NCBI GenBank assembly: GCA_964441155.1
Contig: CAYYKL010000001.1
Coordinates: 88,393 to 152,392 of the forward strand
Source of the DNA: an uncultured Pseudomonadales bacterium
GTDB lineage: Bacteria; Patescibacteriota; Microgenomatia; UBA1400; RBG-16-45-19
Length of the DNA stretch: 64,000 nt
Direction of reading: 5' to 3'
Shown: one piece after another, positions 1 to 64,000 of the stretch
Layout of the letters: every line of letters starts with the position of its first letter
Numbering within the stretch: the first letter of the stretch is position 1
Notes under the pieces: model-generated
Told to the model about the DNA's origin: nothing
Databases searched by the model: none
What the model saw: only the letters and a program-made list of their open reading frames with translations
Made by a program: the position numbers and the translations under genes

Positions 1-745
1 ACACGGCTTTCGCTGCTCCTAAGACCAAACTAAAAAAAGGATTGGCTCTGAAAAGTGCCCACAGACTACCAAGAAGCCCAAATTTATAATCTCGCTTACC
101 TATCCAAGAAGCTTGCAACGAAACATCGCTGGCTGTGGCAGGATTGTGGTGATAGACGATTGCATCATCTGCAGCAATCGCCTCGTGCTTTAATTTTTTT
201 GAAAGCGTCCAATCATCATTGTATCCCGTGTCATCAAATCCACCCACCGAATCAAATGCGCTTTTTTTAATGGCTCGAAACACTTTAGAAGTGTTTGGAT
301 GATTTGTTGGTAAACGCCGATTGGTTTTGCTACCCGTGTATTCATAATTCCAGCATCGAGCCCAAGGATTATCCCAATTACCCACCATTTCAGAGCGTGT
401 GAATGTGCCAAGCATGTTATCTTTTAGTATTGGCATGCACAATGCTTCAATATAGTTTTTATCGAGTACCATGTCGGCATCGACAAAGACCAATATTTCG
501 CCTTGTGACTTTGAAGCAGCCAAATTCCGAGCCTTGGCAGGTCCTGCATGAGACTGTTTAAATATTTGAATTCTCGAGTCTTTTTTTGAAAAACTTTCGA
601 TAATTTTCACTGTTGCATCGGTTGAGCCATCATCCACCACGATGCATTCCCAATCTTCACTTGTTTGCAATTGAACTGATTCTAAGCAAGAACCAATCGA
701 TGTTGCTTCGTTAAAGCAAGGAATAATGATGGTTATTTTATACAT
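1..745 (-). CDS. Glycosyltransferase family 2 (partial; C-terminus beyond window start)
   Basis: My own minus-strand translation from the ATG at 745..743 gives MYKITIIIPCFNEATSIGSCLESVQLQTSEDWECIVVDDGSTDAT...VFVDADM. This carries the GT2 N-terminal D-rich and DxD motifs. The frame stays open to position 1. It is not in the ORF track because there is no stop within the window, and the 190..411 ORF is another frame of the same DNA. Confidence 0.6.
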   Translation of the reverse strand, partial: MYKITIIIPCFNEATSIGSCLESVQLQTSEDWECIVVDDGSTDATVKIIESFSKKDSRIQIFKQSHAGPAKARNLAASKSQGEILVFVDADMVLDKNYIEALCMPILKDNMLGTFTRSEMVGNWDNPWARCWNYEYTGSKTNRRLPTNHPNTSKVFRAIKKSAFDSVGGFDDTGYNDDWTLSKKLKHEAIAADDAIVYHHNPATASDVSLQASWIGKRDYKFGLLGSLWALFRANPFFSLVLGAAKAV

Positions 746-753
746 AATCGCGC

Positions 754-2046
754 TTAGGTAATCGGATCTAATTTATGAGCTCTCTTGCGCACCCACATAA
801 CCAATACAATTGTGGCAATCAAAACTACCAATCGAGAGATAAATCGGGCATATCCCGCGCCTTCAATACCGTAGTGAGGAATCAATAGCGCATTCAAGCC
901 AATCAAACTTATGGTTTGGAGTATGCCACTCAAGGCAAAATAGAGTGGAAATTCAATCGCATAAAATATGGCCACAAACGGTACGGTAGCCAGCACCACA
1001 AAACTAGAAGCTACTAGCCAATGAAGCGGTGTCAAAGCCTGAGCATATGCCTCACCAGCAGTCAGCATCAACAAAATTCGATTAAACGGCAAGCTTATGG
1101 CAATACCAAGCATTGCTGCAGCACTCATGGCAATCGCTTTATTGAGGTAGGTGCTTAAATGTCCTTGATGCGCATAGCGGGCAACCCTGGTATTAAGCAC
1201 TGCTCCTAATGAATACCCCATGACTGCGATAAGCAAACTTATGCGGCTGGCTGCTGCAAACAGTCCCGTTTCAAATTCATTTAAATACATCTTAACCATC
1301 AAGGTATCGACATGATCCACAACAGCCGCAGAGATGACGGCAATAGCTGTGAATTTAGTCATCGCTAGAATGAGCTTTTTGTCCTTCGCTTGAAGCTTGG
1401 ATCGACTGTTAAACCAGGATGGCAAAAACTTCCAAGCTGCAATTACCGATACCAGTGGGGCAAGTGTGTACATAAGATAGATAAAACTGACCGATTCAAT
1501 TTTTTTGACCATGAGCACACCCACAGTTGCCAATTTTAAAATCGATTGCAGAAAGGGCAATAGCGCAGCCTTAACAAATTCTAAAGATGATTGAAGCAAT
1601 ACTAAACCAAAATCATAGGCAATAATTACACCGCTAAAAGCGATGCTCACTTGGACAAGTAACGGCTCTTGAATCCCAAATACCCGCTTAGAAATTATTT
1701 GCCCAAATATAAGTCCAATCACGAAAAGTGCAATACCTATCAAAGCCTTTACTTTTGCAACGGCCACGATAATACTACTTGCCCTTTCATTTTCATGCTC
1801 GTGCAACTGAGACACGTATTTTTGCACCGCCATATTAAGACCAAAGTCACCAAAACGAGCCAAAAACAGCGTGAGTGAAAAAGCTACACTAAACAGGCCA
1901 AATTGCTCAGGTCCGAGTACTCGACTTAAAATGATAAGAGTTACGGCTGAAATCCCCGTGGCAAAAGTGTTAGCACCTACGGTAAGACCAGATTGTCGCA
2001 AGCCTTGAGATCCCAGAATAGATGAAACCCTTGAGTTAATTTTCAT
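754..2046 (-). CDS. Wzx-like polysaccharide flippase (MOP superfamily, Polysacc_synt)
   Basis: 430 aa and polytopic. The N-terminus LSRVLGPEQFGLFSVAFSLTLFLARFGDFGLNMA matches the Polysacc_synt/Wzx signature. Hydrophobic helices occur throughout. Confidence 0.55.
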   Translation of the reverse strand: MKINSRVSSILGSQGLRQSGLTVGANTFATGISAVTLIILSRVLGPEQFGLFSVAFSLTLFLARFGDFGLNMAVQKYVSQLHEHENERASSIIVAVAKVKALIGIALFVIGLIFGQIISKRVFGIQEPLLVQVSIAFSGVIIAYDFGLVLLQSSLEFVKAALLPFLQSILKLATVGVLMVKKIESVSFIYLMYTLAPLVSVIAAWKFLPSWFNSRSKLQAKDKKLILAMTKFTAIAVISAAVVDHVDTLMVKMYLNEFETGLFAAASRISLLIAVMGYSLGAVLNTRVARYAHQGHLSTYLNKAIAMSAAAMLGIAISLPFNRILLMLTAGEAYAQALTPLHWLVASSFVVLATVPFVAIFYAIEFPLYFALSGILQTISLIGLNALLIPHYGIEGAGYARFISRLVVLIATIVLVMWVRKRAHKLDPIT

Positions 2047-2082
2047 TAAAGCATGCCTATAAAACTACTTTAAACTATATTA

Positions 2083-3561
2083 TTAACGAAAATAAATGTG
2101 CTCAAGCGAAGTGAATTCATCTGGAACAAATGTTGGAGGCTCATACCCCTTGATTATAGCTTGATGATCACCTGGTTGTCGCTTTACTATTGCATCTTCG
2201 TCAACGAAAAGCATATTTCTATCAGCATAGTAAAGCAAAAACTTGCCGTAGATCATGGCGTAAGGGTACGAGTAGGTAGTGATAAGTTCATCTGGATCAG
2301 TTAATTCTTTAATTTCATTTCCCACATCATAACCAGTTTTATGCATTGAGCTCTGCTGCAGCACGCTCACAAACTCTTGTCGCTCTAGCAACCCCCATCC
2401 GGACAATAACACTCCAACAAGTAATGTTAGGATCGGAATTTGCTTTCTTATGAAAAGCTTTTGCAATAACCCGATGCCCGTGACTGCAGCTAATGCAATT
2501 CCCGGTCCAGCATAAAAAATCATATATTCGTGAATAAAAGCGGCGTTGCGAAAAATAAGCGCGTGAGCAAATCCATAAAAAAGCAATCCCGAAACCAGGA
2601 GCCATTTTTTTTCTTTAATAATTTTTTCTCTTTGCAGAACTGTGAATAAAACAAGGATAAATATGAAGATTATCAGGAGCACGATTTGAATTCTAGTGAA
2701 GTAGACCAATGCCCATCGAAATTCGTGAACTAGGAATTTTAGGAACGCCAACTGAGTGCCTTCCTCAACTGCAGTCAAGGTTTGAAGTCGCATTGCTAAA
2801 ATTCTGGCTAATCCACCCCCAAAAGCTGAACCGGTTAAAACGAAATTATGAATTAAATGCAGTCCAAATAGTCCAATTTGAGATATCCACAGAGGGGTAA
2901 AACTTTTTAGATCTGCTTTTTTTTGCCACAGCCCATCCATCAAGAACAAAATGGGAGAAAGATAATAGCCAGGCCATCCCAACAAACATAAAAAGATGTT
3001 GCTTGCAAAAAACCATCTCCATCGCAATCTACCCTCTCTCCATCTCAAGAAGGATACCAGCACGAATAATGCAGCTGCCAAAATAATAGGCTCATGCACG
3101 GGCATATTAGCAAAATAACGAAACATTGGAGTGACTATTAACAGAAGGGATGCGGCAACCCCTGAAAACTTGCCCAAATAAACTTCTCCTAAATAGATGG
3201 TTAAGCCGACGGTTAGCAGACTAAAAAGAATAGGAACTAATCTCAGCGACCACTCTTGTTGCCCAAAAATTTTGACACTCAGTGCGAGTAATAATGGCAT
3301 GACAACTGGATGATGCGTGTTGAAAGAAAACTGGGACGTAGCTAAATAGCCCGCATTTTCAGCTTGACCAAACTTTGTAGCCAAAAGTCCGTAGCGGACA
3401 TAGTTTCGAGCAATATTTCCATACTGCACTCCGTTCCAATCATGATGTCCAACAAATGGTTTATTGATGGTCTGCGTTAAAAAATAACCGGCCACTAACA
3501 TTACCAGTATCGCTAGAAAGTTGGTCATTGGGGAGTATTTAGGTGATATCTTTTGAAACAT
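2083..3561 (-). CDS. Polytopic membrane protein, GT-C-type glycosyltransferase-like (ArnT/PMT-like)
   Basis: 492 aa with many TM helices, a large first loop and a C-terminal soluble domain. Fold-level guess only. Confidence 0.4.
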   Translation of the reverse strand: MFQKISPKYSPMTNFLAILVMLVAGYFLTQTINKPFVGHHDWNGVQYGNIARNYVRYGLLATKFGQAENAGYLATSQFSFNTHHPVVMPLLLALSVKIFGQQEWSLRLVPILFSLLTVGLTIYLGEVYLGKFSGVAASLLLIVTPMFRYFANMPVHEPIILAAALFVLVSFLRWREGRLRWRWFFASNIFLCLLGWPGYYLSPILFLMDGLWQKKADLKSFTPLWISQIGLFGLHLIHNFVLTGSAFGGGLARILAMRLQTLTAVEEGTQLAFLKFLVHEFRWALVYFTRIQIVLLIIFIFILVLFTVLQREKIIKEKKWLLVSGLLFYGFAHALIFRNAAFIHEYMIFYAGPGIALAAVTGIGLLQKLFIRKQIPILTLLVGVLLSGWGLLERQEFVSVLQQSSMHKTGYDVGNEIKELTDPDELITTYSYPYAMIYGKFLLYYADRNMLFVDEDAIVKRQPGDHQAIIKGYEPPTFVPDEFTSLEHIYFR

Positions 3562-3590
3562 GAAAACTCTGATTTAAGCCAAGAATGAGA

Positions 3591-4679
3591 CTAAATTATT
3601 GAGTGGAGCAGTTCTTTATATTTATTGGCAATCCTATCTTCACTATACCGCTTCAGATTACTCACAGACAATGCCTGATCATATGAAGAACTTGACTTTG
3701 CAATTAATGCTGCAAATTCCTCTACCTTGCTCGGATTAACGTATGTCGCTGAATCTCCCAAAATATAGCGACGAGATGGGTCATCTGTGGTTACAATTGG
3801 CAATCCACATGCCTGGGCTTCCAACAATACCATCCCAAATGCTTCTTGGGTTTCGCTCGTCAATACAAACACATCACTCGCTCGATAATGCGAAGCAATT
3901 GATTCATGTGACACTTCAATTATTTGAAATCGATCACCTAGCAATTCATCCGCTAATTGTTGCAAATGTTGCCGCTCTTCTCCTTGTCCAATAACTAGCA
4001 GTGACCACTCGGGTAACAGCGCGACAGCTCGGATCACCGCATCAATCCGCTTATATTTTGTCAAAGCAGCAACAGTCAAAACCACAGGTTTTTTAAGTGA
4101 TATTTGAGCAGGCACAATCGACTCATTAAACATATTTGTGTCAATGGGTAACGGAATGGTAACGATTTTTGTTTTTGGTTGAATCTTGCTCGCCCACTCG
4201 TGCATCGGTTCGGTCAGCGCAACAAAAAAATCGGGCTTAAGTTTCAGGTTTTGCGCATCTGTCCAACCAATTCCAGCCAAACCAATCACCATAATTCTAA
4301 ACGATTTGAATAATTGAAGTACTTTGCAGATTAGAATTTCCCAGAAACCATCAACGGGAATGAAGAGATTATAGTTATCCTTAGAGAGGTAAGGCAGAGC
4401 TCTGAGTGAAAAAGCAAGTGTGCCAATTCCACGTTTGTTTATATTTAATCTCTCTAATATTTTTCCGACTGTGGTAACTGGCTTGTGAGCTGAAGGTTTC
4501 AGTGGCAATGCAAGGCGTATAGTTTTATAAAGATTAGAATTATCTTTATTTGACTCTCCTGCTTGAAAAACGGTCACTTCGTGGTTTAAGTTGCAAAATA
4601 TTTTGGCAAGAGAATACGCAGCCGTTTCTGCACCGCGCTCGACCACCCCCCCACTTAATAAAAGAATGGCTATTTTCAT
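3591..4679 (-). CDS. Glycosyltransferase family 4 (GT-B, Glycos_transf_1)
   Basis: C-terminal motif VFVLTSETQEAFGMVLLEAQACGLPIVTTDD, which is the E-x7-E GT4 signature. ATG at 4679 confirmed. Confidence 0.8.
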   Translation of the reverse strand: MKIAILLLSGGVVERGAETAAYSLAKIFCNLNHEVTVFQAGESNKDNSNLYKTIRLALPLKPSAHKPVTTVGKILERLNINKRGIGTLAFSLRALPYLSKDNYNLFIPVDGFWEILICKVLQLFKSFRIMVIGLAGIGWTDAQNLKLKPDFFVALTEPMHEWASKIQPKTKIVTIPLPIDTNMFNESIVPAQISLKKPVVLTVAALTKYKRIDAVIRAVALLPEWSLLVIGQGEERQHLQQLADELLGDRFQIIEVSHESIASHYRASDVFVLTSETQEAFGMVLLEAQACGLPIVTTDDPSRRYILGDSATYVNPSKVEEFAALIAKSSSSYDQALSVSNLKRYSEDRIANKYKELLHSII

Positions 4680-5494
4680 AAGAATTTTCTTTTTATTATT
4701 TTTAATGGAGTAAGTACAGCTGCCGAAAACGCATATGACATACTCCTATGCTGCAGAGGATCGGGGATCATTGGTGGTCTTTTTGAATAAAAAACTTCGG
4801 GCAAACTCGAAGCAGGCAATTTTTTACCCCACTCTTGTTTGAATTTATCTCGATGAAATGTATCAGCAAGTGTTGCTCCCAAAGACGATCGTTTGAGATA
4901 CGTCGCATGAAGATACCGATTAGAGGTGACGGCGAACATATCAGGAGCGTATAACAATAATGCCTTGCCATTCGAATCATAAAATCCTTCATTGGGATAT
5001 TCGCCTTTAAGCATGAGACCCGGAGATGTTGTTCTAATGAGTCTAGGTGAGTAATGCGCTATATGTCCAAAAATATTGTAGCCACCAACCGTTTCATTTG
5101 ATTGATAATGAAACATGTCTCCAAGCATGTCGTGGCGACGAACGAGCACTCCGACCAAATCAGTATTGCTAAATATAATTTCGTGAATTTCTGAACACGT
5201 TTTTTCAGGATATATTTCATCTGCATCTATCATCCATAACCAATCTGTTTTTGTTTGATCAAGTTGTTGTTGTCTTAGTGTAACTATTTCAGCTGGAGTC
5301 TTAGCGTTTGTTTGACGAAATTCAATTTTTGGATTTTTAAATGATTGAATAATTGGAATTGTTTGGTCACTTGATCCTGTATCGCTAATGAGAAACCGAT
5401 CAACGTGCTTCAAAGTTGATTGAATGGCAAACCACACCCATTGGTCATCGTTTTTGACAATCATATGGGCAGTGATGCTGGGTCTAGTTTTCAT
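4676..5494 (-). CDS. Glycosyltransferase family 2-like
   Basis: N-terminal HMIVKNDD...DTGSSD and a DxD-like WMIDADE motif. There is a 4-bp overlap with the downstream GT4. Confidence 0.5.
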   Translation of the reverse strand: MKTRPSITAHMIVKNDDQWVWFAIQSTLKHVDRFLISDTGSSDQTIPIIQSFKNPKIEFRQTNAKTPAEIVTLRQQQLDQTKTDWLWMIDADEIYPEKTCSEIHEIIFSNTDLVGVLVRRHDMLGDMFHYQSNETVGGYNIFGHIAHYSPRLIRTTSPGLMLKGEYPNEGFYDSNGKALLLYAPDMFAVTSNRYLHATYLKRSSLGATLADTFHRDKFKQEWGKKLPASSLPEVFYSKRPPMIPDPLQHRSMSYAFSAAVLTPLKIIKRKFL

Positions 5495-5503
5495 AAGACG
5501 TGC

Positions 5504-7123
5504 TTAATTACTTTTATATAATCGAATGCGCTCGCTGCCACTTGAGTAAAGCAGGTTTGCCTCATTTACATAGTCAGGAGCTTGAGCTTCGTAAACCAAC
5601 ACATGCGTCGCTTCATCCAGATTACCATAACTTGCATGCTGAACTTTAAATGGCGCGTAATAGAGATTTGCTCTGCCTACCACATGAACCAAGTCTGAAT
5701 CGGAAACAAAGCTTGCCAACTCTTTATTGGTATCCAAAATATTGGTTTTCAAATTTAAATTTTTTGCTAAATACGCTTGCTTTGATTGCTTTCCAAGTAG
5801 CACGGGAAGTACTTTTTCATTTAGTTTAATTCGAACCAGCAGGTTAAAGCTCGCAATAATTACAACTAAGGCAAAAAGTCCTTTTTGCATCCATGGCATG
5901 GATAAAGATTTTGATTCTACTGAAAACACGCTGCTCACGACTATCGCCCAAATCGGTATATAAGGTAGCAAGAAACGCGTGCCCCCCGTACGCGGCAACA
6001 ATAACCAAACCCCAAAAGTAAAAAGTGCGTAAAGCGACAAAAAACTGAATAGCTTGTTCTTTCTCATAAGGATAAATGATATGGGCAGCAATACTACAAA
6101 TAAGGGAGATATAGCTTGATCCCATAAGCTTTTGTCTAAACTCAAAAATATCGGAGATTGCACCCATTGCCATACACTTTCAGGGTTTGGAGCATACGAG
6201 TTATCGATAAACTTAGTGAACAATGGATAGACAGGATTTCCTGTGTAGTAAAACGCCCGTGCAAACCAAGCAAACGATGTTATTAATATTCCAAGTATAA
6301 ATAGTCCAATTGATTTTAGTTTATTCGATTTATTGGCATAGATAATGATCAAGATCCCCATAACCCCGATACTTGCGACGCTTAAATATTTTGTGGAGAG
6401 AGCCAGTCCCATCACCATGCCGGCTTTAAAAAGTTTCTCAATTGATGGTTTTTCCCACCAACGCACGAACAAGTAGACGCCAACAAGCTCAAAAAAACTC
6501 CGTCCTAAATCTATGTTTGCGGTTGAGCTCGACCAGCTAAAGCTGAGGTCAACTATCACCATGAGCGTTGCAATCAAGGTAGCTTTAATACCCCAGCGCG
6601 GCCAGCTTAGAAGTATAACTACTATCAGAGTCAATAATCCAAATCCCAAATGAATAAGCTTTGCCCCAATTTCATTGCCAAAAACGAGTGCAGGGATAAA
6701 TAGCATTTCAATAAGTTGCGGCATGCCACTGTAATAAAAAGTGTCCCCAGGAAAAAACTCCAACCTCCCTGACTGCAGATATAGCTTTGGCAGGGTTAGG
6801 TGATACCACAGCGCGTCATGTTGCAACTCAGGACCCAAAGCACCGATTAACAGAATCACAAAACCACAACCAATCAAGCCGATAATCACCCACCACCAGG
6901 ACTCCTTTTTAAGCAATGCTCGCAAGTCATTCCCTAGGCGCTCAAGTGTTTGATGAATTAGTTTTTTTCGCGTAAAAGCCAACCAGAAACCGATTAGCCA
7001 CCAAATAATAGTGGTAATGAGTATGGGTGTGAAAGCTAATCTCTGGAACAGGCCGAGAGCAAAAATCGCGTATGCATAGCTGCCAATATAGGCGGCCAGA
7101 GCAAACATGCTTAACTCCCACAC
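5504..7123 (-). CDS. Polytopic membrane protein, GT-C-like glycosyltransferase (family unclear)
   Basis: 539 aa with at least 10 predicted TM segments followed by a C-terminal soluble domain. The track start at 7123 is GTG, and the first in-frame ATG is at 7108. Confidence 0.4.
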   Translation of the reverse strand: MWELSMFALAAYIGSYAYAIFALGLFQRLAFTPILITTIIWWLIGFWLAFTRKKLIHQTLERLGNDLRALLKKESWWWVIIGLIGCGFVILLIGALGPELQHDALWYHLTLPKLYLQSGRLEFFPGDTFYYSGMPQLIEMLFIPALVFGNEIGAKLIHLGFGLLTLIVVILLSWPRWGIKATLIATLMVIVDLSFSWSSSTANIDLGRSFFELVGVYLFVRWWEKPSIEKLFKAGMVMGLALSTKYLSVASIGVMGILIIIYANKSNKLKSIGLFILGILITSFAWFARAFYYTGNPVYPLFTKFIDNSYAPNPESVWQWVQSPIFLSLDKSLWDQAISPLFVVLLPISFILMRKNKLFSFLSLYALFTFGVWLLLPRTGGTRFLLPYIPIWAIVVSSVFSVESKSLSMPWMQKGLFALVVIIASFNLLVRIKLNEKVLPVLLGKQSKQAYLAKNLNLKTNILDTNKELASFVSDSDLVHVVGRANLYYAPFKVQHASYGNLDEATHVLVYEAQAPDYVNEANLLYSSGSERIRLYKSN

Positions 7124-7232
7124 TTAAGCAATACCGGACAAAGAATCGACTTCATGTAAAAGGCGCTGTATAGCACGCTTGCCGTAAACCATAGTACGAT
7201 ACCTATGACTTCTAACCATTTACTGTTTATGG

Positions 7233-8462
7233 ATGAGCGATATGGTGCATCGAATTTTATTAGGCGTAGCAGTTTGCGCATGGATACTACTTTTAATCCT
7301 TCAAATTCACAATAGCACGCACTACCCAACCCGTAAAAGCTTTGATGCCGCGGGGCATATCGAATATCTAAATCTACTTAAAACAAACTTTCGCGTTCCC
7401 CTTGCCAACGAAGGCTGGGAACTATATCAGCCGCCTCTGTATTATGGTCTACACTATTGGCTTCCCAACCTTAAACTAGTTCAATTTGCTGGAGTGATCT
7501 GGTGGGTGGCAATAAGCGCGCTTGCCTTGACAACCTTCAGATTGCTTTTCAAAGATACATTATTTGCAATTAGCGGAGCGTTGTTTGTCGCTAGCTTACC
7601 GGTTATCGTGTACCTAACCCCAGCCATTGGTAATGAGTTTTTCTCGACACTACTTATAAGCTTGGGACTCTTCCTTTACTTGCGATTTAAAAAGCATCCA
7701 AGCACCAAGAGCATGCTCGTATTAAGCATCGTTCTGGGCTTAGCTCTTCTAGCCAAAGCAACTGCCCTCGTGCTCGTGGCTGCGATAGCGATAGACGTTT
7801 TATATTTGACGATAAAAAAAAGCCCAGCACATAGCTTGAAACTATTAATCACCATTTTGTGCATCGCCGCGAGCATTGGTGGCTGGTTTTATGTACGAAA
7901 CTTTTTGGCCTTTGGCAATCCATTTCAATCCTCCATTGATTTCCCGCAATTTCACATTGTTCAAGAACCTGGTTATCGAGATCTCGGATTTTTCACCGAT
8001 CTGAGTGGTTTTTGGAATATGGATCTGTTTCGCGCGCACTGGTATTCACTCATTCCAGGAACTTACTTTAGTTTCTTCTACGACGGTCACAATGCGGTCA
8101 TTCCGGTACAGTCATATTCTTTGGCAGGAATCTTGCTCGTACTGGCATCGGTACCTTTTGTGGCATTAATCGGCATAGGATTTGTGCGAAGTGTTAAAAA
8201 TTTTAGAAAAGAAGAGGCAAGGGTGTTTGTAATCTATGTAGTTTTACTATTAGCAGCATATATTGCCTACAATTTTAAGTTGCCCTTTTATTCCACCGTC
8301 AAAGGCGCTTTTATTGCAAGTCTGGCTCTGCCTTTAGGATACTTTATGCTTAAGTCCTTGCGTCAATTTCCCCAAATGATTCAGCAGTTATTTGTGGTGT
8401 ATCAATGTGCCTACGTCGTGCTCATTATCAAAAACTTTTGGATTCTGCCTCATTGGTTTTGA
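7233..8462 (+). CDS. Polytopic membrane protein, GT-C-like
   Basis: 409 aa and multi-TM, containing NEGWELYQPPLYYGLHY. Its 3' end overlaps the convergent gene by about 35 bp. Confidence 0.35.
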   Translation: MSDMVHRILLGVAVCAWILLLILQIHNSTHYPTRKSFDAAGHIEYLNLLKTNFRVPLANEGWELYQPPLYYGLHYWLPNLKLVQFAGVIWWVAISALALTTFRLLFKDTLFAISGALFVASLPVIVYLTPAIGNEFFSTLLISLGLFLYLRFKKHPSTKSMLVLSIVLGLALLAKATALVLVAAIAIDVLYLTIKKSPAHSLKLLITILCIAASIGGWFYVRNFLAFGNPFQSSIDFPQFHIVQEPGYRDLGFFTDLSGFWNMDLFRAHWYSLIPGTYFSFFYDGHNAVIPVQSYSLAGILLVLASVPFVALIGIGFVRSVKNFRKEEARVFVIYVVLLLAAYIAYNFKLPFYSTVKGAFIASLALPLGYFMLKSLRQFPQMIQQLFVVYQCAYVVLIIKNFWILPHWF

Positions 8463-9936
8463 TAGTGATTTTTTCTGCCTCAAAGTTTGCCGTCACACGC
8501 GCACTTCCTTGATCGACTGGTTTATTATTTTCATCATAGAGCCAACCAATAATGGAATCGACATAGCTGGACGCAGGCGCGTGGTCAGCCTGATGCAATA
8601 GATATATGAGCCCATAGCCGCTACAACTGTCTCCCGTTTCATGCAGGGAGTAGTTTCTTGGGTTGGTTTGGGCAATGACTTGCGACACAGCCTTATTTTT
8701 AACTTGAAGACCATAAGGGTGTTTGAGGAAAAGTAATTGCCAGAGATTTGCTAAAAAGAGAACACTTAACAAGGCAATTGTCACCCTAAAGTGAATTCTC
8801 TTGCCTAATGCATCCAATCCAAAAGCAATTAGCCCAAGTGCGGGGACAACTAATGAAAAGGCATAATATTCCTGAATACGACCTGGGTACAGTAGCAGGC
8901 TCGCTAAACCAAAAAGCGCACCAACAACAAGCAGTTGAATGGAACGGTTTCTAAACGCTTTCGCGACAAACACACTGCTTGCTAAGGCCACCGCAAATCC
9001 ATACCAATGAAAACCATTTTTTAAAGCCTGCGCGCATGTCGCAAGTTCTGCAGAAATGTTTGTGCTTGATAATTTCATGAGCAACAACTTAGCAGGCAGC
9101 GTGAAGGGGAATCCCCAATAATATGGTGTCTCCGGTGATTCGAGGTTTTTTGCCCCTTGAACCAGTGCTTCAAATGCCCTCACTTGGAGCCAGTCGTGCC
9201 GCAACTCGAACACAAATAGCGAAAGCAAAAGGAGCATCATGGATATCACTAACCCTATCCATTCCCGTACCGACAGCTTGGTAGTAAAGTGCAACCAAAT
9301 AAAAACAAATGGGATCAGCCAGAGCAAACTCAAATTTATGTGAAAGAGTAATCCTAAACATGTTCCTATTAACACCGCATATTTCAGTCGAGAATGCTTG
9401 AAACTCTTTAATTCTTTTTGACTGAGCTTATGAAGTGCCATAAAAATGAGCGCGATTACAAATGTCATTGGTGTGGGGTTAAAAAATTTCCTTTCAAGTA
9501 AAGCAAGTGGCAACGACGCTGCATGCAATAAGCTCATAATTAAGCCAACTCTTTTAGAAAAGAGTGTTGTGCCCAGCCAAAACATCACATAAGTCGTGAG
9601 CAAACCAAATGTCGAAGCAAACACCGCACCAGCCACTGCTTGGTTATTAAATAGCACAAAAAATGGCGCCGCAGCATAGAAATATAACGGTCCCAAGTAA
9701 AGTCCCGTGCCTGCTGCATTCACCCCAATTGCCGGAAAGTGTTTGCCCGTAGATATCCGTTGAACATGAAAGGCAATCACTTCTTCGTCGAGGGAAAAAT
9801 TAAAGAGACTTGAAAGATTATAAAACCTGAAGAAAAAGCTTATTCCCAATACGAGCGCGAGCAAACCAAGATGTCTATTTTTCTTTAGAAAGTTGTTCAT
9901 TAAACTCCAACATAAATTGAAAAGACTGCTCATCAA
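8428..9936 (-). CDS. ArnT/PMT_2-like GT-C membrane glycosyltransferase
   Basis: 502 aa. After the first TM helix there is an RFYNLSSLFNFSLDEEVIAFH loop with a DE motif, as in ArnT/GT39/GT83. The track start at 9936 is TTG, with an ATG at 9933. Confidence 0.5.
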   Translation of the reverse strand: MMSSLFNLCWSLMNNFLKKNRHLGLLALVLGISFFFRFYNLSSLFNFSLDEEVIAFHVQRISTGKHFPAIGVNAAGTGLYLGPLYFYAAAPFFVLFNNQAVAGAVFASTFGLLTTYVMFWLGTTLFSKRVGLIMSLLHAASLPLALLERKFFNPTPMTFVIALIFMALHKLSQKELKSFKHSRLKYAVLIGTCLGLLFHINLSLLWLIPFVFIWLHFTTKLSVREWIGLVISMMLLLLSLFVFELRHDWLQVRAFEALVQGAKNLESPETPYYWGFPFTLPAKLLLMKLSSTNISAELATCAQALKNGFHWYGFAVALASSVFVAKAFRNRSIQLLVVGALFGLASLLLYPGRIQEYYAFSLVVPALGLIAFGLDALGKRIHFRVTIALLSVLFLANLWQLLFLKHPYGLQVKNKAVSQVIAQTNPRNYSLHETGDSCSGYGLIYLLHQADHAPASSYVDSIIGWLYDENNKPVDQGSARVTANFEAEKITIKTNEAESKSF

Positions 9937-10621
9937 ACGCCTCGGACAAAATTTTCAAATTCGGAATAACGCAGTGACCCCCAATAGGCCCTTCGATATA
10001 CTTTAAAATCGGCCGCCTGACATGGGGCAAGCTTTGGGCATAACCTTCGTTATAAACCTCTGAAAACCGCGTATACACTTGTTCGAAATTTGTATTCGTT
10101 TTCTCGGTTAACTTTTTAACCATTTTATTAAAAACAATATTCCAGCCATAATAAGTGGTGCACAAGAGCTTAGCCAATTCTGAATCTTCCGGAGAATCAA
10201 ATCTGGCAATTTTTGGTGCCCCCAAATCTAACCAGTGCGCCTTGGCAAGCTTAAAAGCAACATCGTCCATCGCTCCGATAACTTTAGTAAAGTGGGTTTG
10301 ATACTTCGCTAAGTGTGGATGAACGCCCATGATGGGGGAATGAATACATAAAGTTTTTGTGACTGCTGCAACTTGCCTGGTTGTTCCTGGAGCGACCGTT
10401 GAGTTAATAATTATTAGCTTTGGTTTCGCGAGTTTGGTCGCAGCCTCAATCGATGCAATAAAACTTTCATTGAACGGGATGCATACATGCAAAATATCGA
10501 GGTCATTATTTTGAATGGTGTCGTGATCGAGGTCTTTAGTGAGAATAGTATATTTGCCTTGAGCCAGTTCACTCACTGCCCTGCCCACTTCCCCCATGCC
10601 CAATATGCCAATCGTTTGCAT
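9875..10621 (-). CDS. Short UDP-glucose/GDP-mannose dehydrogenase family-like oxidoreductase
   Basis: The N-terminus has a Rossmann motif IGILGMGEVG. INSTVAPGTT resembles the UDPGDH STVPPGTT motif. GPIGGHCVIPN resembles the catalytic GGxCxxK/N cysteine motif. At 248 aa it is far shorter than canonical members of about 400 aa. Confidence 0.4.
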   Translation of the reverse strand: MQTIGILGMGEVGRAVSELAQGKYTILTKDLDHDTIQNNDLDILHVCIPFNESFIASIEAATKLAKPKLIIINSTVAPGTTRQVAAVTKTLCIHSPIMGVHPHLAKYQTHFTKVIGAMDDVAFKLAKAHWLDLGAPKIARFDSPEDSELAKLLCTTYYGWNIVFNKMVKKLTEKTNTNFEQVYTRFSEVYNEGYAQSLPHVRRPILKYIEGPIGGHCVIPNLKILSEAFDEQSFQFMLEFNEQLSKEK

Positions 10622-12186
10622 TAGTGTTTCCTCGTTATTGTTTTAATAATAAAGGTTAAGAGCATCCCAAACCAAGCTGTGATCCAAATCCCCAACATCG
10701 GCCATTTTGCAATTGATGCTTTGTATTGAGAAACTTGCTGGACAAAAACCGAAAATGATTCAAATGAATAGTATTGGCTTGTGATATACCACAAGCTATA
10801 TACACCCAATCCTACTAGTCCTAGCCTAAGCATTGCATTGAACTGCGCATGCCAGCTTTTCGGCACCAACTGAAGCCAGCCAAAATAAAGCAATGCCATC
10901 TGCGACACAATAAGTGGGAAAAAATACCTGCCTTGAATCCCATGGCCGAAACCAAGCTTTAATATAGCTGACAATTCCCAGGCCACCAAGCCGATACCAT
11001 ATCCAGCATTACCTAATGCCAATGCTAGCCACAACAGTGGATTGTCCCCATCAACTTGCTTGCGCATCACTTTTGCTGCATAAACAACCCATCCGACTAC
11101 GCTAATGACCGTCAAAAGCTTAAATGCTCGAATAAGAGGCAGCGGAAATACCACCCCGAGCCATTTAAATACTCCCCAATACCAAGGTAATGTTTCGCGA
11201 TAAAGTCGTGATACCAACACTTGAAGAGAGGTGAGTAAGTCTGGATTGGCAAACATATCGCTAAGTGACAGTGGCCAATAGGGCAACCAAAATCCTTGAT
11301 TGAAAAGTTTCATGAGCGCGAAGACTAAGCCTAAGCTAGCAGAGGACACGAGCAATGCTGCAAATATTTTTTTCACGCTACCCCGATGCCTGAAGTAGGC
11401 AATTAAACATGCGGCAATCATCAGTGGAGTCAACAAAAATATTGTTTGCTTGGTGAGCATGCCCAAACCGAAAAGCAGTGCGATTGCAAACATTCGTTGT
11501 ATGGAGTAACCATGTCGAATAAGTCGCAAGCATGCAAGGGTTATTGCACTTCCTATAACTGTCACGAGCGTGTCGTTATTGATGCCACTCGAAACAAATA
11601 CCAACATCGGATGAGAGGCAGTCACGGTGGCCAAGCCGAGAGCGTGCGATGAATGCTTGGGAAACAACTCTTTCCCTGTTTTATATGCTAGATAAATAAT
11701 CCCCGTAAATAAGACTGCTGAACCAATACGCACTAGAAGAACGCGTGTGAATAAATCAGCTCCATACACCAGTCGATACCAGGCAGAGCTGTACCAATAA
11801 AAAAGTGGCGGATAGTGGGGTGATTCACGTCCTACAAATACTTTTCTTGCCTCCACCGGGAGGCTTTTCAACTGCTGCTCTCTGGAACCATCAATTCCCG
11901 AAACATACGAAATTCTAAAGCTTGGATTACCAGTAAATTGATTATTCCCTCGCTCATCGCGCAAAGTTCCCAACACTCGCTCACTTTCGGCAATTTCTTG
12001 CGATAGATCTGCTGACCCTCGCGGATCTCGACCTAGTTCACTCGTGTTTTGCACTTGCGCAAAATGTGCTTGCTCATCGGGAAAATGCCAAATAGGCATG
12101 AGAGCTGCCCAGACAACTGATGAAAAAAATGCAGTCAGTAAAAGCAGAGTTTCAAGTTTGAGAAATGAACGTAATCGTTTGCGCAT
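10621..12186 (-). CDS. Polytopic membrane protein with PDExxH motif (GT-C / DUF2142-like)
   Basis: 521 aa. WHFPDEQAHF follows the first TM helix, then about 10 further TM helices. ATG at 12186 confirmed. Confidence 0.4.
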   Translation of the reverse strand: MRKRLRSFLKLETLLLLTAFFSSVVWAALMPIWHFPDEQAHFAQVQNTSELGRDPRGSADLSQEIAESERVLGTLRDERGNNQFTGNPSFRISYVSGIDGSREQQLKSLPVEARKVFVGRESPHYPPLFYWYSSAWYRLVYGADLFTRVLLVRIGSAVLFTGIIYLAYKTGKELFPKHSSHALGLATVTASHPMLVFVSSGINNDTLVTVIGSAITLACLRLIRHGYSIQRMFAIALLFGLGMLTKQTIFLLTPLMIAACLIAYFRHRGSVKKIFAALLVSSASLGLVFALMKLFNQGFWLPYWPLSLSDMFANPDLLTSLQVLVSRLYRETLPWYWGVFKWLGVVFPLPLIRAFKLLTVISVVGWVVYAAKVMRKQVDGDNPLLWLALALGNAGYGIGLVAWELSAILKLGFGHGIQGRYFFPLIVSQMALLYFGWLQLVPKSWHAQFNAMLRLGLVGLGVYSLWYITSQYYSFESFSVFVQQVSQYKASIAKWPMLGIWITAWFGMLLTFIIKTITRKH

Positions 12187-12245
12187 AATTCGCTTCCAGA
12201 CCTACTATAGGCAATACAACTCTCTTTTGATAGACTTAAAGCCGT

Positions 12246-13235
12246 ATGAATGAACCATATACCGATAAAGCAATTTTAGTGACTGGTGGAGCTGGGTTTA
12301 TTGGCTCGCACCTCACTGATTATCTCTTAAACCTAGGCGCATTTGTCACGGTCGTGGACAATTTTATCACTGGCAACAAACAAAATTTATTGGGTGCTCT
12401 TGAAAACCCTCGCTTTCGCTTCATACAAGCCGATGCATCTCAACCACCAATGACGTACCTCCAGACTTCGAACGATGGCGCCATCGAACATTTTGACTAT
12501 ATTTTTCATTTCGCCTCCCCTGCTTCGCCTCGAGGCTATATGGATAAACCAATTGAAACCTATGAAGTAAATTCATTTGGTTCGCATTTCTTGGCTCAGT
12601 ATGCTCTCGAAACTGGTGCCACGGTCCTTTATGCCTCAACTTCAGAAAGCTATGGTGATCCACTGGAACACCCACAAAAAGAATCATATTGGGGAAATGT
12701 TAACCCCGTGGGGGTGAGATCCTGCTACGACGAATCCAAGCGGTTTGGCGAAATGGTTTTTTCAACCTGGGCAAGAGAGAAAAATCTCGATATGCGCATC
12801 GTGCGCATCTTCAACACCTACGGACCGCGTATGGACCCACGCGACGGCAGAGTCATTCCGAATTTTGTAAACCAAGCACTCAAAAACGAGCCCATCACTG
12901 TTCATGGTGATGGCACCCAAACCAGAAGCTTTTGTTATGTCGATGATTTAGTTCAATTTATCGTGCGCATGGCAGTAAGTTCTGAGGCTCGTGGTGAAGT
13001 CATCAACATTGGCAACCCGGACGAATACACCATGTTTGATTTTGCCCAAAAGGTTAAGGATTTAACTGGCAGTAATTCAGAAATTGTTTTTGTTGACCGC
13101 CCAAGCGATGATCCCAATAAACGAAAGCCAGATATTAGCAAAGCAAAAGCAGTTCTAAGCTACGAACCACAGATGAGCTTGGATGAAGGATTAAAAAAGA
13201 CGATTGAATTTTTCACTGAAAAAATCCATGCCTAA
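12246..13235 (+). CDS. uxs: UDP-glucuronate decarboxylase (UDP-xylose synthase)
   Basis: Near-collinear with the UXS1 family: ILVTGGAGFIGSHLTD...VVDNFITG...ASPASP...YGDP..HPQ.E.YWG.VNP.G.R.CYDE.KR...RIFNTYGPRM...DGRV..NF. An SDR YxxxK motif is present. Confidence 0.85.
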   Translation: MNEPYTDKAILVTGGAGFIGSHLTDYLLNLGAFVTVVDNFITGNKQNLLGALENPRFRFIQADASQPPMTYLQTSNDGAIEHFDYIFHFASPASPRGYMDKPIETYEVNSFGSHFLAQYALETGATVLYASTSESYGDPLEHPQKESYWGNVNPVGVRSCYDESKRFGEMVFSTWAREKNLDMRIVRIFNTYGPRMDPRDGRVIPNFVNQALKNEPITVHGDGTQTRSFCYVDDLVQFIVRMAVSSEARGEVINIGNPDEYTMFDFAQKVKDLTGSNSEIVFVDRPSDDPNKRKPDISKAKAVLSYEPQMSLDEGLKKTIEFFTEKIHA

Positions 13236-14175
13236 AACAATTCTTGTTACTGGGGGAGCGGGTTTCATCGGTTCTCATTTGGTAGATAAACTTATTGATC
13301 GGGGTGATTCTGTTGTCCTTATTGATGAATTCAATGACTATTACAATCCTAAGATTAAGCGTCAAAATATTTCCCAACACGCTCATAATCCCAACTTTAA
13401 ATTGTATGAAACCGACATTCGGGACTCTATAACGATTAACCAAATCATAGAAACACATAAACCTGATTGTGTGGTTCACTTAGCCGCACGAGCCGGAGTG
13501 AGACCGTCTCTCCAAGATCCAAAACTCTATTACGACGTCAATGTCATGGGCACACTTAACGTTTTGGAAGCAATGAAACAAAACAACGTTCCCCAACTAG
13601 TCTTTGCTAGTTCTTCTAGTGTCTACGGCAATCGCGCTAGTGGACCATTTAAAGAAACTGACAATACTGACGCGCAAGTTTCTCCCTATGGCGCCAGCAA
13701 AAAAGCAGGTGAACTTTTATGCCACACCTACGCACACCTCTATGGCATTAAAACGACGTGCTTAAGATTTTTTACCGTCTTTGGCCCCAGAAACCGCCCC
13801 GACATGGCATGCTATCTCTTCACCAAAGCAATTTTGGATCAAAAACCCATAACCATGTTTGGCGATGGTTCAACGGGTAGAGACTATACATTTGTGGACG
13901 ACACTGTCTCGGGAATTCTGGAAGCCATAGACCAGCCTTTTGCTTTCGAAATCATCAACCTCGGCAATTCGTCGCCTGTGCTACTTGAAGACCTCATCGC
14001 ATCAATCGAAAAGGTCGCTGGAAAAAAAGCGAACATTATTCCTGGAGCACTTCAACCAGGCGACGTGCAACTCACCTATGCAGATATTTCCAGAGCCAAA
14101 TTACTACTCGGATGGGAACCGAAAATCTCTCTTGAAGCAGGCCTCAAATCTCTCCATACTTGGATGGTAGAATGA
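13228..14175 (+). CDS. UDP-glucuronate 4-epimerase (NAD-dependent epimerase)
   Basis: ILVTGGAGFIGSHLVDKLIDRGDSVVLIDEFNDYYNPKIK and YGASKKAGELL match Cap1J/GlaKP-type UDP-GlcA 4-epimerases. The track ORF begins at a TTG at 13204. The ATG at 13228 leaves an 8-bp overlap with uxs. Confidence 0.7.
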   Translation: MPKTILVTGGAGFIGSHLVDKLIDRGDSVVLIDEFNDYYNPKIKRQNISQHAHNPNFKLYETDIRDSITINQIIETHKPDCVVHLAARAGVRPSLQDPKLYYDVNVMGTLNVLEAMKQNNVPQLVFASSSSVYGNRASGPFKETDNTDAQVSPYGASKKAGELLCHTYAHLYGIKTTCLRFFTVFGPRNRPDMACYLFTKAILDQKPITMFGDGSTGRDYTFVDDTVSGILEAIDQPFAFEIINLGNSSPVLLEDLIASIEKVAGKKANIIPGALQPGDVQLTYADISRAKLLLGWEPKISLEAGLKSLHTWMVE

Positions 14176-14179
14176 ACGC

Positions 14180-14467
14180 ATGAATAAGCAGTTAGAAAAC
14201 ATACAATCAAAAGCTCTGCCAATTTTAAAACAATATGGCGTAACTCAAGCGGGTATATTTGGATCAAGAGCCACTAATTTTGATTCCAAGTCTAGCGATG
14301 TGGATTTACTCATTGATGCGCCAGATTCACTATCTATATTTGACCTGCTTAAGCTCAAACATTCTCTGGAAGACTCACTGGGTATTCCCGTAGATTTAGT
14401 TGAATATAAGCTCCTCAAACCTTTTATTAAAAAGCGCGCACTCCAAGAAGAAATTAGGATTTTATGA
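14180..14467 (+). CDS. mntA: MntA-type nucleotidyltransferase antitoxin
   Basis: 95 aa. GIFGSRATNFDSKSSDVDLLID matches the minimal nucleotidyltransferase GS...DxD motif. Confidence 0.75.
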   Translation: MNKQLENIQSKALPILKQYGVTQAGIFGSRATNFDSKSSDVDLLIDAPDSLSIFDLLKLKHSLEDSLGIPVDLVEYKLLKPFIKKRALQEEIRIL

Positions 14468-14811
14468 ATCCCGTTGATCCCCGCCAGCACCTTCAAGACG
14501 CGTTAGACTCTATCCAGCAAATTCAGCAGTATTTTGAAGGCAAAAAGTCTGTTGATCTTGAAGAAAATGATATGCTTTTTGATGCCATTTTGATGCGCTT
14601 GCAAGTAATCGGAGAGGCAGTCAAAAAATTACCCAAACCTATGCATGAGCAGCATCCCCAGATTCCTTGGCGAGAAATTATCGCCTTAAGAAATTATATT
14701 TCTCATGCATATAGCTTTTTAGATGCAAGCAGGTTTTACACCATAATTGTCGACGATTTACCTAAGTTGCAAAAAGTTTTGCGCGAATTATTTTCCAAAT
14801 CTGATCAATAG
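14464..14811 (+). CDS. hepT: HepT (DUF86/HEPN) toxin
   Basis: 115 aa. LRNYISHAY matches the HEPN R-x4-H-x-Y motif. There is a 4-bp overlap with the upstream mntA. Confidence 0.75.
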
Positions 14812-14822
14812 GTTTTATTTCC

Positions 14823-15758
14823 ATGAATAACACTTTTTGGCAAAAAAAACGCGTTTTGGTCACTGGTGCTCATGGCTTTTTGGGCAAACACTTAGTTGAT
14901 CAACTCAGAAAGACTAAAGCTGAACTGATTACTCCAACTTCAGATGAGTGCGATCTTCGAGACTTGAGTCAAGTTCAACGAATTGTCAAAGACATTGATA
15001 TTGTCATTCACTTAGCTGCCAAAGTCGGTGGCATTGGTTACAATCAACAAATTCCGGGAGAAATGTTTTACGACAATGTGATCATGGGCGCCCAGCTCAT
15101 GGAAGAGTCTCGCAAAGCAGGGGTGAAAAAATTTGTAGCTCTAGGCACCATTTGCGCTTATCCGAAATTTACGCCCATTCCTTTCAAAGAAGAGGATTTG
15201 TGGAATGGCTATCCAGAAGAAACCAACGCTCCCTATGGCCTGGCCAAAAAAATGCTGCTGGTCCAGGCACAAGCCTATAGGCAACAATATGGTTTTAATG
15301 CCATTTATTTGCTCCCCGTGAATATGTATGGACCGGGTGATAACTTCGACCCGGAGTCTTCGCACGTTATCCCAGCACTCATCAAAAAATTCATTGAGGC
15401 TAAAGACAAAAAGCAAAAGACAGTTTCTGTTTGGGGCACCGGCAATCCTACCCGAGAATTTCTCTATGTCGAAGATGCAGCTCGAGGGATAATTCTAGCA
15501 ACTGAAAAATATAACGGCAGCGAACCTGTCAACTTAGGCAGCAGCCACGAAATTAGCATTCGTGAACTTGCCGAAACAATTAAAGATTTGATCGGTTATG
15601 ATGGAGCCATTGCGTGGGATGTCTCAAAACCCGACGGCCAACCAAGGAGAAAGCTGGATACGAATAAAGCAAAAGATCTTTTTGCTTTTGAAGCTTCAAC
15701 AAACTTTACTAATGGATTGCCGAGAGCAATTGACTGGTATCGACAAAAACGTGACTAA
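14823..15758 (+). CDS. fcl: GDP-L-fucose synthase
   Basis: Collinear with E. coli Fcl: [11 protein letters not shown]...ICAYPK...[11 protein letters not shown]...[21 protein letters not shown]...[18 protein letters not shown]...[12 protein letters not shown]. Confidence 0.85.
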
Positions 15759-15795
15759 AACCACTGTTATTACTCCAAAATCTTCCATTTTTTCA

Positions 15796-16569
15796 ATGGC
15801 TTACTTGATGGAAATTGTCGAGTTTCGGGATCTATTAAAAACGTTTGTTTCAAGAGATATTCGCGTACGCTATAAGCAAACAATTATTGGCGGAGCCTGG
15901 GCAATCGCACAGCCTTTTGCAACAATGGTAGTTTTCTCCTTCTTCTTTGGAAAATTGGCTAAAATGCCTTCGGACAACATTCCTTATCCAATTTTTTCTT
16001 ATGCTGGCCTTCTGCTTTGGACCTATTTTTCTAACGCCCTCACCACATCGGCAAGTAGCTTAGTAGGAAACACCAATTTGATCACAAAAATATATTTTCC
16101 ACGTATTATTATTCCAGTGGCTGCCACTCTGACTGGACTTCTTGATTATGCAATTTCCTTTATCATTATGGTTGGAATGATAATTTGGTTCCAGACGCCT
16201 ATAAGTTGGAATATTTTGTTTTTACCTTTAGTGCTAATTATCACCTGGTTACTTGCATGTGGCTTGGGTCTTTGGCTGTCAGCACTCAATGTTAAATTCC
16301 GTGATGTTCGCTTCGTAATCCCATTTTTTTTACAGTTGTTAATGTATATTACTCCAGTCATTTATCCAGCATCTGTTGCTGATCGATTTCGCTTTGTTTT
16401 AGCACTTAATCCAATGACTGGACTAATTGAAACTCATCGAGCAGTGTTGCTGGCTCAAAAAATTCCTTGGATAGAATTGAGCTGGTCGGTAGTCTATACC
16501 CTCCTTATTGTAATTTTTGGTGTTGTATATTTTAGAAAAGTAGAGAGAAGTTTTGCGGACATAATCTGA
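15796..16569 (+). CDS. wzm: ABC-2 type polysaccharide export permease
   Basis: About 258 aa with six TM helices and the ABC-2 signature region. The track ORF at 15598 overlaps fcl, and the first ATG after the fcl stop is at 15796 (MAYLMEIVEF). Confidence 0.8.
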   Translation: MAYLMEIVEFRDLLKTFVSRDIRVRYKQTIIGGAWAIAQPFATMVVFSFFFGKLAKMPSDNIPYPIFSYAGLLLWTYFSNALTTSASSLVGNTNLITKIYFPRIIIPVAATLTGLLDYAISFIIMVGMIIWFQTPISWNILFLPLVLIITWLLACGLGLWLSALNVKFRDVRFVIPFFLQLLMYITPVIYPASVADRFRFVLALNPMTGLIETHRAVLLAQKIPWIELSWSVVYTLLIVIFGVVYFRKVERSFADII

Positions 16570-16571
16570 GT

Positions 16572-17819
16572 ATGAACAATGACACAGTTATTCAAGTTGA
16601 AAATTTGGCCAAATTTTATCGCATAGGCGAGCGTCAGTCGTATCTTACGCTTAGAGACCAACTTGCTCGATTAGCGCTTTCTCCCTTTACATCTCGAAAA
16701 ACTGATCCTGTCAATGAATTTTGGGCTTTGCGTGATGTTTCATTTGAAGTAGCTCGGGGGGAAGTAGTGGGAATTATTGGAAAAAACGGTGCTGGAAAAT
16801 CGACGCTTCTGAAAATCATTTCTCGTATTACTGAGCCAAGCGCAGGTAAAATTACCTTGCACGGCAGTGTGGCTTCGCTGCTAGAGGTAGGCACAGGGTT
16901 TTCTCCAGAATTAACTGGCCGAGAAAATATTTTTCTTAATGGTTCAATTCTGGGTATGTCTAAGCAAGAAATAAGGAAAAAATTTGACGAAATTGTTGAT
17001 TTTTCTGGCGTGGAACAATTTTTAGATACACCAGTCAAACGCTATTCATCTGGCATGTATGTTCGTCTAGCCTTTGCAGTTGCAGCTCATTTAGACTCAG
17101 AAATTTTATTGGTTGATGAAGTATTGGCAGTTGGAGACGTTGAATTCCAAAAGAAGTGCTTACAAAAAATGCAGGCTATTACCAAGGGAGGCAGAACCAT
17201 ATTGTTCGTCAGTCATAACTTGGCTGCTATCGAGGCGTTGTGTAACCGAGGAATTATTTTAGAAACAGGAAGAGTTACCTATAGTGGAAAATCTTCTAAC
17301 GCCGTGCGCCATTATTTAGAACAGCAAAAAGTCCCATCGGATGAAAATTTGTTAAATAGGAAAGACAGACAAGGTGATGGAAGAGTGAAAATTAGTGGAT
17401 TTAGAATTCTAAATCAACAAAAAGAAATCGTAAGCTCAATGATGAGCGGAGACAATTATTGCTTTGAGATCGACTACCATAAATTTGTATCTGAAAAGCT
17501 CAAGAATGTGGTGGTGGGAATTAGTATTTATGATGAATTAAATATTCGTGTTATGGAGTTGCGCACATCATTTTCTAATGCAAATTTGAGCCTGACTGAG
17601 CAAAAGGGTAAAATCCAATGCTTAGTCAACGACTTGCCATTGACATTAGGAAGTTATACTTTTTCGTTAATTTTGACAGCTAATGATATAGAAATGCATG
17701 ATCTTCTCGAGTCTGCATACGCTTCTAGTGTTGATGGTGGTGATTTTTTTGGTACGGGAAAAGTTGGTAATCCTGATCGCTGCAAAATTCTTATAAGAAC
17801 TTCATGGCTATTGGGCTGA
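16572..17819 (+). CDS. wzt: ABC transporter ATP-binding protein with C-terminal extension (Wzt/TagH-like)
   Basis: Walker A GKNGAGKST, signature YSSGM, Walker B LLVDEVLAVGD. About 165 aa follow the NBD, comparable to the Wzt glycan-terminus-binding domain. Confidence 0.85.
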   Translation: MNNDTVIQVENLAKFYRIGERQSYLTLRDQLARLALSPFTSRKTDPVNEFWALRDVSFEVARGEVVGIIGKNGAGKSTLLKIISRITEPSAGKITLHGSVASLLEVGTGFSPELTGRENIFLNGSILGMSKQEIRKKFDEIVDFSGVEQFLDTPVKRYSSGMYVRLAFAVAAHLDSEILLVDEVLAVGDVEFQKKCLQKMQAITKGGRTILFVSHNLAAIEALCNRGIILETGRVTYSGKSSNAVRHYLEQQKVPSDENLLNRKDRQGDGRVKISGFRILNQQKEIVSSMMSGDNYCFEIDYHKFVSEKLKNVVVGISIYDELNIRVMELRTSFSNANLSLTEQKGKIQCLVNDLPLTLGSYTFSLILTANDIEMHDLLESAYASSVDGGDFFGTGKVGNPDRCKILIRTSWLLG

Positions 17820-17828
17820 ATTATTCGT

Positions 17829-19028
17829 ATGTTGAAGAAATTACTACCCCTTGTTTCTCGAGCCTTTGGATCTACCGGCAAATTATTGATTCGGGCTGCA
17901 AAACAAATGCACACCTACGAGTTTTTTGAAAATATCAACACAACTAAGCTTCCTGCCAAATCCAAAAGAGCGCTTATTATTTATGACACCTATGCTCTGC
18001 CTTATTTTTTGAATGATAAATTGGAATCATTCCCATATTTACAGAGCCATACAATGTACTGGGAAAGTTGCGAATTAGCACGTCTATTGAATCAATATGG
18101 ATACATTGTCGATTATTTGCATTACGCTTCAGATCGATCAATTGCATGGGAGAAGTATAGCCTTGTGATTGATTCTATGAACCATTTGCCAAATCATACG
18201 GTTAAAGGACAACAACGAGTTTACTACACAACACATTGTCATTGGTTATTTAATAATCAAGCAGAACTGCGAAGGCTCAATCAATTTCGAACTCGACATC
18301 ACCTTAACTTGCCACCAACACGCCAACTCACTTTTGGAAATGCTGATGAACAAGCTGACTACCTTACTTACTTTGGAACCGATTTTTTGCTAAACTCCGG
18401 ATATAGTCACGATCTAAAATCGTTTCCCTTGTCGATTAGCAGCTGCTACTCACCAACTACTTTTTCAGATGTTTCGAGCAAAGATTTATCTCAATTTTTA
18501 TGGTTAGGAGGTGCAGGAGGTGTGCACAAAGGGTTAGACTTGGCTGTTGAGGCAATTGAAAAAATACCCCAGGCGAAACTTCATGTTGTAGGTGGTTTTG
18601 AGTCTGAACCTCAATTTGACCACTGGTTAAAAGCGAGAAGTCGAAATGAGCCTAGAATTATTCTTCATGGTAGATTGCAAACTGATTCAGCGGTCTTTGA
18701 GCAAATTGCCCAAAATTGCATTGGAATCGTCTACCCCAGTTGCGCCGAGGGAGGTCCGGGATCGGTAGCGCAAGCATTGCACTTTGGATTGATACCCATA
18801 GTCACCAATAGCAGCAATGTTCGAGCAGAAGATTTGGGTTTTGTGATTTCTGAGCATGATGACGTGCCCATAATTGATTCTCTTATGGGACATATCGAAA
18901 CAGTGATGTCAATGCAGGTTAGTCAAGCAAACAAGCACAAGCGAACGATTAGAGCATATGCGCAGTCTCATCATACGCGCCAAGCATATTCTCAAAGCAT
19001 TATTCAACTCATAGAGGAATTCCAATGA
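17829..19028 (+). CDS. Glycosyltransferase, GT4-like C-terminal domain
   Basis: C-terminal CAEGGPGSVAQALHFGLIPIVTN resembles the GT-B E..G....EA...G.P motif. The N-terminal half is unassigned. Confidence 0.5.
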   Translation: MLKKLLPLVSRAFGSTGKLLIRAAKQMHTYEFFENINTTKLPAKSKRALIIYDTYALPYFLNDKLESFPYLQSHTMYWESCELARLLNQYGYIVDYLHYASDRSIAWEKYSLVIDSMNHLPNHTVKGQQRVYYTTHCHWLFNNQAELRRLNQFRTRHHLNLPPTRQLTFGNADEQADYLTYFGTDFLLNSGYSHDLKSFPLSISSCYSPTTFSDVSSKDLSQFLWLGGAGGVHKGLDLAVEAIEKIPQAKLHVVGGFESEPQFDHWLKARSRNEPRIILHGRLQTDSAVFEQIAQNCIGIVYPSCAEGGPGSVAQALHFGLIPIVTNSSNVRAEDLGFVISEHDDVPIIDSLMGHIETVMSMQVSQANKHKRTIRAYAQSHHTRQAYSQSIIQLIEEFQ

Positions 19029-20041
19029 CTTTGATCTCTAATGGGTTGCGATACCTAACAAATAGCTGCAGACAATGGCAGCGAGTGAGTATTAGGAATC
19101 GTCAGCGTGATGATATGGCTAAAATCTATGATGGAATGGTTGAGCGGGTTCCCGCCAAAACCATAAAAAAACACATTCATTCAAAAATGGCTCCTGAAAT
19201 TGAAAGAATTATTGACTTCGTAGATCGATATCGAACTTTAGAACCACCTTCGATTCCTCAACGAAACTACACCTCTATATCAGTGGTTATTCCTCATTAT
19301 CACCACTATGAATACTTAGATCTTGCTTTGACTTACCTAGAACGTCAGACAGATAAAGCAGAAGAGGTGCTCATAGTCGATGATATTTCTCCTGATCAGT
19401 CTAGACTGCTCTCTGTGATTAAAGCTCACCAAAAAAAATTACCACTTCGTCTCCTTAAGCCAAAGTTAAAATTGTATCCGGCGAAAGCCAGACAGTATGG
19501 CGCTGAAAACGCCAAAAGTGATGTATTGCTTATGCATGATGCTGACGATATCTCGCATAAAAATCGGATAGCATTAACCAGGTCTTTCTTTCAATCTAAT
19601 AAAAACGCTATGCAGCTAAATATTGGCTATGTGGAATTTTATAAGAAAGCTTTTTTTGATTATTTGGGGGATTTTTCAAATCTGATTTTGGATGATTACG
19701 TAGTGACCACGTCTGAAATTATCCAAGCAATGCGGGCGAAATTTATTAACCAACAACTTTCCATCCCCGATGCTTTCCGAGTACATTTTGGCGGATATGG
19801 CGCTAAGGGTAAATTTGGTTTCTTACCTCAATCCGGGCATGTTGCGTATCGAAAAGAAGTGGTTTCCCAAGTGGCTTGGACCTCCACACCAACCAACTAT
19901 ATTTTTACCCATTTTGAAGACTTTGAGTTTAATTTTTTATTATTGCTTGCTTTTCAAGCATCCTATCAATTGGATATACCCTTGATCTATTATCGTCGAT
20001 TCACGTCTACCAATGTTGTGAGTAATTATCGAGTTATTTGA
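19025..20041 (+). CDS. Glycosyltransferase family 2
   Basis: ISVVIPHYHHYEYLDLALTYLERQT...LIVDDISPD...LMHDADD, which is GT-A with DxD. 4-bp overlap with the upstream gene. Confidence 0.6.
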   Translation: MTLISNGLRYLTNSCRQWQRVSIRNRQRDDMAKIYDGMVERVPAKTIKKHIHSKMAPEIERIIDFVDRYRTLEPPSIPQRNYTSISVVIPHYHHYEYLDLALTYLERQTDKAEEVLIVDDISPDQSRLLSVIKAHQKKLPLRLLKPKLKLYPAKARQYGAENAKSDVLLMHDADDISHKNRIALTRSFFQSNKNAMQLNIGYVEFYKKAFFDYLGDFSNLILDDYVVTTSEIIQAMRAKFINQQLSIPDAFRVHFGGYGAKGKFGFLPQSGHVAYRKEVVSQVAWTSTPTNYIFTHFEDFEFNFLLLLAFQASYQLDIPLIYYRRFTSTNVVSNYRVI

Positions 20042-20052
20042 TAGAATGAAGT

Positions 20053-20829
20053 ATGAAAAATAAAATATTAAACCCGCTGAGGCGGGCTATTCTTATCGCG
20101 GTTCACCAAAGTCGAGAAGGTCACATTCCAAGTGCATTGTCGATTTTAGACATCGTATGGGTATTGTATGACGGTATCCTACGGATTAACTCAACATCAG
20201 TATCTGACCCAAATCGTGATTTCTTTATATTGAGTAAGGGCCAAGCTTCGCTGGCGCTGTACACCGTGTTGGCAGAGAAAGGATTTATTACTCACGAGGA
20301 TGTTCAGCACTATTGCAATATTGATGGCATTTTAGGAGGACATCCGGATCGTACAAAAGTGCCTGGAGTTGAAGTGTCTACCGGATCTCTAGGCCATGGC
20401 TTTCCTATGGCAGTGGGCATTGCCCTGGGAAACCGACTAGCAAAACGCACTAATCGCACATTCGCATTAATTGGGGACGGAGAAGCAAATGAAGGCACAG
20501 TTTGGGAGGCAGCTCTCTTGGGTGCCCATCACAAACTTTCAAATTTAACATTGATTATTGATCATAACCACTCGACAGATCGGGCTTTAATGGTAGATGA
20601 TCTGGCTCAAAAATTTAATAGTTTCGGCTGGTGTGTTTTGGAAACCAATGGACATGACCACGCCCAGCTTGAAACTGCATTAACAACTACAGATCCCATT
20701 AAACCTATGGCTATTGTTGCCCACACAATAAAAGGCCACGGCATTCCTGAAATGGAAAATAATTGGTCCTGGCATCATAAAGCACCGACCGATGATGAGT
20801 TATCCGTTTTCTTGAAGGAATTGAAATGA
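20053..20829 (+). CDS. Transketolase, N-terminal (TPP-binding) subunit
   Basis: HIPSALS...GHPDR...GSLGHGFPMAVGIALG...ALIGDGEANEGTVWEAAL...IIDHN, the classic split-transketolase N half. Confidence 0.85.
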   Translation: MKNKILNPLRRAILIAVHQSREGHIPSALSILDIVWVLYDGILRINSTSVSDPNRDFFILSKGQASLALYTVLAEKGFITHEDVQHYCNIDGILGGHPDRTKVPGVEVSTGSLGHGFPMAVGIALGNRLAKRTNRTFALIGDGEANEGTVWEAALLGAHHKLSNLTLIIDHNHSTDRALMVDDLAQKFNSFGWCVLETNGHDHAQLETALTTTDPIKPMAIVAHTIKGHGIPEMENNWSWHHKAPTDDELSVFLKELK

Positions 20830-21707
20830 GAAAACAATTCGCAAGCACTGTCGGCGAATTGATGGGTCAGAATGAACGAGTGGTAACCTTGTTGGGTGAT
20901 ATTGGAGTGTGGGGTTTTAACCAAGTGTTTACAGACTATCCGGAGCGCATATACAACGTTGGTATACTCGAGCAAGCCACTATTAGCATGGCGGCTGGGC
21001 TGGCATTAACTGGGTTTATTCCGGTAGTTCATACCATTGCCCCTTTCTTGGTTGAGCGTGCTTTGGAACAACTAAAAGATGATTTTGGCTATCAGCACTT
21101 GGGTGGCAACTTTGTGAGCGTGGGAGCTTCGTATGATTACGCTAGCCTAGGCTGCACTCATCATTGTCCGGCGGATGTAGGCATCTTGAGTCGGATTCCG
21201 GGCATGGAGATTATTGTGCCGGGTACGGCAGTAGAATTTGATCAATTGTTTCGTTTTTACTATGACGACGGCAATCCAACCTATTTCCGATTAAGCGAAC
21301 GTAGTAATACCGAAAGTAATTTTACAGAACCTGGCAAGGCTGTGGCGATTCAATCAGGAAAGCAAGCCACTATTGTGTGCGTGGGACCAACTCTCGATCG
21401 AGTGATGGAAGCTGCGACGAACAAAGATGTTGGTGTTATATACTACTCAGTGGTCAAACCATTTGATGCAGAAACCTTACGAGAAACAACATATTCAGAT
21501 AAAGTACTGTTGGTTGAACCCTATTATGAGGGCGTATTAACCAGTGAGGTGACTCGAGCATTTTATCCGAAAGCAATTAAACTTGACTACATGGGAGTGC
21601 CACACACCTTTTTGCATAATTATGGCAATGCTGAGCAGCATGACGCGCAAATTAACTTAACTGCCGATGCGATAGCCAATCGCCTAGAAAGGTTGATTCA
21701 TGCATAA
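20826..21707 (+). CDS. Transketolase, C-terminal (pyrimidine-binding) subunit
   Basis: 293 aa with GYQHLGGNFVSVGASYDY and a transketolase C-terminal half. 4-bp overlap with the N-terminal subunit. Confidence 0.8.
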   Translation: MRKQFASTVGELMGQNERVVTLLGDIGVWGFNQVFTDYPERIYNVGILEQATISMAAGLALTGFIPVVHTIAPFLVERALEQLKDDFGYQHLGGNFVSVGASYDYASLGCTHHCPADVGILSRIPGMEIIVPGTAVEFDQLFRFYYDDGNPTYFRLSERSNTESNFTEPGKAVAIQSGKQATIVCVGPTLDRVMEAATNKDVGVIYYSVVKPFDAETLRETTYSDKVLLVEPYYEGVLTSEVTRAFYPKAIKLDYMGVPHTFLHNYGNAEQHDAQINLTADAIANRLERLIHA

Positions 21708-22716
21708 GCTGAGTCAGTTTTTGTTAGACGATGCGCGCAGCATTGGGGAACGGGTAGACTGGACCCCGCTGGATGGCAAGTCATTGATGATAACGGGTGC
21801 TTCAGGCTTGATCGGACACTACTTACTTGCTTCTCTGACTCATGCTCGAGAAAGCCATGATTTTACTGTGATTGCAGTGTTTCATAGTGAACCGGAGCCA
21901 TATTTGCAAAACATTTTGTCAAAGATCAGCGCCACTGTGTATGTAGGGGATTTGACCGATGAAACTTTATTTTCACAATTACCCCAGTCTGACATGATTA
22001 TTCATGCCGCAGGCTATGGACAACCGGGCCGATTTTTGGAAAATAAATCCAAAACGCTCAAGTTAAATACGTTTGCAACTTTTAAATTGCTTGATTTGCT
22101 TAATCCAAGGGGGCGATTTTTGTTTGTGAGCAGTAGTGAAATTTACAGTGGCTCTCCAAATTCTCCCTACAAAGAAGCAAATATTGGCACTACCACACCA
22201 CTACATCCTCGAGCCTGCTACATTGAGGGAAAACGCGCGGGTGAAACTATAAGCCTTAATTATAGTCGTGAACATGTATCTACGGTGGTTACCCGACTAT
22301 CATTAGCGTATGGACCCGGTACAAAACGACATGATCAGCGCGTTTTGAACAACTTCATTGAAAAAGGCTTAGGTGGCAAGATTGAACTTATGGATGCAGG
22401 CGTAGCTTTACGAACGTATGTGTATGTCACTGATGCGGTTGAAATGTTGTGGAAGATGTTATTGTCTGGCAAAGAACTTGTATATAACTTGGGCGGACAT
22501 TCGCGCTCATCAATTGCTGACCTAGCAAAACTAATTGGAGACTTGATGCAGGTTCCTGTGCTTGTGCCAAAAGTCAGCCAAACAGTATCCGGTGCGCCCG
22601 ACGACGTGTCGCTTGATATGACTCTGGCAGAAAACGAGTTTGGTAAACCTGATTATGTAACGATAGAAGAAGGTTTGAAACGCACCATTGCTTGGCAAAG
22701 GATGATCTATTCATGA
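21700..22716 (+). CDS. NAD-dependent epimerase/dehydratase (extended SDR)
   Basis: LMITGASGLIGHYL glycine-rich motif, SSSEIY, and YIEGKR (YxxxK). Substrate unknown, and it is not a canonical Gmd. Confidence 0.65.
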   Translation: MHKLSQFLLDDARSIGERVDWTPLDGKSLMITGASGLIGHYLLASLTHARESHDFTVIAVFHSEPEPYLQNILSKISATVYVGDLTDETLFSQLPQSDMIIHAAGYGQPGRFLENKSKTLKLNTFATFKLLDLLNPRGRFLFVSSSEIYSGSPNSPYKEANIGTTTPLHPRACYIEGKRAGETISLNYSREHVSTVVTRLSLAYGPGTKRHDQRVLNNFIEKGLGGKIELMDAGVALRTYVYVTDAVEMLWKMLLSGKELVYNLGGHSRSSIADLAKLIGDLMQVPVLVPKVSQTVSGAPDDVSLDMTLAENEFGKPDYVTIEEGLKRTIAWQRMIYS

Positions 22717-23477
22717 AAGCTCTTCTTTTTGATATCCGATATCACTTGATTCGGTGGTGGAACCGACAAATACGCCGTCAGGCGATTCAGGATGATTTTG
22801 ACTGGAGCGAGTATCATATCCATTATTTGGGCGAGCTTGAAGATACCAAAAACAAAGTGACTCATCGATTGAAAAAAGGAGACTATATTTTTGTCAATGG
22901 CAGTTTAAAAAAGAAAAAGAAAGTCTTACCGCTCCATCCCAATCATAGACTGCTCTACGAAACGTTATTGCAGCTCAAGTCAGAAAGTATTTTGGAAGTT
23001 GGCAGTGGTGGCGGTGATCATTTATGGAATATGAGCCTGTTATCGCCCAAGCTTAAATTGTATGGTGTGGATTTATTAAAAACACAATTGGAGTTGCAAA
23101 AACGACGTTCTCCTACGCTGAAAGCCATGATCAAGCAAAGAGACATCACGTTACCATATTCGAAAGAAATACCTTCCGTTGATTGCGTATATTCTCAAGC
23201 AGTGATTATGCATATTCATGCTGGCAATGGTCACTTGGTAGCGTTGAGTAATATGTTTCAGGCTGCAATGAATCAAGTTGTGCTTATGGAAAATTGGGGC
23301 AAGCATCAGTTTATGTCAGACATTCTGATGTTACATAAACATGGCATGATTCCTTGGAATACAGTGTACTTTTATTTCCGCCGTTCACCAGAGCTAGGAA
23401 ACGTGCCACATTTAATGGTAGTGTCTCGTGTTAAGCTTGATTACGAACCGCTTACTGATTACCAACTGCTGGCTTGA
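22713..23477 (+). CDS. Class I SAM-dependent methyltransferase
   Basis: ILEVGSGGGDHL (motif I) and LYGVDL. The track ORF starts at a TTG at 22692. The ATG at 22713 gives a 4-bp overlap with the upstream stop. Confidence 0.5.
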   Translation: MKALLFDIRYHLIRWWNRQIRRQAIQDDFDWSEYHIHYLGELEDTKNKVTHRLKKGDYIFVNGSLKKKKKVLPLHPNHRLLYETLLQLKSESILEVGSGGGDHLWNMSLLSPKLKLYGVDLLKTQLELQKRRSPTLKAMIKQRDITLPYSKEIPSVDCVYSQAVIMHIHAGNGHLVALSNMFQAAMNQVVLMENWGKHQFMSDILMLHKHGMIPWNTVYFYFRRSPELGNVPHLMVVSRVKLDYEPLTDYQLLA

Positions 23478-23485
23478 GGAGAAGA

Positions 23486-24253
23486 ATGAAATTGATGGGA
23501 TTTGATGTTCCACTCAAACCTTTTTTGCCGCCTATCTTACACGATCGGTTGGTAGGTAGTTATTCACAAATAAAAGGCAGTGAACTACAAAAAAAAGGTT
23601 TTAATGCCGAGAAGAAAGAGCCTTTCATTCACTCTCGCTTTAACTCATTTAGTGGACCTCAACACGAAGATTTATTAGTTGATTATCTGCTTGGCTTTCC
23701 GAAAAAGGGCTTTTACGTAGATGTAGGCGCCAATGATCCAGATTTTTTAGGCCACACACAAAGGTTTTATAATAAGGGCTGGAGAGGAATTAACATTGAA
23801 CCCCAAAAAAAATTATGGCACAAACTAAATAAAAAAAGAGCTGAAGACATCAATCTATGCTTAGCAGTTGCTAATGAGTCAGGGACCAAAACTTTCTACT
23901 CCTTACCTCACAGAAACGACGGCTCATCACTAAACTTGACTATGGCTGAGCTTAATAGCAGCTGGCACCACGCAGAAATTCAACCAATAGAGGTATCTGT
24001 CCAGCCATTAAGTGCACTTTTCACTAAATATTTAAAAACTAGTACCATTGATTTCATGTCTGTTGATGTAGAAGGATATGAATTATCGGTGCTGGAAAGT
24101 AATGATTGGGATCGATTCCGCCCTACACTACTCATAGTAGAAATTGCACATTTCAATAACAACAAAATTATTTCTTACCTTAAAAAGCAAGGTTACACAC
24201 TTTTGTATAATAATTATGTTAATGGTATTTTTATGGATCAGGCTTGTATTTGA
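23486..24253 (+). CDS. FkbM-family methyltransferase
   Basis: GFYVDVGANDPDFLGHTQRFYNKGWRGINIEPQ matches the Methyltransf_21/FkbM motif. The track start at 23474 is TTG. Confidence 0.7.
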   Translation: MKLMGFDVPLKPFLPPILHDRLVGSYSQIKGSELQKKGFNAEKKEPFIHSRFNSFSGPQHEDLLVDYLLGFPKKGFYVDVGANDPDFLGHTQRFYNKGWRGINIEPQKKLWHKLNKKRAEDINLCLAVANESGTKTFYSLPHRNDGSSLNLTMAELNSSWHHAEIQPIEVSVQPLSALFTKYLKTSTIDFMSVDVEGYELSVLESNDWDRFRPTLLIVEIAHFNNNKIISYLKKQGYTLLYNNYVNGIFMDQACI

Positions 24254-24264
24254 AGGAATTTAAT

Positions 24265-25191
24265 ATGCATAAATCAATTACGCTGGTTACCGGATCAAAG
24301 GGATTACTGGGCAACGCATTGCGGTCGCTAAAGCCTCACAACACCATTTTCCTAGATAGAGAAGATGTAGACCTCAGAGATTTTAATGCTACTAAAACTT
24401 TATTTCACTACCTGAAGCCAGATCGTATTATCCATTTGGCGGCAGTTGTGGGAGGCTTGGGCAGCAACATGATCCATTCCGGAGAGTATTTTCGCAGCAA
24501 CATCGCTATCAATACAAATGTGCTTGAGTCTGCAAGATTGGCTGGTACGAAAAAATTGATATCGTATATGTCCACATGTGTGTTTCCGGAAAATGCGGCA
24601 TACCCTCTTAATGAGAAGGACTTGCATAACGGAGCTCCTCATCCATCTAATTTTGGCTATGCCTACGCAAAACGAATGCTAGAAGTCCAAAGCAGTGCCT
24701 ATCGGCGAGAATGGCAGTGCGATTACATTATTGCCATTCCGACCAATATGTATGGACCGCATGATTATTGGAGTTTGGAGAATGGCCATGTCGTGCCCTC
24801 TTTAATTCATAAGTGTTACTTAGCTAAGAAAAATAAGACTTCTCTGACTATTTGGGGGAGTGGCAAACCACTTCGTGAATTTGTATTTGCACGCGATATT
24901 GCTCAACTCAGTCTATGGGCGTTAGATGAATACGAAGAAGCGGCACCCATCATTTTATCGTCTGGAGAAGAAATTAGCATTAGAGATTTGGTAGACCTAA
25001 TCGTGCAACTAATGAAGTTTAAAGGAAAAGTTCATTTTGATTTGGATAAACCAGATGGACAGATCAGAAAGCCATCAGATGTTGGCAAGCTGAAGCAGCA
25101 TTTACCACATTTCAAATTCACCCCAATCGAGGTTGGTTTACAAGAGACAATCGAGTGGTTTGAGAGTCATTACCCAGACGTAAGATTGTAA
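24265..25191 (+). CDS. GDP-L-fucose synthase-like SDR (second Fcl paralog)
   Basis: ITLVTGSKGLLG...CVFPE...FGYAYAKRMLEV...NMYGPHDYWSLENGHVVPSLI...IWGSGKPLREFVFARD...DKPDGQIRK. The track start at 24244 is TTG. The ATG at 24265 has AAGGAA 7 nt upstream. Confidence 0.75.
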   Translation: MHKSITLVTGSKGLLGNALRSLKPHNTIFLDREDVDLRDFNATKTLFHYLKPDRIIHLAAVVGGLGSNMIHSGEYFRSNIAINTNVLESARLAGTKKLISYMSTCVFPENAAYPLNEKDLHNGAPHPSNFGYAYAKRMLEVQSSAYRREWQCDYIIAIPTNMYGPHDYWSLENGHVVPSLIHKCYLAKKNKTSLTIWGSGKPLREFVFARDIAQLSLWALDEYEEAAPIILSSGEEISIRDLVDLIVQLMKFKGKVHFDLDKPDGQIRKPSDVGKLKQHLPHFKFTPIEVGLQETIEWFESHYPDVRL

Positions 25192-25193
25192 TT

Positions 25194-26123
25194 ATGGCCA
25201 AGCAAATTCGATTAGTAGCTACAGATTTTGAGAGAGCATTTGGGAGCCCACTTTCTCGTAGAGTCAAGCAGAGGTTGGAACAAAAGCGCATAGTGTTGGA
25301 GCCATTGTCAATTACAGAGAGAGACCACGTCATTCAACAAATAATCAATACTTTGCTAGATCCCAGCATCATACCGGCTGGCAAACATCGCCGATCTCAA
25401 TGGGAAACGGGCTGGAGAGAAAATCTGATCCTGTATCAAGAAACTAATAGCTTGACTACTATACTACCTCGTTATTTTGGCAAGTATCCTTATGTAAGAT
25501 TTGAAGGTGAGTTTTTTCGAACAGCACATGATAATACAGAATATCTCATGCTTGAAGTGTTGTTGGATTGGTTGTTTGACAAATACCTAGCGAATAAACC
25601 AGTTGTGTATGAATTCGGTTGTGGAACTGGTCATAACTTATTACGATTGAGAGAAATCAATTTAGATGCGGAGCTATGGGGACTAGATTGGGCTGAGTCC
25701 TCTCAGAAAATACTGTCAGAATATGTTTCCAAAGGCATGATCACTAAACTTAATGCCAATAAATTTGATTATTTTGAACCAGATTATAACTTCAACCTAG
25801 CACCTGAATCAGCTCTGTTTACCGTGGCTTCCTTAGAACAAATTGGGAATCAGTATGTCCCGTTTGTTGATTACGTGTTACAGAAAAAGCCTTCCTTGTG
25901 CTTACATATTGAGCCAATGGCAGAACTCCTTGATTCCAATCGACTGCCAGATTTTCTGTCAATTGCATACTTTAGCAAGCGCAATTATTTGTCTGGATAC
26001 GTTGAGTATTTAAAAAAACTTGAGAGTGAGGACAAGCTAGAGATTCTTCTAGCTCAACGATCTAACATTGGCAGTATGTTTGTTGATGGATACTCAATTG
26101 TTGTTTGGCGCCCACTTCAATAA
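25194..26123 (+). CDS. Class I SAM-dependent methyltransferase
   Basis: VVYEFGCGTGHNLLRL (motif I) and LWGLDWAE. Confidence 0.55.
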   Translation: MAKQIRLVATDFERAFGSPLSRRVKQRLEQKRIVLEPLSITERDHVIQQIINTLLDPSIIPAGKHRRSQWETGWRENLILYQETNSLTTILPRYFGKYPYVRFEGEFFRTAHDNTEYLMLEVLLDWLFDKYLANKPVVYEFGCGTGHNLLRLREINLDAELWGLDWAESSQKILSEYVSKGMITKLNANKFDYFEPDYNFNLAPESALFTVASLEQIGNQYVPFVDYVLQKKPSLCLHIEPMAELLDSNRLPDFLSIAYFSKRNYLSGYVEYLKKLESEDKLEILLAQRSNIGSMFVDGYSIVVWRPLQ

Positions 26124-26133
26124 AAGGCTATTT

Positions 26134-26982
26134 ATGTCTCACTCGCCATTTGTTTCCCTTGTAATTGTGACATTTGGTAGGTCAGATTATTTGGAACAAC
26201 TAATTGGTTCTATTCGTGAAACCTCACCTTCACATGAGCGCGAAGTAATAGTGGTTTCTTCAGACCCCAGAGAAAGCAAGAAAGCGAAATGGCTGAGGCA
26301 ACAAAAAGACCTTGTTACGTTATTTGTTGATGAGCGGCTACCTGGCCAGACACGTAAAAAAAGCTTATATTACTATACCAATTACGGTCTTAAAGCGGCT
26401 AAGGGAGAGTGGTTATTCGTCCTAAACGACGACATGAAAATGTCGAAGAATTGGTTTAGAGAGCTAAAATCCACAGTCAGCCAACATTCAAATGTGGGCA
26501 TGATAATTACCGCTAGCCATATTGGCGCAACTAACCTGGGACCTCGAATTCCAATAATAGGAAAGGTGCGCCAAAAAAATGACTCTTGGCGAAATATTTA
26601 TTTAGCTGATGTAGCAGTTATCCGCTCTAATGTGCTGGAATCAGTGGGTTATTTTGATGAACATATGGATTGGTATGGCAGCGGAGTTGATAATTCTTTA
26701 AAAATCGAATTACTCTCTGAATACCAGGTTATAACCAATTCAAAAATTGTGATCGACCACTTCATTGCCAGTGAATTAAGAGAGGTTAATAGAGGAACAG
26801 CATTTTGGGATTTTAATTATATTCACCGAAAATGGCAAAAGTGGGGTAAAAAGAACTCCGTGGAAATTCAAGTTACTTTGGGAACAAAACCCTATAGCAT
26901 CCTTTCGGTATCAAGCCAGGTTGCTCAAGATTTAAACCATTTGGTTTTTCGCTGGATTAAGCAATGGCTTAGTCGCCTATGA
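26134..26982 (+). CDS. Glycosyltransferase family 2
   Basis: VSLVIVTFGRSDYLEQLIGSI...VIVVSSDP...VLNDDMKM. The ATG at 26134 follows the upstream stop at 26123. Confidence 0.65.
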   Translation: MSHSPFVSLVIVTFGRSDYLEQLIGSIRETSPSHEREVIVVSSDPRESKKAKWLRQQKDLVTLFVDERLPGQTRKKSLYYYTNYGLKAAKGEWLFVLNDDMKMSKNWFRELKSTVSQHSNVGMIITASHIGATNLGPRIPIIGKVRQKNDSWRNIYLADVAVIRSNVLESVGYFDEHMDWYGSGVDNSLKIELLSEYQVITNSKIVIDHFIASELREVNRGTAFWDFNYIHRKWQKWGKKNSVEIQVTLGTKPYSILSVSSQVAQDLNHLVFRWIKQWLSRL

Positions 26983-28019
26983 AAAAAAGAGTTTCCTTTC
27001 TAGTTAAAGACGAATGTTTTCTTAATAACAGATTTTTTGCTCGAAATGATTCGCTTATGCGCGATGGACTGAATGATAGGTATATTGCATTCTATGACTT
27101 ATTAACAAAATTTGACATTGAGATCGGGACTCAAGATTTAGTAGACCCCAGGAGCGCAGATCTGGTAATCATGCATGATTTTAGTCCAAAACTTTGGAAT
27201 TTGATTCCCAACAAAAAAAATATTAAGAAGTACCTTTTGGCATATGAGCCACAGGTGGTCAACAACGATAATTGGAAAACAAGCACGTTAGCGCTTTTTG
27301 ATAGGGTTTTTACCTGGAATTTAAAGCTCATCAACAATAAACATGTAATTTGGCTTCCCCTGAGCATGCGTCTCGAATTTGCTGAAGCTAATTGGGAACA
27401 GTTTAGACAAAGGATTTTTTGCGGTTCTGTATATAGTTTTAAACCAAGCTCAAAAAAGAATTCTCTCTATAATAATCGACTTTTTGATACTCTATCTCTT
27501 TCTAGATTAAATCCAGGTCAAGTGCATTTATATGGCCAGGGTTGGAGCCGTATTGCCGAAAATAACCTCAACATAATCGGAAAGTTATCATTGTTATTCC
27601 AGTTAAGAGGATTTCTACCATCAGAAATAATGTCTATTTATCGCGGCACTATAGAGAAGAAAAACCCAACGCTGAGACAATATAAATTTAGTTTATGTTA
27701 TGAAAATATGAGCGGTGTTTCTGGATTTGTGACAGAAAAACTTTTTGACGTAATGAAGGCAGGATCTATCCCAATATATCTAGGCGCACAAGATATAACT
27801 GACCTCGTACCCGAAAGCTGTTATATTGACAGACGAAAATTCAGATCAATCGGCAATCTAAATTCCCATCTTCACTCATTTAATTCAGAAGATTACAACT
27901 ACATGCTGATGGCTCAGGAAAAATTTGTAAAAAGTCATTTTGGAAATATCTTTCAAGCTTCAACTTGGGCAAAGACTTTAGGGGAATGGTTATTGCGTGA
28001 TTTGGATCTCGAGCAGTAG
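26979..28019 (+). CDS. Alpha-1,3-fucosyltransferase (GT10)
   Basis: YKFSLCYENMSGVSGFVTEKLFDVMKAGSIPIYLG is near-identical in pattern to the H. pylori FutA/FutB motif YKFNLCFEN..GYGYVTEKI.DAYFSHTIPIYWG. Confidence 0.75.
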   Translation: MKKRVSFLVKDECFLNNRFFARNDSLMRDGLNDRYIAFYDLLTKFDIEIGTQDLVDPRSADLVIMHDFSPKLWNLIPNKKNIKKYLLAYEPQVVNNDNWKTSTLALFDRVFTWNLKLINNKHVIWLPLSMRLEFAEANWEQFRQRIFCGSVYSFKPSSKKNSLYNNRLFDTLSLSRLNPGQVHLYGQGWSRIAENNLNIIGKLSLLFQLRGFLPSEIMSIYRGTIEKKNPTLRQYKFSLCYENMSGVSGFVTEKLFDVMKAGSIPIYLGAQDITDLVPESCYIDRRKFRSIGNLNSHLHSFNSEDYNYMLMAQEKFVKSHFGNIFQASTWAKTLGEWLLRDLDLEQ

Positions 28020-28021
28020 TC

Positions 28022-28837
28022 TCAATTTTTGGCACGATTTTGTTTCTTTGCGACAACATGAATTCCATAGCTAAGAATTTCTTCTGTGTTTTGAGAGTGC
28101 GTTGAAAATTGATGCAAAGTTCTGAGAACAATCAGTCTAGCAATCGCAAAAAGCCAATTAGTCTTGTAAGCTGATTTGCTGTGTCGATGTTGAAAAATTT
28201 CCATCCTTCTTAATTCTTGTGCCAGATATTCAAAGTAATTCCCGTTAAATGTTAGCTCTAAGATGTTAAATCCATTTTTCTCGAGAACGTATTGATACCA
28301 ATATTTGCTCAGTCCTGTTTGAAAAAAATATGGCGCATAGTGGGTCAGAGAACAAATTGGTGCAGTGATTATTAGCTTTCCATCGGGTTTTAATATTCGA
28401 GAAAATTCTTGGATCGCTTTAACTGGCTCTGGTACGTGTTCAAGAACTTCTATGCACATGATTGCATCAAAAGTGCCTGCACCAACTGGAATGGCTGTAA
28501 TATCAGAGACAATATCTAGTTTTGAATTATCCCAACTACTGGTTTGCATCCCTTCATGATTCCCCTTGCCATCATATTGACCAAAGTCTTGGCTGGTGTA
28601 ACGCAAATGGCTACAGTAGGGTTTGTATTTCAGCTCTCCTGCGCCGGCGTCTAATATAGTCAATCCTTTGGGTAATTTTTTCAGCGTTTTTTCTAGCCAA
28701 GCTTCTCTAAAGCGTGTGTTGGTCGTGCCAATTGGACTGGTAATTTTTTCGAAGATTTTTGCTTTTATTCCACTAATAACGTTCATATAAATTTTCATTA
28801 TATTCAGATTTAACAACAACACTTTATAATGTAGCAT
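28022..28837 (-). CDS. Class I SAM-dependent methyltransferase
   Basis: LTILDAGAGELKY (motif I) and CIEVLEHVPEP (Methyltransf_11/23-like). Confidence 0.6.
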   Translation of the reverse strand: MLHYKVLLLNLNIMKIYMNVISGIKAKIFEKITSPIGTTNTRFREAWLEKTLKKLPKGLTILDAGAGELKYKPYCSHLRYTSQDFGQYDGKGNHEGMQTSSWDNSKLDIVSDITAIPVGAGTFDAIMCIEVLEHVPEPVKAIQEFSRILKPDGKLIITAPICSLTHYAPYFFQTGLSKYWYQYVLEKNGFNILELTFNGNYFEYLAQELRRMEIFQHRHSKSAYKTNWLFAIARLIVLRTLHQFSTHSQNTEEILSYGIHVVAKKQNRAKN

Positions 28838-28863
28838 ACTGATTCTGTTACTAAAGGTTGAAC

Positions 28864-29760
28864 ATGATTATTGTTGGATTGGCTGGTGGACTGGGAAACC
28901 AGATGTTTCAGTTCGCTTTAGGATATCGATTGGCATTAGACCGAGCAGTGCCCTTGGCATTTGATGTATCGGGTTTGCACAACCCAACAATAGTGGCCAG
29001 AAATTTTAGCTTGGGTGTATTTGGAATAAAAAAAACTATTGCTCCAGAAAATGTTATTCAAAGATATCGTTATGGGTCTTTATTTCCAAACCGGCCGTAT
29101 ATTCACTCCTTAATAGATTCGGTTTTTCCATTGAAAAGAAAATCCTATAAACAAGAATCTGGACTTGGCTTTGATAGCTCAGTATTCGGTCTGGGAAAGA
29201 ATGTCTATCTCCAGGGTTATTGGCAAAGTGAGCAATATTTCCTAGACCGAGAATCATACATTAGAAAAGCATTGAGTTTTACCCCTACGCTTCAAGAAAA
29301 TATTCGCGATTGGGAAGCCAAAATATCCAATTCTCATTCTGTTGCTGTGCATGTGAGAAGAGGGGATTACGTTACCGATCCTAAAGCGAATGCAATTAAT
29401 GGTGTGTTAGAGACGAAATATTACATGAGAGCAAGTGAGTTTTTGGAAAAAACAATTAAACACCGAACCAGAAATTCCTCCAATCAACTTGAGTATTTTG
29501 TTTTTTCGGATGATCTACATTGGGCTCAGAAAAACATTACTTTTAAAGGCAAAACTCATTTTGTCGAAACCAAGATTGATTATGAGGATATGAGGTTGAT
29601 GAGCCTGTGTCGGCATCAAATAATCGCCAACAGCACGTTTAGCTGGTGGAGTGCATGGCTTAATAAAAATGGTGATAAGATCGTTGTAGCTCCAAAAAAT
29701 TGGTTTATGGCGCCACTTTCGAATCCTGACTTAATCCCAAACAGCTGGATGCAATTGTAA
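28864..29760 (+). CDS. Alpha-1,2-fucosyltransferase (GT11)
   Basis: N-terminal IIVGLAGGLGNQMFQFALGYRLA, then VAVHVRRGDY, then IIANSTFSWWSAWL. All three GT11 motifs are collinear with H. pylori FutC / E. coli WbsJ. The track start at 28858 is TTG. Confidence 0.85.
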   Translation: MIIVGLAGGLGNQMFQFALGYRLALDRAVPLAFDVSGLHNPTIVARNFSLGVFGIKKTIAPENVIQRYRYGSLFPNRPYIHSLIDSVFPLKRKSYKQESGLGFDSSVFGLGKNVYLQGYWQSEQYFLDRESYIRKALSFTPTLQENIRDWEAKISNSHSVAVHVRRGDYVTDPKANAINGVLETKYYMRASEFLEKTIKHRTRNSSNQLEYFVFSDDLHWAQKNITFKGKTHFVETKIDYEDMRLMSLCRHQIIANSTFSWWSAWLNKNGDKIVVAPKNWFMAPLSNPDLIPNSWMQL

Positions 29761-29761
29761 T

Positions 29762-30739
29762 ATGCACTTATCATTCTTGCCCTGCCTCGTGGATCCAATT
29801 TCTCATAGTCCACTGCAAATTAAAGTGACAAAAAGAAGAGGATCGTTTATAGACGAAGGCTCATTGATAGGTAGAAAATCCATATACCCAATAGTTCATG
29901 GAATTCCCCGTTTTAGTGGATATCAGGATGACAAGAAGTATGCTGATAGTTTTTCTTATCAATGGAACCGATGGGGATTAATCCAGTTTGAGCGATTCAA
30001 TAAGGGCTATCCTATGGAAGGTCATACTCGCACAATTTGGGAACGGGTAACCGGAGTTACCGGGTCTTTAACAGGCAAAACGGTCGTTGATTGGGGTTGT
30101 GGAACGGGAAGATTTATTGAGATTGCTCGGGAGAAAAAAGCTAAAGTAATTGGAATTGATCTAAGTTACTCGGTAGAAATTGCTCAGCAACAATTTGCTG
30201 ATGATCCTAATGTGCTAATCATTCAGGGAGATATCTTAAATTCACCCATTGCACATTCTACAGCAGACTTGGGGTATTCTATTGGGGTGTTGCACCATAC
30301 GCCAAATCCTAAACAGGGTTTTCACGAATTGGTAAAAATGATTAAACCAAAAGGTCGTGTGGCAGTTTCCGTGTATGGGACTTCAGGACATTATGTTAAC
30401 CCTGTGGTAAACATGTATCGTCAAGTTTTCAAGTATTTGTGGCCCGTTTTGAAACATTATCCGCCTCTAATATATTCGTACTCAGTTGTGTATGGGATTA
30501 ACCCCATAAAGAAGTTGCCAATCCTTAGAAATTTGATGTGGCCGCTTTTTTCTATGTTCCCATCTATTGATTTACCAGATCCTCGATGGTCAGTGCTGGA
30601 CACGTTTGATAGTGTTACTCCAACATATCAAAAAGGATTATCTTTATATGAAGTTTTTGATTGGTTTAAGTCAAACAAATTATCAGAGATTGAGCCAGCT
30701 GATTGGAAAGGTACGTGCCTGAGGGCGTATAAAAAATAA
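29762..30739 (+). CDS. Class I SAM-dependent methyltransferase
   Basis: VVDWGCGTGRFIEIA...VIGIDLS (motifs I and II). Confidence 0.6.
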   Translation: MHLSFLPCLVDPISHSPLQIKVTKRRGSFIDEGSLIGRKSIYPIVHGIPRFSGYQDDKKYADSFSYQWNRWGLIQFERFNKGYPMEGHTRTIWERVTGVTGSLTGKTVVDWGCGTGRFIEIAREKKAKVIGIDLSYSVEIAQQQFADDPNVLIIQGDILNSPIAHSTADLGYSIGVLHHTPNPKQGFHELVKMIKPKGRVAVSVYGTSGHYVNPVVNMYRQVFKYLWPVLKHYPPLIYSYSVVYGINPIKKLPILRNLMWPLFSMFPSIDLPDPRWSVLDTFDSVTPTYQKGLSLYEVFDWFKSNKLSEIEPADWKGTCLRAYKK

Positions 30740-30742
30740 TAT

Positions 30743-32557
30743 ATGTGCGGTATTACTGGTTTAATAGCACCTAAAAATCAGCAGAATTCTGTTCGCTTGG
30801 ATCGGATGGTGCAAAGTTTGAAGCATCGTGGGCCTGATGCTCATGCATCTTACTGGTTTTCTGAAGCCGGCCTGGGTCACACACGGCTGGCAGTGGTTGA
30901 CTTAAGCCCAACCGGATCTCAGCCAATGCTGAGTCGAAATAAACAATTGGGCATAACTTTTAATGGGGAAATCTATGGGTATCAGCACCTAAAAAAGTCA
31001 TTTTCAGATTATCCATTTATATCGACATCTGATACTGAAGTAATTCTGGCGCTCTATGAGAAGTATGCAGAAAACATGCTGACGCGTTTACCGGGTCAAT
31101 TTGCTTTTGCGCTCTGGGACGATAAGGGCAAAACCTTGTTCGCCGCACGTGATCGAATGGGAGAAAAACCTTTTTACTATGCTTTTGGCCCTCATGGAGA
31201 ATTTCTCTTTGCTTCAGAAATGAAAGCCCTGTTGGCCAGTAATCTCATTAAACCTGAAATTGATCAAGATTCACTGAGTTATTATTTACAACATTTATAT
31301 GTTCATCCTCACAAAACAATATATAAAAATATCTACACCCTCCCACCCGCTCATGAACTTATCTATAAAGCAGGTAAAGTAAAAGTGAAGCGCTATTGGC
31401 ATTTGCCCAAACTTAACCATGCTATTGGGCTTGATGAAGCTATCGCAAGATTTCAACAGCTATTGACAACTGCTGTTCAAAAGCAATTGGTTGCTGATGT
31501 TCCTGTGGGAGCTTTTTTAAGTGGTGGCATCGATTCGAGCTCAATCGTTGCTCTGGCGTCTCAGCTTCACCCCAACCTAACTACATTCTCGTTTGGATTT
31601 GAAGGCAAAAGAAGTGAACTGCCATATGCGCGGCTCGCGGCCAAACGCTATAAAACAAACCACATTGAACTTACAGAAAAAGAAAATATCGCAGAGTTAT
31701 TGTTAAAAATGCAAGAAGTCTACGATGAACCCTTTGCGGATTCATCTAATATTCCCACCTACCTTATATCGAAACTGGCCCGCGAGCATACAACCGTTGC
31801 CTTAACCGGAGACGGCGGGGATGAAATATGTGGCGGCTATGCTCATTGGTATCGGCCGTTATATTGGATGCTAAACGAGAAACCCTATTTTGGAAAATCC
31901 TTTTTACTTTCCTTAGCGACTCATTTCATGCAAAAGTTTAATCAGCCTCAGGCCAGAGAGCTCCTCTATCGTCAAGCAGGATTAACGTTACAAAACGACA
32001 CCGATTCCATAATTCAAGCTCATGATAAACAAAATCACTATTTTAGTAACTCAGAAATTAAACACTTAGGTTTAAAACCATATTCCATGAACCAGATTGC
32101 TTATTCCAATACTATGGAATCAGTTTTCGCCATGGACGTGGAAGACTACCTGCCAGGAGATGTTTTAGTGAAAACGGATCGAGCTTCCATGGCACATGGT
32201 TTAGAGCTGAGGGCACCTTTTCTAGATGTGGACTTAATTGAATTTTGCCTTTCCTTGCCCTTCACTCTTAAGCTAACACGCTCTGAAGATAAACATCTCC
32301 TAAGAAAAGCGTTGGACCAACAACTACCTAAAGAAATCATAAAACGACCCAAACAAGGTTTTGGCGCACCCATAGTTACTTGGCTGCAAAGAACTGATGT
32401 TCAAGAACTTATCGCAGAAAATCTTCACAAAAATAACAGAAAGGTTTTCTCACTTTTGCCATTTGATACGGTTCAGGAATTAAGTTCACAACCTACCTAC
32501 AAAACTTGGGTTCTACTAACCCTATCTTTATGGCTTGAAAATCGAGACTATTTGTAA
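30743..32557 (+). CDS. Asparagine synthase (glutamine-hydrolysing) family amidotransferase
   Basis: N-terminal MCGITG (Ntn Cys2), PP-loop SGGIDSS, 604 aa. In a glycan locus this is probably a WbpS-like sugar amidotransferase rather than AsnB proper. Confidence 0.8.
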   Translation: MCGITGLIAPKNQQNSVRLDRMVQSLKHRGPDAHASYWFSEAGLGHTRLAVVDLSPTGSQPMLSRNKQLGITFNGEIYGYQHLKKSFSDYPFISTSDTEVILALYEKYAENMLTRLPGQFAFALWDDKGKTLFAARDRMGEKPFYYAFGPHGEFLFASEMKALLASNLIKPEIDQDSLSYYLQHLYVHPHKTIYKNIYTLPPAHELIYKAGKVKVKRYWHLPKLNHAIGLDEAIARFQQLLTTAVQKQLVADVPVGAFLSGGIDSSSIVALASQLHPNLTTFSFGFEGKRSELPYARLAAKRYKTNHIELTEKENIAELLLKMQEVYDEPFADSSNIPTYLISKLAREHTTVALTGDGGDEICGGYAHWYRPLYWMLNEKPYFGKSFLLSLATHFMQKFNQPQARELLYRQAGLTLQNDTDSIIQAHDKQNHYFSNSEIKHLGLKPYSMNQIAYSNTMESVFAMDVEDYLPGDVLVKTDRASMAHGLELRAPFLDVDLIEFCLSLPFTLKLTRSEDKHLLRKALDQQLPKEIIKRPKQGFGAPIVTWLQRTDVQELIAENLHKNNRKVFSLLPFDTVQELSSQPTYKTWVLLTLSLWLENRDYL

Positions 32558-32566
32558 GGATCTATC

Positions 32567-33568
32567 ATGAGTGTTCCTCTTGTTTCAGTGGTAATGGCTG
32601 TACATAACGGCGAAGCGTTTATTTCAGAATCAATCGACAGTATTCTTAACCAAACGTGGACAAACTTTGAATTACTCATTATTGACGACGCATCGACCGA
32701 TAAAACGACGACATTAATCAAAGATTTTAGCGATCATCGCATTAAACTTTTTAAGCTGCCTAAAAAAAATGGATTATCAAAAGCTTTGAACATAGGCTTG
32801 CAACACGCTCAAGGGAACTACATTGCTCGAATGGATGCCGACGATAGTAGCCATCCTCAGAGATTAACTGAGCAAATTGCTTTCATGGAAAAGAATAGCG
32901 ACGTTGTTCTTTGCGGGAGCTTTATCAAGAGCATAGGAAATTCGCATCAAACCACAACATACCCCGTCGACTCAGAACTTTTAAAAACCAGTCTTTTATT
33001 TGGCTCACCCTTTGCCCATCCGAGTGTCATGATTCGCGCGGATGTTCTCAAAAAAAATAAACTTGAATACAATGAAGCATTGTCCACAGCCCAAGACTAT
33101 GAGTTATGGACTCGCTTAAGCCTCTTTGGTAATTTTGCCAATATACCTAAAGTATTGTTGCACTACAGGAAACACAGCAAACAAACAAGTAAAACCAAGA
33201 GGGCGCTGCAATTACAAACTGCTTACGCGCTGTCTCTCAAAGTTCTGAGCTCAATAAATGTGTCTCCCCGACCAGACCAGGCTTCTGTTCACCAAGCATT
33301 AGTAGCTCATCGTTATGACAATGCCACTGAGCGAAACGTCGTTTTTTGGCTTAACACAATTTTTACTGCTAATGAAAAAACAACTGTGTTTAATCGCCGT
33401 GCCATAAAAAAAACATTGACCAACTTATGGCTAGAAGTAGCTCTACAACAAAGAGTCTCTTTGGTGCAGGTTTTTAAATCGCTACTGAAAGAACCTTTTA
33501 TCCTTTTTGACAAAACTCTATATTGTAGAGTTTCTATATTGTGCGGCAAAAAGGCTTTCAGAATATGA
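32567..33568 (+). CDS. Glycosyltransferase family 2
   Basis: VSVVMAVHNGEAFISESIDSILNQTWTNFELLIIDDASTD...RMDADD. Confidence 0.75.
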   Translation: MSVPLVSVVMAVHNGEAFISESIDSILNQTWTNFELLIIDDASTDKTTTLIKDFSDHRIKLFKLPKKNGLSKALNIGLQHAQGNYIARMDADDSSHPQRLTEQIAFMEKNSDVVLCGSFIKSIGNSHQTTTYPVDSELLKTSLLFGSPFAHPSVMIRADVLKKNKLEYNEALSTAQDYELWTRLSLFGNFANIPKVLLHYRKHSKQTSKTKRALQLQTAYALSLKVLSSINVSPRPDQASVHQALVAHRYDNATERNVVFWLNTIFTANEKTTVFNRRAIKKTLTNLWLEVALQQRVSLVQVFKSLLKEPFILFDKTLYCRVSILCGKKAFRI

Positions 33569-34740
33569 ACATTGTTTTTATAGGGACTATTGATACCAGA
33601 GGCGGCGCTGCAAAGATATCCTGGAGTTTAAAGAGGGAACTAACCGAAAAAGGTCACCAAGTAAGTATGTTTGTGGGAAATAAATACTCTCAAGATCCTT
33701 GCGTCTATCAGATTCCCTGGTATCGAGGCCAATTCTTTCTAGAGCGTTTTTTTGCCAATGATCTAGCTTTCCCTAAAACTGATTATTTAGTTAATCATCC
33801 AATTATTCAGTCTGCTGACATAATACATTGCCACAATTTGCACAGTAGTTTTTTTAACTTAGGCACATTGCCAAAATTAGCTCAAATTAAACCCCTTGTT
33901 TGGACTCAACACGACTTATGGTCGATCACGGGAGGCTGTACCGATAGCCACACTTGCTCTCTTAACAAGCCATCCAGAATTGCATATCACTTTGGAGACA
34001 CGAGAGCGCATTTACTTAAAACGAAGCAGCAACTGTACCAACAAGCCTCGTTTACTGTTGTTGCTAATTCTCAATGGATGTTAAACCAGCTTAGCGGCAG
34101 CATCTTGGGAGACAAACCTCTTCACTTAGTGCGAAATGGTATTGATACGAGATTGTTTAAACCAATCGATAAAAAAAGTGTGCGCAAGAAGCTAGGCATT
34201 CCTCCAGATGCTTTTGTAGTCTTGTTTGCCGCAAAAGGTGGCTTACGCAATAAACTAAAAGGCTCAGATTATTTTGTTTCGTTGCTTCAAAATTATAAAA
34301 ATAAAGATATATACGGCATTTGTGTGGGCTCGGAAAAAACATTGACCGAAGAAAAGTCGATTCCTTGGCTAAAAATCGTGCCCTTCCTAACAGAGTCTTC
34401 TAAAATGGCTGAGCATTATTGCGCTGCCGATGTTTTTGTTTATCCAACTTTAGCTGATTCATTTGGTCTTGTCGCAGCAGAAGCGATGGCCTGTGGAACA
34501 CCTGTCCTTACTTTTAATACAGATGCTCTACCCGAACTGGTTGAGCACAAAGTTAATGGATATGTTGCGAAGTACCAAGATGCAGATGATTTGTTAAACG
34601 GTTTGAAGTGGATTCAAAAACTGACTCTATCGGCAAAAAAATCAATCGCAAAAAAATCGAGGACCAAAATAGTTGATGATTTTTCACTGGAAACCATGAC
34701 CAGCAACTATCTCCAACTTTATGAAAAACTGTTAAGTTAG
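33565..34740 (+). CDS. Glycosyltransferase family 4
   Basis: ADVFVYPTLADSFGLVAAEAMACGTPVLTF. The track start at 33541 is GTG. The ATG at 33565 makes a 4-bp overlap with the upstream stop. Confidence 0.75.
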   Translation: MNIVFIGTIDTRGGAAKISWSLKRELTEKGHQVSMFVGNKYSQDPCVYQIPWYRGQFFLERFFANDLAFPKTDYLVNHPIIQSADIIHCHNLHSSFFNLGTLPKLAQIKPLVWTQHDLWSITGGCTDSHTCSLNKPSRIAYHFGDTRAHLLKTKQQLYQQASFTVVANSQWMLNQLSGSILGDKPLHLVRNGIDTRLFKPIDKKSVRKKLGIPPDAFVVLFAAKGGLRNKLKGSDYFVSLLQNYKNKDIYGICVGSEKTLTEEKSIPWLKIVPFLTESSKMAEHYCAADVFVYPTLADSFGLVAAEAMACGTPVLTFNTDALPELVEHKVNGYVAKYQDADDLLNGLKWIQKLTLSAKKSIAKKSRTKIVDDFSLETMTSNYLQLYEKLLS

Positions 34741-35781
34741 AGACATTAAGTAACTTATTAATGTCTTTCCTAATTGCAGTGGAGTGAATTGCTGTACGTA
34801 AAGTTTGTGAGCATTACTAGCAAGTTTTTTGCTCAAGCTCGGGTTTTGTTTTAGTTGCAAAATTTTATCCGCAATATCCTGAGAATCGGCAATATTAGTC
34901 ATTAAACAAGTGACTCCATCTTCCAGTATTTCAGCAATGCCTTTTGTGTTAGCTGTTATATAAGGTATGCCTGCAGCCAGAGATTCATATGCTTTATGAG
35001 GAATGGTACGATTTAAGCGGTCATTGTTAGCAAACTGTCCCAGCATAATGTCTGCGGTTTTTAATTGAAAATTAAGTTCTTTGTGAACCATGTTTTCAGT
35101 AATCAGAGTTACTTTAGTTAACTGAAGCTGATTGTAAAGTGCTCTAATTTTTATAAGTTCGAATCCATTGCCTATGATGGTAAATCGAATATTCTCATTC
35201 TCTAATATTTTTGCAGCTTGAAGAATATATTCGACACCAGCTTCAGGAAGAAATTTCCCTCGAAAAATGACTTGCATTGGCAAGGTAACAGAATGTTTTC
35301 CTAATTGAGTAAAGGCATCGTCAGCCCCGGTATAAACTACTGCCAATTTTTTTGGGCTAATCGAATAAGTTTTTGCAACAAAATTTTTTTGTGCTTTGCT
35401 TTCCAACAAAACAAGATCTGAAAGCGAAAAAGTAAGCCAGTCAAAAAAACGCGCTCTCCATAAATGCAGAATTGATTTTTGGTGGAGAGATCTTGAAAAA
35501 ATTGCAGGATCAATGAGGGGGCACAATGCATCGAAAACAACAGGTACACCCGCAATCAATTTCGCCAATGGGACTAATAAAAAACTCCCATAACCTACAA
35601 TCATAACGTTAGTTTTTGATTTTATTTTTGAATATGCAGTAAAAAGGGAAATAACATTCAAGGGAAAGCGTGCGTGACTAACAACCAGGTTTACGATGTG
35701 GCCATTTTGCCTTAAGCCTTTGATGTAAATGCGATTTCGAGAAAAATTGGGATCAAAATTGCCAAAATAACAAATATTCAT
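34732..35781 (-). CDS. Glycosyltransferase family 4-like
   Basis: MNICYFGNFDPNFSRNRIY at the N-terminus and KAYESLAAGIPYITANTKGIAEIL in the C-terminal half. Confidence 0.6.
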   Translation of the reverse strand: MNICYFGNFDPNFSRNRIYIKGLRQNGHIVNLVVSHARFPLNVISLFTAYSKIKSKTNVMIVGYGSFLLVPLAKLIAGVPVVFDALCPLIDPAIFSRSLHQKSILHLWRARFFDWLTFSLSDLVLLESKAQKNFVAKTYSISPKKLAVVYTGADDAFTQLGKHSVTLPMQVIFRGKFLPEAGVEYILQAAKILENENIRFTIIGNGFELIKIRALYNQLQLTKVTLITENMVHKELNFQLKTADIMLGQFANNDRLNRTIPHKAYESLAAGIPYITANTKGIAEILEDGVTCLMTNIADSQDIADKILQLKQNPSLSKKLASNAHKLYVQQFTPLQLGKTLISYLMSLT

Positions 35782-36314
35782 GATTTTTGCTTAGTTATAT
35801 ACTCATTCACGGTCATAATTTGTTTGGCTGGATTACCGGCGACCACAACTCCATCGGCTACGTTTTTAGTAACCACCGATCCCGCACCCACCAAGGCACC
35901 ATTTCCTATGGTTACTCCAGGTAATATAATACATCCTGCACCAATAAACACGCTATCTTTAATGACTACTTCACCCCATTTGCTTTTTGGCTCAAGTCCT
36001 TTAAGTTTTCGAAAATGATTGTAAGAAGCGTCATGTGCGATGACTTGCGTATATTCGGTAATAACACAATTACTGCCAATGGTTATTATTGGTCTTCGGA
36101 GCTTCTTGGCTTCAGGGGTTTTATATAAATCAAGACGTACATTGGTGGCAATCCAAGTATTCGAGCCAATGGTCGCGATTCCCCATCTTTGAAAGTATTT
36201 TCCAACAGCGTAATGATCAAAATAAAAAACTATGAAAGTGAGTAGCTTATCGAAAGTTCGAATTAATTCTTTGCCGGTGTCCCATGTTGTAGAAATGAAT
36301 TTTTTTGTGATCAT
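35778..36314 (-). CDS. Sugar O-acetyltransferase, left-handed beta-helix (hexapeptide repeat)
   Basis: IGSNCVITEYTQVIAHD...VVIKDSVFIGAGCIILPGVTIGNGALVGAGSVVTKNV..VVAGNPAK, which is maltose/galactoside acetyltransferase-like. Confidence 0.8.
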   Translation of the reverse strand: MITKKFISTTWDTGKELIRTFDKLLTFIVFYFDHYAVGKYFQRWGIATIGSNTWIATNVRLDLYKTPEAKKLRRPIITIGSNCVITEYTQVIAHDASYNHFRKLKGLEPKSKWGEVVIKDSVFIGAGCIILPGVTIGNGALVGAGSVVTKNVADGVVVAGNPAKQIMTVNEYITKQKS

Positions 36315-36964
36315 TTTTGCGCCTCAAATCTGTATCCCAATGGAAATACCTCTCGTTTGGAAGGTGATAGCTTTATTATTAGCTTGTCTAACAAAACAAG
36401 TGGCAGCAAAATAAATGGGCGTATAAATAAAGGCACAACATCATAAAAAAGATTGTATGAGGAGGTTAAAGGTCCAATTCCAATAAAGGTGATATTGATT
36501 TTGCTGAATCCCGTTTCTTTAAGCATTTTTCTTAAACTCTCTTGCGTATATCGAAAGTAATCGTGTGGGTCAGGGTGAATGCGAATCATGAAGGGCACAA
36601 ATCCGTGTAATTGACCTTTTTCAAGCAAATTGGAATGCGCAAATCGCAAAGCTTGTTTGGGCTGATAGAGATGCTCAAGAAGATTAAAACACAACACATT
36701 ACGATAGATGGGAATTTTTACACTCGGTGGATTTTCTAAATCAATGACTTGATCAACATTGCTGCTGAATTGATCTAGCTTTACCAATTTTTTCACTTTC
36801 TTTATGTCAAGGTGATGGTAGTAAGAGGGATTTTCTCCCGCACCCAAATCCAACACGTTTCCAGTTAATTCAACATTTTTAAGAGAGAAATTCATCATCG
36901 CTCTTAATATACTTTTATTTTGAAGCGTTTGGCGTAATAAAAAACCGATCATAAAATGATTCAT
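36311..36964 (-). CDS. Putative SAM-dependent methyltransferase
   Basis: VLDLGAGENPSYYHHLD resembles motif I. The rest is unassigned. Confidence 0.4.
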   Translation of the reverse strand: MNHFMIGFLLRQTLQNKSILRAMMNFSLKNVELTGNVLDLGAGENPSYYHHLDIKKVKKLVKLDQFSSNVDQVIDLENPPSVKIPIYRNVLCFNLLEHLYQPKQALRFAHSNLLEKGQLHGFVPFMIRIHPDPHDYFRYTQESLRKMLKETGFSKINITFIGIGPLTSSYNLFYDVVPLFIRPFILLPLVLLDKLIIKLSPSKREVFPLGYRFEAQK

Positions 36965-37001
36965 TCTTTATATAATGATTGAGCATGAACCTGGAGCAAG
37001 A

Positions 37002-38117
37002 TCATGTGTTAAACAATTTTATATATGCATTAGAAGCACTTTCTAATGAATAGTTTTTAACTGATGCTTTATTTTCCTTCCCTATTGTCTCAAGATCTGC
37101 ACGAGTTAACAATTGTTCTATTTTTTCTGGAAATTGAGAGGGCTTGCACAAAAACTGACGCTGAAGTGAACCAAAAAGCTCGCGCACGCAGCCCACGTTT
37201 GTGCTCACAATGGGCAAGCCATAAGACATTGCCTCTAAGGTTACTCGGGGAAAGCCTTCTGAGCGCGAAGGCATAATAAATACATCTGCTGTTTTATAGA
37301 GCGCTGCAGTTTGCTCGTGAGTAAGTGCTCCATGAAAGGTTACGCGATTTTCTTGTTTGAGTTTTGCTATTTGAAATTTGAGATTTTCCAAATCTGGTCC
37401 TTCTCCAACAATATGGAAATGAGCGTTTGGAATTCTATCAAGAGTAGTTTTCATGATTTCAGGCAATTCACGACTTCCCTTTCGTGGAGAGATGTGGTGA
37501 ACAAAGAGAATGTTGGTGAGTTCGGGTTTAGGCGTTCGGGGTTCGGGGGAAGGCAGCGGTTTACTCCGTACTCCATACTCCATACTCTGCACCTGCTCCA
37601 CCCAATTCGGAACGATACGGATAGGTTTTTTGAAATTAAAAACGTTGCGATACGAAGTGGCCACGGCCTCATGTCCTGTAACCAAGACATCAGTGAGTTT
37701 CAGGGCAATCTCAAGCATTATATTATTCGGTTTTTGATCATATCGCTCACAATCCCAATAATAAATCGTTAGCTTCTCAGAACGGAAAAGCACGTTTTTT
37801 AATAGCCACGCAATCACCACCGACCAATATGAATAATGGATGTATATGTTTTGGAATCCCTCTTGAATATATTTTTTGACAATCATAAAACGCTCGATCA
37901 AATTAAAGGGCTTTAATTGGAATTTTTGCATGCGAATTACACTGATATTCGAAAAGCTTTTGACAGCTCCATCGCCTGACTCAAAGAGAATTGCCAAATC
38001 AATTTGTTTTCCAGCCACATCAAACAACCAATACCAATAGGGATAATGCGTTGCATCGCTCGTGTTAAACCGCGGAAATATAACTAGTACTTTAGTTTTT
38101 GCATTTTGCTGTTTCAT
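37002..38117 (-). CDS. Glycosyltransferase family 4
   Basis: ADVFIMPSRSEGFPRVTLEAMSYGLPIVST. It contains a Pro/Glu-rich low-complexity linker (SPEPRTPKPE) encoded at about 37540..37610. Confidence 0.75.
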   Translation of the reverse strand: MKQQNAKTKVLVIFPRFNTSDATHYPYWYWLFDVAGKQIDLAILFESGDGAVKSFSNISVIRMQKFQLKPFNLIERFMIVKKYIQEGFQNIYIHYSYWSVVIAWLLKNVLFRSEKLTIYYWDCERYDQKPNNIMLEIALKLTDVLVTGHEAVATSYRNVFNFKKPIRIVPNWVEQVQSMEYGVRSKPLPSPEPRTPKPELTNILFVHHISPRKGSRELPEIMKTTLDRIPNAHFHIVGEGPDLENLKFQIAKLKQENRVTFHGALTHEQTAALYKTADVFIMPSRSEGFPRVTLEAMSYGLPIVSTNVGCVRELFGSLQRQFLCKPSQFPEKIEQLLTRADLETIGKENKASVKNYSLESASNAYIKLFNT

Positions 38118-39252
38118 GAAGGCATTCTAGGAAATTAGTAATCAAGGTTTCTTTTTGGTAATTGTTTTTTAGTTTTGATTGGGCCGCAACCGCCATATCA
38201 AAAAGCTTCTGGGGACGCTTTAGTGCTTGAAAAAGTGCTTGATAAATGCCCTCTGATGAATTGCCTTCAAAAACCACTCCAGTTTTATCATGGACAATAA
38301 GCTCCCCTGCACACCCAACATTACTCATTACGACCGGCACACCAGCGGCCGCTGCTTCAACCACTGCCATCCCCCAGCCCTCATAAAAACTTGGAAAAAC
38401 GAACAAGTTTGACTGGTGTAAATGCTGTTTAACTTGAAGTTTGCTCGCGAATCCTGTGATGTTCACTTTTTTACTCAAACCTAGTTGTGAGATTTTTTGC
38501 CGCAATGCCTTTTCTTGCGAGCCGCCTCCAACAATAGTCAAATGCAAATCAGAATCGTGGTGGATTAGCTTCTCAAATGCTTCGAGTAATTGAACATGAT
38601 TTTTAGCCCAATCAAGCCTGCCCACCGTCACTATGTTAGTGATGCGAGATTTGTTAACAACTTGCTTGTCAAAAAAACTAGTATCGACATAGACCGGAGC
38701 TTTAAATGTTTTTGCAGTGAGTGAGGGCACCAATGCATTTAACGCTGTCAGTGAATGTTTGCTACCGTAGCGAATTGTGTCCGCTTGAGGAAGTATCCAG
38801 GTGCTTAAAATGGTTAGTAGTTGGTTTTGTAAGTTTCTTTTTTGCCACACGGGTGAAACGAGATCTGTAGCGTGAATTTGAATATTCAAAGGAATTCGTA
38901 ACTTTTTTTTAAGCATTACTCCAATAAGACCTGAGATAAATGCGTCTTGAGAGGTTATTAGGTTTATTGGATCACCCTGCTTTGATTGCGACAATGCAAC
39001 ACTAATTCGATAACCATCTAAAACCGTGTGCCAACGACTTTTAGAATTTGTGGGAATAATCTGAAGATTCTTGTTTGTAATTGCATTTAGCGGCTTACTT
39101 TGATTATTCAAAGTATTCAAAACAACAATGGTTAATGCGCCAATATGACGCGCGTACTCCGATTGCCGTTCCAAGGCATTGCCATAGGAACCATCAAGCA
39201 TGGCAGAGTCTAAACTGATCATAAGCAGGTGAAGATGAGAGTATTTTTTCAT
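38092..39252 (-). CDS. Glycosyltransferase family 4
   Basis: SNLFVFPSFYEGWGMAVVEAAAAGVPVVMS. Confidence 0.75.
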   Translation of the reverse strand: MKKYSHLHLLMISLDSAMLDGSYGNALERQSEYARHIGALTIVVLNTLNNQSKPLNAITNKNLQIIPTNSKSRWHTVLDGYRISVALSQSKQGDPINLITSQDAFISGLIGVMLKKKLRIPLNIQIHATDLVSPVWQKRNLQNQLLTILSTWILPQADTIRYGSKHSLTALNALVPSLTAKTFKAPVYVDTSFFDKQVVNKSRITNIVTVGRLDWAKNHVQLLEAFEKLIHHDSDLHLTIVGGGSQEKALRQKISQLGLSKKVNITGFASKLQVKQHLHQSNLFVFPSFYEGWGMAVVEAAAAGVPVVMSNVGCAGELIVHDKTGVVFEGNSSEGIYQALFQALKRPQKLFDMAVAAQSKLKNNYQKETLITNFLECLHETAKCKN

Positions 39253-40334
39253 TGCAATTCTTTCAGCACTGATTCAAGTTTCTGAATATGATTGTGCCAG
39301 CTGAATTGCAAGGGGTCTACAAGGACGTGAGCGTTCTTTATCTCACTATTAATAGCATGAGCTAAAGCTTTGGGATTATTTGGTTGAACTAAGTCTTTAT
39401 TGCCCAATAATTCCGTGTGCGGTGGAATACTGCTGGCAATTATTGGGGTATTAAGCAGCATTGCTTCAATGAGTGTATGTGGCTGTCCTTCGTAGGATGA
39501 GTAGAGCACTAGTTGTGCAGAAGTGATCATTTCAGAAAGCGATTCTGTTTTCGAAAGCTTTCCTTTAAACTTTACCCAAGATTCCGCTTTCAATTGCTTA
39601 GCCTGTGTCTCGAGATTTGAGCGCTCAACTCCATTACCGATTATAGTTAATGTCCAGGGCTTAAAAGAGCGAGCTAACGACACTGCTTCGATTATTTGAT
39701 CGACGTGTTTCCAAGGAACCAAACGCCCAACAAAAACAATTTTATTTGCATCACGCACTGATGAAATTTTAATTTTGGCAGGAATTTCAACTGCATTCGC
39801 AACGATGGCTATTTTTTTTGAGCTAAGGCCATGAACTGAAACAAGAAAATCTCTGAGGTATTTTGAGGGAACAATAATCTTGTTTGCGCATTTTAAAACT
39901 AATCGATGCAAATACAGCTTAAGGTTTAAAATATGATTGTGTGCATAAAAAGCTTCTAGTGTTTCTTCGGTCCTTCCCGCTTCAACCAATGCCTCCCATA
40001 CTTCATCTCCCACAAATTTCACCACTAAGGGAATTTTTCTTATTTTTGAAACAATAAGGCTGGCAACTCCCACTACTACTGTCCCTTGCGCATACATGAT
40101 CTGATTTTTTTGTGTCAATTTAAATAGTTGAAGAAGTAATCGAGCTTGACGAGAGAGCATATTTCCACTTGTGGACACTCCATGTATTATTTTTTGATTG
40201 GAGATTTTCGATTCAGCAAATGTCACGACGTTGACTTCATCTTGTCGTTGCAAACGCTCAAGCAATCCGCTCACATAACTCGCTGGACCTCCAATTTGAG
40301 GTGGGAAAATTGGCGTAACGATGAGTAAGTGCAT
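39249..40334 (-). CDS. Glycosyltransferase family 4
   Basis: QLVLYSSYEGQPHTLIEAMLLNTPIIAS. Confidence 0.75.
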   Translation of the reverse strand: MHLLIVTPIFPPQIGGPASYVSGLLERLQRQDEVNVVTFAESKISNQKIIHGVSTSGNMLSRQARLLLQLFKLTQKNQIMYAQGTVVVGVASLIVSKIRKIPLVVKFVGDEVWEALVEAGRTEETLEAFYAHNHILNLKLYLHRLVLKCANKIIVPSKYLRDFLVSVHGLSSKKIAIVANAVEIPAKIKISSVRDANKIVFVGRLVPWKHVDQIIEAVSLARSFKPWTLTIIGNGVERSNLETQAKQLKAESWVKFKGKLSKTESLSEMITSAQLVLYSSYEGQPHTLIEAMLLNTPIIASSIPPHTELLGNKDLVQPNNPKALAHAINSEIKNAHVLVDPLQFSWHNHIQKLESVLKELQ

Positions 40335-40339
40335 AGTTT

Positions 40340-41512
40340 TTAGTGGTTAGTGGCTAGAGAGCACATTTCACTTTCTACTTTGTTGGCTATGGAATCCCAA
40401 GAGTATTGATCTTTTACGAGTTTTTGGGCTTTTTTGATCAGAGATTGCTTCAACTCTGTCTCATTAAACAGTTTTTCAATTGCCAAAGCTAATTGCTTCG
40501 GATCATTTGGTTCCACCAATAACCCAGTTTCTCGGTGGGTTATAAAGTCTGGAATCCCGCCAACTGGCGTAGCTATTACAGGGACCCCCGCTGCCATTGC
40601 CTCAATGAAAGCAACACCAAATCCTTCAAATCTTGACGGACGGACAAACAAATGTGCTTGCGCAAGCAATTCGGGAATCTGTTTATTTTCAACTCGCCCA
40701 AGTAAGGAAATTTGTTTGTCTAATTTGAGATTTGAAATTTGTCGTTTGAGATTTTTCCTCTCCTGTCCTTCTCCCGCAATTATGAGTCGCCACTTCAATT
40801 CTTCGGGCAACAAAGCCACTGCTTCAATAAGCGTATCCATTCCATTTCGAGGAATCAGTGATGAGGTGGACACTATAGTAAATATACTGTTTCCAATTTT
40901 ATTCTTTTTCATGTCACTCCGAATCTCAAACTCTTTTACATTGACTCCATTCGGAATAACCACCACGCGCTTGCCGCCCGTTTTTTTTGTTTCTGTGGCG
41001 GAGTATGCACTCACCGCTGCCAAAACATCAGCTTGAGCATACGACCAGGACAACAAAGGGGTGAGTAATTTTGGCATGAGTTTTTTGAAAAAGCTTCCCC
41101 CTCTCGTTAGCACTAATTCCTCTTCGTGCATTCTTGGGTTTTGAATGGTCACGTAGAGTGGTTTCTTGACCAATTTTTTGATAATCACACCCACAATTGC
41201 CTGAGGAAATTCTTGCTTGGCCCATAGCAAATCAAGTCGCCTTCGACTTAGATTCCAGGCGATTTGCGGTGTGCCAATAAGCACGTACGATAGACCCATC
41301 AAATTTGGAATACGCGGATAATACACAGGAATCACCGTGACACTTTTGGGCAGCAAAGATCGAATACTTGTGTCATTGCCCGTGAAAACCACCAGTTGAT
41401 GCTTCTTGCTCAATCGTTTGATAGTTTCAACCGCAGCCACTTCAGCACCTCCCAAAGCTCCCGGTTTTAAATCAGCGGCTATGCAAACAATGGAGAGACT
41501 TTGAGAAATCAT
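40340..41512 (-). CDS. Glycosyltransferase family 4
   Basis: AHLFVRPSRFEGFGVAFIEAMAAGVPVIAT. Confidence 0.75.
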   Translation of the reverse strand: MISQSLSIVCIAADLKPGALGGAEVAAVETIKRLSKKHQLVVFTGNDTSIRSLLPKSVTVIPVYYPRIPNLMGLSYVLIGTPQIAWNLSRRRLDLLWAKQEFPQAIVGVIIKKLVKKPLYVTIQNPRMHEEELVLTRGGSFFKKLMPKLLTPLLSWSYAQADVLAAVSAYSATETKKTGGKRVVVIPNGVNVKEFEIRSDMKKNKIGNSIFTIVSTSSLIPRNGMDTLIEAVALLPEELKWRLIIAGEGQERKNLKRQISNLKLDKQISLLGRVENKQIPELLAQAHLFVRPSRFEGFGVAFIEAMAAGVPVIATPVGGIPDFITHRETGLLVEPNDPKQLALAIEKLFNETELKQSLIKKAQKLVKDQYSWDSIANKVESEMCSLATNH

Positions 41513-41525
41513 GAGATAGTGGCTC

Positions 41526-41690
41526 TCAGGACTCTTGTGGCATCATATTAGGAATTCCGTTTTTGATTGGATATATGCGTTTGCATTTTTTGCACACAAG
41601 CTGTTCCCCCTTGCTTAACTTTTTCAACACTACGTCTGCTAGATCGTGTGGACAAGCTAGAATTTTTAGTAACTGCGGATCAAGTGGCAT
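41526..41690 (-). CDS. Trm112/UPF0434 (YcaR)-like small zinc-ribbon protein
   Basis: Not in the ORF track (54 aa). A codon-by-codon minus-strand translation gives MPLDPQLLKILACPHDLADVVLKKLSKGEQLVCKKCKRIYPIKNGIPNMMPQES. Compare E. coli YcaR ...LLEIIACPVC...LICK...AFPLRDGIPVLL. It sits 13 nt from each flanking GT4 gene on the same strand. Confidence 0.6.
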   Translation of the reverse strand: MPLDPQLLKILACPHDLADVVLKKLSKGEQLVCKKCKRIYPIKNGIPNMMPQES

Positions 41691-41709
41691 AAGCATTCCT
41701 TCTTTCTAA

Positions 41710-42726
41710 TTAGTGTAACAAAGACTCATAAACATTGTGCGTCTGGTTGACTACCTTATCCCACGAATAGTTGCGCTTGACCGTGGCATACCCATTGATT
41801 CCAAGTCTTTTTGCTTTAAGTGGAGATTGGAGCAGCTTGAGTAGTTCTTGTGCTAAAGATTGAGGATTACCAGGCTCAACAAGGTAGCCATTAACACCGT
41901 GCTTCACCATCTGCGGGTTATCTCCAACGCGAGTTACTACAACCGGCAGCTTGGCTGCCCAAGCCTCAAGCAAGGTTATTGGCTGTCCTTCGGCATATGA
42001 GGGCAAACAAAAAACCCAAGCTTGCTTGTATGCTTTAACCAGCGACTTTCCCGACAACCTGCCTCCAGTCACCAGGTTTAGTTTGGTGTTCGGCAATTGA
42101 ACTTTAATGATCTCAAAGGCCTGCTGCAAAACATCTAATGCTTTAAACTTGTCTCGTCGCCCTACCCAAATAATGGTGGGTTCACTAGCTTTTCGAGCAA
42201 CTACCTTGTCGTAGTCTCCCACATCTACACCATTGCGAATCACCGTAATATCATTAGTTGCCCGTTTATAGGCAAGAAACGTGGAGCTGACGGTTATCTG
42301 AGCTGAATACGCAATTCCCGTCAATAACCACCGCTCAAGTTTTCCTTTGAATGAGGAATCATTTTGGTCCATGAGATGGCTTCCATGAACTGTATGAACG
42401 ACTGGAATTTTCAACAGCACACTGGCTAATTTAGCCACAAATCCCGCATTAAATCCATGTGAATGAATAATGTCGAACGGGTTTTTGCGGTGCTTTTGGA
42501 GGATTGTTATCGGAGAAACGCACGACCACATCATTCGAGAAATAATGTTTGCGTGAGAATCATACACAATGTCTATGTCGCAACCATAATCGTTTCGCAG
42601 TCGTTTGGATATTTCACTAATATGCACTTGTCCACCACCATACACACCCTTTTTTCCTGACTTTTTATCAGGAAACCAAGCGTCAACTATCATAACAATA
42701 TGCAGCTTTTTTTGATTAAATTTCAT
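41710..42726 (-). CDS. Glycosyltransferase family 4
   Basis: AWVFCLPSYAEGQPITLLEAWAAKLPVVVT. Confidence 0.75.
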   Translation of the reverse strand: MKFNQKKLHIVMIVDAWFPDKKSGKKGVYGGGQVHISEISKRLRNDYGCDIDIVYDSHANIISRMMWSCVSPITILQKHRKNPFDIIHSHGFNAGFVAKLASVLLKIPVVHTVHGSHLMDQNDSSFKGKLERWLLTGIAYSAQITVSSTFLAYKRATNDITVIRNGVDVGDYDKVVARKASEPTIIWVGRRDKFKALDVLQQAFEIIKVQLPNTKLNLVTGGRLSGKSLVKAYKQAWVFCLPSYAEGQPITLLEAWAAKLPVVVTRVGDNPQMVKHGVNGYLVEPGNPQSLAQELLKLLQSPLKAKRLGINGYATVKRNYSWDKVVNQTHNVYESLLH

Positions 42727-42777
42727 ACGTTAACATTTTATGCATTCTGTTGTATCGTTACTGGTAGATTGTAAACT

Positions 42778-43080
42778 ATGCCAACTCCCTTGTACCGCAC
42801 CATTTTACGCCAACTCATGCAAGAACATGATGCTGAGTTTAGCGCATTTGCTAAAGCACATGATGCCTATCAAAAACAGGGCGCCAAGCATCAGGCCAAA
42901 TTTAATGAAATTGGCTCTCCTGTGGTGGAATTTTTGCGAGAAGGTGAGCGGCGCTTGTGTGGTAAAACAGAACGGGGAACATACTCGGCTTATTCTTCAA
43001 CCTTGGCAGAAAAATATTGGAAAGAAGTTAAAGCCTTTTTCCCACTCATTGACTTCGTTGGAGCAAAAATTTCTTCATAA
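42778..43080 (+). CDS. Hypothetical small protein
   Basis: 100-aa ORF with a balanced, helical-looking composition (MPTPLYRTILRQLMQEHDAEFSAFAKAHDAYQKQG...). I prefer it to the overlapping 152-aa ORF in another frame, which has an odd composition. No family recognised. Confidence 0.3.
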   Translation: MPTPLYRTILRQLMQEHDAEFSAFAKAHDAYQKQGAKHQAKFNEIGSPVVEFLREGERRLCGKTERGTYSAYSSTLAEKYWKEVKAFFPLIDFVGAKISS

Positions 43081-44278
43081 TTTTCACCAACTTTTCTTTG
43101 CTAGTCACGCTTATTCGAATAAGTCGTTGCATATTAGTCATGCCAGTCCGCTTTGCTTTTTGCATGCACCAAGCCCATATCGCAACACTGACAATTGACA
43201 AACTGTTACCCAACATTCTTGGGACAGTTAGTTGAGTCATCTGACTCGTAACCAAATGCGTACCCGCTTCTAATTGATAGGCAACCAGGCCTGCATTATC
43301 CTCAGGATTTTCTAGAGTTACCGACAGGTCATTTGCTTTGACTCTCCAACCAGGAAAATACATAGTTTTTTGAATCAGTAGCGATTTTTCTGGAACAATT
43401 GCGGTAAAGGTGTTTTCCGACCAATGCTTGGGTTTATGAACTATTTTTACTGCGGCGTTTGGGCTAATTATTGTTCGATTTGGATAGTCATCAAATATAT
43501 CGCTGGCTTTTTTTTGATCAAACGTTGTTGCAATAAAGTTGCCCGAATGTTCATCTTTGATCAAAGCAGTCTGTTCAGTATAGTGGGGCAATACAAACCA
43601 CGCCGTGTTGGCACTAGCCCAAAACAAACACAAGATAAAAGGTTTTTTTAGTGATGTTTTTGCGACCGCCAGAACTCCTAACCCAAGCCCTGCGCAAAGC
43701 GCCAGCATAGCGCTTGATGCAAGTAATCCAAAGGACAACACAAGCACCAAGACCAACCCTTCTTTTGAGAGTGCTCGTGACCACCATTTAATGTTAAGTG
43801 AGTTAATTTTGACAAATCTTGAGGTTGCCCACACAAGCCAAGGCAAAGTCATCAAAGTTATAGGCAAATCACTTCCTACGAGATCAAGCGTAGCCACGAT
43901 AAGTAAAGTCGCGGTAGCGCTTGAAAACGTTAATAGCCGAGTTTTCTGAATTCTATCAATTTGATGCAATCCCCACAGAAAAAGGGCAATAATTATCAGG
44001 AGATTTGCACTTCGTGCTTGCATACCAGGTAAATCGAGTAAACCAGCGGGGATGCCGAGCCAAATCTTTACAGGATGGAGAAAGGTGAAGCGGGCATCGC
44101 CAAAGCCATTGTTTGCAAAGGTATCAAATCGGGGCGGCATGTGACCGGCAATCAGCGCTGTCAAATATTGAGTACTCTCGCTCGAATCTTTAGTGACTGT
44201 GAGGGGCTTGCTGCGTGCTTGGCTCCAAAGCATTGTCACGCTTGCCACTATTCCAACAATAACAATTATTTTCCTCAT
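43046..44278 (-). CDS. Membrane protein with YfhO/PTPS-related-like C-terminal YFPGW domain (short paralog)
   Basis: 410 aa. MPPRFDTFANNGFGDARFTF parallels the FP.RW..GFANYG.P motif of the larger paralogs. The C-terminus YFPGWRVKANDLSVTLEN...GLVAYQLEAGTHLV is shared with 44386, 51547, 55628 and 57344. Confidence 0.4.
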   Translation of the reverse strand: MRKIIVIVGIVASVTMLWSQARSKPLTVTKDSSESTQYLTALIAGHMPPRFDTFANNGFGDARFTFLHPVKIWLGIPAGLLDLPGMQARSANLLIIIALFLWGLHQIDRIQKTRLLTFSSATATLLIVATLDLVGSDLPITLMTLPWLVWATSRFVKINSLNIKWWSRALSKEGLVLVLVLSFGLLASSAMLALCAGLGLGVLAVAKTSLKKPFILCLFWASANTAWFVLPHYTEQTALIKDEHSGNFIATTFDQKKASDIFDDYPNRTIISPNAAVKIVHKPKHWSENTFTAIVPEKSLLIQKTMYFPGWRVKANDLSVTLENPEDNAGLVAYQLEAGTHLVTSQMTQLTVPRMLGNSLSIVSVAIWAWCMQKAKRTGMTNMQRLIRISVTSKEKLVKIMKKFLLQRSQ

Positions 44279-44385
44279 TGTCTTTATTGTAGACCTATTC
44301 GTTGATGTTCGAGAAAAGTGAAAGCTTTTTCAGGCAGCATGACAACGACAACAATGCGTCGTTTGCGCACTTAAGAATTGCCAAT

Positions 44386-46125
44386 CTAGTTTAATATTAA
44401 ATTTTTGCGAGTCTTACCCATTTGAAAGCTTATAAAAATTAAGATCGATAAAACACTAATCAAACTAATTAAAGATGTTATTTCTGCAATTTTTTGAACA
44501 TCCGTTTTCTCCAGATCTAAAACTAGTGAATGCTGTCCAGGTGGCAAATAAACAGAAAGTAGTCCGTTATCGCCCGCAAATGATTCAATTTCTTTTCCAT
44601 CTTTATAAACTTTCCACATAGGAAAGTAGAATACTTCCAGTTGCGTTAATCCAGCAATCTCGTTTGATATTTGATGCACTTTTTTTCCTGGCCTCAAACT
44701 CTGCTGCGGAAAAATACCCTCTGCTTGACGTGCTCTAATTTCCGTCGAAGGATTTTTGGGCAGCTTGCGCACGGCAATTGGCAAGGATTCAAGTGATATT
44801 TCAGTAGAGCCATAATAATCGGTATTCGTTAAAATTGTTTGATCATCATAAAACTTGACTTCCATAGGTCTGAGATAATTTCGACTTGCAAACGCAAAGC
44901 TAATCAGAAGCATTATGACTACTAAGTTTCTTGAAATTTTGGTTGCAAATTGACTAACTAGCCAAGCTGTCAGCCAAGACAAACTAACTGCAGGCAACAA
45001 TAACCATCTCCAGGGATACTGAGTCTTGCTTAGCAAAGGCATGTGATTCCATAAAAGCATTGACCAATCCAAACTCATTGTCATTCCAAAAACTGTTATC
45101 CCAAGCATGGTAAGTGCAAGCCAAAAGAGTTTCTTCTTTTTCCAATTTAGCCCGATAACAGCAAGTGCGACAAACAACACCAACCAGTGTGCCAATCCCA
45201 TTTGAAAAGACATACCATCGCTCGTTCCAGCACTTGAGTAACCATACCCCCAAGGCGAATAGAGCAATTGTCTCAAGGTCACAAAATGATCCGTGGCCTG
45301 AACAGTCGGCTGATGACCCATGCGCACAAAAGCCGATTCAGTCACGACAGGCACCCAATAAAAGGCAGATAAAAGCAGCGCAAGCACACACGAGACAAGC
45401 ATCATCTGTGCTGCCTTCATCCGTTGACTGCTCGCTGCTTTTAGCACATAGAGTCCGTAAACAACCAATAATGGAAGCGCAATAAATGCAGACAATATAT
45501 GGGAAAGCAATAAGCCACTCAAACTTAGTGCGATGCAAAGAATACCCAATAAATTTCGTTGAGTAGAAATTCCAATTTTTATGCTCAACAAAGCCAAAGG
45601 CAAGAATAAAAACGCCATGATTGTTCCCAATTGTCCCGACACATACAGGCTAAGCAAATGATATGGAACGAGTAGATAGGCAATTGCACCCACAAAGGAT
45701 GGTTTCCTGTCAAAATATCTACGCAACCAAAAATACATAGCTATGATGGAAAGCGTCGTTGAAGTAATAATCGTAAGATTCAAACTAGTAGTGAGATCCC
45801 ATCCTGAAAATACGAAAATACTCGCAAAATAGTAAGGCAGTGGATAGGTGTAGTTAAAAACAGGATAGCCAAATCCATTCATCATATCCTGAGCTAATCG
45901 AACTGGAAATTGGCCGTGAGCCAGTTCACGAGTTAGATGAGAAAGCCTTATGAGATGATGTTGCCCATCATGGGTTTGGAATAGTCCTGGACCAAAAAAA
46001 TACTTAAGCACCACCAATGAAATCAATACAAGCATAACCACTGGAGCCACAGTCAGCACCCTAGAAAAAACAATTGAATTTCTTCTTCTGGCGCCGCTGA
46101 GTCTAGTTTTTTGTAGCATATGCAT
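44386..46125 (-). CDS. YfhO/PTPS-related-like GT-C membrane glycosyltransferase
   Basis: 579 aa. N-terminus QTHDGQHHLIRLSHLTRELAHGQFPVRLAQDMMNGFGYPVFNYTYPLPYY, about 12 TM helices, and C-terminus FYFPMWKVYKDGKEI...LPPGQHSLVLD. Confidence 0.45.
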   Translation of the reverse strand: MHMLQKTRLSGARRRNSIVFSRVLTVAPVVMLVLISLVVLKYFFGPGLFQTHDGQHHLIRLSHLTRELAHGQFPVRLAQDMMNGFGYPVFNYTYPLPYYFASIFVFSGWDLTTSLNLTIITSTTLSIIAMYFWLRRYFDRKPSFVGAIAYLLVPYHLLSLYVSGQLGTIMAFLFLPLALLSIKIGISTQRNLLGILCIALSLSGLLLSHILSAFIALPLLVVYGLYVLKAASSQRMKAAQMMLVSCVLALLLSAFYWVPVVTESAFVRMGHQPTVQATDHFVTLRQLLYSPWGYGYSSAGTSDGMSFQMGLAHWLVLFVALAVIGLNWKKKKLFWLALTMLGITVFGMTMSLDWSMLLWNHMPLLSKTQYPWRWLLLPAVSLSWLTAWLVSQFATKISRNLVVIMLLISFAFASRNYLRPMEVKFYDDQTILTNTDYYGSTEISLESLPIAVRKLPKNPSTEIRARQAEGIFPQQSLRPGKKVHQISNEIAGLTQLEVFYFPMWKVYKDGKEIESFAGDNGLLSVYLPPGQHSLVLDLEKTDVQKIAEITSLISLISVLSILIFISFQMGKTRKNLILN

Positions 46126-46128
46126 GAC

Positions 46129-47745
46129 CTAATTTTTGGGAGTTTGAGCAACAACAAACACTGGCTGACCATTGGGTAAGTCGACAGTTTCGACAACCAT
46201 AGAATCATCTGGATTAATTTCTTCTGGCGTAGCAATGTAAAGGGTATTAGCGGTACTTTCTGGCCAATTTATTTTACGTAATTCGTAATTCGCCAAAGCC
46301 CCAAATAAAAATTCTTGGGGAGTGATTCTTCGATACAGCAATGTATAAATATACGGCTGCCCATAAGCGTCAGTTATGACAACTTTATTGACGTGTCTGC
46401 CTCTGGTTTTTGCAATGGCAATAGCTTCTTTATAGCCGTATTGATGATCAAGAGCAGAACTAAGTGCATATGAATAATAATAGGCATGGATATAAGAAAC
46501 GAACTCAGCAAAAAGCACAAAAACTAGTAAGCTATGAAAAATTAATTTTGTGTTTACCTCTATTCTCGCTATTTTTGATTCTATAAATGCCCAACCGATT
46601 GCGCTAATAATCATAATCGCCGGCAACGCCAACAAACTTCTTAATGAATGAGGAACTACGTCTCCTAGAACTGCTGGAATAATTCCAATCACCACCCAGC
46701 CAATAAGAAATATTGAATAGTTTTTTCGAATTCTTTTTAATAAAAACCCCAAACCAATTAGGAAGAGTGAAAATTGAAGTTTGTAAAGCACTCCATGGCC
46801 AGATACCGAATGACGAACACTAGCAGCATCAGCTCCGCTAATCCAAAAGTTTGGCGAAAGTTGACTATAAGTATTTTGCGCCACTAACTGGAGCACTTTG
46901 GAAGGCATTTCCAAATTTCCGGATTCGTCATAAATAACCAGGCTTTCTGCCCTAGTGCCTCCTTCTCCCCAAATCAAATCTTGAGCAAGAGGCAAGCTCA
47001 AGATGATACCCAAAAGCATTGCGGGTAACCACCATTTCCATCGCCCCAGTCTTTCTCGGAAGTAAATCAATATGAATGCTGCGGTGAAAATTGGAACGAA
47101 GATTTTGGTACTGTGATACGCGTACATGCTTGCAATTAAACTAATGGCACCAAGACTATAATAGTGTGGCTTGTTAAATGCTTTTAGCAAAGCCCATACC
47201 CCAATAAGCAACAGTGTGAGAGCAATGTTGGCTTCGTATCCAGCTCTGGAGAAATGAATGTGCCATGGTGAAATTGTCGTAAAAATACTCGCTATGAGCG
47301 CGATTTTTGTTGCAGAAACAGCGGGCACGAGCATTAGTTTTTTCAAGAGCAGCTGGGATATTTTGTAAACCAAAATAACGGCAACTATTCCAGCAATTGC
47401 AGAATATACACGAATTAAATTCTCATGTAATCCAAATAGTTTAAACGGCACACTTAGAGCGTAAATAAGCAGCGGGGCTTTATAATCACCAAATGATTTA
47501 AATGAAACGGGCATGAAGTTGGCGTACTCATCACGATGCCAAGTAGCAATTCCCCAGGCGTTATAGGTAATTGCAGCTTCATCCCATGTATATCCTATGG
47601 GAACCTGGCCAAGCTTATACAGCCTTAAAAAAGCAGCAACTATCACAACAAATACAATTAAAATTGATGGAAAGCAGTTTCTCACAACATTGTTTATGTT
47701 TACCAATTTGCGAGAGTTGGGCACTATTTTTGTAGACACTGTCAA
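46129..47745 (-). CDS. ArnT/PMT_2-like GT-C membrane glycosyltransferase
   Basis: 538 aa. The first loop LGQVPIGYTWDEAAITYNAWGIATWHRDEYANFMPVSFKSFGDYKAPL carries a DE motif. The start is TTG at 47745 or GTG at 47739. Confidence 0.5.
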   Translation of the reverse strand: MTVSTKIVPNSRKLVNINNVVRNCFPSILIVFVVIVAAFLRLYKLGQVPIGYTWDEAAITYNAWGIATWHRDEYANFMPVSFKSFGDYKAPLLIYALSVPFKLFGLHENLIRVYSAIAGIVAVILVYKISQLLLKKLMLVPAVSATKIALIASIFTTISPWHIHFSRAGYEANIALTLLLIGVWALLKAFNKPHYYSLGAISLIASMYAYHSTKIFVPIFTAAFILIYFRERLGRWKWWLPAMLLGIILSLPLAQDLIWGEGGTRAESLVIYDESGNLEMPSKVLQLVAQNTYSQLSPNFWISGADAASVRHSVSGHGVLYKLQFSLFLIGLGFLLKRIRKNYSIFLIGWVVIGIIPAVLGDVVPHSLRSLLALPAIMIISAIGWAFIESKIARIEVNTKLIFHSLLVFVLFAEFVSYIHAYYYSYALSSALDHQYGYKEAIAIAKTRGRHVNKVVITDAYGQPYIYTLLYRRITPQEFLFGALANYELRKINWPESTANTLYIATPEEINPDDSMVVETVDLPNGQPVFVVAQTPKN

Positions 47746-47890
47746 TTGTTCTTATCCATAAGCACTAGTATTCTACGATTATAGCTGGAAAATTTGAGAA
47801 TTTCTTTAAATGCCTTAATAAGGCACTATCACATGATTGCCAAAGTACAAGGCATATAACTTTTAAAAAGGTATCACGCTATTTAGTCGC
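47746..47890. promoter_or_regulatory. Divergent AT-rich intergenic region between two GT-C genes; probable bidirectional promoter
   Basis: At 145 bp this is the largest non-coding gap in the window. It is AT-rich and flanked by divergently oriented starts at 47745 (-) and 47891 (+). No specific -35/-10 could be assigned with confidence. Confidence 0.3.
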
Positions 47891-49690
47891 ATGTACTACA
47901 ATAACTTGAATATGCATGTATTAATCACAAAACAAATCCAAAAGAGCTTTAAAAAATCAGACTGGGCTTTTATCGTAATCGCCGCCAGTCTTTTATTAAT
48001 CGGAATCAGCATGAGGACACTATATCCAGGGAATTATCCCTTTGGATTCGATCAAGTGCAAATATTAGAAAACGCAAAAAAAATTCATCAGGGTAATCTA
48101 ACTCTAATTGGTCCAAGAACTGGTCCAGCGACTTTATTCACAGGCCCGTTGATTTATTATGCGACTGCATTATTCATGCCTTTTTTTGGTGAACCCTATT
48201 CTGTTGTTGTCGCCAGCTTGAGTTTCTCAATCATTACTGGTTTATTCGCGCTAATTCTTAGCATTCATTACTTTAAAGACAGACTTCTATCATTGTCGGT
48301 GACTGCAATTTGGTCACTATCACCGTTTATGATTCAGATGGACAGGATTTCTTGGAACCCGAACATCAGTATGCTTGCAGGACTACTGGTTAGTTTTCCC
48401 ATTTTTGCTCGACTACTCAACAACAAACCATTACGCTTGGGTGACGCTTTAATTGTGGGGCTAGGAGTATTTCTAGGATATCAAGCACATTTTTCGGGGT
48501 TGATATTAATTTCATATGCGCTCTTCGGCTGGTGGCTACTTCCCGCAAAAAAGTTTTACGCAGCAATAATTGTCTTTATCTCTTTTATGCTTTCATTGAT
48601 GCCCACAATACTTTTTGACATTCGTCATAATTTCTTAAATATCACTGGATTATTAGCCCTGTTTCAAGATGATAGCAAAGTTTCTTTACATGATTTTGGG
48701 TCAACTGCAGTCAACAACTTTTTCACCGTTTTCCATTTGACAGGCAGGCTTTTATGGGAACACAACAATCCACTATTCGTTGGCCTAACTGGAGTCTTTG
48801 TATTTCTTTTTGTGATTGCCTATAAGCTTTGGTCGGTTAAGCTTCGAGTCTACATTCTTTCTTGGATAGTTGGCATGCCATTTGTTTTTGTTTTTTATAA
48901 ATCAAATATTCCTGAATATTATTATCTGATACTCGTGCCTACCTTGCTATTTCTTTTGAGTTTTATCGGAAAAATTGTTTTTGAAAATCAGAATATGAAA
49001 TTGAAAATGAGTTTTTTTGTGCTGCTTGCTGCTTACTTGACTGCAGTTTCATTAACCAAATCTATCGCACCTAGCTTTACAAGTATTAAGGAAGTACGCG
49101 AAACAACATCATATGCAAAGGGCATGTTGGAAAACAATGCAAACCTCACGGTCGTATTCGACATGGAACCGATTGATAGCCTAGGCTACAAGTATCTTAT
49201 GAGAGACTATATAGATCGCTTTGCTTATTCACACACCTTACTCCACATGATCCATCCAGCATCTCCTAATGCATTCTCAGATTATCAATCAGGCAAAGCA
49301 GCTGTATGGGAAGACTTGAGAACAGATGCTAATGCTAATCACTACTTAGCAGACAGTGAATATATTATAAAAACTCCAAGGAATCTAAAGCTCTACAAAG
49401 ATATTTCTGGTTATGAGGGCTTTCCTCAAGCAGATTCACTTGCGGTGATTATGGATGGAAAAGAGCAAGCTTATCTCTTAATTCTACCCATTGCAGCAAG
49501 CGAGCCGAGCGCTCCTGAACAAGAAATAATAACTGCATGTTCGCAAGGAAAACAGCTCACCAGCAATAATCAGAAACTTAAGTGTTCACAGCATTATGCT
49601 CTTTGGTTAGAGCCTTCAAACTATAATGAAACAGCAATCATTGATTTGAGCAATATATCGCTCATAAAAGAAATGGGCTTAGACAATTAG
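47891..49690 (+). CDS. Polytopic GT-C-like membrane glycosyltransferase
   Basis: 599 aa. The first loop YPFGFDQVQILENAKKIHQGNLTLIGPRTG is paralogous to NDEASDLARLYQLGHNFKLTLIGPISN in 59773..61221. Confidence 0.4.
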   Translation: MYYNNLNMHVLITKQIQKSFKKSDWAFIVIAASLLLIGISMRTLYPGNYPFGFDQVQILENAKKIHQGNLTLIGPRTGPATLFTGPLIYYATALFMPFFGEPYSVVVASLSFSIITGLFALILSIHYFKDRLLSLSVTAIWSLSPFMIQMDRISWNPNISMLAGLLVSFPIFARLLNNKPLRLGDALIVGLGVFLGYQAHFSGLILISYALFGWWLLPAKKFYAAIIVFISFMLSLMPTILFDIRHNFLNITGLLALFQDDSKVSLHDFGSTAVNNFFTVFHLTGRLLWEHNNPLFVGLTGVFVFLFVIAYKLWSVKLRVYILSWIVGMPFVFVFYKSNIPEYYYLILVPTLLFLLSFIGKIVFENQNMKLKMSFFVLLAAYLTAVSLTKSIAPSFTSIKEVRETTSYAKGMLENNANLTVVFDMEPIDSLGYKYLMRDYIDRFAYSHTLLHMIHPASPNAFSDYQSGKAAVWEDLRTDANANHYLADSEYIIKTPRNLKLYKDISGYEGFPQADSLAVIMDGKEQAYLLILPIAASEPSAPEQEIITACSQGKQLTSNNQKLKCSQHYALWLEPSNYNETAIIDLSNISLIKEMGLDN

Positions 49691-49758
49691 GTGCAGATTC
49701 AAATTGAAGTCTAGCGTGAAAAGTGTTCTGATATGCGTAATTACGTTTTCATCTTATA

Positions 49759-51534
49759 TTACTTGAATTTTGCAAAATAATTTTGACAAAATTCTATTTG
49801 TGATTTCTTTTCTACAAGCATGTCTTGATGATTAGATAGCTCGATAAATGGTTTCAGCTGCACGTCATTGCAGAATGCATCATTATAAATATGCCAATAC
49901 GCGCCATTATCAACCACCGATGGAATCGTAAGCACTTCACTATTTTCATGTCCTTCACAAACACCTCTCCATGATTCATTTATCACGATAGCGTCTTTGG
50001 AGGGATTGGCACATTCAGTGGTAAATATAATATTATTTATACTTGATGTGTGATCTGAAAGTTGTTGAGCAAATTCAGATGATGTTTTTTTGGAGTAATA
50101 ATCCGAATAGACAATATAATTCCACAGCATTACAGGCACATCCACGGCATGAACATAAATTGGTACTAAAGGGTCAATGCTTCTAATTCTATCAATATAA
50201 TTAATAACGACACGCTCACTGAAATAACTAATATTCAATCCAAGTATGGGATATCTATAGAAATACTGGTACCCAAAGTAGAGGATCGAGAAACCATAAC
50301 ACAAGAAAAGCACTATTTTGGTTATCTTTGATTCTAATAGCCAGTAAACCCCCCACGCAATAAAGCCGATTAAAAGCGTATAGGCAAAAAACATTCTCAA
50401 AAGATACCATGAGCCTCCTGCATTAATCGTTGAGGGAATCGCTGCAATAAATATAAATCCTATTATTGAAATATGTTTATGAAAATGCTCTTTATGCCGA
50501 CCCATGAAAAACAATCCCAGCAGAAGTAACCCGAAATCTATTGCATAAAACCAGCCATGTCCCCAAACAGCAAATTTACTCTGCGCGGGCTCACCCGACC
50601 AGAACATCATCAGAGAATTAAATGCGCCTATAAATTTTTCCGTAATAAATTTTACGGTGATAATTACTTTATTGCTAAATAAGGATGCAAACGGATTATC
50701 TAAAGACAATCTACGCTCATTATTTGTCTGCTCAGAAAGAAATTCTGTGTCTTTAAAAATTGACTGAGAGAATCGATCTGCGACTGATTGATTGGGTAAA
50801 AGAAATGATAAATACGCCACAAATAAAGCTAAGCTCAGAAGTAAAAACGCTTTTATTTGTCGTTTGATTTTTTGACCTTCTTGGCTGGTTGCCTTATGCC
50901 AAAGTAATAAAAATAACCATGGAAGAAAAAGTAATTTATAACCTTGATAACCAAAAAAACCCACCGATATCAAAATAAAACTTAAACTTATTCCCCTCCA
51001 TGTTTTAGTCCTCAAAAATAGAGAACCTGCTAATAAATAAAAGAATACGCTAAAAACAGCATCATACATCAGTCTAGATAATTGCCACAGAAGTGGATTA
51101 AAACTTGCGACTACTAATACACAATTAGCCAGTTTTCTATTTTTGTACCATTCGTAAAAAAACCAACTCAAAACAAATGGGAATAATATCCCCAGCACAA
51201 GAGAGAGTCCCCTAGTAGCTAATAGTGGATTTTCAATTAGCCCGAAAAAAGGAATCATAAATACGCCAGGGAGTTCGGCATACATCGGATGAAGTGGTTG
51301 CAAACTCCAGGGGGCATAAGTTTGATCAATAGTTTTTCCCGTTAAGGCCATTGCTTTGGATTGGGCAGCATACACCAGTTCATCATGGGTGAGGGCAGCC
51401 GGAAAAACACTCGCCAAAGTCAGTCGACTCAATAGAATGCCAACTAGACAAGCCACAATGACAAAGATATATCCTCTTCGATTAATTAAATCGTATCTTG
51501 TAAAAAGCTTTCTTGTTTTCATATTAAGCTGCAC
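49759..51534 (-). CDS. ArnT/PMT_2-like GT-C membrane glycosyltransferase
   Basis: 591 aa. ALTHDELVYAAQSKAMALTGKTID after the first TM helix gives a D/E loop-1 motif. The track start at 51534 is GTG, with an ATG at 51522. Confidence 0.45.
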   Translation of the reverse strand: MQLNMKTRKLFTRYDLINRRGYIFVIVACLVGILLSRLTLASVFPAALTHDELVYAAQSKAMALTGKTIDQTYAPWSLQPLHPMYAELPGVFMIPFFGLIENPLLATRGLSLVLGILFPFVLSWFFYEWYKNRKLANCVLVVASFNPLLWQLSRLMYDAVFSVFFYLLAGSLFLRTKTWRGISLSFILISVGFFGYQGYKLLFLPWLFLLLWHKATSQEGQKIKRQIKAFLLLSLALFVAYLSFLLPNQSVADRFSQSIFKDTEFLSEQTNNERRLSLDNPFASLFSNKVIITVKFITEKFIGAFNSLMMFWSGEPAQSKFAVWGHGWFYAIDFGLLLLGLFFMGRHKEHFHKHISIIGFIFIAAIPSTINAGGSWYLLRMFFAYTLLIGFIAWGVYWLLESKITKIVLFLCYGFSILYFGYQYFYRYPILGLNISYFSERVVINYIDRIRSIDPLVPIYVHAVDVPVMLWNYIVYSDYYSKKTSSEFAQQLSDHTSSINNIIFTTECANPSKDAIVINESWRGVCEGHENSEVLTIPSVVDNGAYWHIYNDAFCNDVQLKPFIELSNHQDMLVEKKSQIEFCQNYFAKFK

Positions 51535-51546
51535 ATTTGTATTTTT

Positions 51547-53283
51547 TTATTTTTTTCTATGTATGAACAAACTATACAACCAAGCTCTGCCTCTCGCCAT
51601 GACCCTATTATTGTAATCAACTAAGGATAATAGGCCGAAAAGAGCCAATATTTGAGATATTAATCTCACTCTCGTAATACCATTGAAGCGTATGCTTACC
51701 ACTTTATTACCAGCTGATACGGGTAAAATAATTAATCCTTGGAATGCCTGCGTTGATTCGTAAATTTGCGTGACCTCGTTATTAACTTTTGCAATCCAAC
51801 CTGGAAAGACTGCTCGTTTATGCACGAGAAATCCACTCTCATTGATGTGCGCAAAATAGTTAAGGTGAGATCCGCTTTTGTGGATATAGTTTATTTCAAC
51901 TTCCTCTTGATCGTCAAGATTTGCGCTCAGTTTTTTTACAAATAAGGTTTCTTTAGCTAGATCAGGAATAGAGGTTAAGGTTTTAGGCTTATGCTCATCA
52001 AAGCTTGATGCAACTCCCGACCATTCAAGCCATTCATAATCGGACCTATAATTAGCTTTTTTTGGATAGCCATACGCTGCATATGCGAATATCGCTGAAA
52101 AAACCAATATTCCAGCGAGGAGTTTTATTGTTAAAGTATTTGAACGAGACAACAGTTTGGGAGTTAGAGCGACAGAGCCAATACATATGATAACCAAGAG
52201 TCTCCAGGGAAATTGGAGGTATTGCAAGGGTGCGAATGAATCCCACAATGCAGCGGTGAAAGGCTGCATTAAGCCGATAGAAATAAGAATCCATGCAATC
52301 CAAAGTCCTACGCTGTAATCTCTTGGTTTTTTTAGCCAATAAAGCATTCCTGAAACTAAAACCAACATCGGAAAAATCCCTATTTGCAAAACCTCCAAAA
52401 ATATGGAGCTTGAGTGTAACGATCTTCGAAAATCAAATAAGTTCCCGATTTGAATAAATTGATTTGAATGCTGCATTAACCATCCACTTTGATTGTAGCT
52501 AATCAAGCCTTTTTCAAGAATGGCCGGTATCCAATACCAACTCGAAATAAGCAATCCTTGTATAAACGAATAAAACGCGCGCAATGCATGAGATTTTGAA
52601 GCAGTTAACCAATGATGCAAAAGCAACATGACAAGAATCGTTGTTCCAATTGGCAAATGGCTAAGTAATAACCCCGCTACGCTTAGCGCTACACCAGTTT
52701 GCGCTAACGACTGTCTTGCAGTTGATTTTGTTGTTTCCAACAACCATAAGAGGGTCAATCCCAACGAGTATGCATACAATTCTCCAATCGCACCCCGCCA
52801 ATAGACGATGAGCAGAATATAGGGATTGATAATGCTCACCATGCCGATAATTGCGGAAATCGATCTTGGGAGTTTATAGACTCTTGCTAAATTTGTGGCT
52901 GAAATAACAGCAATTAATAGGGCAGTTAACACTAGCAAGTTGGTACTTTCCTGGAGTGTCCTGCCAGTTATATAAAAAAGCACTCCCATTGCATACGGCA
53001 ATGGATATATATAGTTAAATACAGGATATCCTAGCCCACTATTTAAATTTGGTGCCCATCTGGGAGGGAATTGGCCTTGTTTTAATGCTAAATAATAGTT
53101 TGCTAATCTAGCTACGTGGTGATTGTAATCATCTGATTCATAATATACATCCAATAAAAGCGGTCTAAAAAGAAATACAGTTAAAACTACAAGCACCAAT
53201 CCAAAAAAAATATGTGCAAAGCTAAACAACTGCCATTTGCGCCTACTTTTGATATCGGGCGATAACATAGGCTTGAAGTCCAT
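51547..53283 (-). CDS. YfhO/PTPS-related-like GT-C membrane glycosyltransferase
   Basis: 578 aa. YESDDYNHHVARLANYYLALKQGQFPPRWAPNLNSGLGYPVFNYIYPLPY, with a C-terminal AVFPGWIAKVNNE...AGNKVVSIRF domain. Confidence 0.45.
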   Translation of the reverse strand: MDFKPMLSPDIKSRRKWQLFSFAHIFFGLVLVVLTVFLFRPLLLDVYYESDDYNHHVARLANYYLALKQGQFPPRWAPNLNSGLGYPVFNYIYPLPYAMGVLFYITGRTLQESTNLLVLTALLIAVISATNLARVYKLPRSISAIIGMVSIINPYILLIVYWRGAIGELYAYSLGLTLLWLLETTKSTARQSLAQTGVALSVAGLLLSHLPIGTTILVMLLLHHWLTASKSHALRAFYSFIQGLLISSWYWIPAILEKGLISYNQSGWLMQHSNQFIQIGNLFDFRRSLHSSSIFLEVLQIGIFPMLVLVSGMLYWLKKPRDYSVGLWIAWILISIGLMQPFTAALWDSFAPLQYLQFPWRLLVIICIGSVALTPKLLSRSNTLTIKLLAGILVFSAIFAYAAYGYPKKANYRSDYEWLEWSGVASSFDEHKPKTLTSIPDLAKETLFVKKLSANLDDQEEVEINYIHKSGSHLNYFAHINESGFLVHKRAVFPGWIAKVNNEVTQIYESTQAFQGLIILPVSAGNKVVSIRFNGITRVRLISQILALFGLLSLVDYNNRVMARGRAWLYSLFIHRKK

Positions 53284-54889
53284 CTAAATACGTAATTTCA
53301 TCAAGTACTTTGAGATCAGACGTTTCAATTTCATCTAAGCATTGGCTTTCAAGCACATACACTGCGCCTGTTTCCCATTTCGATGAGGGCACGCAATGAG
53401 ACCTGTCAAAAACATACTTATCCAACGAATAAACATTTTTAAAACGAGCAAAAGGTTCTTGTTGCAGCGATTGTGGGCTAATTTGTCCTGACAAAAGAAT
53501 ATAAGCATATAAGGGTCTCAAATCACTGGTAACAATAACTTTTGAAGTGTTTGAAGAATAATTCTCAATCTTCTGTGCTATTTGGGTGTAAGGCCAGTTG
53601 CGGTGCCAAGGTTGGTATGTTTTTTGTTGAATTGCAAACTGACCAAAAAAATATAAAACAGAATACGCATATGCAATTACTAGTCCCCCGACTAATACTT
53701 GTTTTAGAGGATTATGAGACCTATGCGCAATTTGCTGCAAACCAAGCGCTACAAAATAAGCTAGGGGTAAAATCATTACAAAAGTGCGAATAGTACTAGG
53801 TGTTTCTTGAACAGTAAGCATCGCGGGAATAGGAGCTACCACCAACATTAAAATAATATAAAGCAATTCTTTTCTTCTTTGTTTTAATGCACTCAATATC
53901 CCTAAAAACATAAGGGGAAATTCCACAATATAGAAGGGGCCGTGAAAAGGAATTTGATAGCGACGAGGTTCCCCCCAATGCATAAACAGAAAGTCCGCTG
54001 AAAAATACGAAATATATTGGTTAAAAATCTCTCTAAAATAAAAATGTGGTTTGTTATACCACAATCGCAACAACCATACTGGGGCATAGTTCGTTGCGCC
54101 AGCCGTTTGTTCGAATATATTTGCAAGAGGAACGTCTGATGTAAAAATGCTAACATCAGCAATTCTATTCGAGCTCGATAACACAATAATAGAAAAAACA
54201 AATGCTGCAACAATAGGCAGAACAACTCGCAGCGCATTTTTTAATGAGATACTCTTGCGCATGGTCATAAAAAACAGACTTAACGTTGCAAAAAGGGGCA
54301 AAATAATTTTAGCCGAGTGATATGAATACATCGCAAAGAATGAAGTGGCAAACAAGAGCATGAGCATCTTGTACTTTTTCTTTTGAAGATATGCCAATAG
54401 CAGAACGATTGTCAGCAAAAAGAAAGTGAACGACATAATTACTTCTTGAGTTGATCGACTTATGACAATATGCCATGGCGAAATTGCTAATACAAAAGCA
54501 AGGATAATTCCCAAAGTTTTTTGTCTTAAACGAACTGAAATTAACCACACTAAAAAAATTGATGTTACTCCCAGCACAGCCGAAGGTATGCGCGAAGCAG
54601 CGACAGTAGGTCCAAACAACGAAATAAAGGGAATTTGAAAATACGAGTACAATGCCGGTTTGGGGTCAATTAGAGAATGTAATGTAAGGGGTAAAAAACG
54701 ATTGTCCTCATCCCTACCCGTTTCCAATAGAGAAATTGAATTAATTAAAAAGGATGCCTCATCGGCATGAAACCCATGAGGAGTATTACCCAAATCAAAG
54801 AATCGAACCGCTGAAGCGATGAATAAAACGAGCACCAACAGCAAATAGGTGTAATTCTTGGCCAAAACACCGCTTAACCTTTTTTTCAT
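53243..54889 (-). CDS. ArnT/PMT_2-like GT-C membrane glycosyltransferase
   Basis: 548 aa. RFFDLGNTPHGFHADEASFLINSISLLETGRDEDNRFLP gives a DE loop-1 motif. ATG at 54889 confirmed. Confidence 0.5.
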   Translation of the reverse strand: MKKRLSGVLAKNYTYLLLVLVLFIASAVRFFDLGNTPHGFHADEASFLINSISLLETGRDEDNRFLPLTLHSLIDPKPALYSYFQIPFISLFGPTVAASRIPSAVLGVTSIFLVWLISVRLRQKTLGIILAFVLAISPWHIVISRSTQEVIMSFTFFLLTIVLLLAYLQKKKYKMLMLLFATSFFAMYSYHSAKIILPLFATLSLFFMTMRKSISLKNALRVVLPIVAAFVFSIIVLSSSNRIADVSIFTSDVPLANIFEQTAGATNYAPVWLLRLWYNKPHFYFREIFNQYISYFSADFLFMHWGEPRRYQIPFHGPFYIVEFPLMFLGILSALKQRRKELLYIILMLVVAPIPAMLTVQETPSTIRTFVMILPLAYFVALGLQQIAHRSHNPLKQVLVGGLVIAYAYSVLYFFGQFAIQQKTYQPWHRNWPYTQIAQKIENYSSNTSKVIVTSDLRPLYAYILLSGQISPQSLQQEPFARFKNVYSLDKYVFDRSHCVPSSKWETGAVYVLESQCLDEIETSDLKVLDEITYLDGLQAYVIARYQK

Positions 54890-54973
54890 ACTTTATTGTA
54901 ACAGTGATTTTCACGCTTAAACTGCACTAGTTTAGACTTTGTAACCTTTAATCTATAAGCCTTAGGGAACTTT

Positions 54974-55636
54974 TTAGACCATTTTAATTTTGGTAATAAC
55001 CACCCAGGAGAATTGCTTATATTTTTCTCTGAAATCCTCATTTCGATATTCAAAATGAAGCGGACCATTTACCTGCGACATCGTTGCTAAGTCCTCCAGA
55101 AAAACCAAAAGGTATTCATTTCTGCTTTTCGTTCCATATAGGAGCAGGTTTGGAGTGACAACTATCTCTTCATAGCGCCAATCGATTCCAAAGTGAGCTT
55201 GCAAAGCGTTGCTATCCAGCGTATTTTCAAGCAAACCTTCTAAAGACTCAATCGAATTAGATTCGTAGCTAATCCAAGGCACAAATGAATCGCACCGCTC
55301 AAGAACCATCGTTTCAGGAAAAAAGGTTTTAAGTTCGCATGCAGATTTGGGTGGGTCAAACAGTCTCAAACCTCCATAGCCGATCAAATCTCTAAACTCC
55401 CAGAAAGTCCAAGGATTCACATCGCGATTAGATACAATATTCGCAATGAAGCTCTCTTTTCGAGAATGTTCAATTCTATTAAAAAAAAGCGCTCCTAGTC
55501 TCGGTTGAGTGAGACAATACAAGCTGATGATTATTATAGAACTTGTAAGGACTATAATTGAATCATTCAATACTAATTTTTGTTTGCGTTTCGCCATAAA
55601 CGAGGCACGCAGTCGATTTAAGCCATTATGAAACAT
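54974..55636 (-). CDS. Small signal-anchored protein, partner of the adjacent GT-C gene (unknown family)
   Basis: 220 aa (207 aa from the second Met) with one N-terminal TM helix (SIIVLTSSIIIISLYCL) and a soluble domain. It shares NPWTFWEFRDLIGYGGLRLFD with WFWEWRDKNYGFYTFD in 59105..59737. It is head-to-head with 55628..57340. Confidence 0.35.
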   Translation of the reverse strand: MFHNGLNRLRASFMAKRKQKLVLNDSIIVLTSSIIIISLYCLTQPRLGALFFNRIEHSRKESFIANIVSNRDVNPWTFWEFRDLIGYGGLRLFDPPKSACELKTFFPETMVLERCDSFVPWISYESNSIESLEGLLENTLDSNALQAHFGIDWRYEEIVVTPNLLLYGTKSRNEYLLVFLEDLATMSQVNGPLHFEYRNEDFREKYKQFSWVVITKIKMV

Positions 55637-57340
55637 AGTATTAGTATAATTTTCCTTCTGATTTTGTCCATAATCTTCTCAGGTGATGCTCTTTTTACAA
55701 ACCTTCAACCTGCGCATATGGATGGAGTTGTGCACCTAACAAACATGGCGATCTTTAAGGAAGCAATTGAAGATGGTGATTTCCCGGTGAGGTGGACGGA
55801 TGGGTTTGCAAATTATGGACTTCCCATGGGATCTTTCGCGCAACAATTCACTTCCTACTTTGGAGCCCTCCTCACCTTTCTCACCAATGATCTGAACGTT
55901 TCCTATAATTTAGTACTATTATCTGGAACTTTCTTTTCATTATTGCTGCTGTATGCAACTCTAACCATGTATACAGATAATCTTTCGGCTCTTGCTGGCT
56001 CTGTTGTCTTTAACTTCTCTAGCTATCGAATTATTAATGCACATATTCGTGGCGCCTTACCTGAGTTTTTTTCAAGTGTTTTTCTTATTGGTTTGCTTTA
56101 TACATCTGCGCTCTTGTTTAAAAAAAGAAGTATATTAGCGTTTCTTTTGACAGTTTTGTTCTTTTCAGGCTTGATATTAACTCACCCCATGATGCTAGTT
56201 CCCGCCTTCGTCATACTTATCCCCTGGACCATTTTTCTCTACTTCGAGTCAGCAAAGGTTAACAAACCACTTGAAGCTAATAATAGCTTAATTATCCTTA
56301 CATTAGGAATGCTTTTGGGTTTAACGCTCAGCGCTTACTATTCTTTGCCACTTCTGCATGATATTAAATATTTCTATTACGGACAGCAATCTAATCATAT
56401 TGGACCAGAAACGCACCTAAGTGTATCTGAGCTTGTCGAGCCAGCTTGGCATTATTTTTTTGTTTCAAACAACAGCATCTTGTCCAGAGGACATGTTATT
56501 AAATTTGGGCTTATTGAGTCGGGAATTCTTGTGTTTGGCTTTTTACTTTTAGTATTTCGCAGGCGATTCAGAATCAATAAAAATGTTAATTTGCTAGCCA
56601 TGGTCAATATCGTTGCAGCAACTTTATTGTTCTTGGTTTCTAGGTATTCAGTTGAATTATATCAAAAAATTAGTTTTCTCAGCTCGATTCAATTCCAATG
56701 GAGAATGCTTTCTGCCTTGATTATCGTGCCACCTATTATTTTGGCAATATATTTGAATTCTCTCAATAAAATCCCACGACAAATACTATTCTTGATTATC
56801 TCATGCAGCATAACTCTCGTAAGCGCTAAGCAACTGTATGGCAAGAATTTCCAATTTCTTTCACAGGATTACTATTATCGGACGGTTCAAAATTTGCATT
56901 CTAACAATATGAATACTATTTGGACGGGAGAGACTAGCACCTATCCTTCAAATCAACCACAAGTTGAAATAATAGAGGGAGATGGAGAATTACTCCAACA
57001 GAATTTCCACAATTCTTCACGTGATTATATTTTACAAGCGCAGGCCTCAGTGAGAATCCTAGATAAAACGTTCTATTTTCCGGGCTGGAAAGTCTATGCA
57101 GGAAATGAAGAGATTCCCATCGAATTTCAAGACCCCAATTATCGTGGTGTAATCACGTTTCAAATACAAAGCGGCCAGCACGCTATTCGAACAGTATTTG
57201 AACCGACAAAAACAGTCCAAATTTCGAATGTGATTACTCTAGTCACACTCATAGCTCTGCCATTAATCGTCCTTATACTCATAAAAATTAATCTATTGTC
57301 GAATCGAGATCACAAACGAGCCCTTGAGATGATGCATTAA
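55628..57340 (+). CDS. YfhO/PTPS-related-like GT-C membrane glycosyltransferase
   Basis: 570 aa. HMDGVVHLTNMAIFKEAIEDGDFPVRWTDGFANYGLPMGSF, with C-terminus FYFPGWKVYAGNEEIPIEFQDPNYRGVITFQIQSGQH. Confidence 0.45.
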   Translation: MKHSISIIFLLILSIIFSGDALFTNLQPAHMDGVVHLTNMAIFKEAIEDGDFPVRWTDGFANYGLPMGSFAQQFTSYFGALLTFLTNDLNVSYNLVLLSGTFFSLLLLYATLTMYTDNLSALAGSVVFNFSSYRIINAHIRGALPEFFSSVFLIGLLYTSALLFKKRSILAFLLTVLFFSGLILTHPMMLVPAFVILIPWTIFLYFESAKVNKPLEANNSLIILTLGMLLGLTLSAYYSLPLLHDIKYFYYGQQSNHIGPETHLSVSELVEPAWHYFFVSNNSILSRGHVIKFGLIESGILVFGFLLLVFRRRFRINKNVNLLAMVNIVAATLLFLVSRYSVELYQKISFLSSIQFQWRMLSALIIVPPIILAIYLNSLNKIPRQILFLIISCSITLVSAKQLYGKNFQFLSQDYYYRTVQNLHSNNMNTIWTGETSTYPSNQPQVEIIEGDGELLQQNFHNSSRDYILQAQASVRILDKTFYFPGWKVYAGNEEIPIEFQDPNYRGVITFQIQSGQHAIRTVFEPTKTVQISNVITLVTLIALPLIVLILIKINLLSNRDHKRALEMMH

Positions 57341-57343
57341 ACT

Positions 57344-59095
57344 TTAGAAGTCTTTTTTAAAGAGTCTACTTATATTCGAATAAAGTGCTGGTCTACTCGA
57401 AAGGTATATGCCCCCAATTAATCCCATTGCGATTAATGAAATCAGCTTAGATGCGAATCGAACCTTGGTGTCTTTATATCTTAAATCTATGCGATAACTG
57501 CCTTGAGGTATTTTGAGAGTCATAACTCCACGATAACTTGGATCTTGATATTCAACGGTTTGTTCGAGACCATCTATTAAGATTGTCCATCCAGGAAAGT
57601 AAAAGGTGTTAAAAGATATCCTCGAGGGTATTTCAGCAGAAACTTGATAAGAACGTTTCGAAGCTGTTTCTTTAATAATCCTAGCTTCCGCCGTTCCCTC
57701 AATTACCGTTAACAAAGTTTTTTGCTGAGGATAGTCCTTAGTCTCGCCCACCCAACGAGGATTTAAGTTTGTGCTATGCAGGTTTTCTTTGGTAAAGGAA
57801 TAATAGTCAACGTCATGATTCACATAGTTTTTTCCATACGCTTCTGGAAGCCTAGTTAAGGCTAAAATAATCAGTAGAGCAAGAATTGAATATTTTTGCA
57901 GCCGAAATCTAGCATGCAAAAGAGTAGCTAACACTGAAACACTAAAGTGAAATGACATCAAAAATCTCCATGGGTATTGAAGATTGGATAAAAACATCAG
58001 CTTTGAATACAAAGGCGCTGATAATGGAGTGCACAGGAAGAGCGAAAGTGACGCAGCAAAGAACCAAATTCCCAAGGCTCTATTACTTTTGCTTTTGCAA
58101 GCAAGCAAGATAATAGTGACCAATGCAATCAAATATATGCCAAGCTCGATTATGCCGATGGGAATAGGTCCAATTCTAGGGCCAGGATGATCGGTCAGGG
58201 AAAAATAGGGCCATTGAATAACCGAAGCACTCTTCCAATTTAAAAATTTATCCAATTCAATGAGAGATGCCCCCGATCCCTGATAGAAATACTTTGTCTC
58301 AATTATTAATGGAAACAAATAATAGGCACCTGCCAATATTCCCAGCGCAATCATGCTCGTCACCAAAAAAATATTGGAGAATGCTGATTTTTTTAGAGAT
58401 ATCTTCGAAAAAGCAATCGCGACTAGTAGTGGCATGGTTATGATAATTGCCATTGGATGAGTAAGCACGAGCAAAGCACTTAAGACTGCCACTAAAGCTA
58501 ACCCCCGCGCAGTTGGCTTGGACAAGCTTTTTGACATTTGAAAAAGCAAAATTGGCAACAAAGCACTTACCAATAGTTCCGGAATAGCACCCCGACTATA
58601 AATATTGATTATTCGGTAATGTGAGAAAGTCCAAACCAGAGATCCACCCAATGACGTAAGAGTGACTCGCTTTTCATTTGGCACTGGCTTTTGCAGAATA
58701 TTTTGCAAAAACCAGAACATCCCCAAACCACTGAATATAGTGCTGACTAATATAATGATTTTGAAAACTATATGTGGAGATAATCCCAAAAGCAAAAGGG
58801 TGGCACCAAATATTGCACTTGTTTGATGGGCAATTAAACTTAATGGATACCCATAATTCGCAAACCCCTGAAACCAAGAAGGAATTTCCACCCCTTTAAG
58901 AATTTGAGCGTACTGCACTGCGGTTGTAAGGTGAATGTGTCCATCAAAGGTTGTGGGAATTCCTGGATGGGATAACAAGTCAAGATTTAGCAAAATACTT
59001 GAGAAAAATATAATGCCATAGGCCCAAAACTGGATAGATAATAGAGCATAACTATTTCTTACATACTTGCTTACTTGCATGTATTTATTATCCAC
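57344..59095 (-). CDS. YfhO/PTPS-related-like GT-C membrane glycosyltransferase
   Basis: 583 aa. FDGHIHLTTAVQYAQILKGVEIPSWFQGFANYGYPLSL, with C-terminus FYFPGWTILIDGLEQTVEYQDPSYRGVMTLKIPQGSY. The track start at 59095 is GTG, with an ATG at 59080. Confidence 0.45.
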   Translation of the reverse strand: MDNKYMQVSKYVRNSYALLSIQFWAYGIIFFSSILLNLDLLSHPGIPTTFDGHIHLTTAVQYAQILKGVEIPSWFQGFANYGYPLSLIAHQTSAIFGATLLLLGLSPHIVFKIIILVSTIFSGLGMFWFLQNILQKPVPNEKRVTLTSLGGSLVWTFSHYRIINIYSRGAIPELLVSALLPILLFQMSKSLSKPTARGLALVAVLSALLVLTHPMAIIITMPLLVAIAFSKISLKKSAFSNIFLVTSMIALGILAGAYYLFPLIIETKYFYQGSGASLIELDKFLNWKSASVIQWPYFSLTDHPGPRIGPIPIGIIELGIYLIALVTIILLACKSKSNRALGIWFFAASLSLFLCTPLSAPLYSKLMFLSNLQYPWRFLMSFHFSVSVLATLLHARFRLQKYSILALLIILALTRLPEAYGKNYVNHDVDYYSFTKENLHSTNLNPRWVGETKDYPQQKTLLTVIEGTAEARIIKETASKRSYQVSAEIPSRISFNTFYFPGWTILIDGLEQTVEYQDPSYRGVMTLKIPQGSYRIDLRYKDTKVRFASKLISLIAMGLIGGIYLSSRPALYSNISRLFKKDF

Positions 59096-59104
59096 ATATG
59101 TTGA

Positions 59105-59737
59105 ATGAATTGCTATCTCAACAATTCCGCATTACGATTAATCAGCATGAAAACGAAACTATTTATAATCGCATTTTTACTAATTGGTGCTTATTTGAGT
59201 CTTCTTGCAAAACAGGTTTTTACTTCTATAAACACCTTATGCTCGCTAAACTCCTATGTACGAACCCATAATAAAATAGATGCAAAGTGGTTTTGGGAAT
59301 GGCGAGACAAAAATTATGGCTTTTATACCTTTGACAATAACGTGGTGTCGCCGGGAATGACGCATCGATTTAATTCTAATAATTCTGAAGCTTTTTTATT
59401 GGAGGCGTATACTGCGCCAAATATAAGAAGCGTTGATTATGTTGCTATTCCTAATATTACACCCAGCTCACTTTCCACAATTAAAGCACTATCTGCTCAA
59501 GAAAATAAGAATATCCCTATTAAAACTGAGTCTAATTATTCACTAAGCAAGCTCGTCGATTCAAATGTGATTCAACTAGAAACATCGTTTACAACGGAAG
59601 AATTGATGCATACAAATGGCTTATTTGATTTTTTACCCGAAGAACGTGAGCAACTCAAAGAAAAAGTGTGGAAGTCAGTCAACCTCATAAAATTTTCGCC
59701 CTGGGCAAGACATATGTGCCATCAACCTTTATTTTGA
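59105..59737 (+). CDS. Small signal-anchored protein, paralog of 54974..55636 (unknown family)
   Basis: 210 aa with one N-terminal TM helix (LFIIAFLLIGAYLSLLA) and AKWFWEWRDKNYGFYTFD. It is divergent from 57344..59095. Confidence 0.35.
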   Translation: MNCYLNNSALRLISMKTKLFIIAFLLIGAYLSLLAKQVFTSINTLCSLNSYVRTHNKIDAKWFWEWRDKNYGFYTFDNNVVSPGMTHRFNSNNSEAFLLEAYTAPNIRSVDYVAIPNITPSSLSTIKALSAQENKNIPIKTESNYSLSKLVDSNVIQLETSFTTEELMHTNGLFDFLPEEREQLKEKVWKSVNLIKFSPWARHMCHQPLF

Positions 59738-59772
59738 CAACGTGGATTGGCATTGCTGAAAATTTATCAGCT

Positions 59773-61221
59773 TCATTTTTGAAACCAGAACACTTTCCAT
59801 TGAGTTCTGTCTACAGGAAATGCAGCCTTTAGTGAAACCTGTTCAAAAAAATTCATTGCAACTGAATTATCATTTCTTAAGTCAAGCTCATCTCCAGTCG
59901 TTACAACATACAAACGGCTTGATGTGTCGTATTCAGACGCTTGCTTTAGTCCTATGCCATGCATGCCTAAAACATGGCGATACAATTCACCCATGGGGGC
60001 TTTGTCTGGAGAAACATGGACTGCGATATTGACATCGATTGTTGGATCAGTGTCTTGAATGTCTCGAATTATTTTTACTACTCCATCTACGACAGCAGGG
60101 CTAGGATGCACCCGAGTTTGAAACATTAATTCAGGAAGCTTGCTAACTGATGTAATCGACATAAATGAAATAATCACAAGAACCATAGACTGACTGAATC
60201 TATTAGTTCGTTTGGCAATCAACCACATGAAAAAAAACGGTAAAGCAGGCAAAAAATAGCGAGTAGCTATATTGTCAATAAAAACCATCATGCTTAGCTG
60301 AGCTAGGACAGGTGCGAACCATTTCAATGCTCTACGGTTGTATTTAAGGTCGAAAATTATCAGCATTGATACGAACAATACAAAAAGAAAACTTAATCTA
60401 GTGTTGGAGACTAAGTACGAAAAGGTTTCGTAAGTAACAGCAAGAAATCTTGTGAACAAGTGATCCAATTCTCCACTGACAACATTTGGAGCATCACCTG
60501 AAACGAAATATTTTCCAAAGAATAATCCAGGTGGATGTCGTAAATCAAACAGGACAAACGGTGATAATGCGATAGCTAAACCGAGGATTATAGCCATGAG
60601 ACTAATTAATTGCTGTTTCTTATTTTTCTTTGAAAAGATCACACTGACACACTCAACAACGAAAAAAGCCACAATAGCAACAATGGCTATATAGTGATGA
60701 TGCACCGATAAACCCAAGGATATGCCCGCAAAAAACTTAAACAGTGGTTTTTGTTTTAAAAGCAAAAGAAGAGCAGCGAAAATCCAAAGCGGCATGAAGT
60801 GAGGGTTCCATGCCCACCGCCCAGTTTCAACAAGCGGATACCAAACAATAGCTAAGAGACCGACTGGGATCACCAAGGATTTGTTTGTTTTATACGTTAT
60901 GAAAATAATAATTAATGAAGTAATCACACTCCAAAATGCTGTCCCCACTGCTGGACTGGCAGCGGAATAATTAAGTGCCATAACAAAAGGAAGCTGCAAG
61001 TAATAGGTAAGTGATCCAAAAACTTTTGTGTTGTCGTTGGAAATAGGGCCAATCAAGGTGAGTTTAAAATTATGTCCCAGTTGATAGAGACGTGCTAAAT
61101 CCGATGCCTCATCATTGGTAAATCGAGCGGTTTCAGCTAAATTAAAAAATCGAGTGAACAACAAAGCTATAAAAAGGAGAGCAAATATAATGAGGTGCAG
61201 CGACAGTTTTTTTATTATCAT
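59773..61221 (-). CDS. Polytopic GT-C-like membrane glycosyltransferase
   Basis: 482 aa. The loop FNLAETARFTNDEASDLARLYQLGHNFKLTLIGPISND is paralogous to 47891..49690. Confidence 0.4.
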   Translation of the reverse strand: MIIKKLSLHLIIFALLFIALLFTRFFNLAETARFTNDEASDLARLYQLGHNFKLTLIGPISNDNTKVFGSLTYYLQLPFVMALNYSAASPAVGTAFWSVITSLIIIFITYKTNKSLVIPVGLLAIVWYPLVETGRWAWNPHFMPLWIFAALLLLLKQKPLFKFFAGISLGLSVHHHYIAIVAIVAFFVVECVSVIFSKKNKKQQLISLMAIILGLAIALSPFVLFDLRHPPGLFFGKYFVSGDAPNVVSGELDHLFTRFLAVTYETFSYLVSNTRLSFLFVLFVSMLIIFDLKYNRRALKWFAPVLAQLSMMVFIDNIATRYFLPALPFFFMWLIAKRTNRFSQSMVLVIISFMSITSVSKLPELMFQTRVHPSPAVVDGVVKIIRDIQDTDPTIDVNIAVHVSPDKAPMGELYRHVLGMHGIGLKQASEYDTSSRLYVVTTGDELDLRNDNSVAMNFFEQVSLKAAFPVDRTQWKVFWFQK

Positions 61222-61267
61222 GCTATTTATAATTCTCTTGTAAATTGATTTTTAACGCACATATTCT

Positions 61268-63184
61268 TTATTTTCTTTTATAAATGATTGCATCACCTGA
61301 ACTGGTTACAACCTCAAAATATTCAGCGAAGTTATTACTATTTTCTTCTTGAGTAAATTTTTCAGGAATGTATAAATACATTATATGGTGAATTTTCATT
61401 AATTCATCAATCTCCTTAGCAGACATATTAACATCGAATGATTTTTCAACTATATTCTTTGCATTTACGCTATATATCTGGAGTAAGTCAGCTTGAGTTT
61501 GGTTACAATAGAAGCATGGTTTCCCACTCAGTGCAGGAATGATAGCCTTGTCCTCGTAAGGTGCTAATACCGATCCTGGATCTTGTTGCTTTAATTGCTC
61601 TAAAACGAGTAAGTTGGATTTGGATATAGCATATGCATTGGTCGTCCTCGATGAAATTTGATTTGCAATGGTGAAGATTGATGTGGGGAAAGCAAGGAAA
61701 CCAACTATTAACGCTAAAAGCACTTCCCGCCTCCCAATTTGAGTAAAAGCCACAATCACAAGCGGAGTTAAAAGCACATACGCATAATAACCAAATTGAA
61801 TGGTATTCCACTCGACACCAGACTGAGAGAAGAGTAGCGGAAAAAGTAGTGCGGCTAGAATCAAAACAATAAACTGATTTTTTTCAGGATTATTAATCCT
61901 ATGAAGACCATAAAATCCAATCAACCGACTTCCCATATTGCCGAGTATAAAGACAATTATTCCTGCAGCCCACAGAGCCGTTAGCCCGAGGTAATTGGAT
62001 TGTGCTTCGTAGCTTAGTCGCCTTAACTCCCAGCGTGGCAGATTAATGCGATCAGAGGCTTCAAACATAGTTTTTACAAACCATCCAGGATTCCACTCTA
62101 GCCCCGCCGATTGAGGCGACCCCAAAGTGGAACGAGCGACAACAAGAAATGATGCGATGCATACAAACAAAAATATCATCGCGAACATGATTAATCGTTT
62201 TGTTAGAAGCCATGCACCCATGTAAACTCCACCCAGAAGAAGTAACACACCGCCATAAGCTTTAATTCCCAAATGACTTCCAATCATGAACCCAATAAGT
62301 GCAACATTTAGCCTCTCAGGCTTTCGATAAACCAAAATACTTAAGTTCAGTGTTAATATGAAAAGTGAAAATGACACTCCAAGTGGCAAGTTCACCCAGG
62401 TAGATATGTTTTGATGCATCCAAAATGCACTCTCATTTACTGATTGTTGAAGGCCAATTAGTGGCAATATATATGCCAAGCTCCCTCCACCAATCAACAG
62501 CATTCCCGAGAAAATTTCTAACAAGAACTTTTTCTTCTGATTCAGCACATATTTTGACGGCAAGAGTGAAAAAGATAATTTTTTAATCCCATACAATGCC
62601 AATAACCCGAATAGAAATGGATATACCCTAAATACTAAGTCCTGGGATTTAATTCCAAATAGTCTCACGAACTCAGAACCGGATAAATCGACTAAATAGT
62701 GATAGCCTTCAAGACTGAATTGTGCAAATGTAGGCATTACTCTGTCTGAAGCTGATGCTAATGTTTCCATTAAGGCCATATGCCACACACCATCATGGGC
62801 GTTGACCCCATGAAAAATCATTTCTCCGTCTTTTATCCAGCCGGATAAAAACACCGGCATAGTCCAAATAAAAGCAAACATAAGCTTGAGTAATAATCGA
62901 GCTAGCACCGATCTACTGAATAGCATCAGAATCGAACCTAAACTCATGCTTCGAGCCGAAATTATGCCAATGATAAATATCGCAAAATTAATCAGGGTAT
63001 TTAAGGTATGGCTTGGGGATACAAACAATAATAAAACCCAAATCACATATCCCACTCCGAAGCCATAAAATAATTGCTCACTAGGACTATTGGTAATGTG
63101 CCGCGTAAAAAATTTTCCAAATAATGCCAGTGTCAGGAACCAAAAAAATACCTGAAATAACGGTGCAATAAATTGAATAAACAT
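61268..63184 (-). CDS. Large polytopic membrane protein with C-terminal soluble domain (possible GT-C)
   Basis: 638 aa with at least 12 TM helices, a WIKDGEMIFHGVNAHDGVWHMAL loop, and a soluble C-terminus of about 130 aa. Family not recognised. Confidence 0.35.
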   Translation of the reverse strand: MFIQFIAPLFQVFFWFLTLALFGKFFTRHITNSPSEQLFYGFGVGYVIWVLLLFVSPSHTLNTLINFAIFIIGIISARSMSLGSILMLFSRSVLARLLLKLMFAFIWTMPVFLSGWIKDGEMIFHGVNAHDGVWHMALMETLASASDRVMPTFAQFSLEGYHYLVDLSGSEFVRLFGIKSQDLVFRVYPFLFGLLALYGIKKLSFSLLPSKYVLNQKKKFLLEIFSGMLLIGGGSLAYILPLIGLQQSVNESAFWMHQNISTWVNLPLGVSFSLFILTLNLSILVYRKPERLNVALIGFMIGSHLGIKAYGGVLLLLGGVYMGAWLLTKRLIMFAMIFLFVCIASFLVVARSTLGSPQSAGLEWNPGWFVKTMFEASDRINLPRWELRRLSYEAQSNYLGLTALWAAGIIVFILGNMGSRLIGFYGLHRINNPEKNQFIVLILAALLFPLLFSQSGVEWNTIQFGYYAYVLLTPLVIVAFTQIGRREVLLALIVGFLAFPTSIFTIANQISSRTTNAYAISKSNLLVLEQLKQQDPGSVLAPYEDKAIIPALSGKPCFYCNQTQADLLQIYSVNAKNIVEKSFDVNMSAKEIDELMKIHHIMYLYIPEKFTQEENSNNFAEYFEVVTSSGDAIIYKRK

Positions 63185-63251
63185 GTGTAATTCTCGCTTG
63201 CGATATTAAGTGACAAAATAAACGAGTGTAATTATGAGTATACTTTAAGTT

Positions 63252-64000
63252 ATGCGCGCACTACATTGGTCACTTGTATCGACTTTATTTTGTTTCATAT
63301 TATTGCTTCCTGACGCAGCCGGAGCAAAAAATACACCCATCGCAACACAAAACTATCCAAAATACATTTTATTTGTTAATCAAGTGCGCGGTGAAGAATG
63401 CTGTGATCCCGGCAATATCGACTCACTTAATCAACAACTTGAAGTTTTTGCAGCACACAAGCTATCTGCTACTTTTGCCCTTCGCTATGATGCCTTGAAC
63501 CAAAAATTTGTAAATCCAATAGTAGACTCGAAACAAAATCATGAAGTTGCTGCATTTTTGGAAATCACCCCTTCTCTCGCTATGGATGCCGGTGTCGCCT
63601 ATTACGGCAACGCTGATAGTTGGTATAGAGCAAAGCATAGTTATCTAGTCGGATACACGCCAGAGGATAGAATCAAACTGATTGATGCTTATATGTCTCG
63701 ATTCAAGTCTTTGCTCGATTCTTATCCCAAAACCACTGTTGCGTGGATGATTGATCCCGTGTCTTTAGCCTACTTGTCTGAAACATATGGGGTAACCGCA
63801 CATGAGATTACTCGAGAACAATGGGGTACTGATAGTTACACGCTCCATGGTGGACCGCCCCATTATCCTTATTTCCCCTCACCAAATTGGACCCTTGTCC
63901 CGAGTGACCAAGCAAATAGCATGCCTCTAATTTTTCGCCAAACGGTTAGTGATCCCTTAAAAAATTATGGTGATTTCACTTCGGCTTTCACCAGTCAGCC
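63252..64000 (+). CDS. Secreted hypothetical protein (partial; continues beyond window end)
   Basis: My own translation from the ATG at 63252 gives MRALHWSLVSTLFCFILLLPDAAGAKNTPIATQNY... with an N-terminal signal peptide. The frame is open for 249 codons to the window edge. It is not in the ORF track because no stop falls in the window, and the track's 63274..63498 ORF is another frame. Confidence 0.4.
   Translation, partial: MRALHWSLVSTLFCFILLLPDAAGAKNTPIATQNYPKYILFVNQVRGEECCDPGNIDSLNQQLEVFAAHKLSATFALRYDALNQKFVNPIVDSKQNHEVAAFLEITPSLAMDAGVAYYGNADSWYRAKHSYLVGYTPEDRIKLIDAYMSRFKSLLDSYPKTTVAWMIDPVSLAYLSETYGVTAHEITREQWGTDSYTLHGGPPHYPYFPSPNWTLVPSDQANSMPLIFRQTVSDPLKNYGDFTSAFTSQ

Follow-up and report, generated by a model that had tools for sequence, protein, structure and literature searches.

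The S family of small membrane proteins

Why a small single-pass membrane protein should be encoded head-to-head with a large membrane glycosyltransferase homolog, and why this arrangement should occur twice in succession, is the question raised by this locus. Within the window, the 64-kb stretch of DNA analysed here, all four open reading frames proposed in a preliminary description were found, namely S1 (54974..55636, minus strand, 220 aa), L1 (55628..57340, plus strand, 570 aa), L2 (57344..59095, minus strand, 583 aa from a GTG start at 59095) and S2 (59105..59737, plus strand, 210 aa). S1 and S2 are single-pass membrane proteins, S2 being a divergent paralog, and L1 and L2 are PTPS_related (GT-C clan) homologs that partner S1 and S2, respectively. 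Alternative starts exist for S2 (ATG 59147, possibly giving 196 aa) and for L2 (ATG 59080, giving 578 aa); NCBI calls the 210-aa form of S2 and the 578-aa form of L2, and Logan the 196-aa form of S2.

We found that S1 and S2 are members of an undescribed family of bitopic membrane proteins of about 200 aa from Microgenomates. Their paralogy, which had been suggested from shared motifs, is shown by profiles, because pairwise BLASTP gave just an 11-residue match (E 0.15); against an S-family profile built without S1 and S2, both matched over their full length, S1 at E 1.1e-26 and S2 at E 1.3e-20. The family comprises at least 316 clusters at 50% identity (E <= 1e-3), 237 of them at E <= 1e-10, with full-length matches that are all about 190-210 aa, and its hosts are Microgenomates MAGs (candidate phyla radiation, CPR; Patescibacteria). 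Syntenic orthologs of S1 (68% identity) and S2 (61%) on a related 122 kb contig, together with the 316 clusters, establish that the small reading frames are conserved and coding. The view that they belong to no described family also holds: S1 and S2 have no match in Pfam, NCBIfam, PADLOC or PHROGs, 110 S-family members gave only scattered noise against Pfam, and the family profile retrieved nothing from the PDB sequences at E <= 10.

Each S protein has a short basic N-terminal tail and one transmembrane (TM) helix; the remainder holds an aromatic helix that is conserved (FWEFREFYSPG) and a compact alpha/beta domain. The single N-terminal TM helix described previously is present in S1 (residues 25-43, 55508..55564, minus strand; a helix in the AF2 model and the sole hydrophobic segment) and in S2 (LFIIAFLLIGAYLSLLA, residues 19-35, 59159..59209, plus strand; from translation and hydropathy), with no second hydrophobic helix in either, and across the 110 members the maximum hydropathy after the TM helix averages 0.84. 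After the S1 helix, Pro45 is near-invariant (93% of 110 members). The W[TF][FW]WE[FW]RD...YG motif that had been reported as common to both proteins reads FWEFRDLIGYG in S1 (residues 78-88, 55373..55405, minus strand; placed by the family alignment) and FWEWRDKNYG in S2 (residues 63-72, 59291..59320, plus strand; placed by the S1/S2 comparison). A second family motif, with the consensus EM.kANGFFDY, is represented in S1 by MSQVNGPLHFEY (residues 186-197, 55046..55081, minus strand), and across the 110 members its M186 is conserved in 84%, N190 in 79% and G191 in 97%. Family-wide, the invariant residues (S1 numbering) are W79, R82 and G88, and the near-invariant ones S131, G191 and W211.

The AF2 model of S1 (pLDDT 86) places the signature motif in a helix at residues 75-85, and its alpha/beta domain appears remotely similar to the Mog1/PsbP/DcrB fold, although no Foldseek match of the model to the PDB was significant and sequence identity to proteins of this fold is 5-14%. 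The proteins compared were DcrB (6e8a), the N-domain of PA1624 (6td9), PsbP, LpqN and Mtc28, and the DUF1795/DcrB, PsbP, Mog1 and LpqN Pfam models were matched by 0/110 S members at E <= 0.1. S is anchored by a TM helix and not by a lipid; the FWEFREFYSPG helix and the ANGFFDY motif are peculiar to it, as is its link to a GT-C gene.

The partner enzymes are PTPS_related homologs

L1 and L2 are paralogs, as had been proposed, with 31% identity over 538 aa (E 1e-69). Their earlier designation as YfhO/PTPS-related-like stands in its second part, with matches to PTPS_related (PF10131) and DUF6541, and falls in its first, the YfhO model (PF09586) being matched by neither L1 nor L2 nor any of 18 sampled L-family members. 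With PF10131, L2 scores 30.1 bits, above the cutoff of 26.4, whereas L1 alone scores 22.7 bits, below it; L1 also matches DUF6541. All 18 sampled members match PF10131 (best E 2.5e-16) and 13 match DUF6541, and L1 is 31-41% identical to L-family members. We therefore assign the L family to PF10131 on profile evidence, and L1 putatively through its identity to matching members. A more distant paralog in the window (44386..46125) does match YfhO, with 32 bits. PTPS_related and DUF6541 membrane proteins are related to glycosyltransferases of the YfhO type. No relative of the L-family profile was found among the PDB sequences.

PF10131 has been placed in clan GT-C (CL0111) with its function unknown, and an acidic motif in the first external loop (EL1) is a hallmark of GT-C enzymes (PMC7801869). 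In 18 L sequences, D32 and H36 (L1 numbering) never vary; they belong to a multi-helix N-terminal part and lie directly after TM1, where the first external loop of GT-C enzymes is expected, so that the conserved acidic residue agrees with the hallmark and, at what in GT-C enzymes is the catalytic or metal site, may be catalytic. The AF2 model of L1, built from three sequences (the window paralogs), is of low confidence (pLDDT 48); its approximately 13 helices, C-terminal beta domain at residues 446-524 and last TM helix make up a predicted secondary structure that is compatible with the GT-C fold. We infer both the glycosyltransferase activity of the L proteins and their substrate; as GT-C enzymes they would transfer sugar from a donor linked to polyprenyl phosphate on the membrane's outer side. 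The L1 start at 55628 is backed by a coding-type substitution pattern across codons 1-31 in comparison with a related genome, L001; the public annotation of L1 is 30 residues short and loses TM1, and the start given here corrects the public gene calls by restoring it.

S and L genes are paired and have diverged together

We next considered how regularly the two families occur together. In the S-selected genome loci that include upstream DNA, retrieved with a 24-sequence subset of the S alignment, S is head-to-head with an L-family gene in 32/32, and among the L-selected metagenome loci a divergent S lies beside 62 of the 72 L genes. Metagenomes offer about 280 L loci. At one further L-selected locus S has been moved 1.3 kb away by an inserted gene, about 12% of L-family genes have no adjacent S, and some loci hold two tandem L genes with a single S. 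S homologs thus co-occur with the same GT-C subfamily, as the preliminary description would require. Beyond this pair no neighbour is conserved, and a third gene following S was rejected as a candidate: of 88 S genes, 55 lack any same-strand ORF in the next 200 bp downstream, and the neighbours of the rest are heterogeneous.

Pairwise identities among S proteins correlate with those among L proteins (r = 0.92; Mantel 0/2000). The nearest non-orthologous relatives of L2 are 40-46% identical to it, compared with <=33% for all other L proteins, and these relatives are the partners of S2-like proteins at loci L045, L047 and L048. S2-like proteins at other loci are thus paired with L2-like enzymes, so that two co-diverged copies of the S+L module lie in the window, and the species phylogeny alone is insufficient to account for the co-divergence, because S1/L1 and S2/L2 share one genome. 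The duplicated two-component module that had been postulated is thereby supported, and the sequences support two anciently diverged modules, S1+L1 and S2+L2, which stand tail-to-tail in the window. In the literature searched on Microgenomates GT-C enzymes and on PF10131, we found no prior description of the pair and no obligatory small partner for the PF10131 family.

The start-codon junctions carry a symmetric promoter-like element

The genes of each pair had been said to start within a few bp of each other, and this is the case: L1 and S1 overlap divergently by 9 bp (ATGNNNCAT, 55628..55636, reading ATG AAA CAT with an ATG on both strands), an overlap also present in the related genome L001 (10001..10009), and between the starts of S2 and L2 there are 9 to 24 bp, according to which L2 start is taken. 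Across the family, the spacer between the S and L start codons has a median of 22 bp and a mode of 19-24 bp.

A near-palindromic -10-like element, AGTATAAT (ATTATACT on the minus strand), lies at 55643..55650, inside L1 codons 6-8. ATTATACT ends 6 nt before the S1 ATG, the same element, 6-nt spacing and ATG recur in L001, and a promoter scan matched TGGACA-16-TATACT at S1, with its end at 55643. In the L2/S2 spacer, the symmetric -10-like element TATTATC (59086..59092) fits the family pattern by its sequence; on the minus strand it gives GATAAT, whose end is separated by 6 nt from the L2 ATG (59080), and on the plus strand TATTAT, which precedes the S2 ATG (59105) by 13 nt. An ATTATA(AT) core is seen in the S/L spacers listed. 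Scored against an E. coli-type consensus in hosts that are uncultured CPR bacteria, a -10-like hexamer precedes the start codon of L by 4-10 nt in 43 of 71 junctions and that of S in 31; 15 junctions have one ahead of both starts, and the rate at control ATGs is 5.4%. A generic promoter scan of 54.8-59.9 kb gave 14 sites versus 16.3 in shuffles and thus no excess; the -10 signal appears only with the junctions of many loci anchored on their start codons.

We observe candidate -10-like hexamers that overlap on both strands at S/L junctions. The conserved near-palindromic TATAAT-like spacer element implies one putative symmetric bidirectional promoter that would produce near-leaderless mRNAs. 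In the window itself this shared-promoter model does not account for L1 transcription, because the -10-like element sits inside the L1 coding sequence. Symmetric bacterial promoters with divergent transcription start sites 18 bp apart have been described (Warman et al. 2021, summarised in PMC10268837), and the S/L junctions resemble these in their near-palindromic TATAAT-like element common to both strands, with spacers compatible with that 18-bp geometry as given there. They differ from the promoters of Warman et al. in that both products are protein-coding, the arrangement is kept across a gene-pair family, and both starts lie at or a few nt from the inferred transcription start sites and would thus be leaderless. 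The S/L junction may serve as a naturally occurring case, kept across a gene family, of a symmetric bidirectional promoter that drives protein-coding genes and is apparently leaderless.

Proposed role of S and competing explanations

We consider it somewhat probable that S is a dedicated non-catalytic partner of its head-to-head PTPS_related GT-C enzyme, co-expressed with it from one bidirectional promoter. On this view S would sit outside the cytoplasm as an accessory or specificity subunit and would dock on L, where it may help L to hold or choose its acceptor, or may stabilise L. Both proteins would be expressed from a short (~20 bp) symmetric promoter, and the TATAAT-like element shared between the strands would leave almost no 5' leader on either mRNA. 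For this reading we infer a physical S-L complex, an outside topology of S and leaderless transcription. Counting against the partnership, the genes for subunits of a stoichiometric complex more often run in the same direction within one operon. The pairing points to an enzyme system of two parts with which these uncultured bacteria would build their cell surface.

The small protein had earlier been offered as a substrate, a specificity subunit or a chaperone, and the evidence leans towards an accessory or specificity subunit over a substrate. That S is a membrane-anchored surface protein glycosylated by the neighbouring GT-C enzyme would have an analogy in pilin genes that adjoin their O-oligosaccharyltransferases, but we regard it as improbable. 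Disordered segments or segments rich in Ser/Thr are lacking in S (the highest S+T count per 20-aa window averages 6.7), the entire S1 chain is confidently folded in the model, and the only sequon-like pattern, W-x-N-x-[ST], occurs in 53/110 members, S1 and S2 not among them, so that both a conserved sequon for N-glycosylation and an acceptor region rich in Ser/Thr were rejected over the 110 members. Furthermore, S131 lies within a beta strand of the S1 model, and conservation is highest at aromatic, Arg and Gly residues, as in a binding surface or fold core and not an acceptor loop. Somewhat more credible than glycosylation of S, yet still unlikely, is that S acts in the same envelope-glycan pathway as L without being a bound subunit, for instance as a membrane-tethered binding protein that could retain a lipid-linked donor, the polymer as it grows or the completed product close to the membrane. 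Some lipoproteins of the Mog1/PsbP-like type, LpqN and DcrB included, are thought to act in this manner beside membrane enzymes or transporters; however, the co-divergence of each S with its own L within one genome is tighter than a merely common pathway predicts.

The topology of S bears on a further alternative, in which its domain is cytoplasmic (N-out/C-in) and regulates L from inside or couples it to cytoplasmic enzymes that activate sugars. The positive-inside rule is ambiguous for the family, with a net charge of +2.2 before the TM helix versus +2.1 after it; the conserved basic residues right after the helix (P-K...K-R; net +2.1 in 15 residues) would fit a cytoplasmic domain, as would the cytoplasmic location of Mog1 and of the SciW/Eag chaperones, which have the same fold, and we judge this arrangement to be very unlikely overall. 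Symmetric promoters are widespread, and the genes they drive can be unrelated (PMC10268837); the adjacency could on that ground be a by-product of promoter sharing with S functionally unrelated to L. This explanation has the least to recommend it and is highly implausible, in that a chance pairing would not last in 32/32 and 62/72 loci of lineages just 20-40% identical, nor would it duplicate and co-diverge as a unit.

A stronger form of the partnership is that the Microgenomates PTPS_related glycosyltransferases are obligate two-subunit enzymes in which the bitopic S supplies recognition in trans from the outer face, which we hold to be possible but doubtful. The Mog1/PsbP-like domain and the aromatic helix, with its invariant Trp and Arg, would dock on the outer face of the GT-C subunit and give acceptor or donor-phosphate recognition in trans, each duplicated S+L pair would have a different glycan specificity, and a single leaderless bidirectional promoter would keep production of the two subunits in fixed proportion. 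To our knowledge, no dedicated heteromeric GT-C enzyme has so far been described in bacteria. If obligate two-subunit enzymes do exist here, they would be a lineage-specific piece of the CPR cell-envelope machinery.

CPR/Patescibacteria cell envelopes are almost unknown, yet they mediate an episymbiotic lifestyle. The new protein family, with at least 316 clusters and no database annotation, and its rule-like pairing with one GT-C subfamily offer an entry point to the products of a subfamily whose function is unknown. A dedicated partner may be a requirement for some bacterial GT-C transferases, which would then bear on their expression and structure determination.

Relation to multi-component glycosylation systems

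In multi-component transmembrane glycosylation, a GT-C enzyme acts together with small membrane proteins whose genes are close by (PMC8035078, a review, and PMC5836110), and the S+L pairs would share this feature with systems composed of a GtrA/GtcA flippase, a GtrB/CsbB GT2 and a GT-C (YfhO/GtrC). S was rejected as a GtrA/GtcA-type flippase, which has about four TM helices, S having one TM helix and a folded domain of 150 aa, and it is paired divergently with L and not placed inside a gtr-like operon. tRNA and Rfam scans of the window returned no matches. GT2 genes lie near some S+L loci and within the 64-kb window, most of which is given to glycan synthesis, with more than a dozen GT-C-like membrane proteins.

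Sequence families of the small and large proteins

We found that all four ORFs of the preliminary description are present in the window, namely S1 (54974..55636, minus strand, 220 aa), L1 (55628..57340, plus, 570 aa), L2 (57344..59095, minus, 583 aa) and S2 (59105..59737, plus, 210 aa). The large membrane proteins L1 and L2 are clearly paralogous, with 31% identity across 538 residues (E 1e-69). For the small single-TM proteins, BLASTP detected no recognisable kinship between S1 and S2, the sole match being FWEFRD..YG / FWEWRD.YG (7/11 residues, E 0.15), and therefore the motif on which their paralogy had been proposed is, taken alone, not above chance. Word-indexed searches returned a single ortholog for each S protein (68% for S1, 61% for S2) and two distant S2 relatives, and these six sequences can be aligned end to end and have two motifs in common. 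The profile built from them was run on 1.84 billion cluster representatives and matched 316 proteins at E <= 1e-3 (237 at E <= 1e-10), which are about 190-210 aa long and aligned over nearly their full length. When built without S1, S2 and their orthologs, the profile matched both at full length (1.1e-26 and 1.3e-20, respectively), which argues that the window S proteins are genuine homologs, though highly diverged, and upholds the proposed paralogy at the profile level.

Among 110 aligned S members, W79, R82 and G88 are invariant and S131, G191, W211, P45 and F179 are at least 90% conserved (S1 numbering), with the consensus motifs ID.q.FWEFREFYSPGYF.F and EM.kANGFFDY...dKeL..gKyWLn.T.I. The earlier impression that the small proteins belong to no described family holds for Pfam, NCBIfam, PADLOC, PHROGs and PDB sequences: Pfam and NCBIfam scans of S1 and S2 gave zero matches, 0/110 members match any Pfam model, the S profile has no match among PDB sequences, the PADLOC and PHROGs searches were empty, and public sources give these proteins no name. 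We regard S as a new sequence family, remotely resembling a known fold.

L is a member of a known, uncharacterised Pfam family. PTPS_related (PF10131), a family of the Pfam GT-C clan with no known function (PMC7801869), is matched by 18/18 sampled L proteins (best E 2.5e-16) and DUF6541 by 13/18, while the YfhO model matches none of the 18; of the former label "YfhO/PTPS-related-like", only the second half can be kept. In the window, L2 matches PTPS_related above the Pfam threshold, and L1 matches PTPS_related and DUF6541, both just under it. In L, the residues D32 and H36 immediately follow TM1 and are invariant, as are R141, P145 and E146 (RGALPEF), H186-P187, and the stretches KYFYYG, IQFPWR, YGKN and, in the C-terminal domain, TFYFPGW...QDP.YRGV. 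L has no sequence relative in the PDB, the L1 model from 3 window sequences reached a pLDDT of 48, and we infer the GT-C fold from sequence families only.

Pairing of S and L genes

We searched the six-frame ORFs of 34 S-selected loci, a best-scoring, non-random sample with one genome per species, with HMMs of both families; all S+L relatives used come from metagenome assemblies. An L-family gene lies directly upstream on the opposite strand in 32/32 usable loci, that is, those with the S ORF recovered and upstream DNA (E 1e-80 to 1e-184); the other two are L024, with S on the contig edge, and L042, with S and L apparently fragmented. The pairing also extends to a 2.4 kb contig, in which an S2 relative (30% identical) is head-to-head with an L gene (33% to L2, E 4e-69), and the related 122 kb contig L001 retains the complete S2-L2-L1-S1 order. 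In the reverse direction, 80 best-scoring metagenome loci were chosen through the L family alone, and a divergent S was found beside 62 of the 72 L genes with at least 650 bp of upstream DNA, as required. Of the ten L genes without one, one has a displaced S, one comes second in a tandem L pair, and the remaining eight (about five distinct contexts) lie downstream of an unrelated same-strand gene. Within the window the S profile matches S1 and S2 only, and no S partner accompanies the three PTPS_related-like paralogs that are more distant (44.4-46.1, 51.5-53.3 and 43.0-44.3 kb). The co-occurrence of small-protein homologs with GT-C genes, which the preliminary description had put forward for checking, is thus found from both sides, and at the level of gene content the pairing is a rule, near-obligatory and exclusive.

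Several loci depart from the simple arrangement. L109 (1488..3474) has a 431-aa ORF between S and L, 1.3 kb apart, and is the only case seen of a broken tight junction with both genes kept. A tandem second L paralog on the same strand accompanies a single S gene in L010, L015, L017, L018, L021, L027 and, as a split gene, L013, and here the two enzymes may share this S, or the second may function without one. A conserved third gene downstream of S was ruled out, as 55/88 S genes lack any same-strand ORF in the next 200 bp, the remainder being heterogeneous. At about 12/88 loci, S is followed by a same-strand PMT_2-like GT-C protein, often with overlapping stop and start, related to the neighbour downstream of S1 (53243..54889; relatives in L045, L046, L047 and L048); it is too poorly conserved for module membership and could be a lineage-specific third player.

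Co-divergence of the two modules

Pairwise identities of S and L across 31 pairs are correlated (r = 0.92; 0/2000 Mantel permutations reach it), a value with phylogeny not removed and to which shared species history adds. The comparison within the genome is independent of that history. The nearest non-orthologous relatives of S2 are the S2-like proteins of loci L045, L047 and L048, and the nearest relatives of L2 are their exact partners (44%, 40% and 46%), with identity of at most 33% between L2 and every other L; L1 groups with mainstream L proteins (39-41%). This argues that the two window pairs are old S+L modules that have evolved separately, in agreement with the duplicated two-component module that had been suggested.

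The divergent junction and the start of L1

Public gene calls (NCBI, Logan) start L1 at Met31, giving 540 aa without the first TM helix, apparently in order to avoid the S1 overlap. Across L1 codons 1-31 (codons 1-30 being 55628..55717), 27/30 residues are identical in L001, and 9 of the 13 nucleotide differences are synonymous third-position changes, which argues that TM1 is translated from a start at 55628 and that L1 is in fact 570 aa long. The divergent start codons of S1 (55636) and L1 (55628) then overlap by 9 bp (ATG-AAA-CAT), and L001 likewise has ATG-NNN-CAT.

Across 71 non-identical junctions, with start codons of the other loci picked by rule, the spacer has a median of 22 bp (interquartile range 14-30) and a conserved core, ATTATA / ATTATAAT / TATTATA (loci L010-L128), in which ATTATAAT is a perfect palindrome with TATAAT on either strand. 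Following model-bacteria promoter logic, we scored -10-like hexamers with at least 5/6 matches, A2 and T6 required, ending 4-10 nt before a start. These occur before L in 43/71 junctions, before S in 31/71 and before both in 15/71, as compared with 77/1420 (5.4%) control ATGs of the same loci, an 8- to 11-fold enrichment, and the distance to the start peaks at 6-7 nt. The spacers and palindromic core match the geometry described for symmetric bidirectional bacterial promoters, whose two start sites typically lie 18 bp from each other (PMC10268837, citing Warman et al. 2021). With this geometry, transcription from the common 19-nt spacer, cac AAGGT TATTATA GAAAGAA atg, would begin on the start codon for L and 2 nt ahead of the ATG for S; both mRNAs would thus be leaderless or nearly so and arise from a single promoter of this type.

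In the window, the S1 side fits the family pattern, with the element ATTATACT at 55643..55650, followed by 6 nt and the ATG at 55636, identical in L001. Since the element falls within codons 6-8 of L1, the promoter of L1 itself must be a different one, located in the S1 coding sequence. The L2/S2 spacer carries TATTATC (59086..59092), read as GATAAT plus 6 nt and ATG for L2, this ATG being Met6 (59080, the NCBI start); TATTAT is 13 nt before the S2 ATG at 59105. L1 and L2 are convergent with stop codons 3 bp apart (57340..57344), a scan found no terminator-like hairpin between them, and their transcripts must overlap or terminate within the opposite gene.

Structure and putative role of S

The AlphaFold2 model of S1 (110-sequence alignment; mean pLDDT 86, pTM 0.80) has a TM helix at 25-43 with a kink at the conserved Pro45, helices at 45-51, 53-70 and 75-85, the last carrying FWEFRD, and otherwise an antiparallel sheet packed against two helices. 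The invariant Trp, Arg, Gly, Ser, Gly and Trp are not suggestive of a catalytic set. On balance, we think it probable that S acts as a non-catalytic partner dedicated to its cognate GT-C transferase, probably on the extracytoplasmic side, that both would be made together from a shared promoter, and that the duplicated pair would provide two specificities. We favour a partner because pairing is near-obligatory and exclusive with module-level co-divergence, and because a binding-type fold with a Trp/Arg/aromatic signature is anchored in the membrane beside a membrane enzyme. That S is a partner in the same pathway with no binding to L we consider unlikely, and mere promoter sharing is the least probable account of all.

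An acceptor substrate is quite improbable: S lacks any stretch that is disordered or rich in Ser/Thr, and the single sequon-like pattern occurs in 53/110 members and is absent from S1 and S2. A cytoplasmic regulator, doubtful to a still greater degree, depends on topology. The net charge is +2.2 ahead of the TM helix and +2.1 over the following 15 residues, and the positive-inside rule gives no side. N-in/C-out is nevertheless likely, because a basic n-region is followed by a hydrophobic core and then Pro, much as in a signal anchor, and because those members of the matched Mog1/PsbP-like fold group that are exported or tethered to the membrane are extracytoplasmic. In L, a basic tail (consensus ..KK..) follows the last TM helix and points to an outside location for the C-terminal beta domain (446-524 in the low-confidence model), where the outward-facing domain of a partner S could meet it. 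In the literature searched, we found no description of a GT-C enzyme with a dedicated head-to-head bitopic partner; multi-component Gtr/YfhO systems instead combine a multi-TM flippase and a GT2.

Carrier genomes and genomic surroundings

Among the 34 loci, all records that name a lineage belong to the Microgenomates group (Levy-, Roizman-, Woesebacteria, "Microgenomates"), and Levyibacteriota are placed in this group of Patescibacteria. Within L010-L042, 24 TPA-assembled S+L MAGs are titled "uncultured Gammaproteobacteria" or "Pseudomonadales", with GC and gene content matching named Microgenomates MAGs. These titles are probably placeholder taxonomy, because GC is similarly low (0.26-0.43 in those titled "uncultured Gammaproteobacteria", vs 0.32-0.41 in named CPR loci) and the homologs they carry interleave. 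The window, with 40% GC, thus most likely also derives from a member of the Microgenomates.

Almost the whole window (1..64000) is a glycan-biosynthesis island, with a Polysacc_synt flippase-like gene, many GT4 and GT2 transferases, GT10 and GT11 fucosyltransferase-like genes, methyltransferases, an asparagine synthase homolog and a hexapeptide acyltransferase. It encodes more than 12 large multi-TM GT-C-like proteins (PMT_2, PMT, DUF2142, PTPS_related/YfhO), eleven of them consecutive at 43-63 kb. Five multi-TM module neighbours of 482-638 aa (47891..49690, 49759..51534, 51547..53283, 59773..61221 and 61268..63184) have no Pfam match, and the protein at 51547..53283 is a distant L-family relative (E 2e-24). 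Close homologs of 49759..51534, 59773..61221 and, by size, 61268..63184 also lie beside the module on L001.
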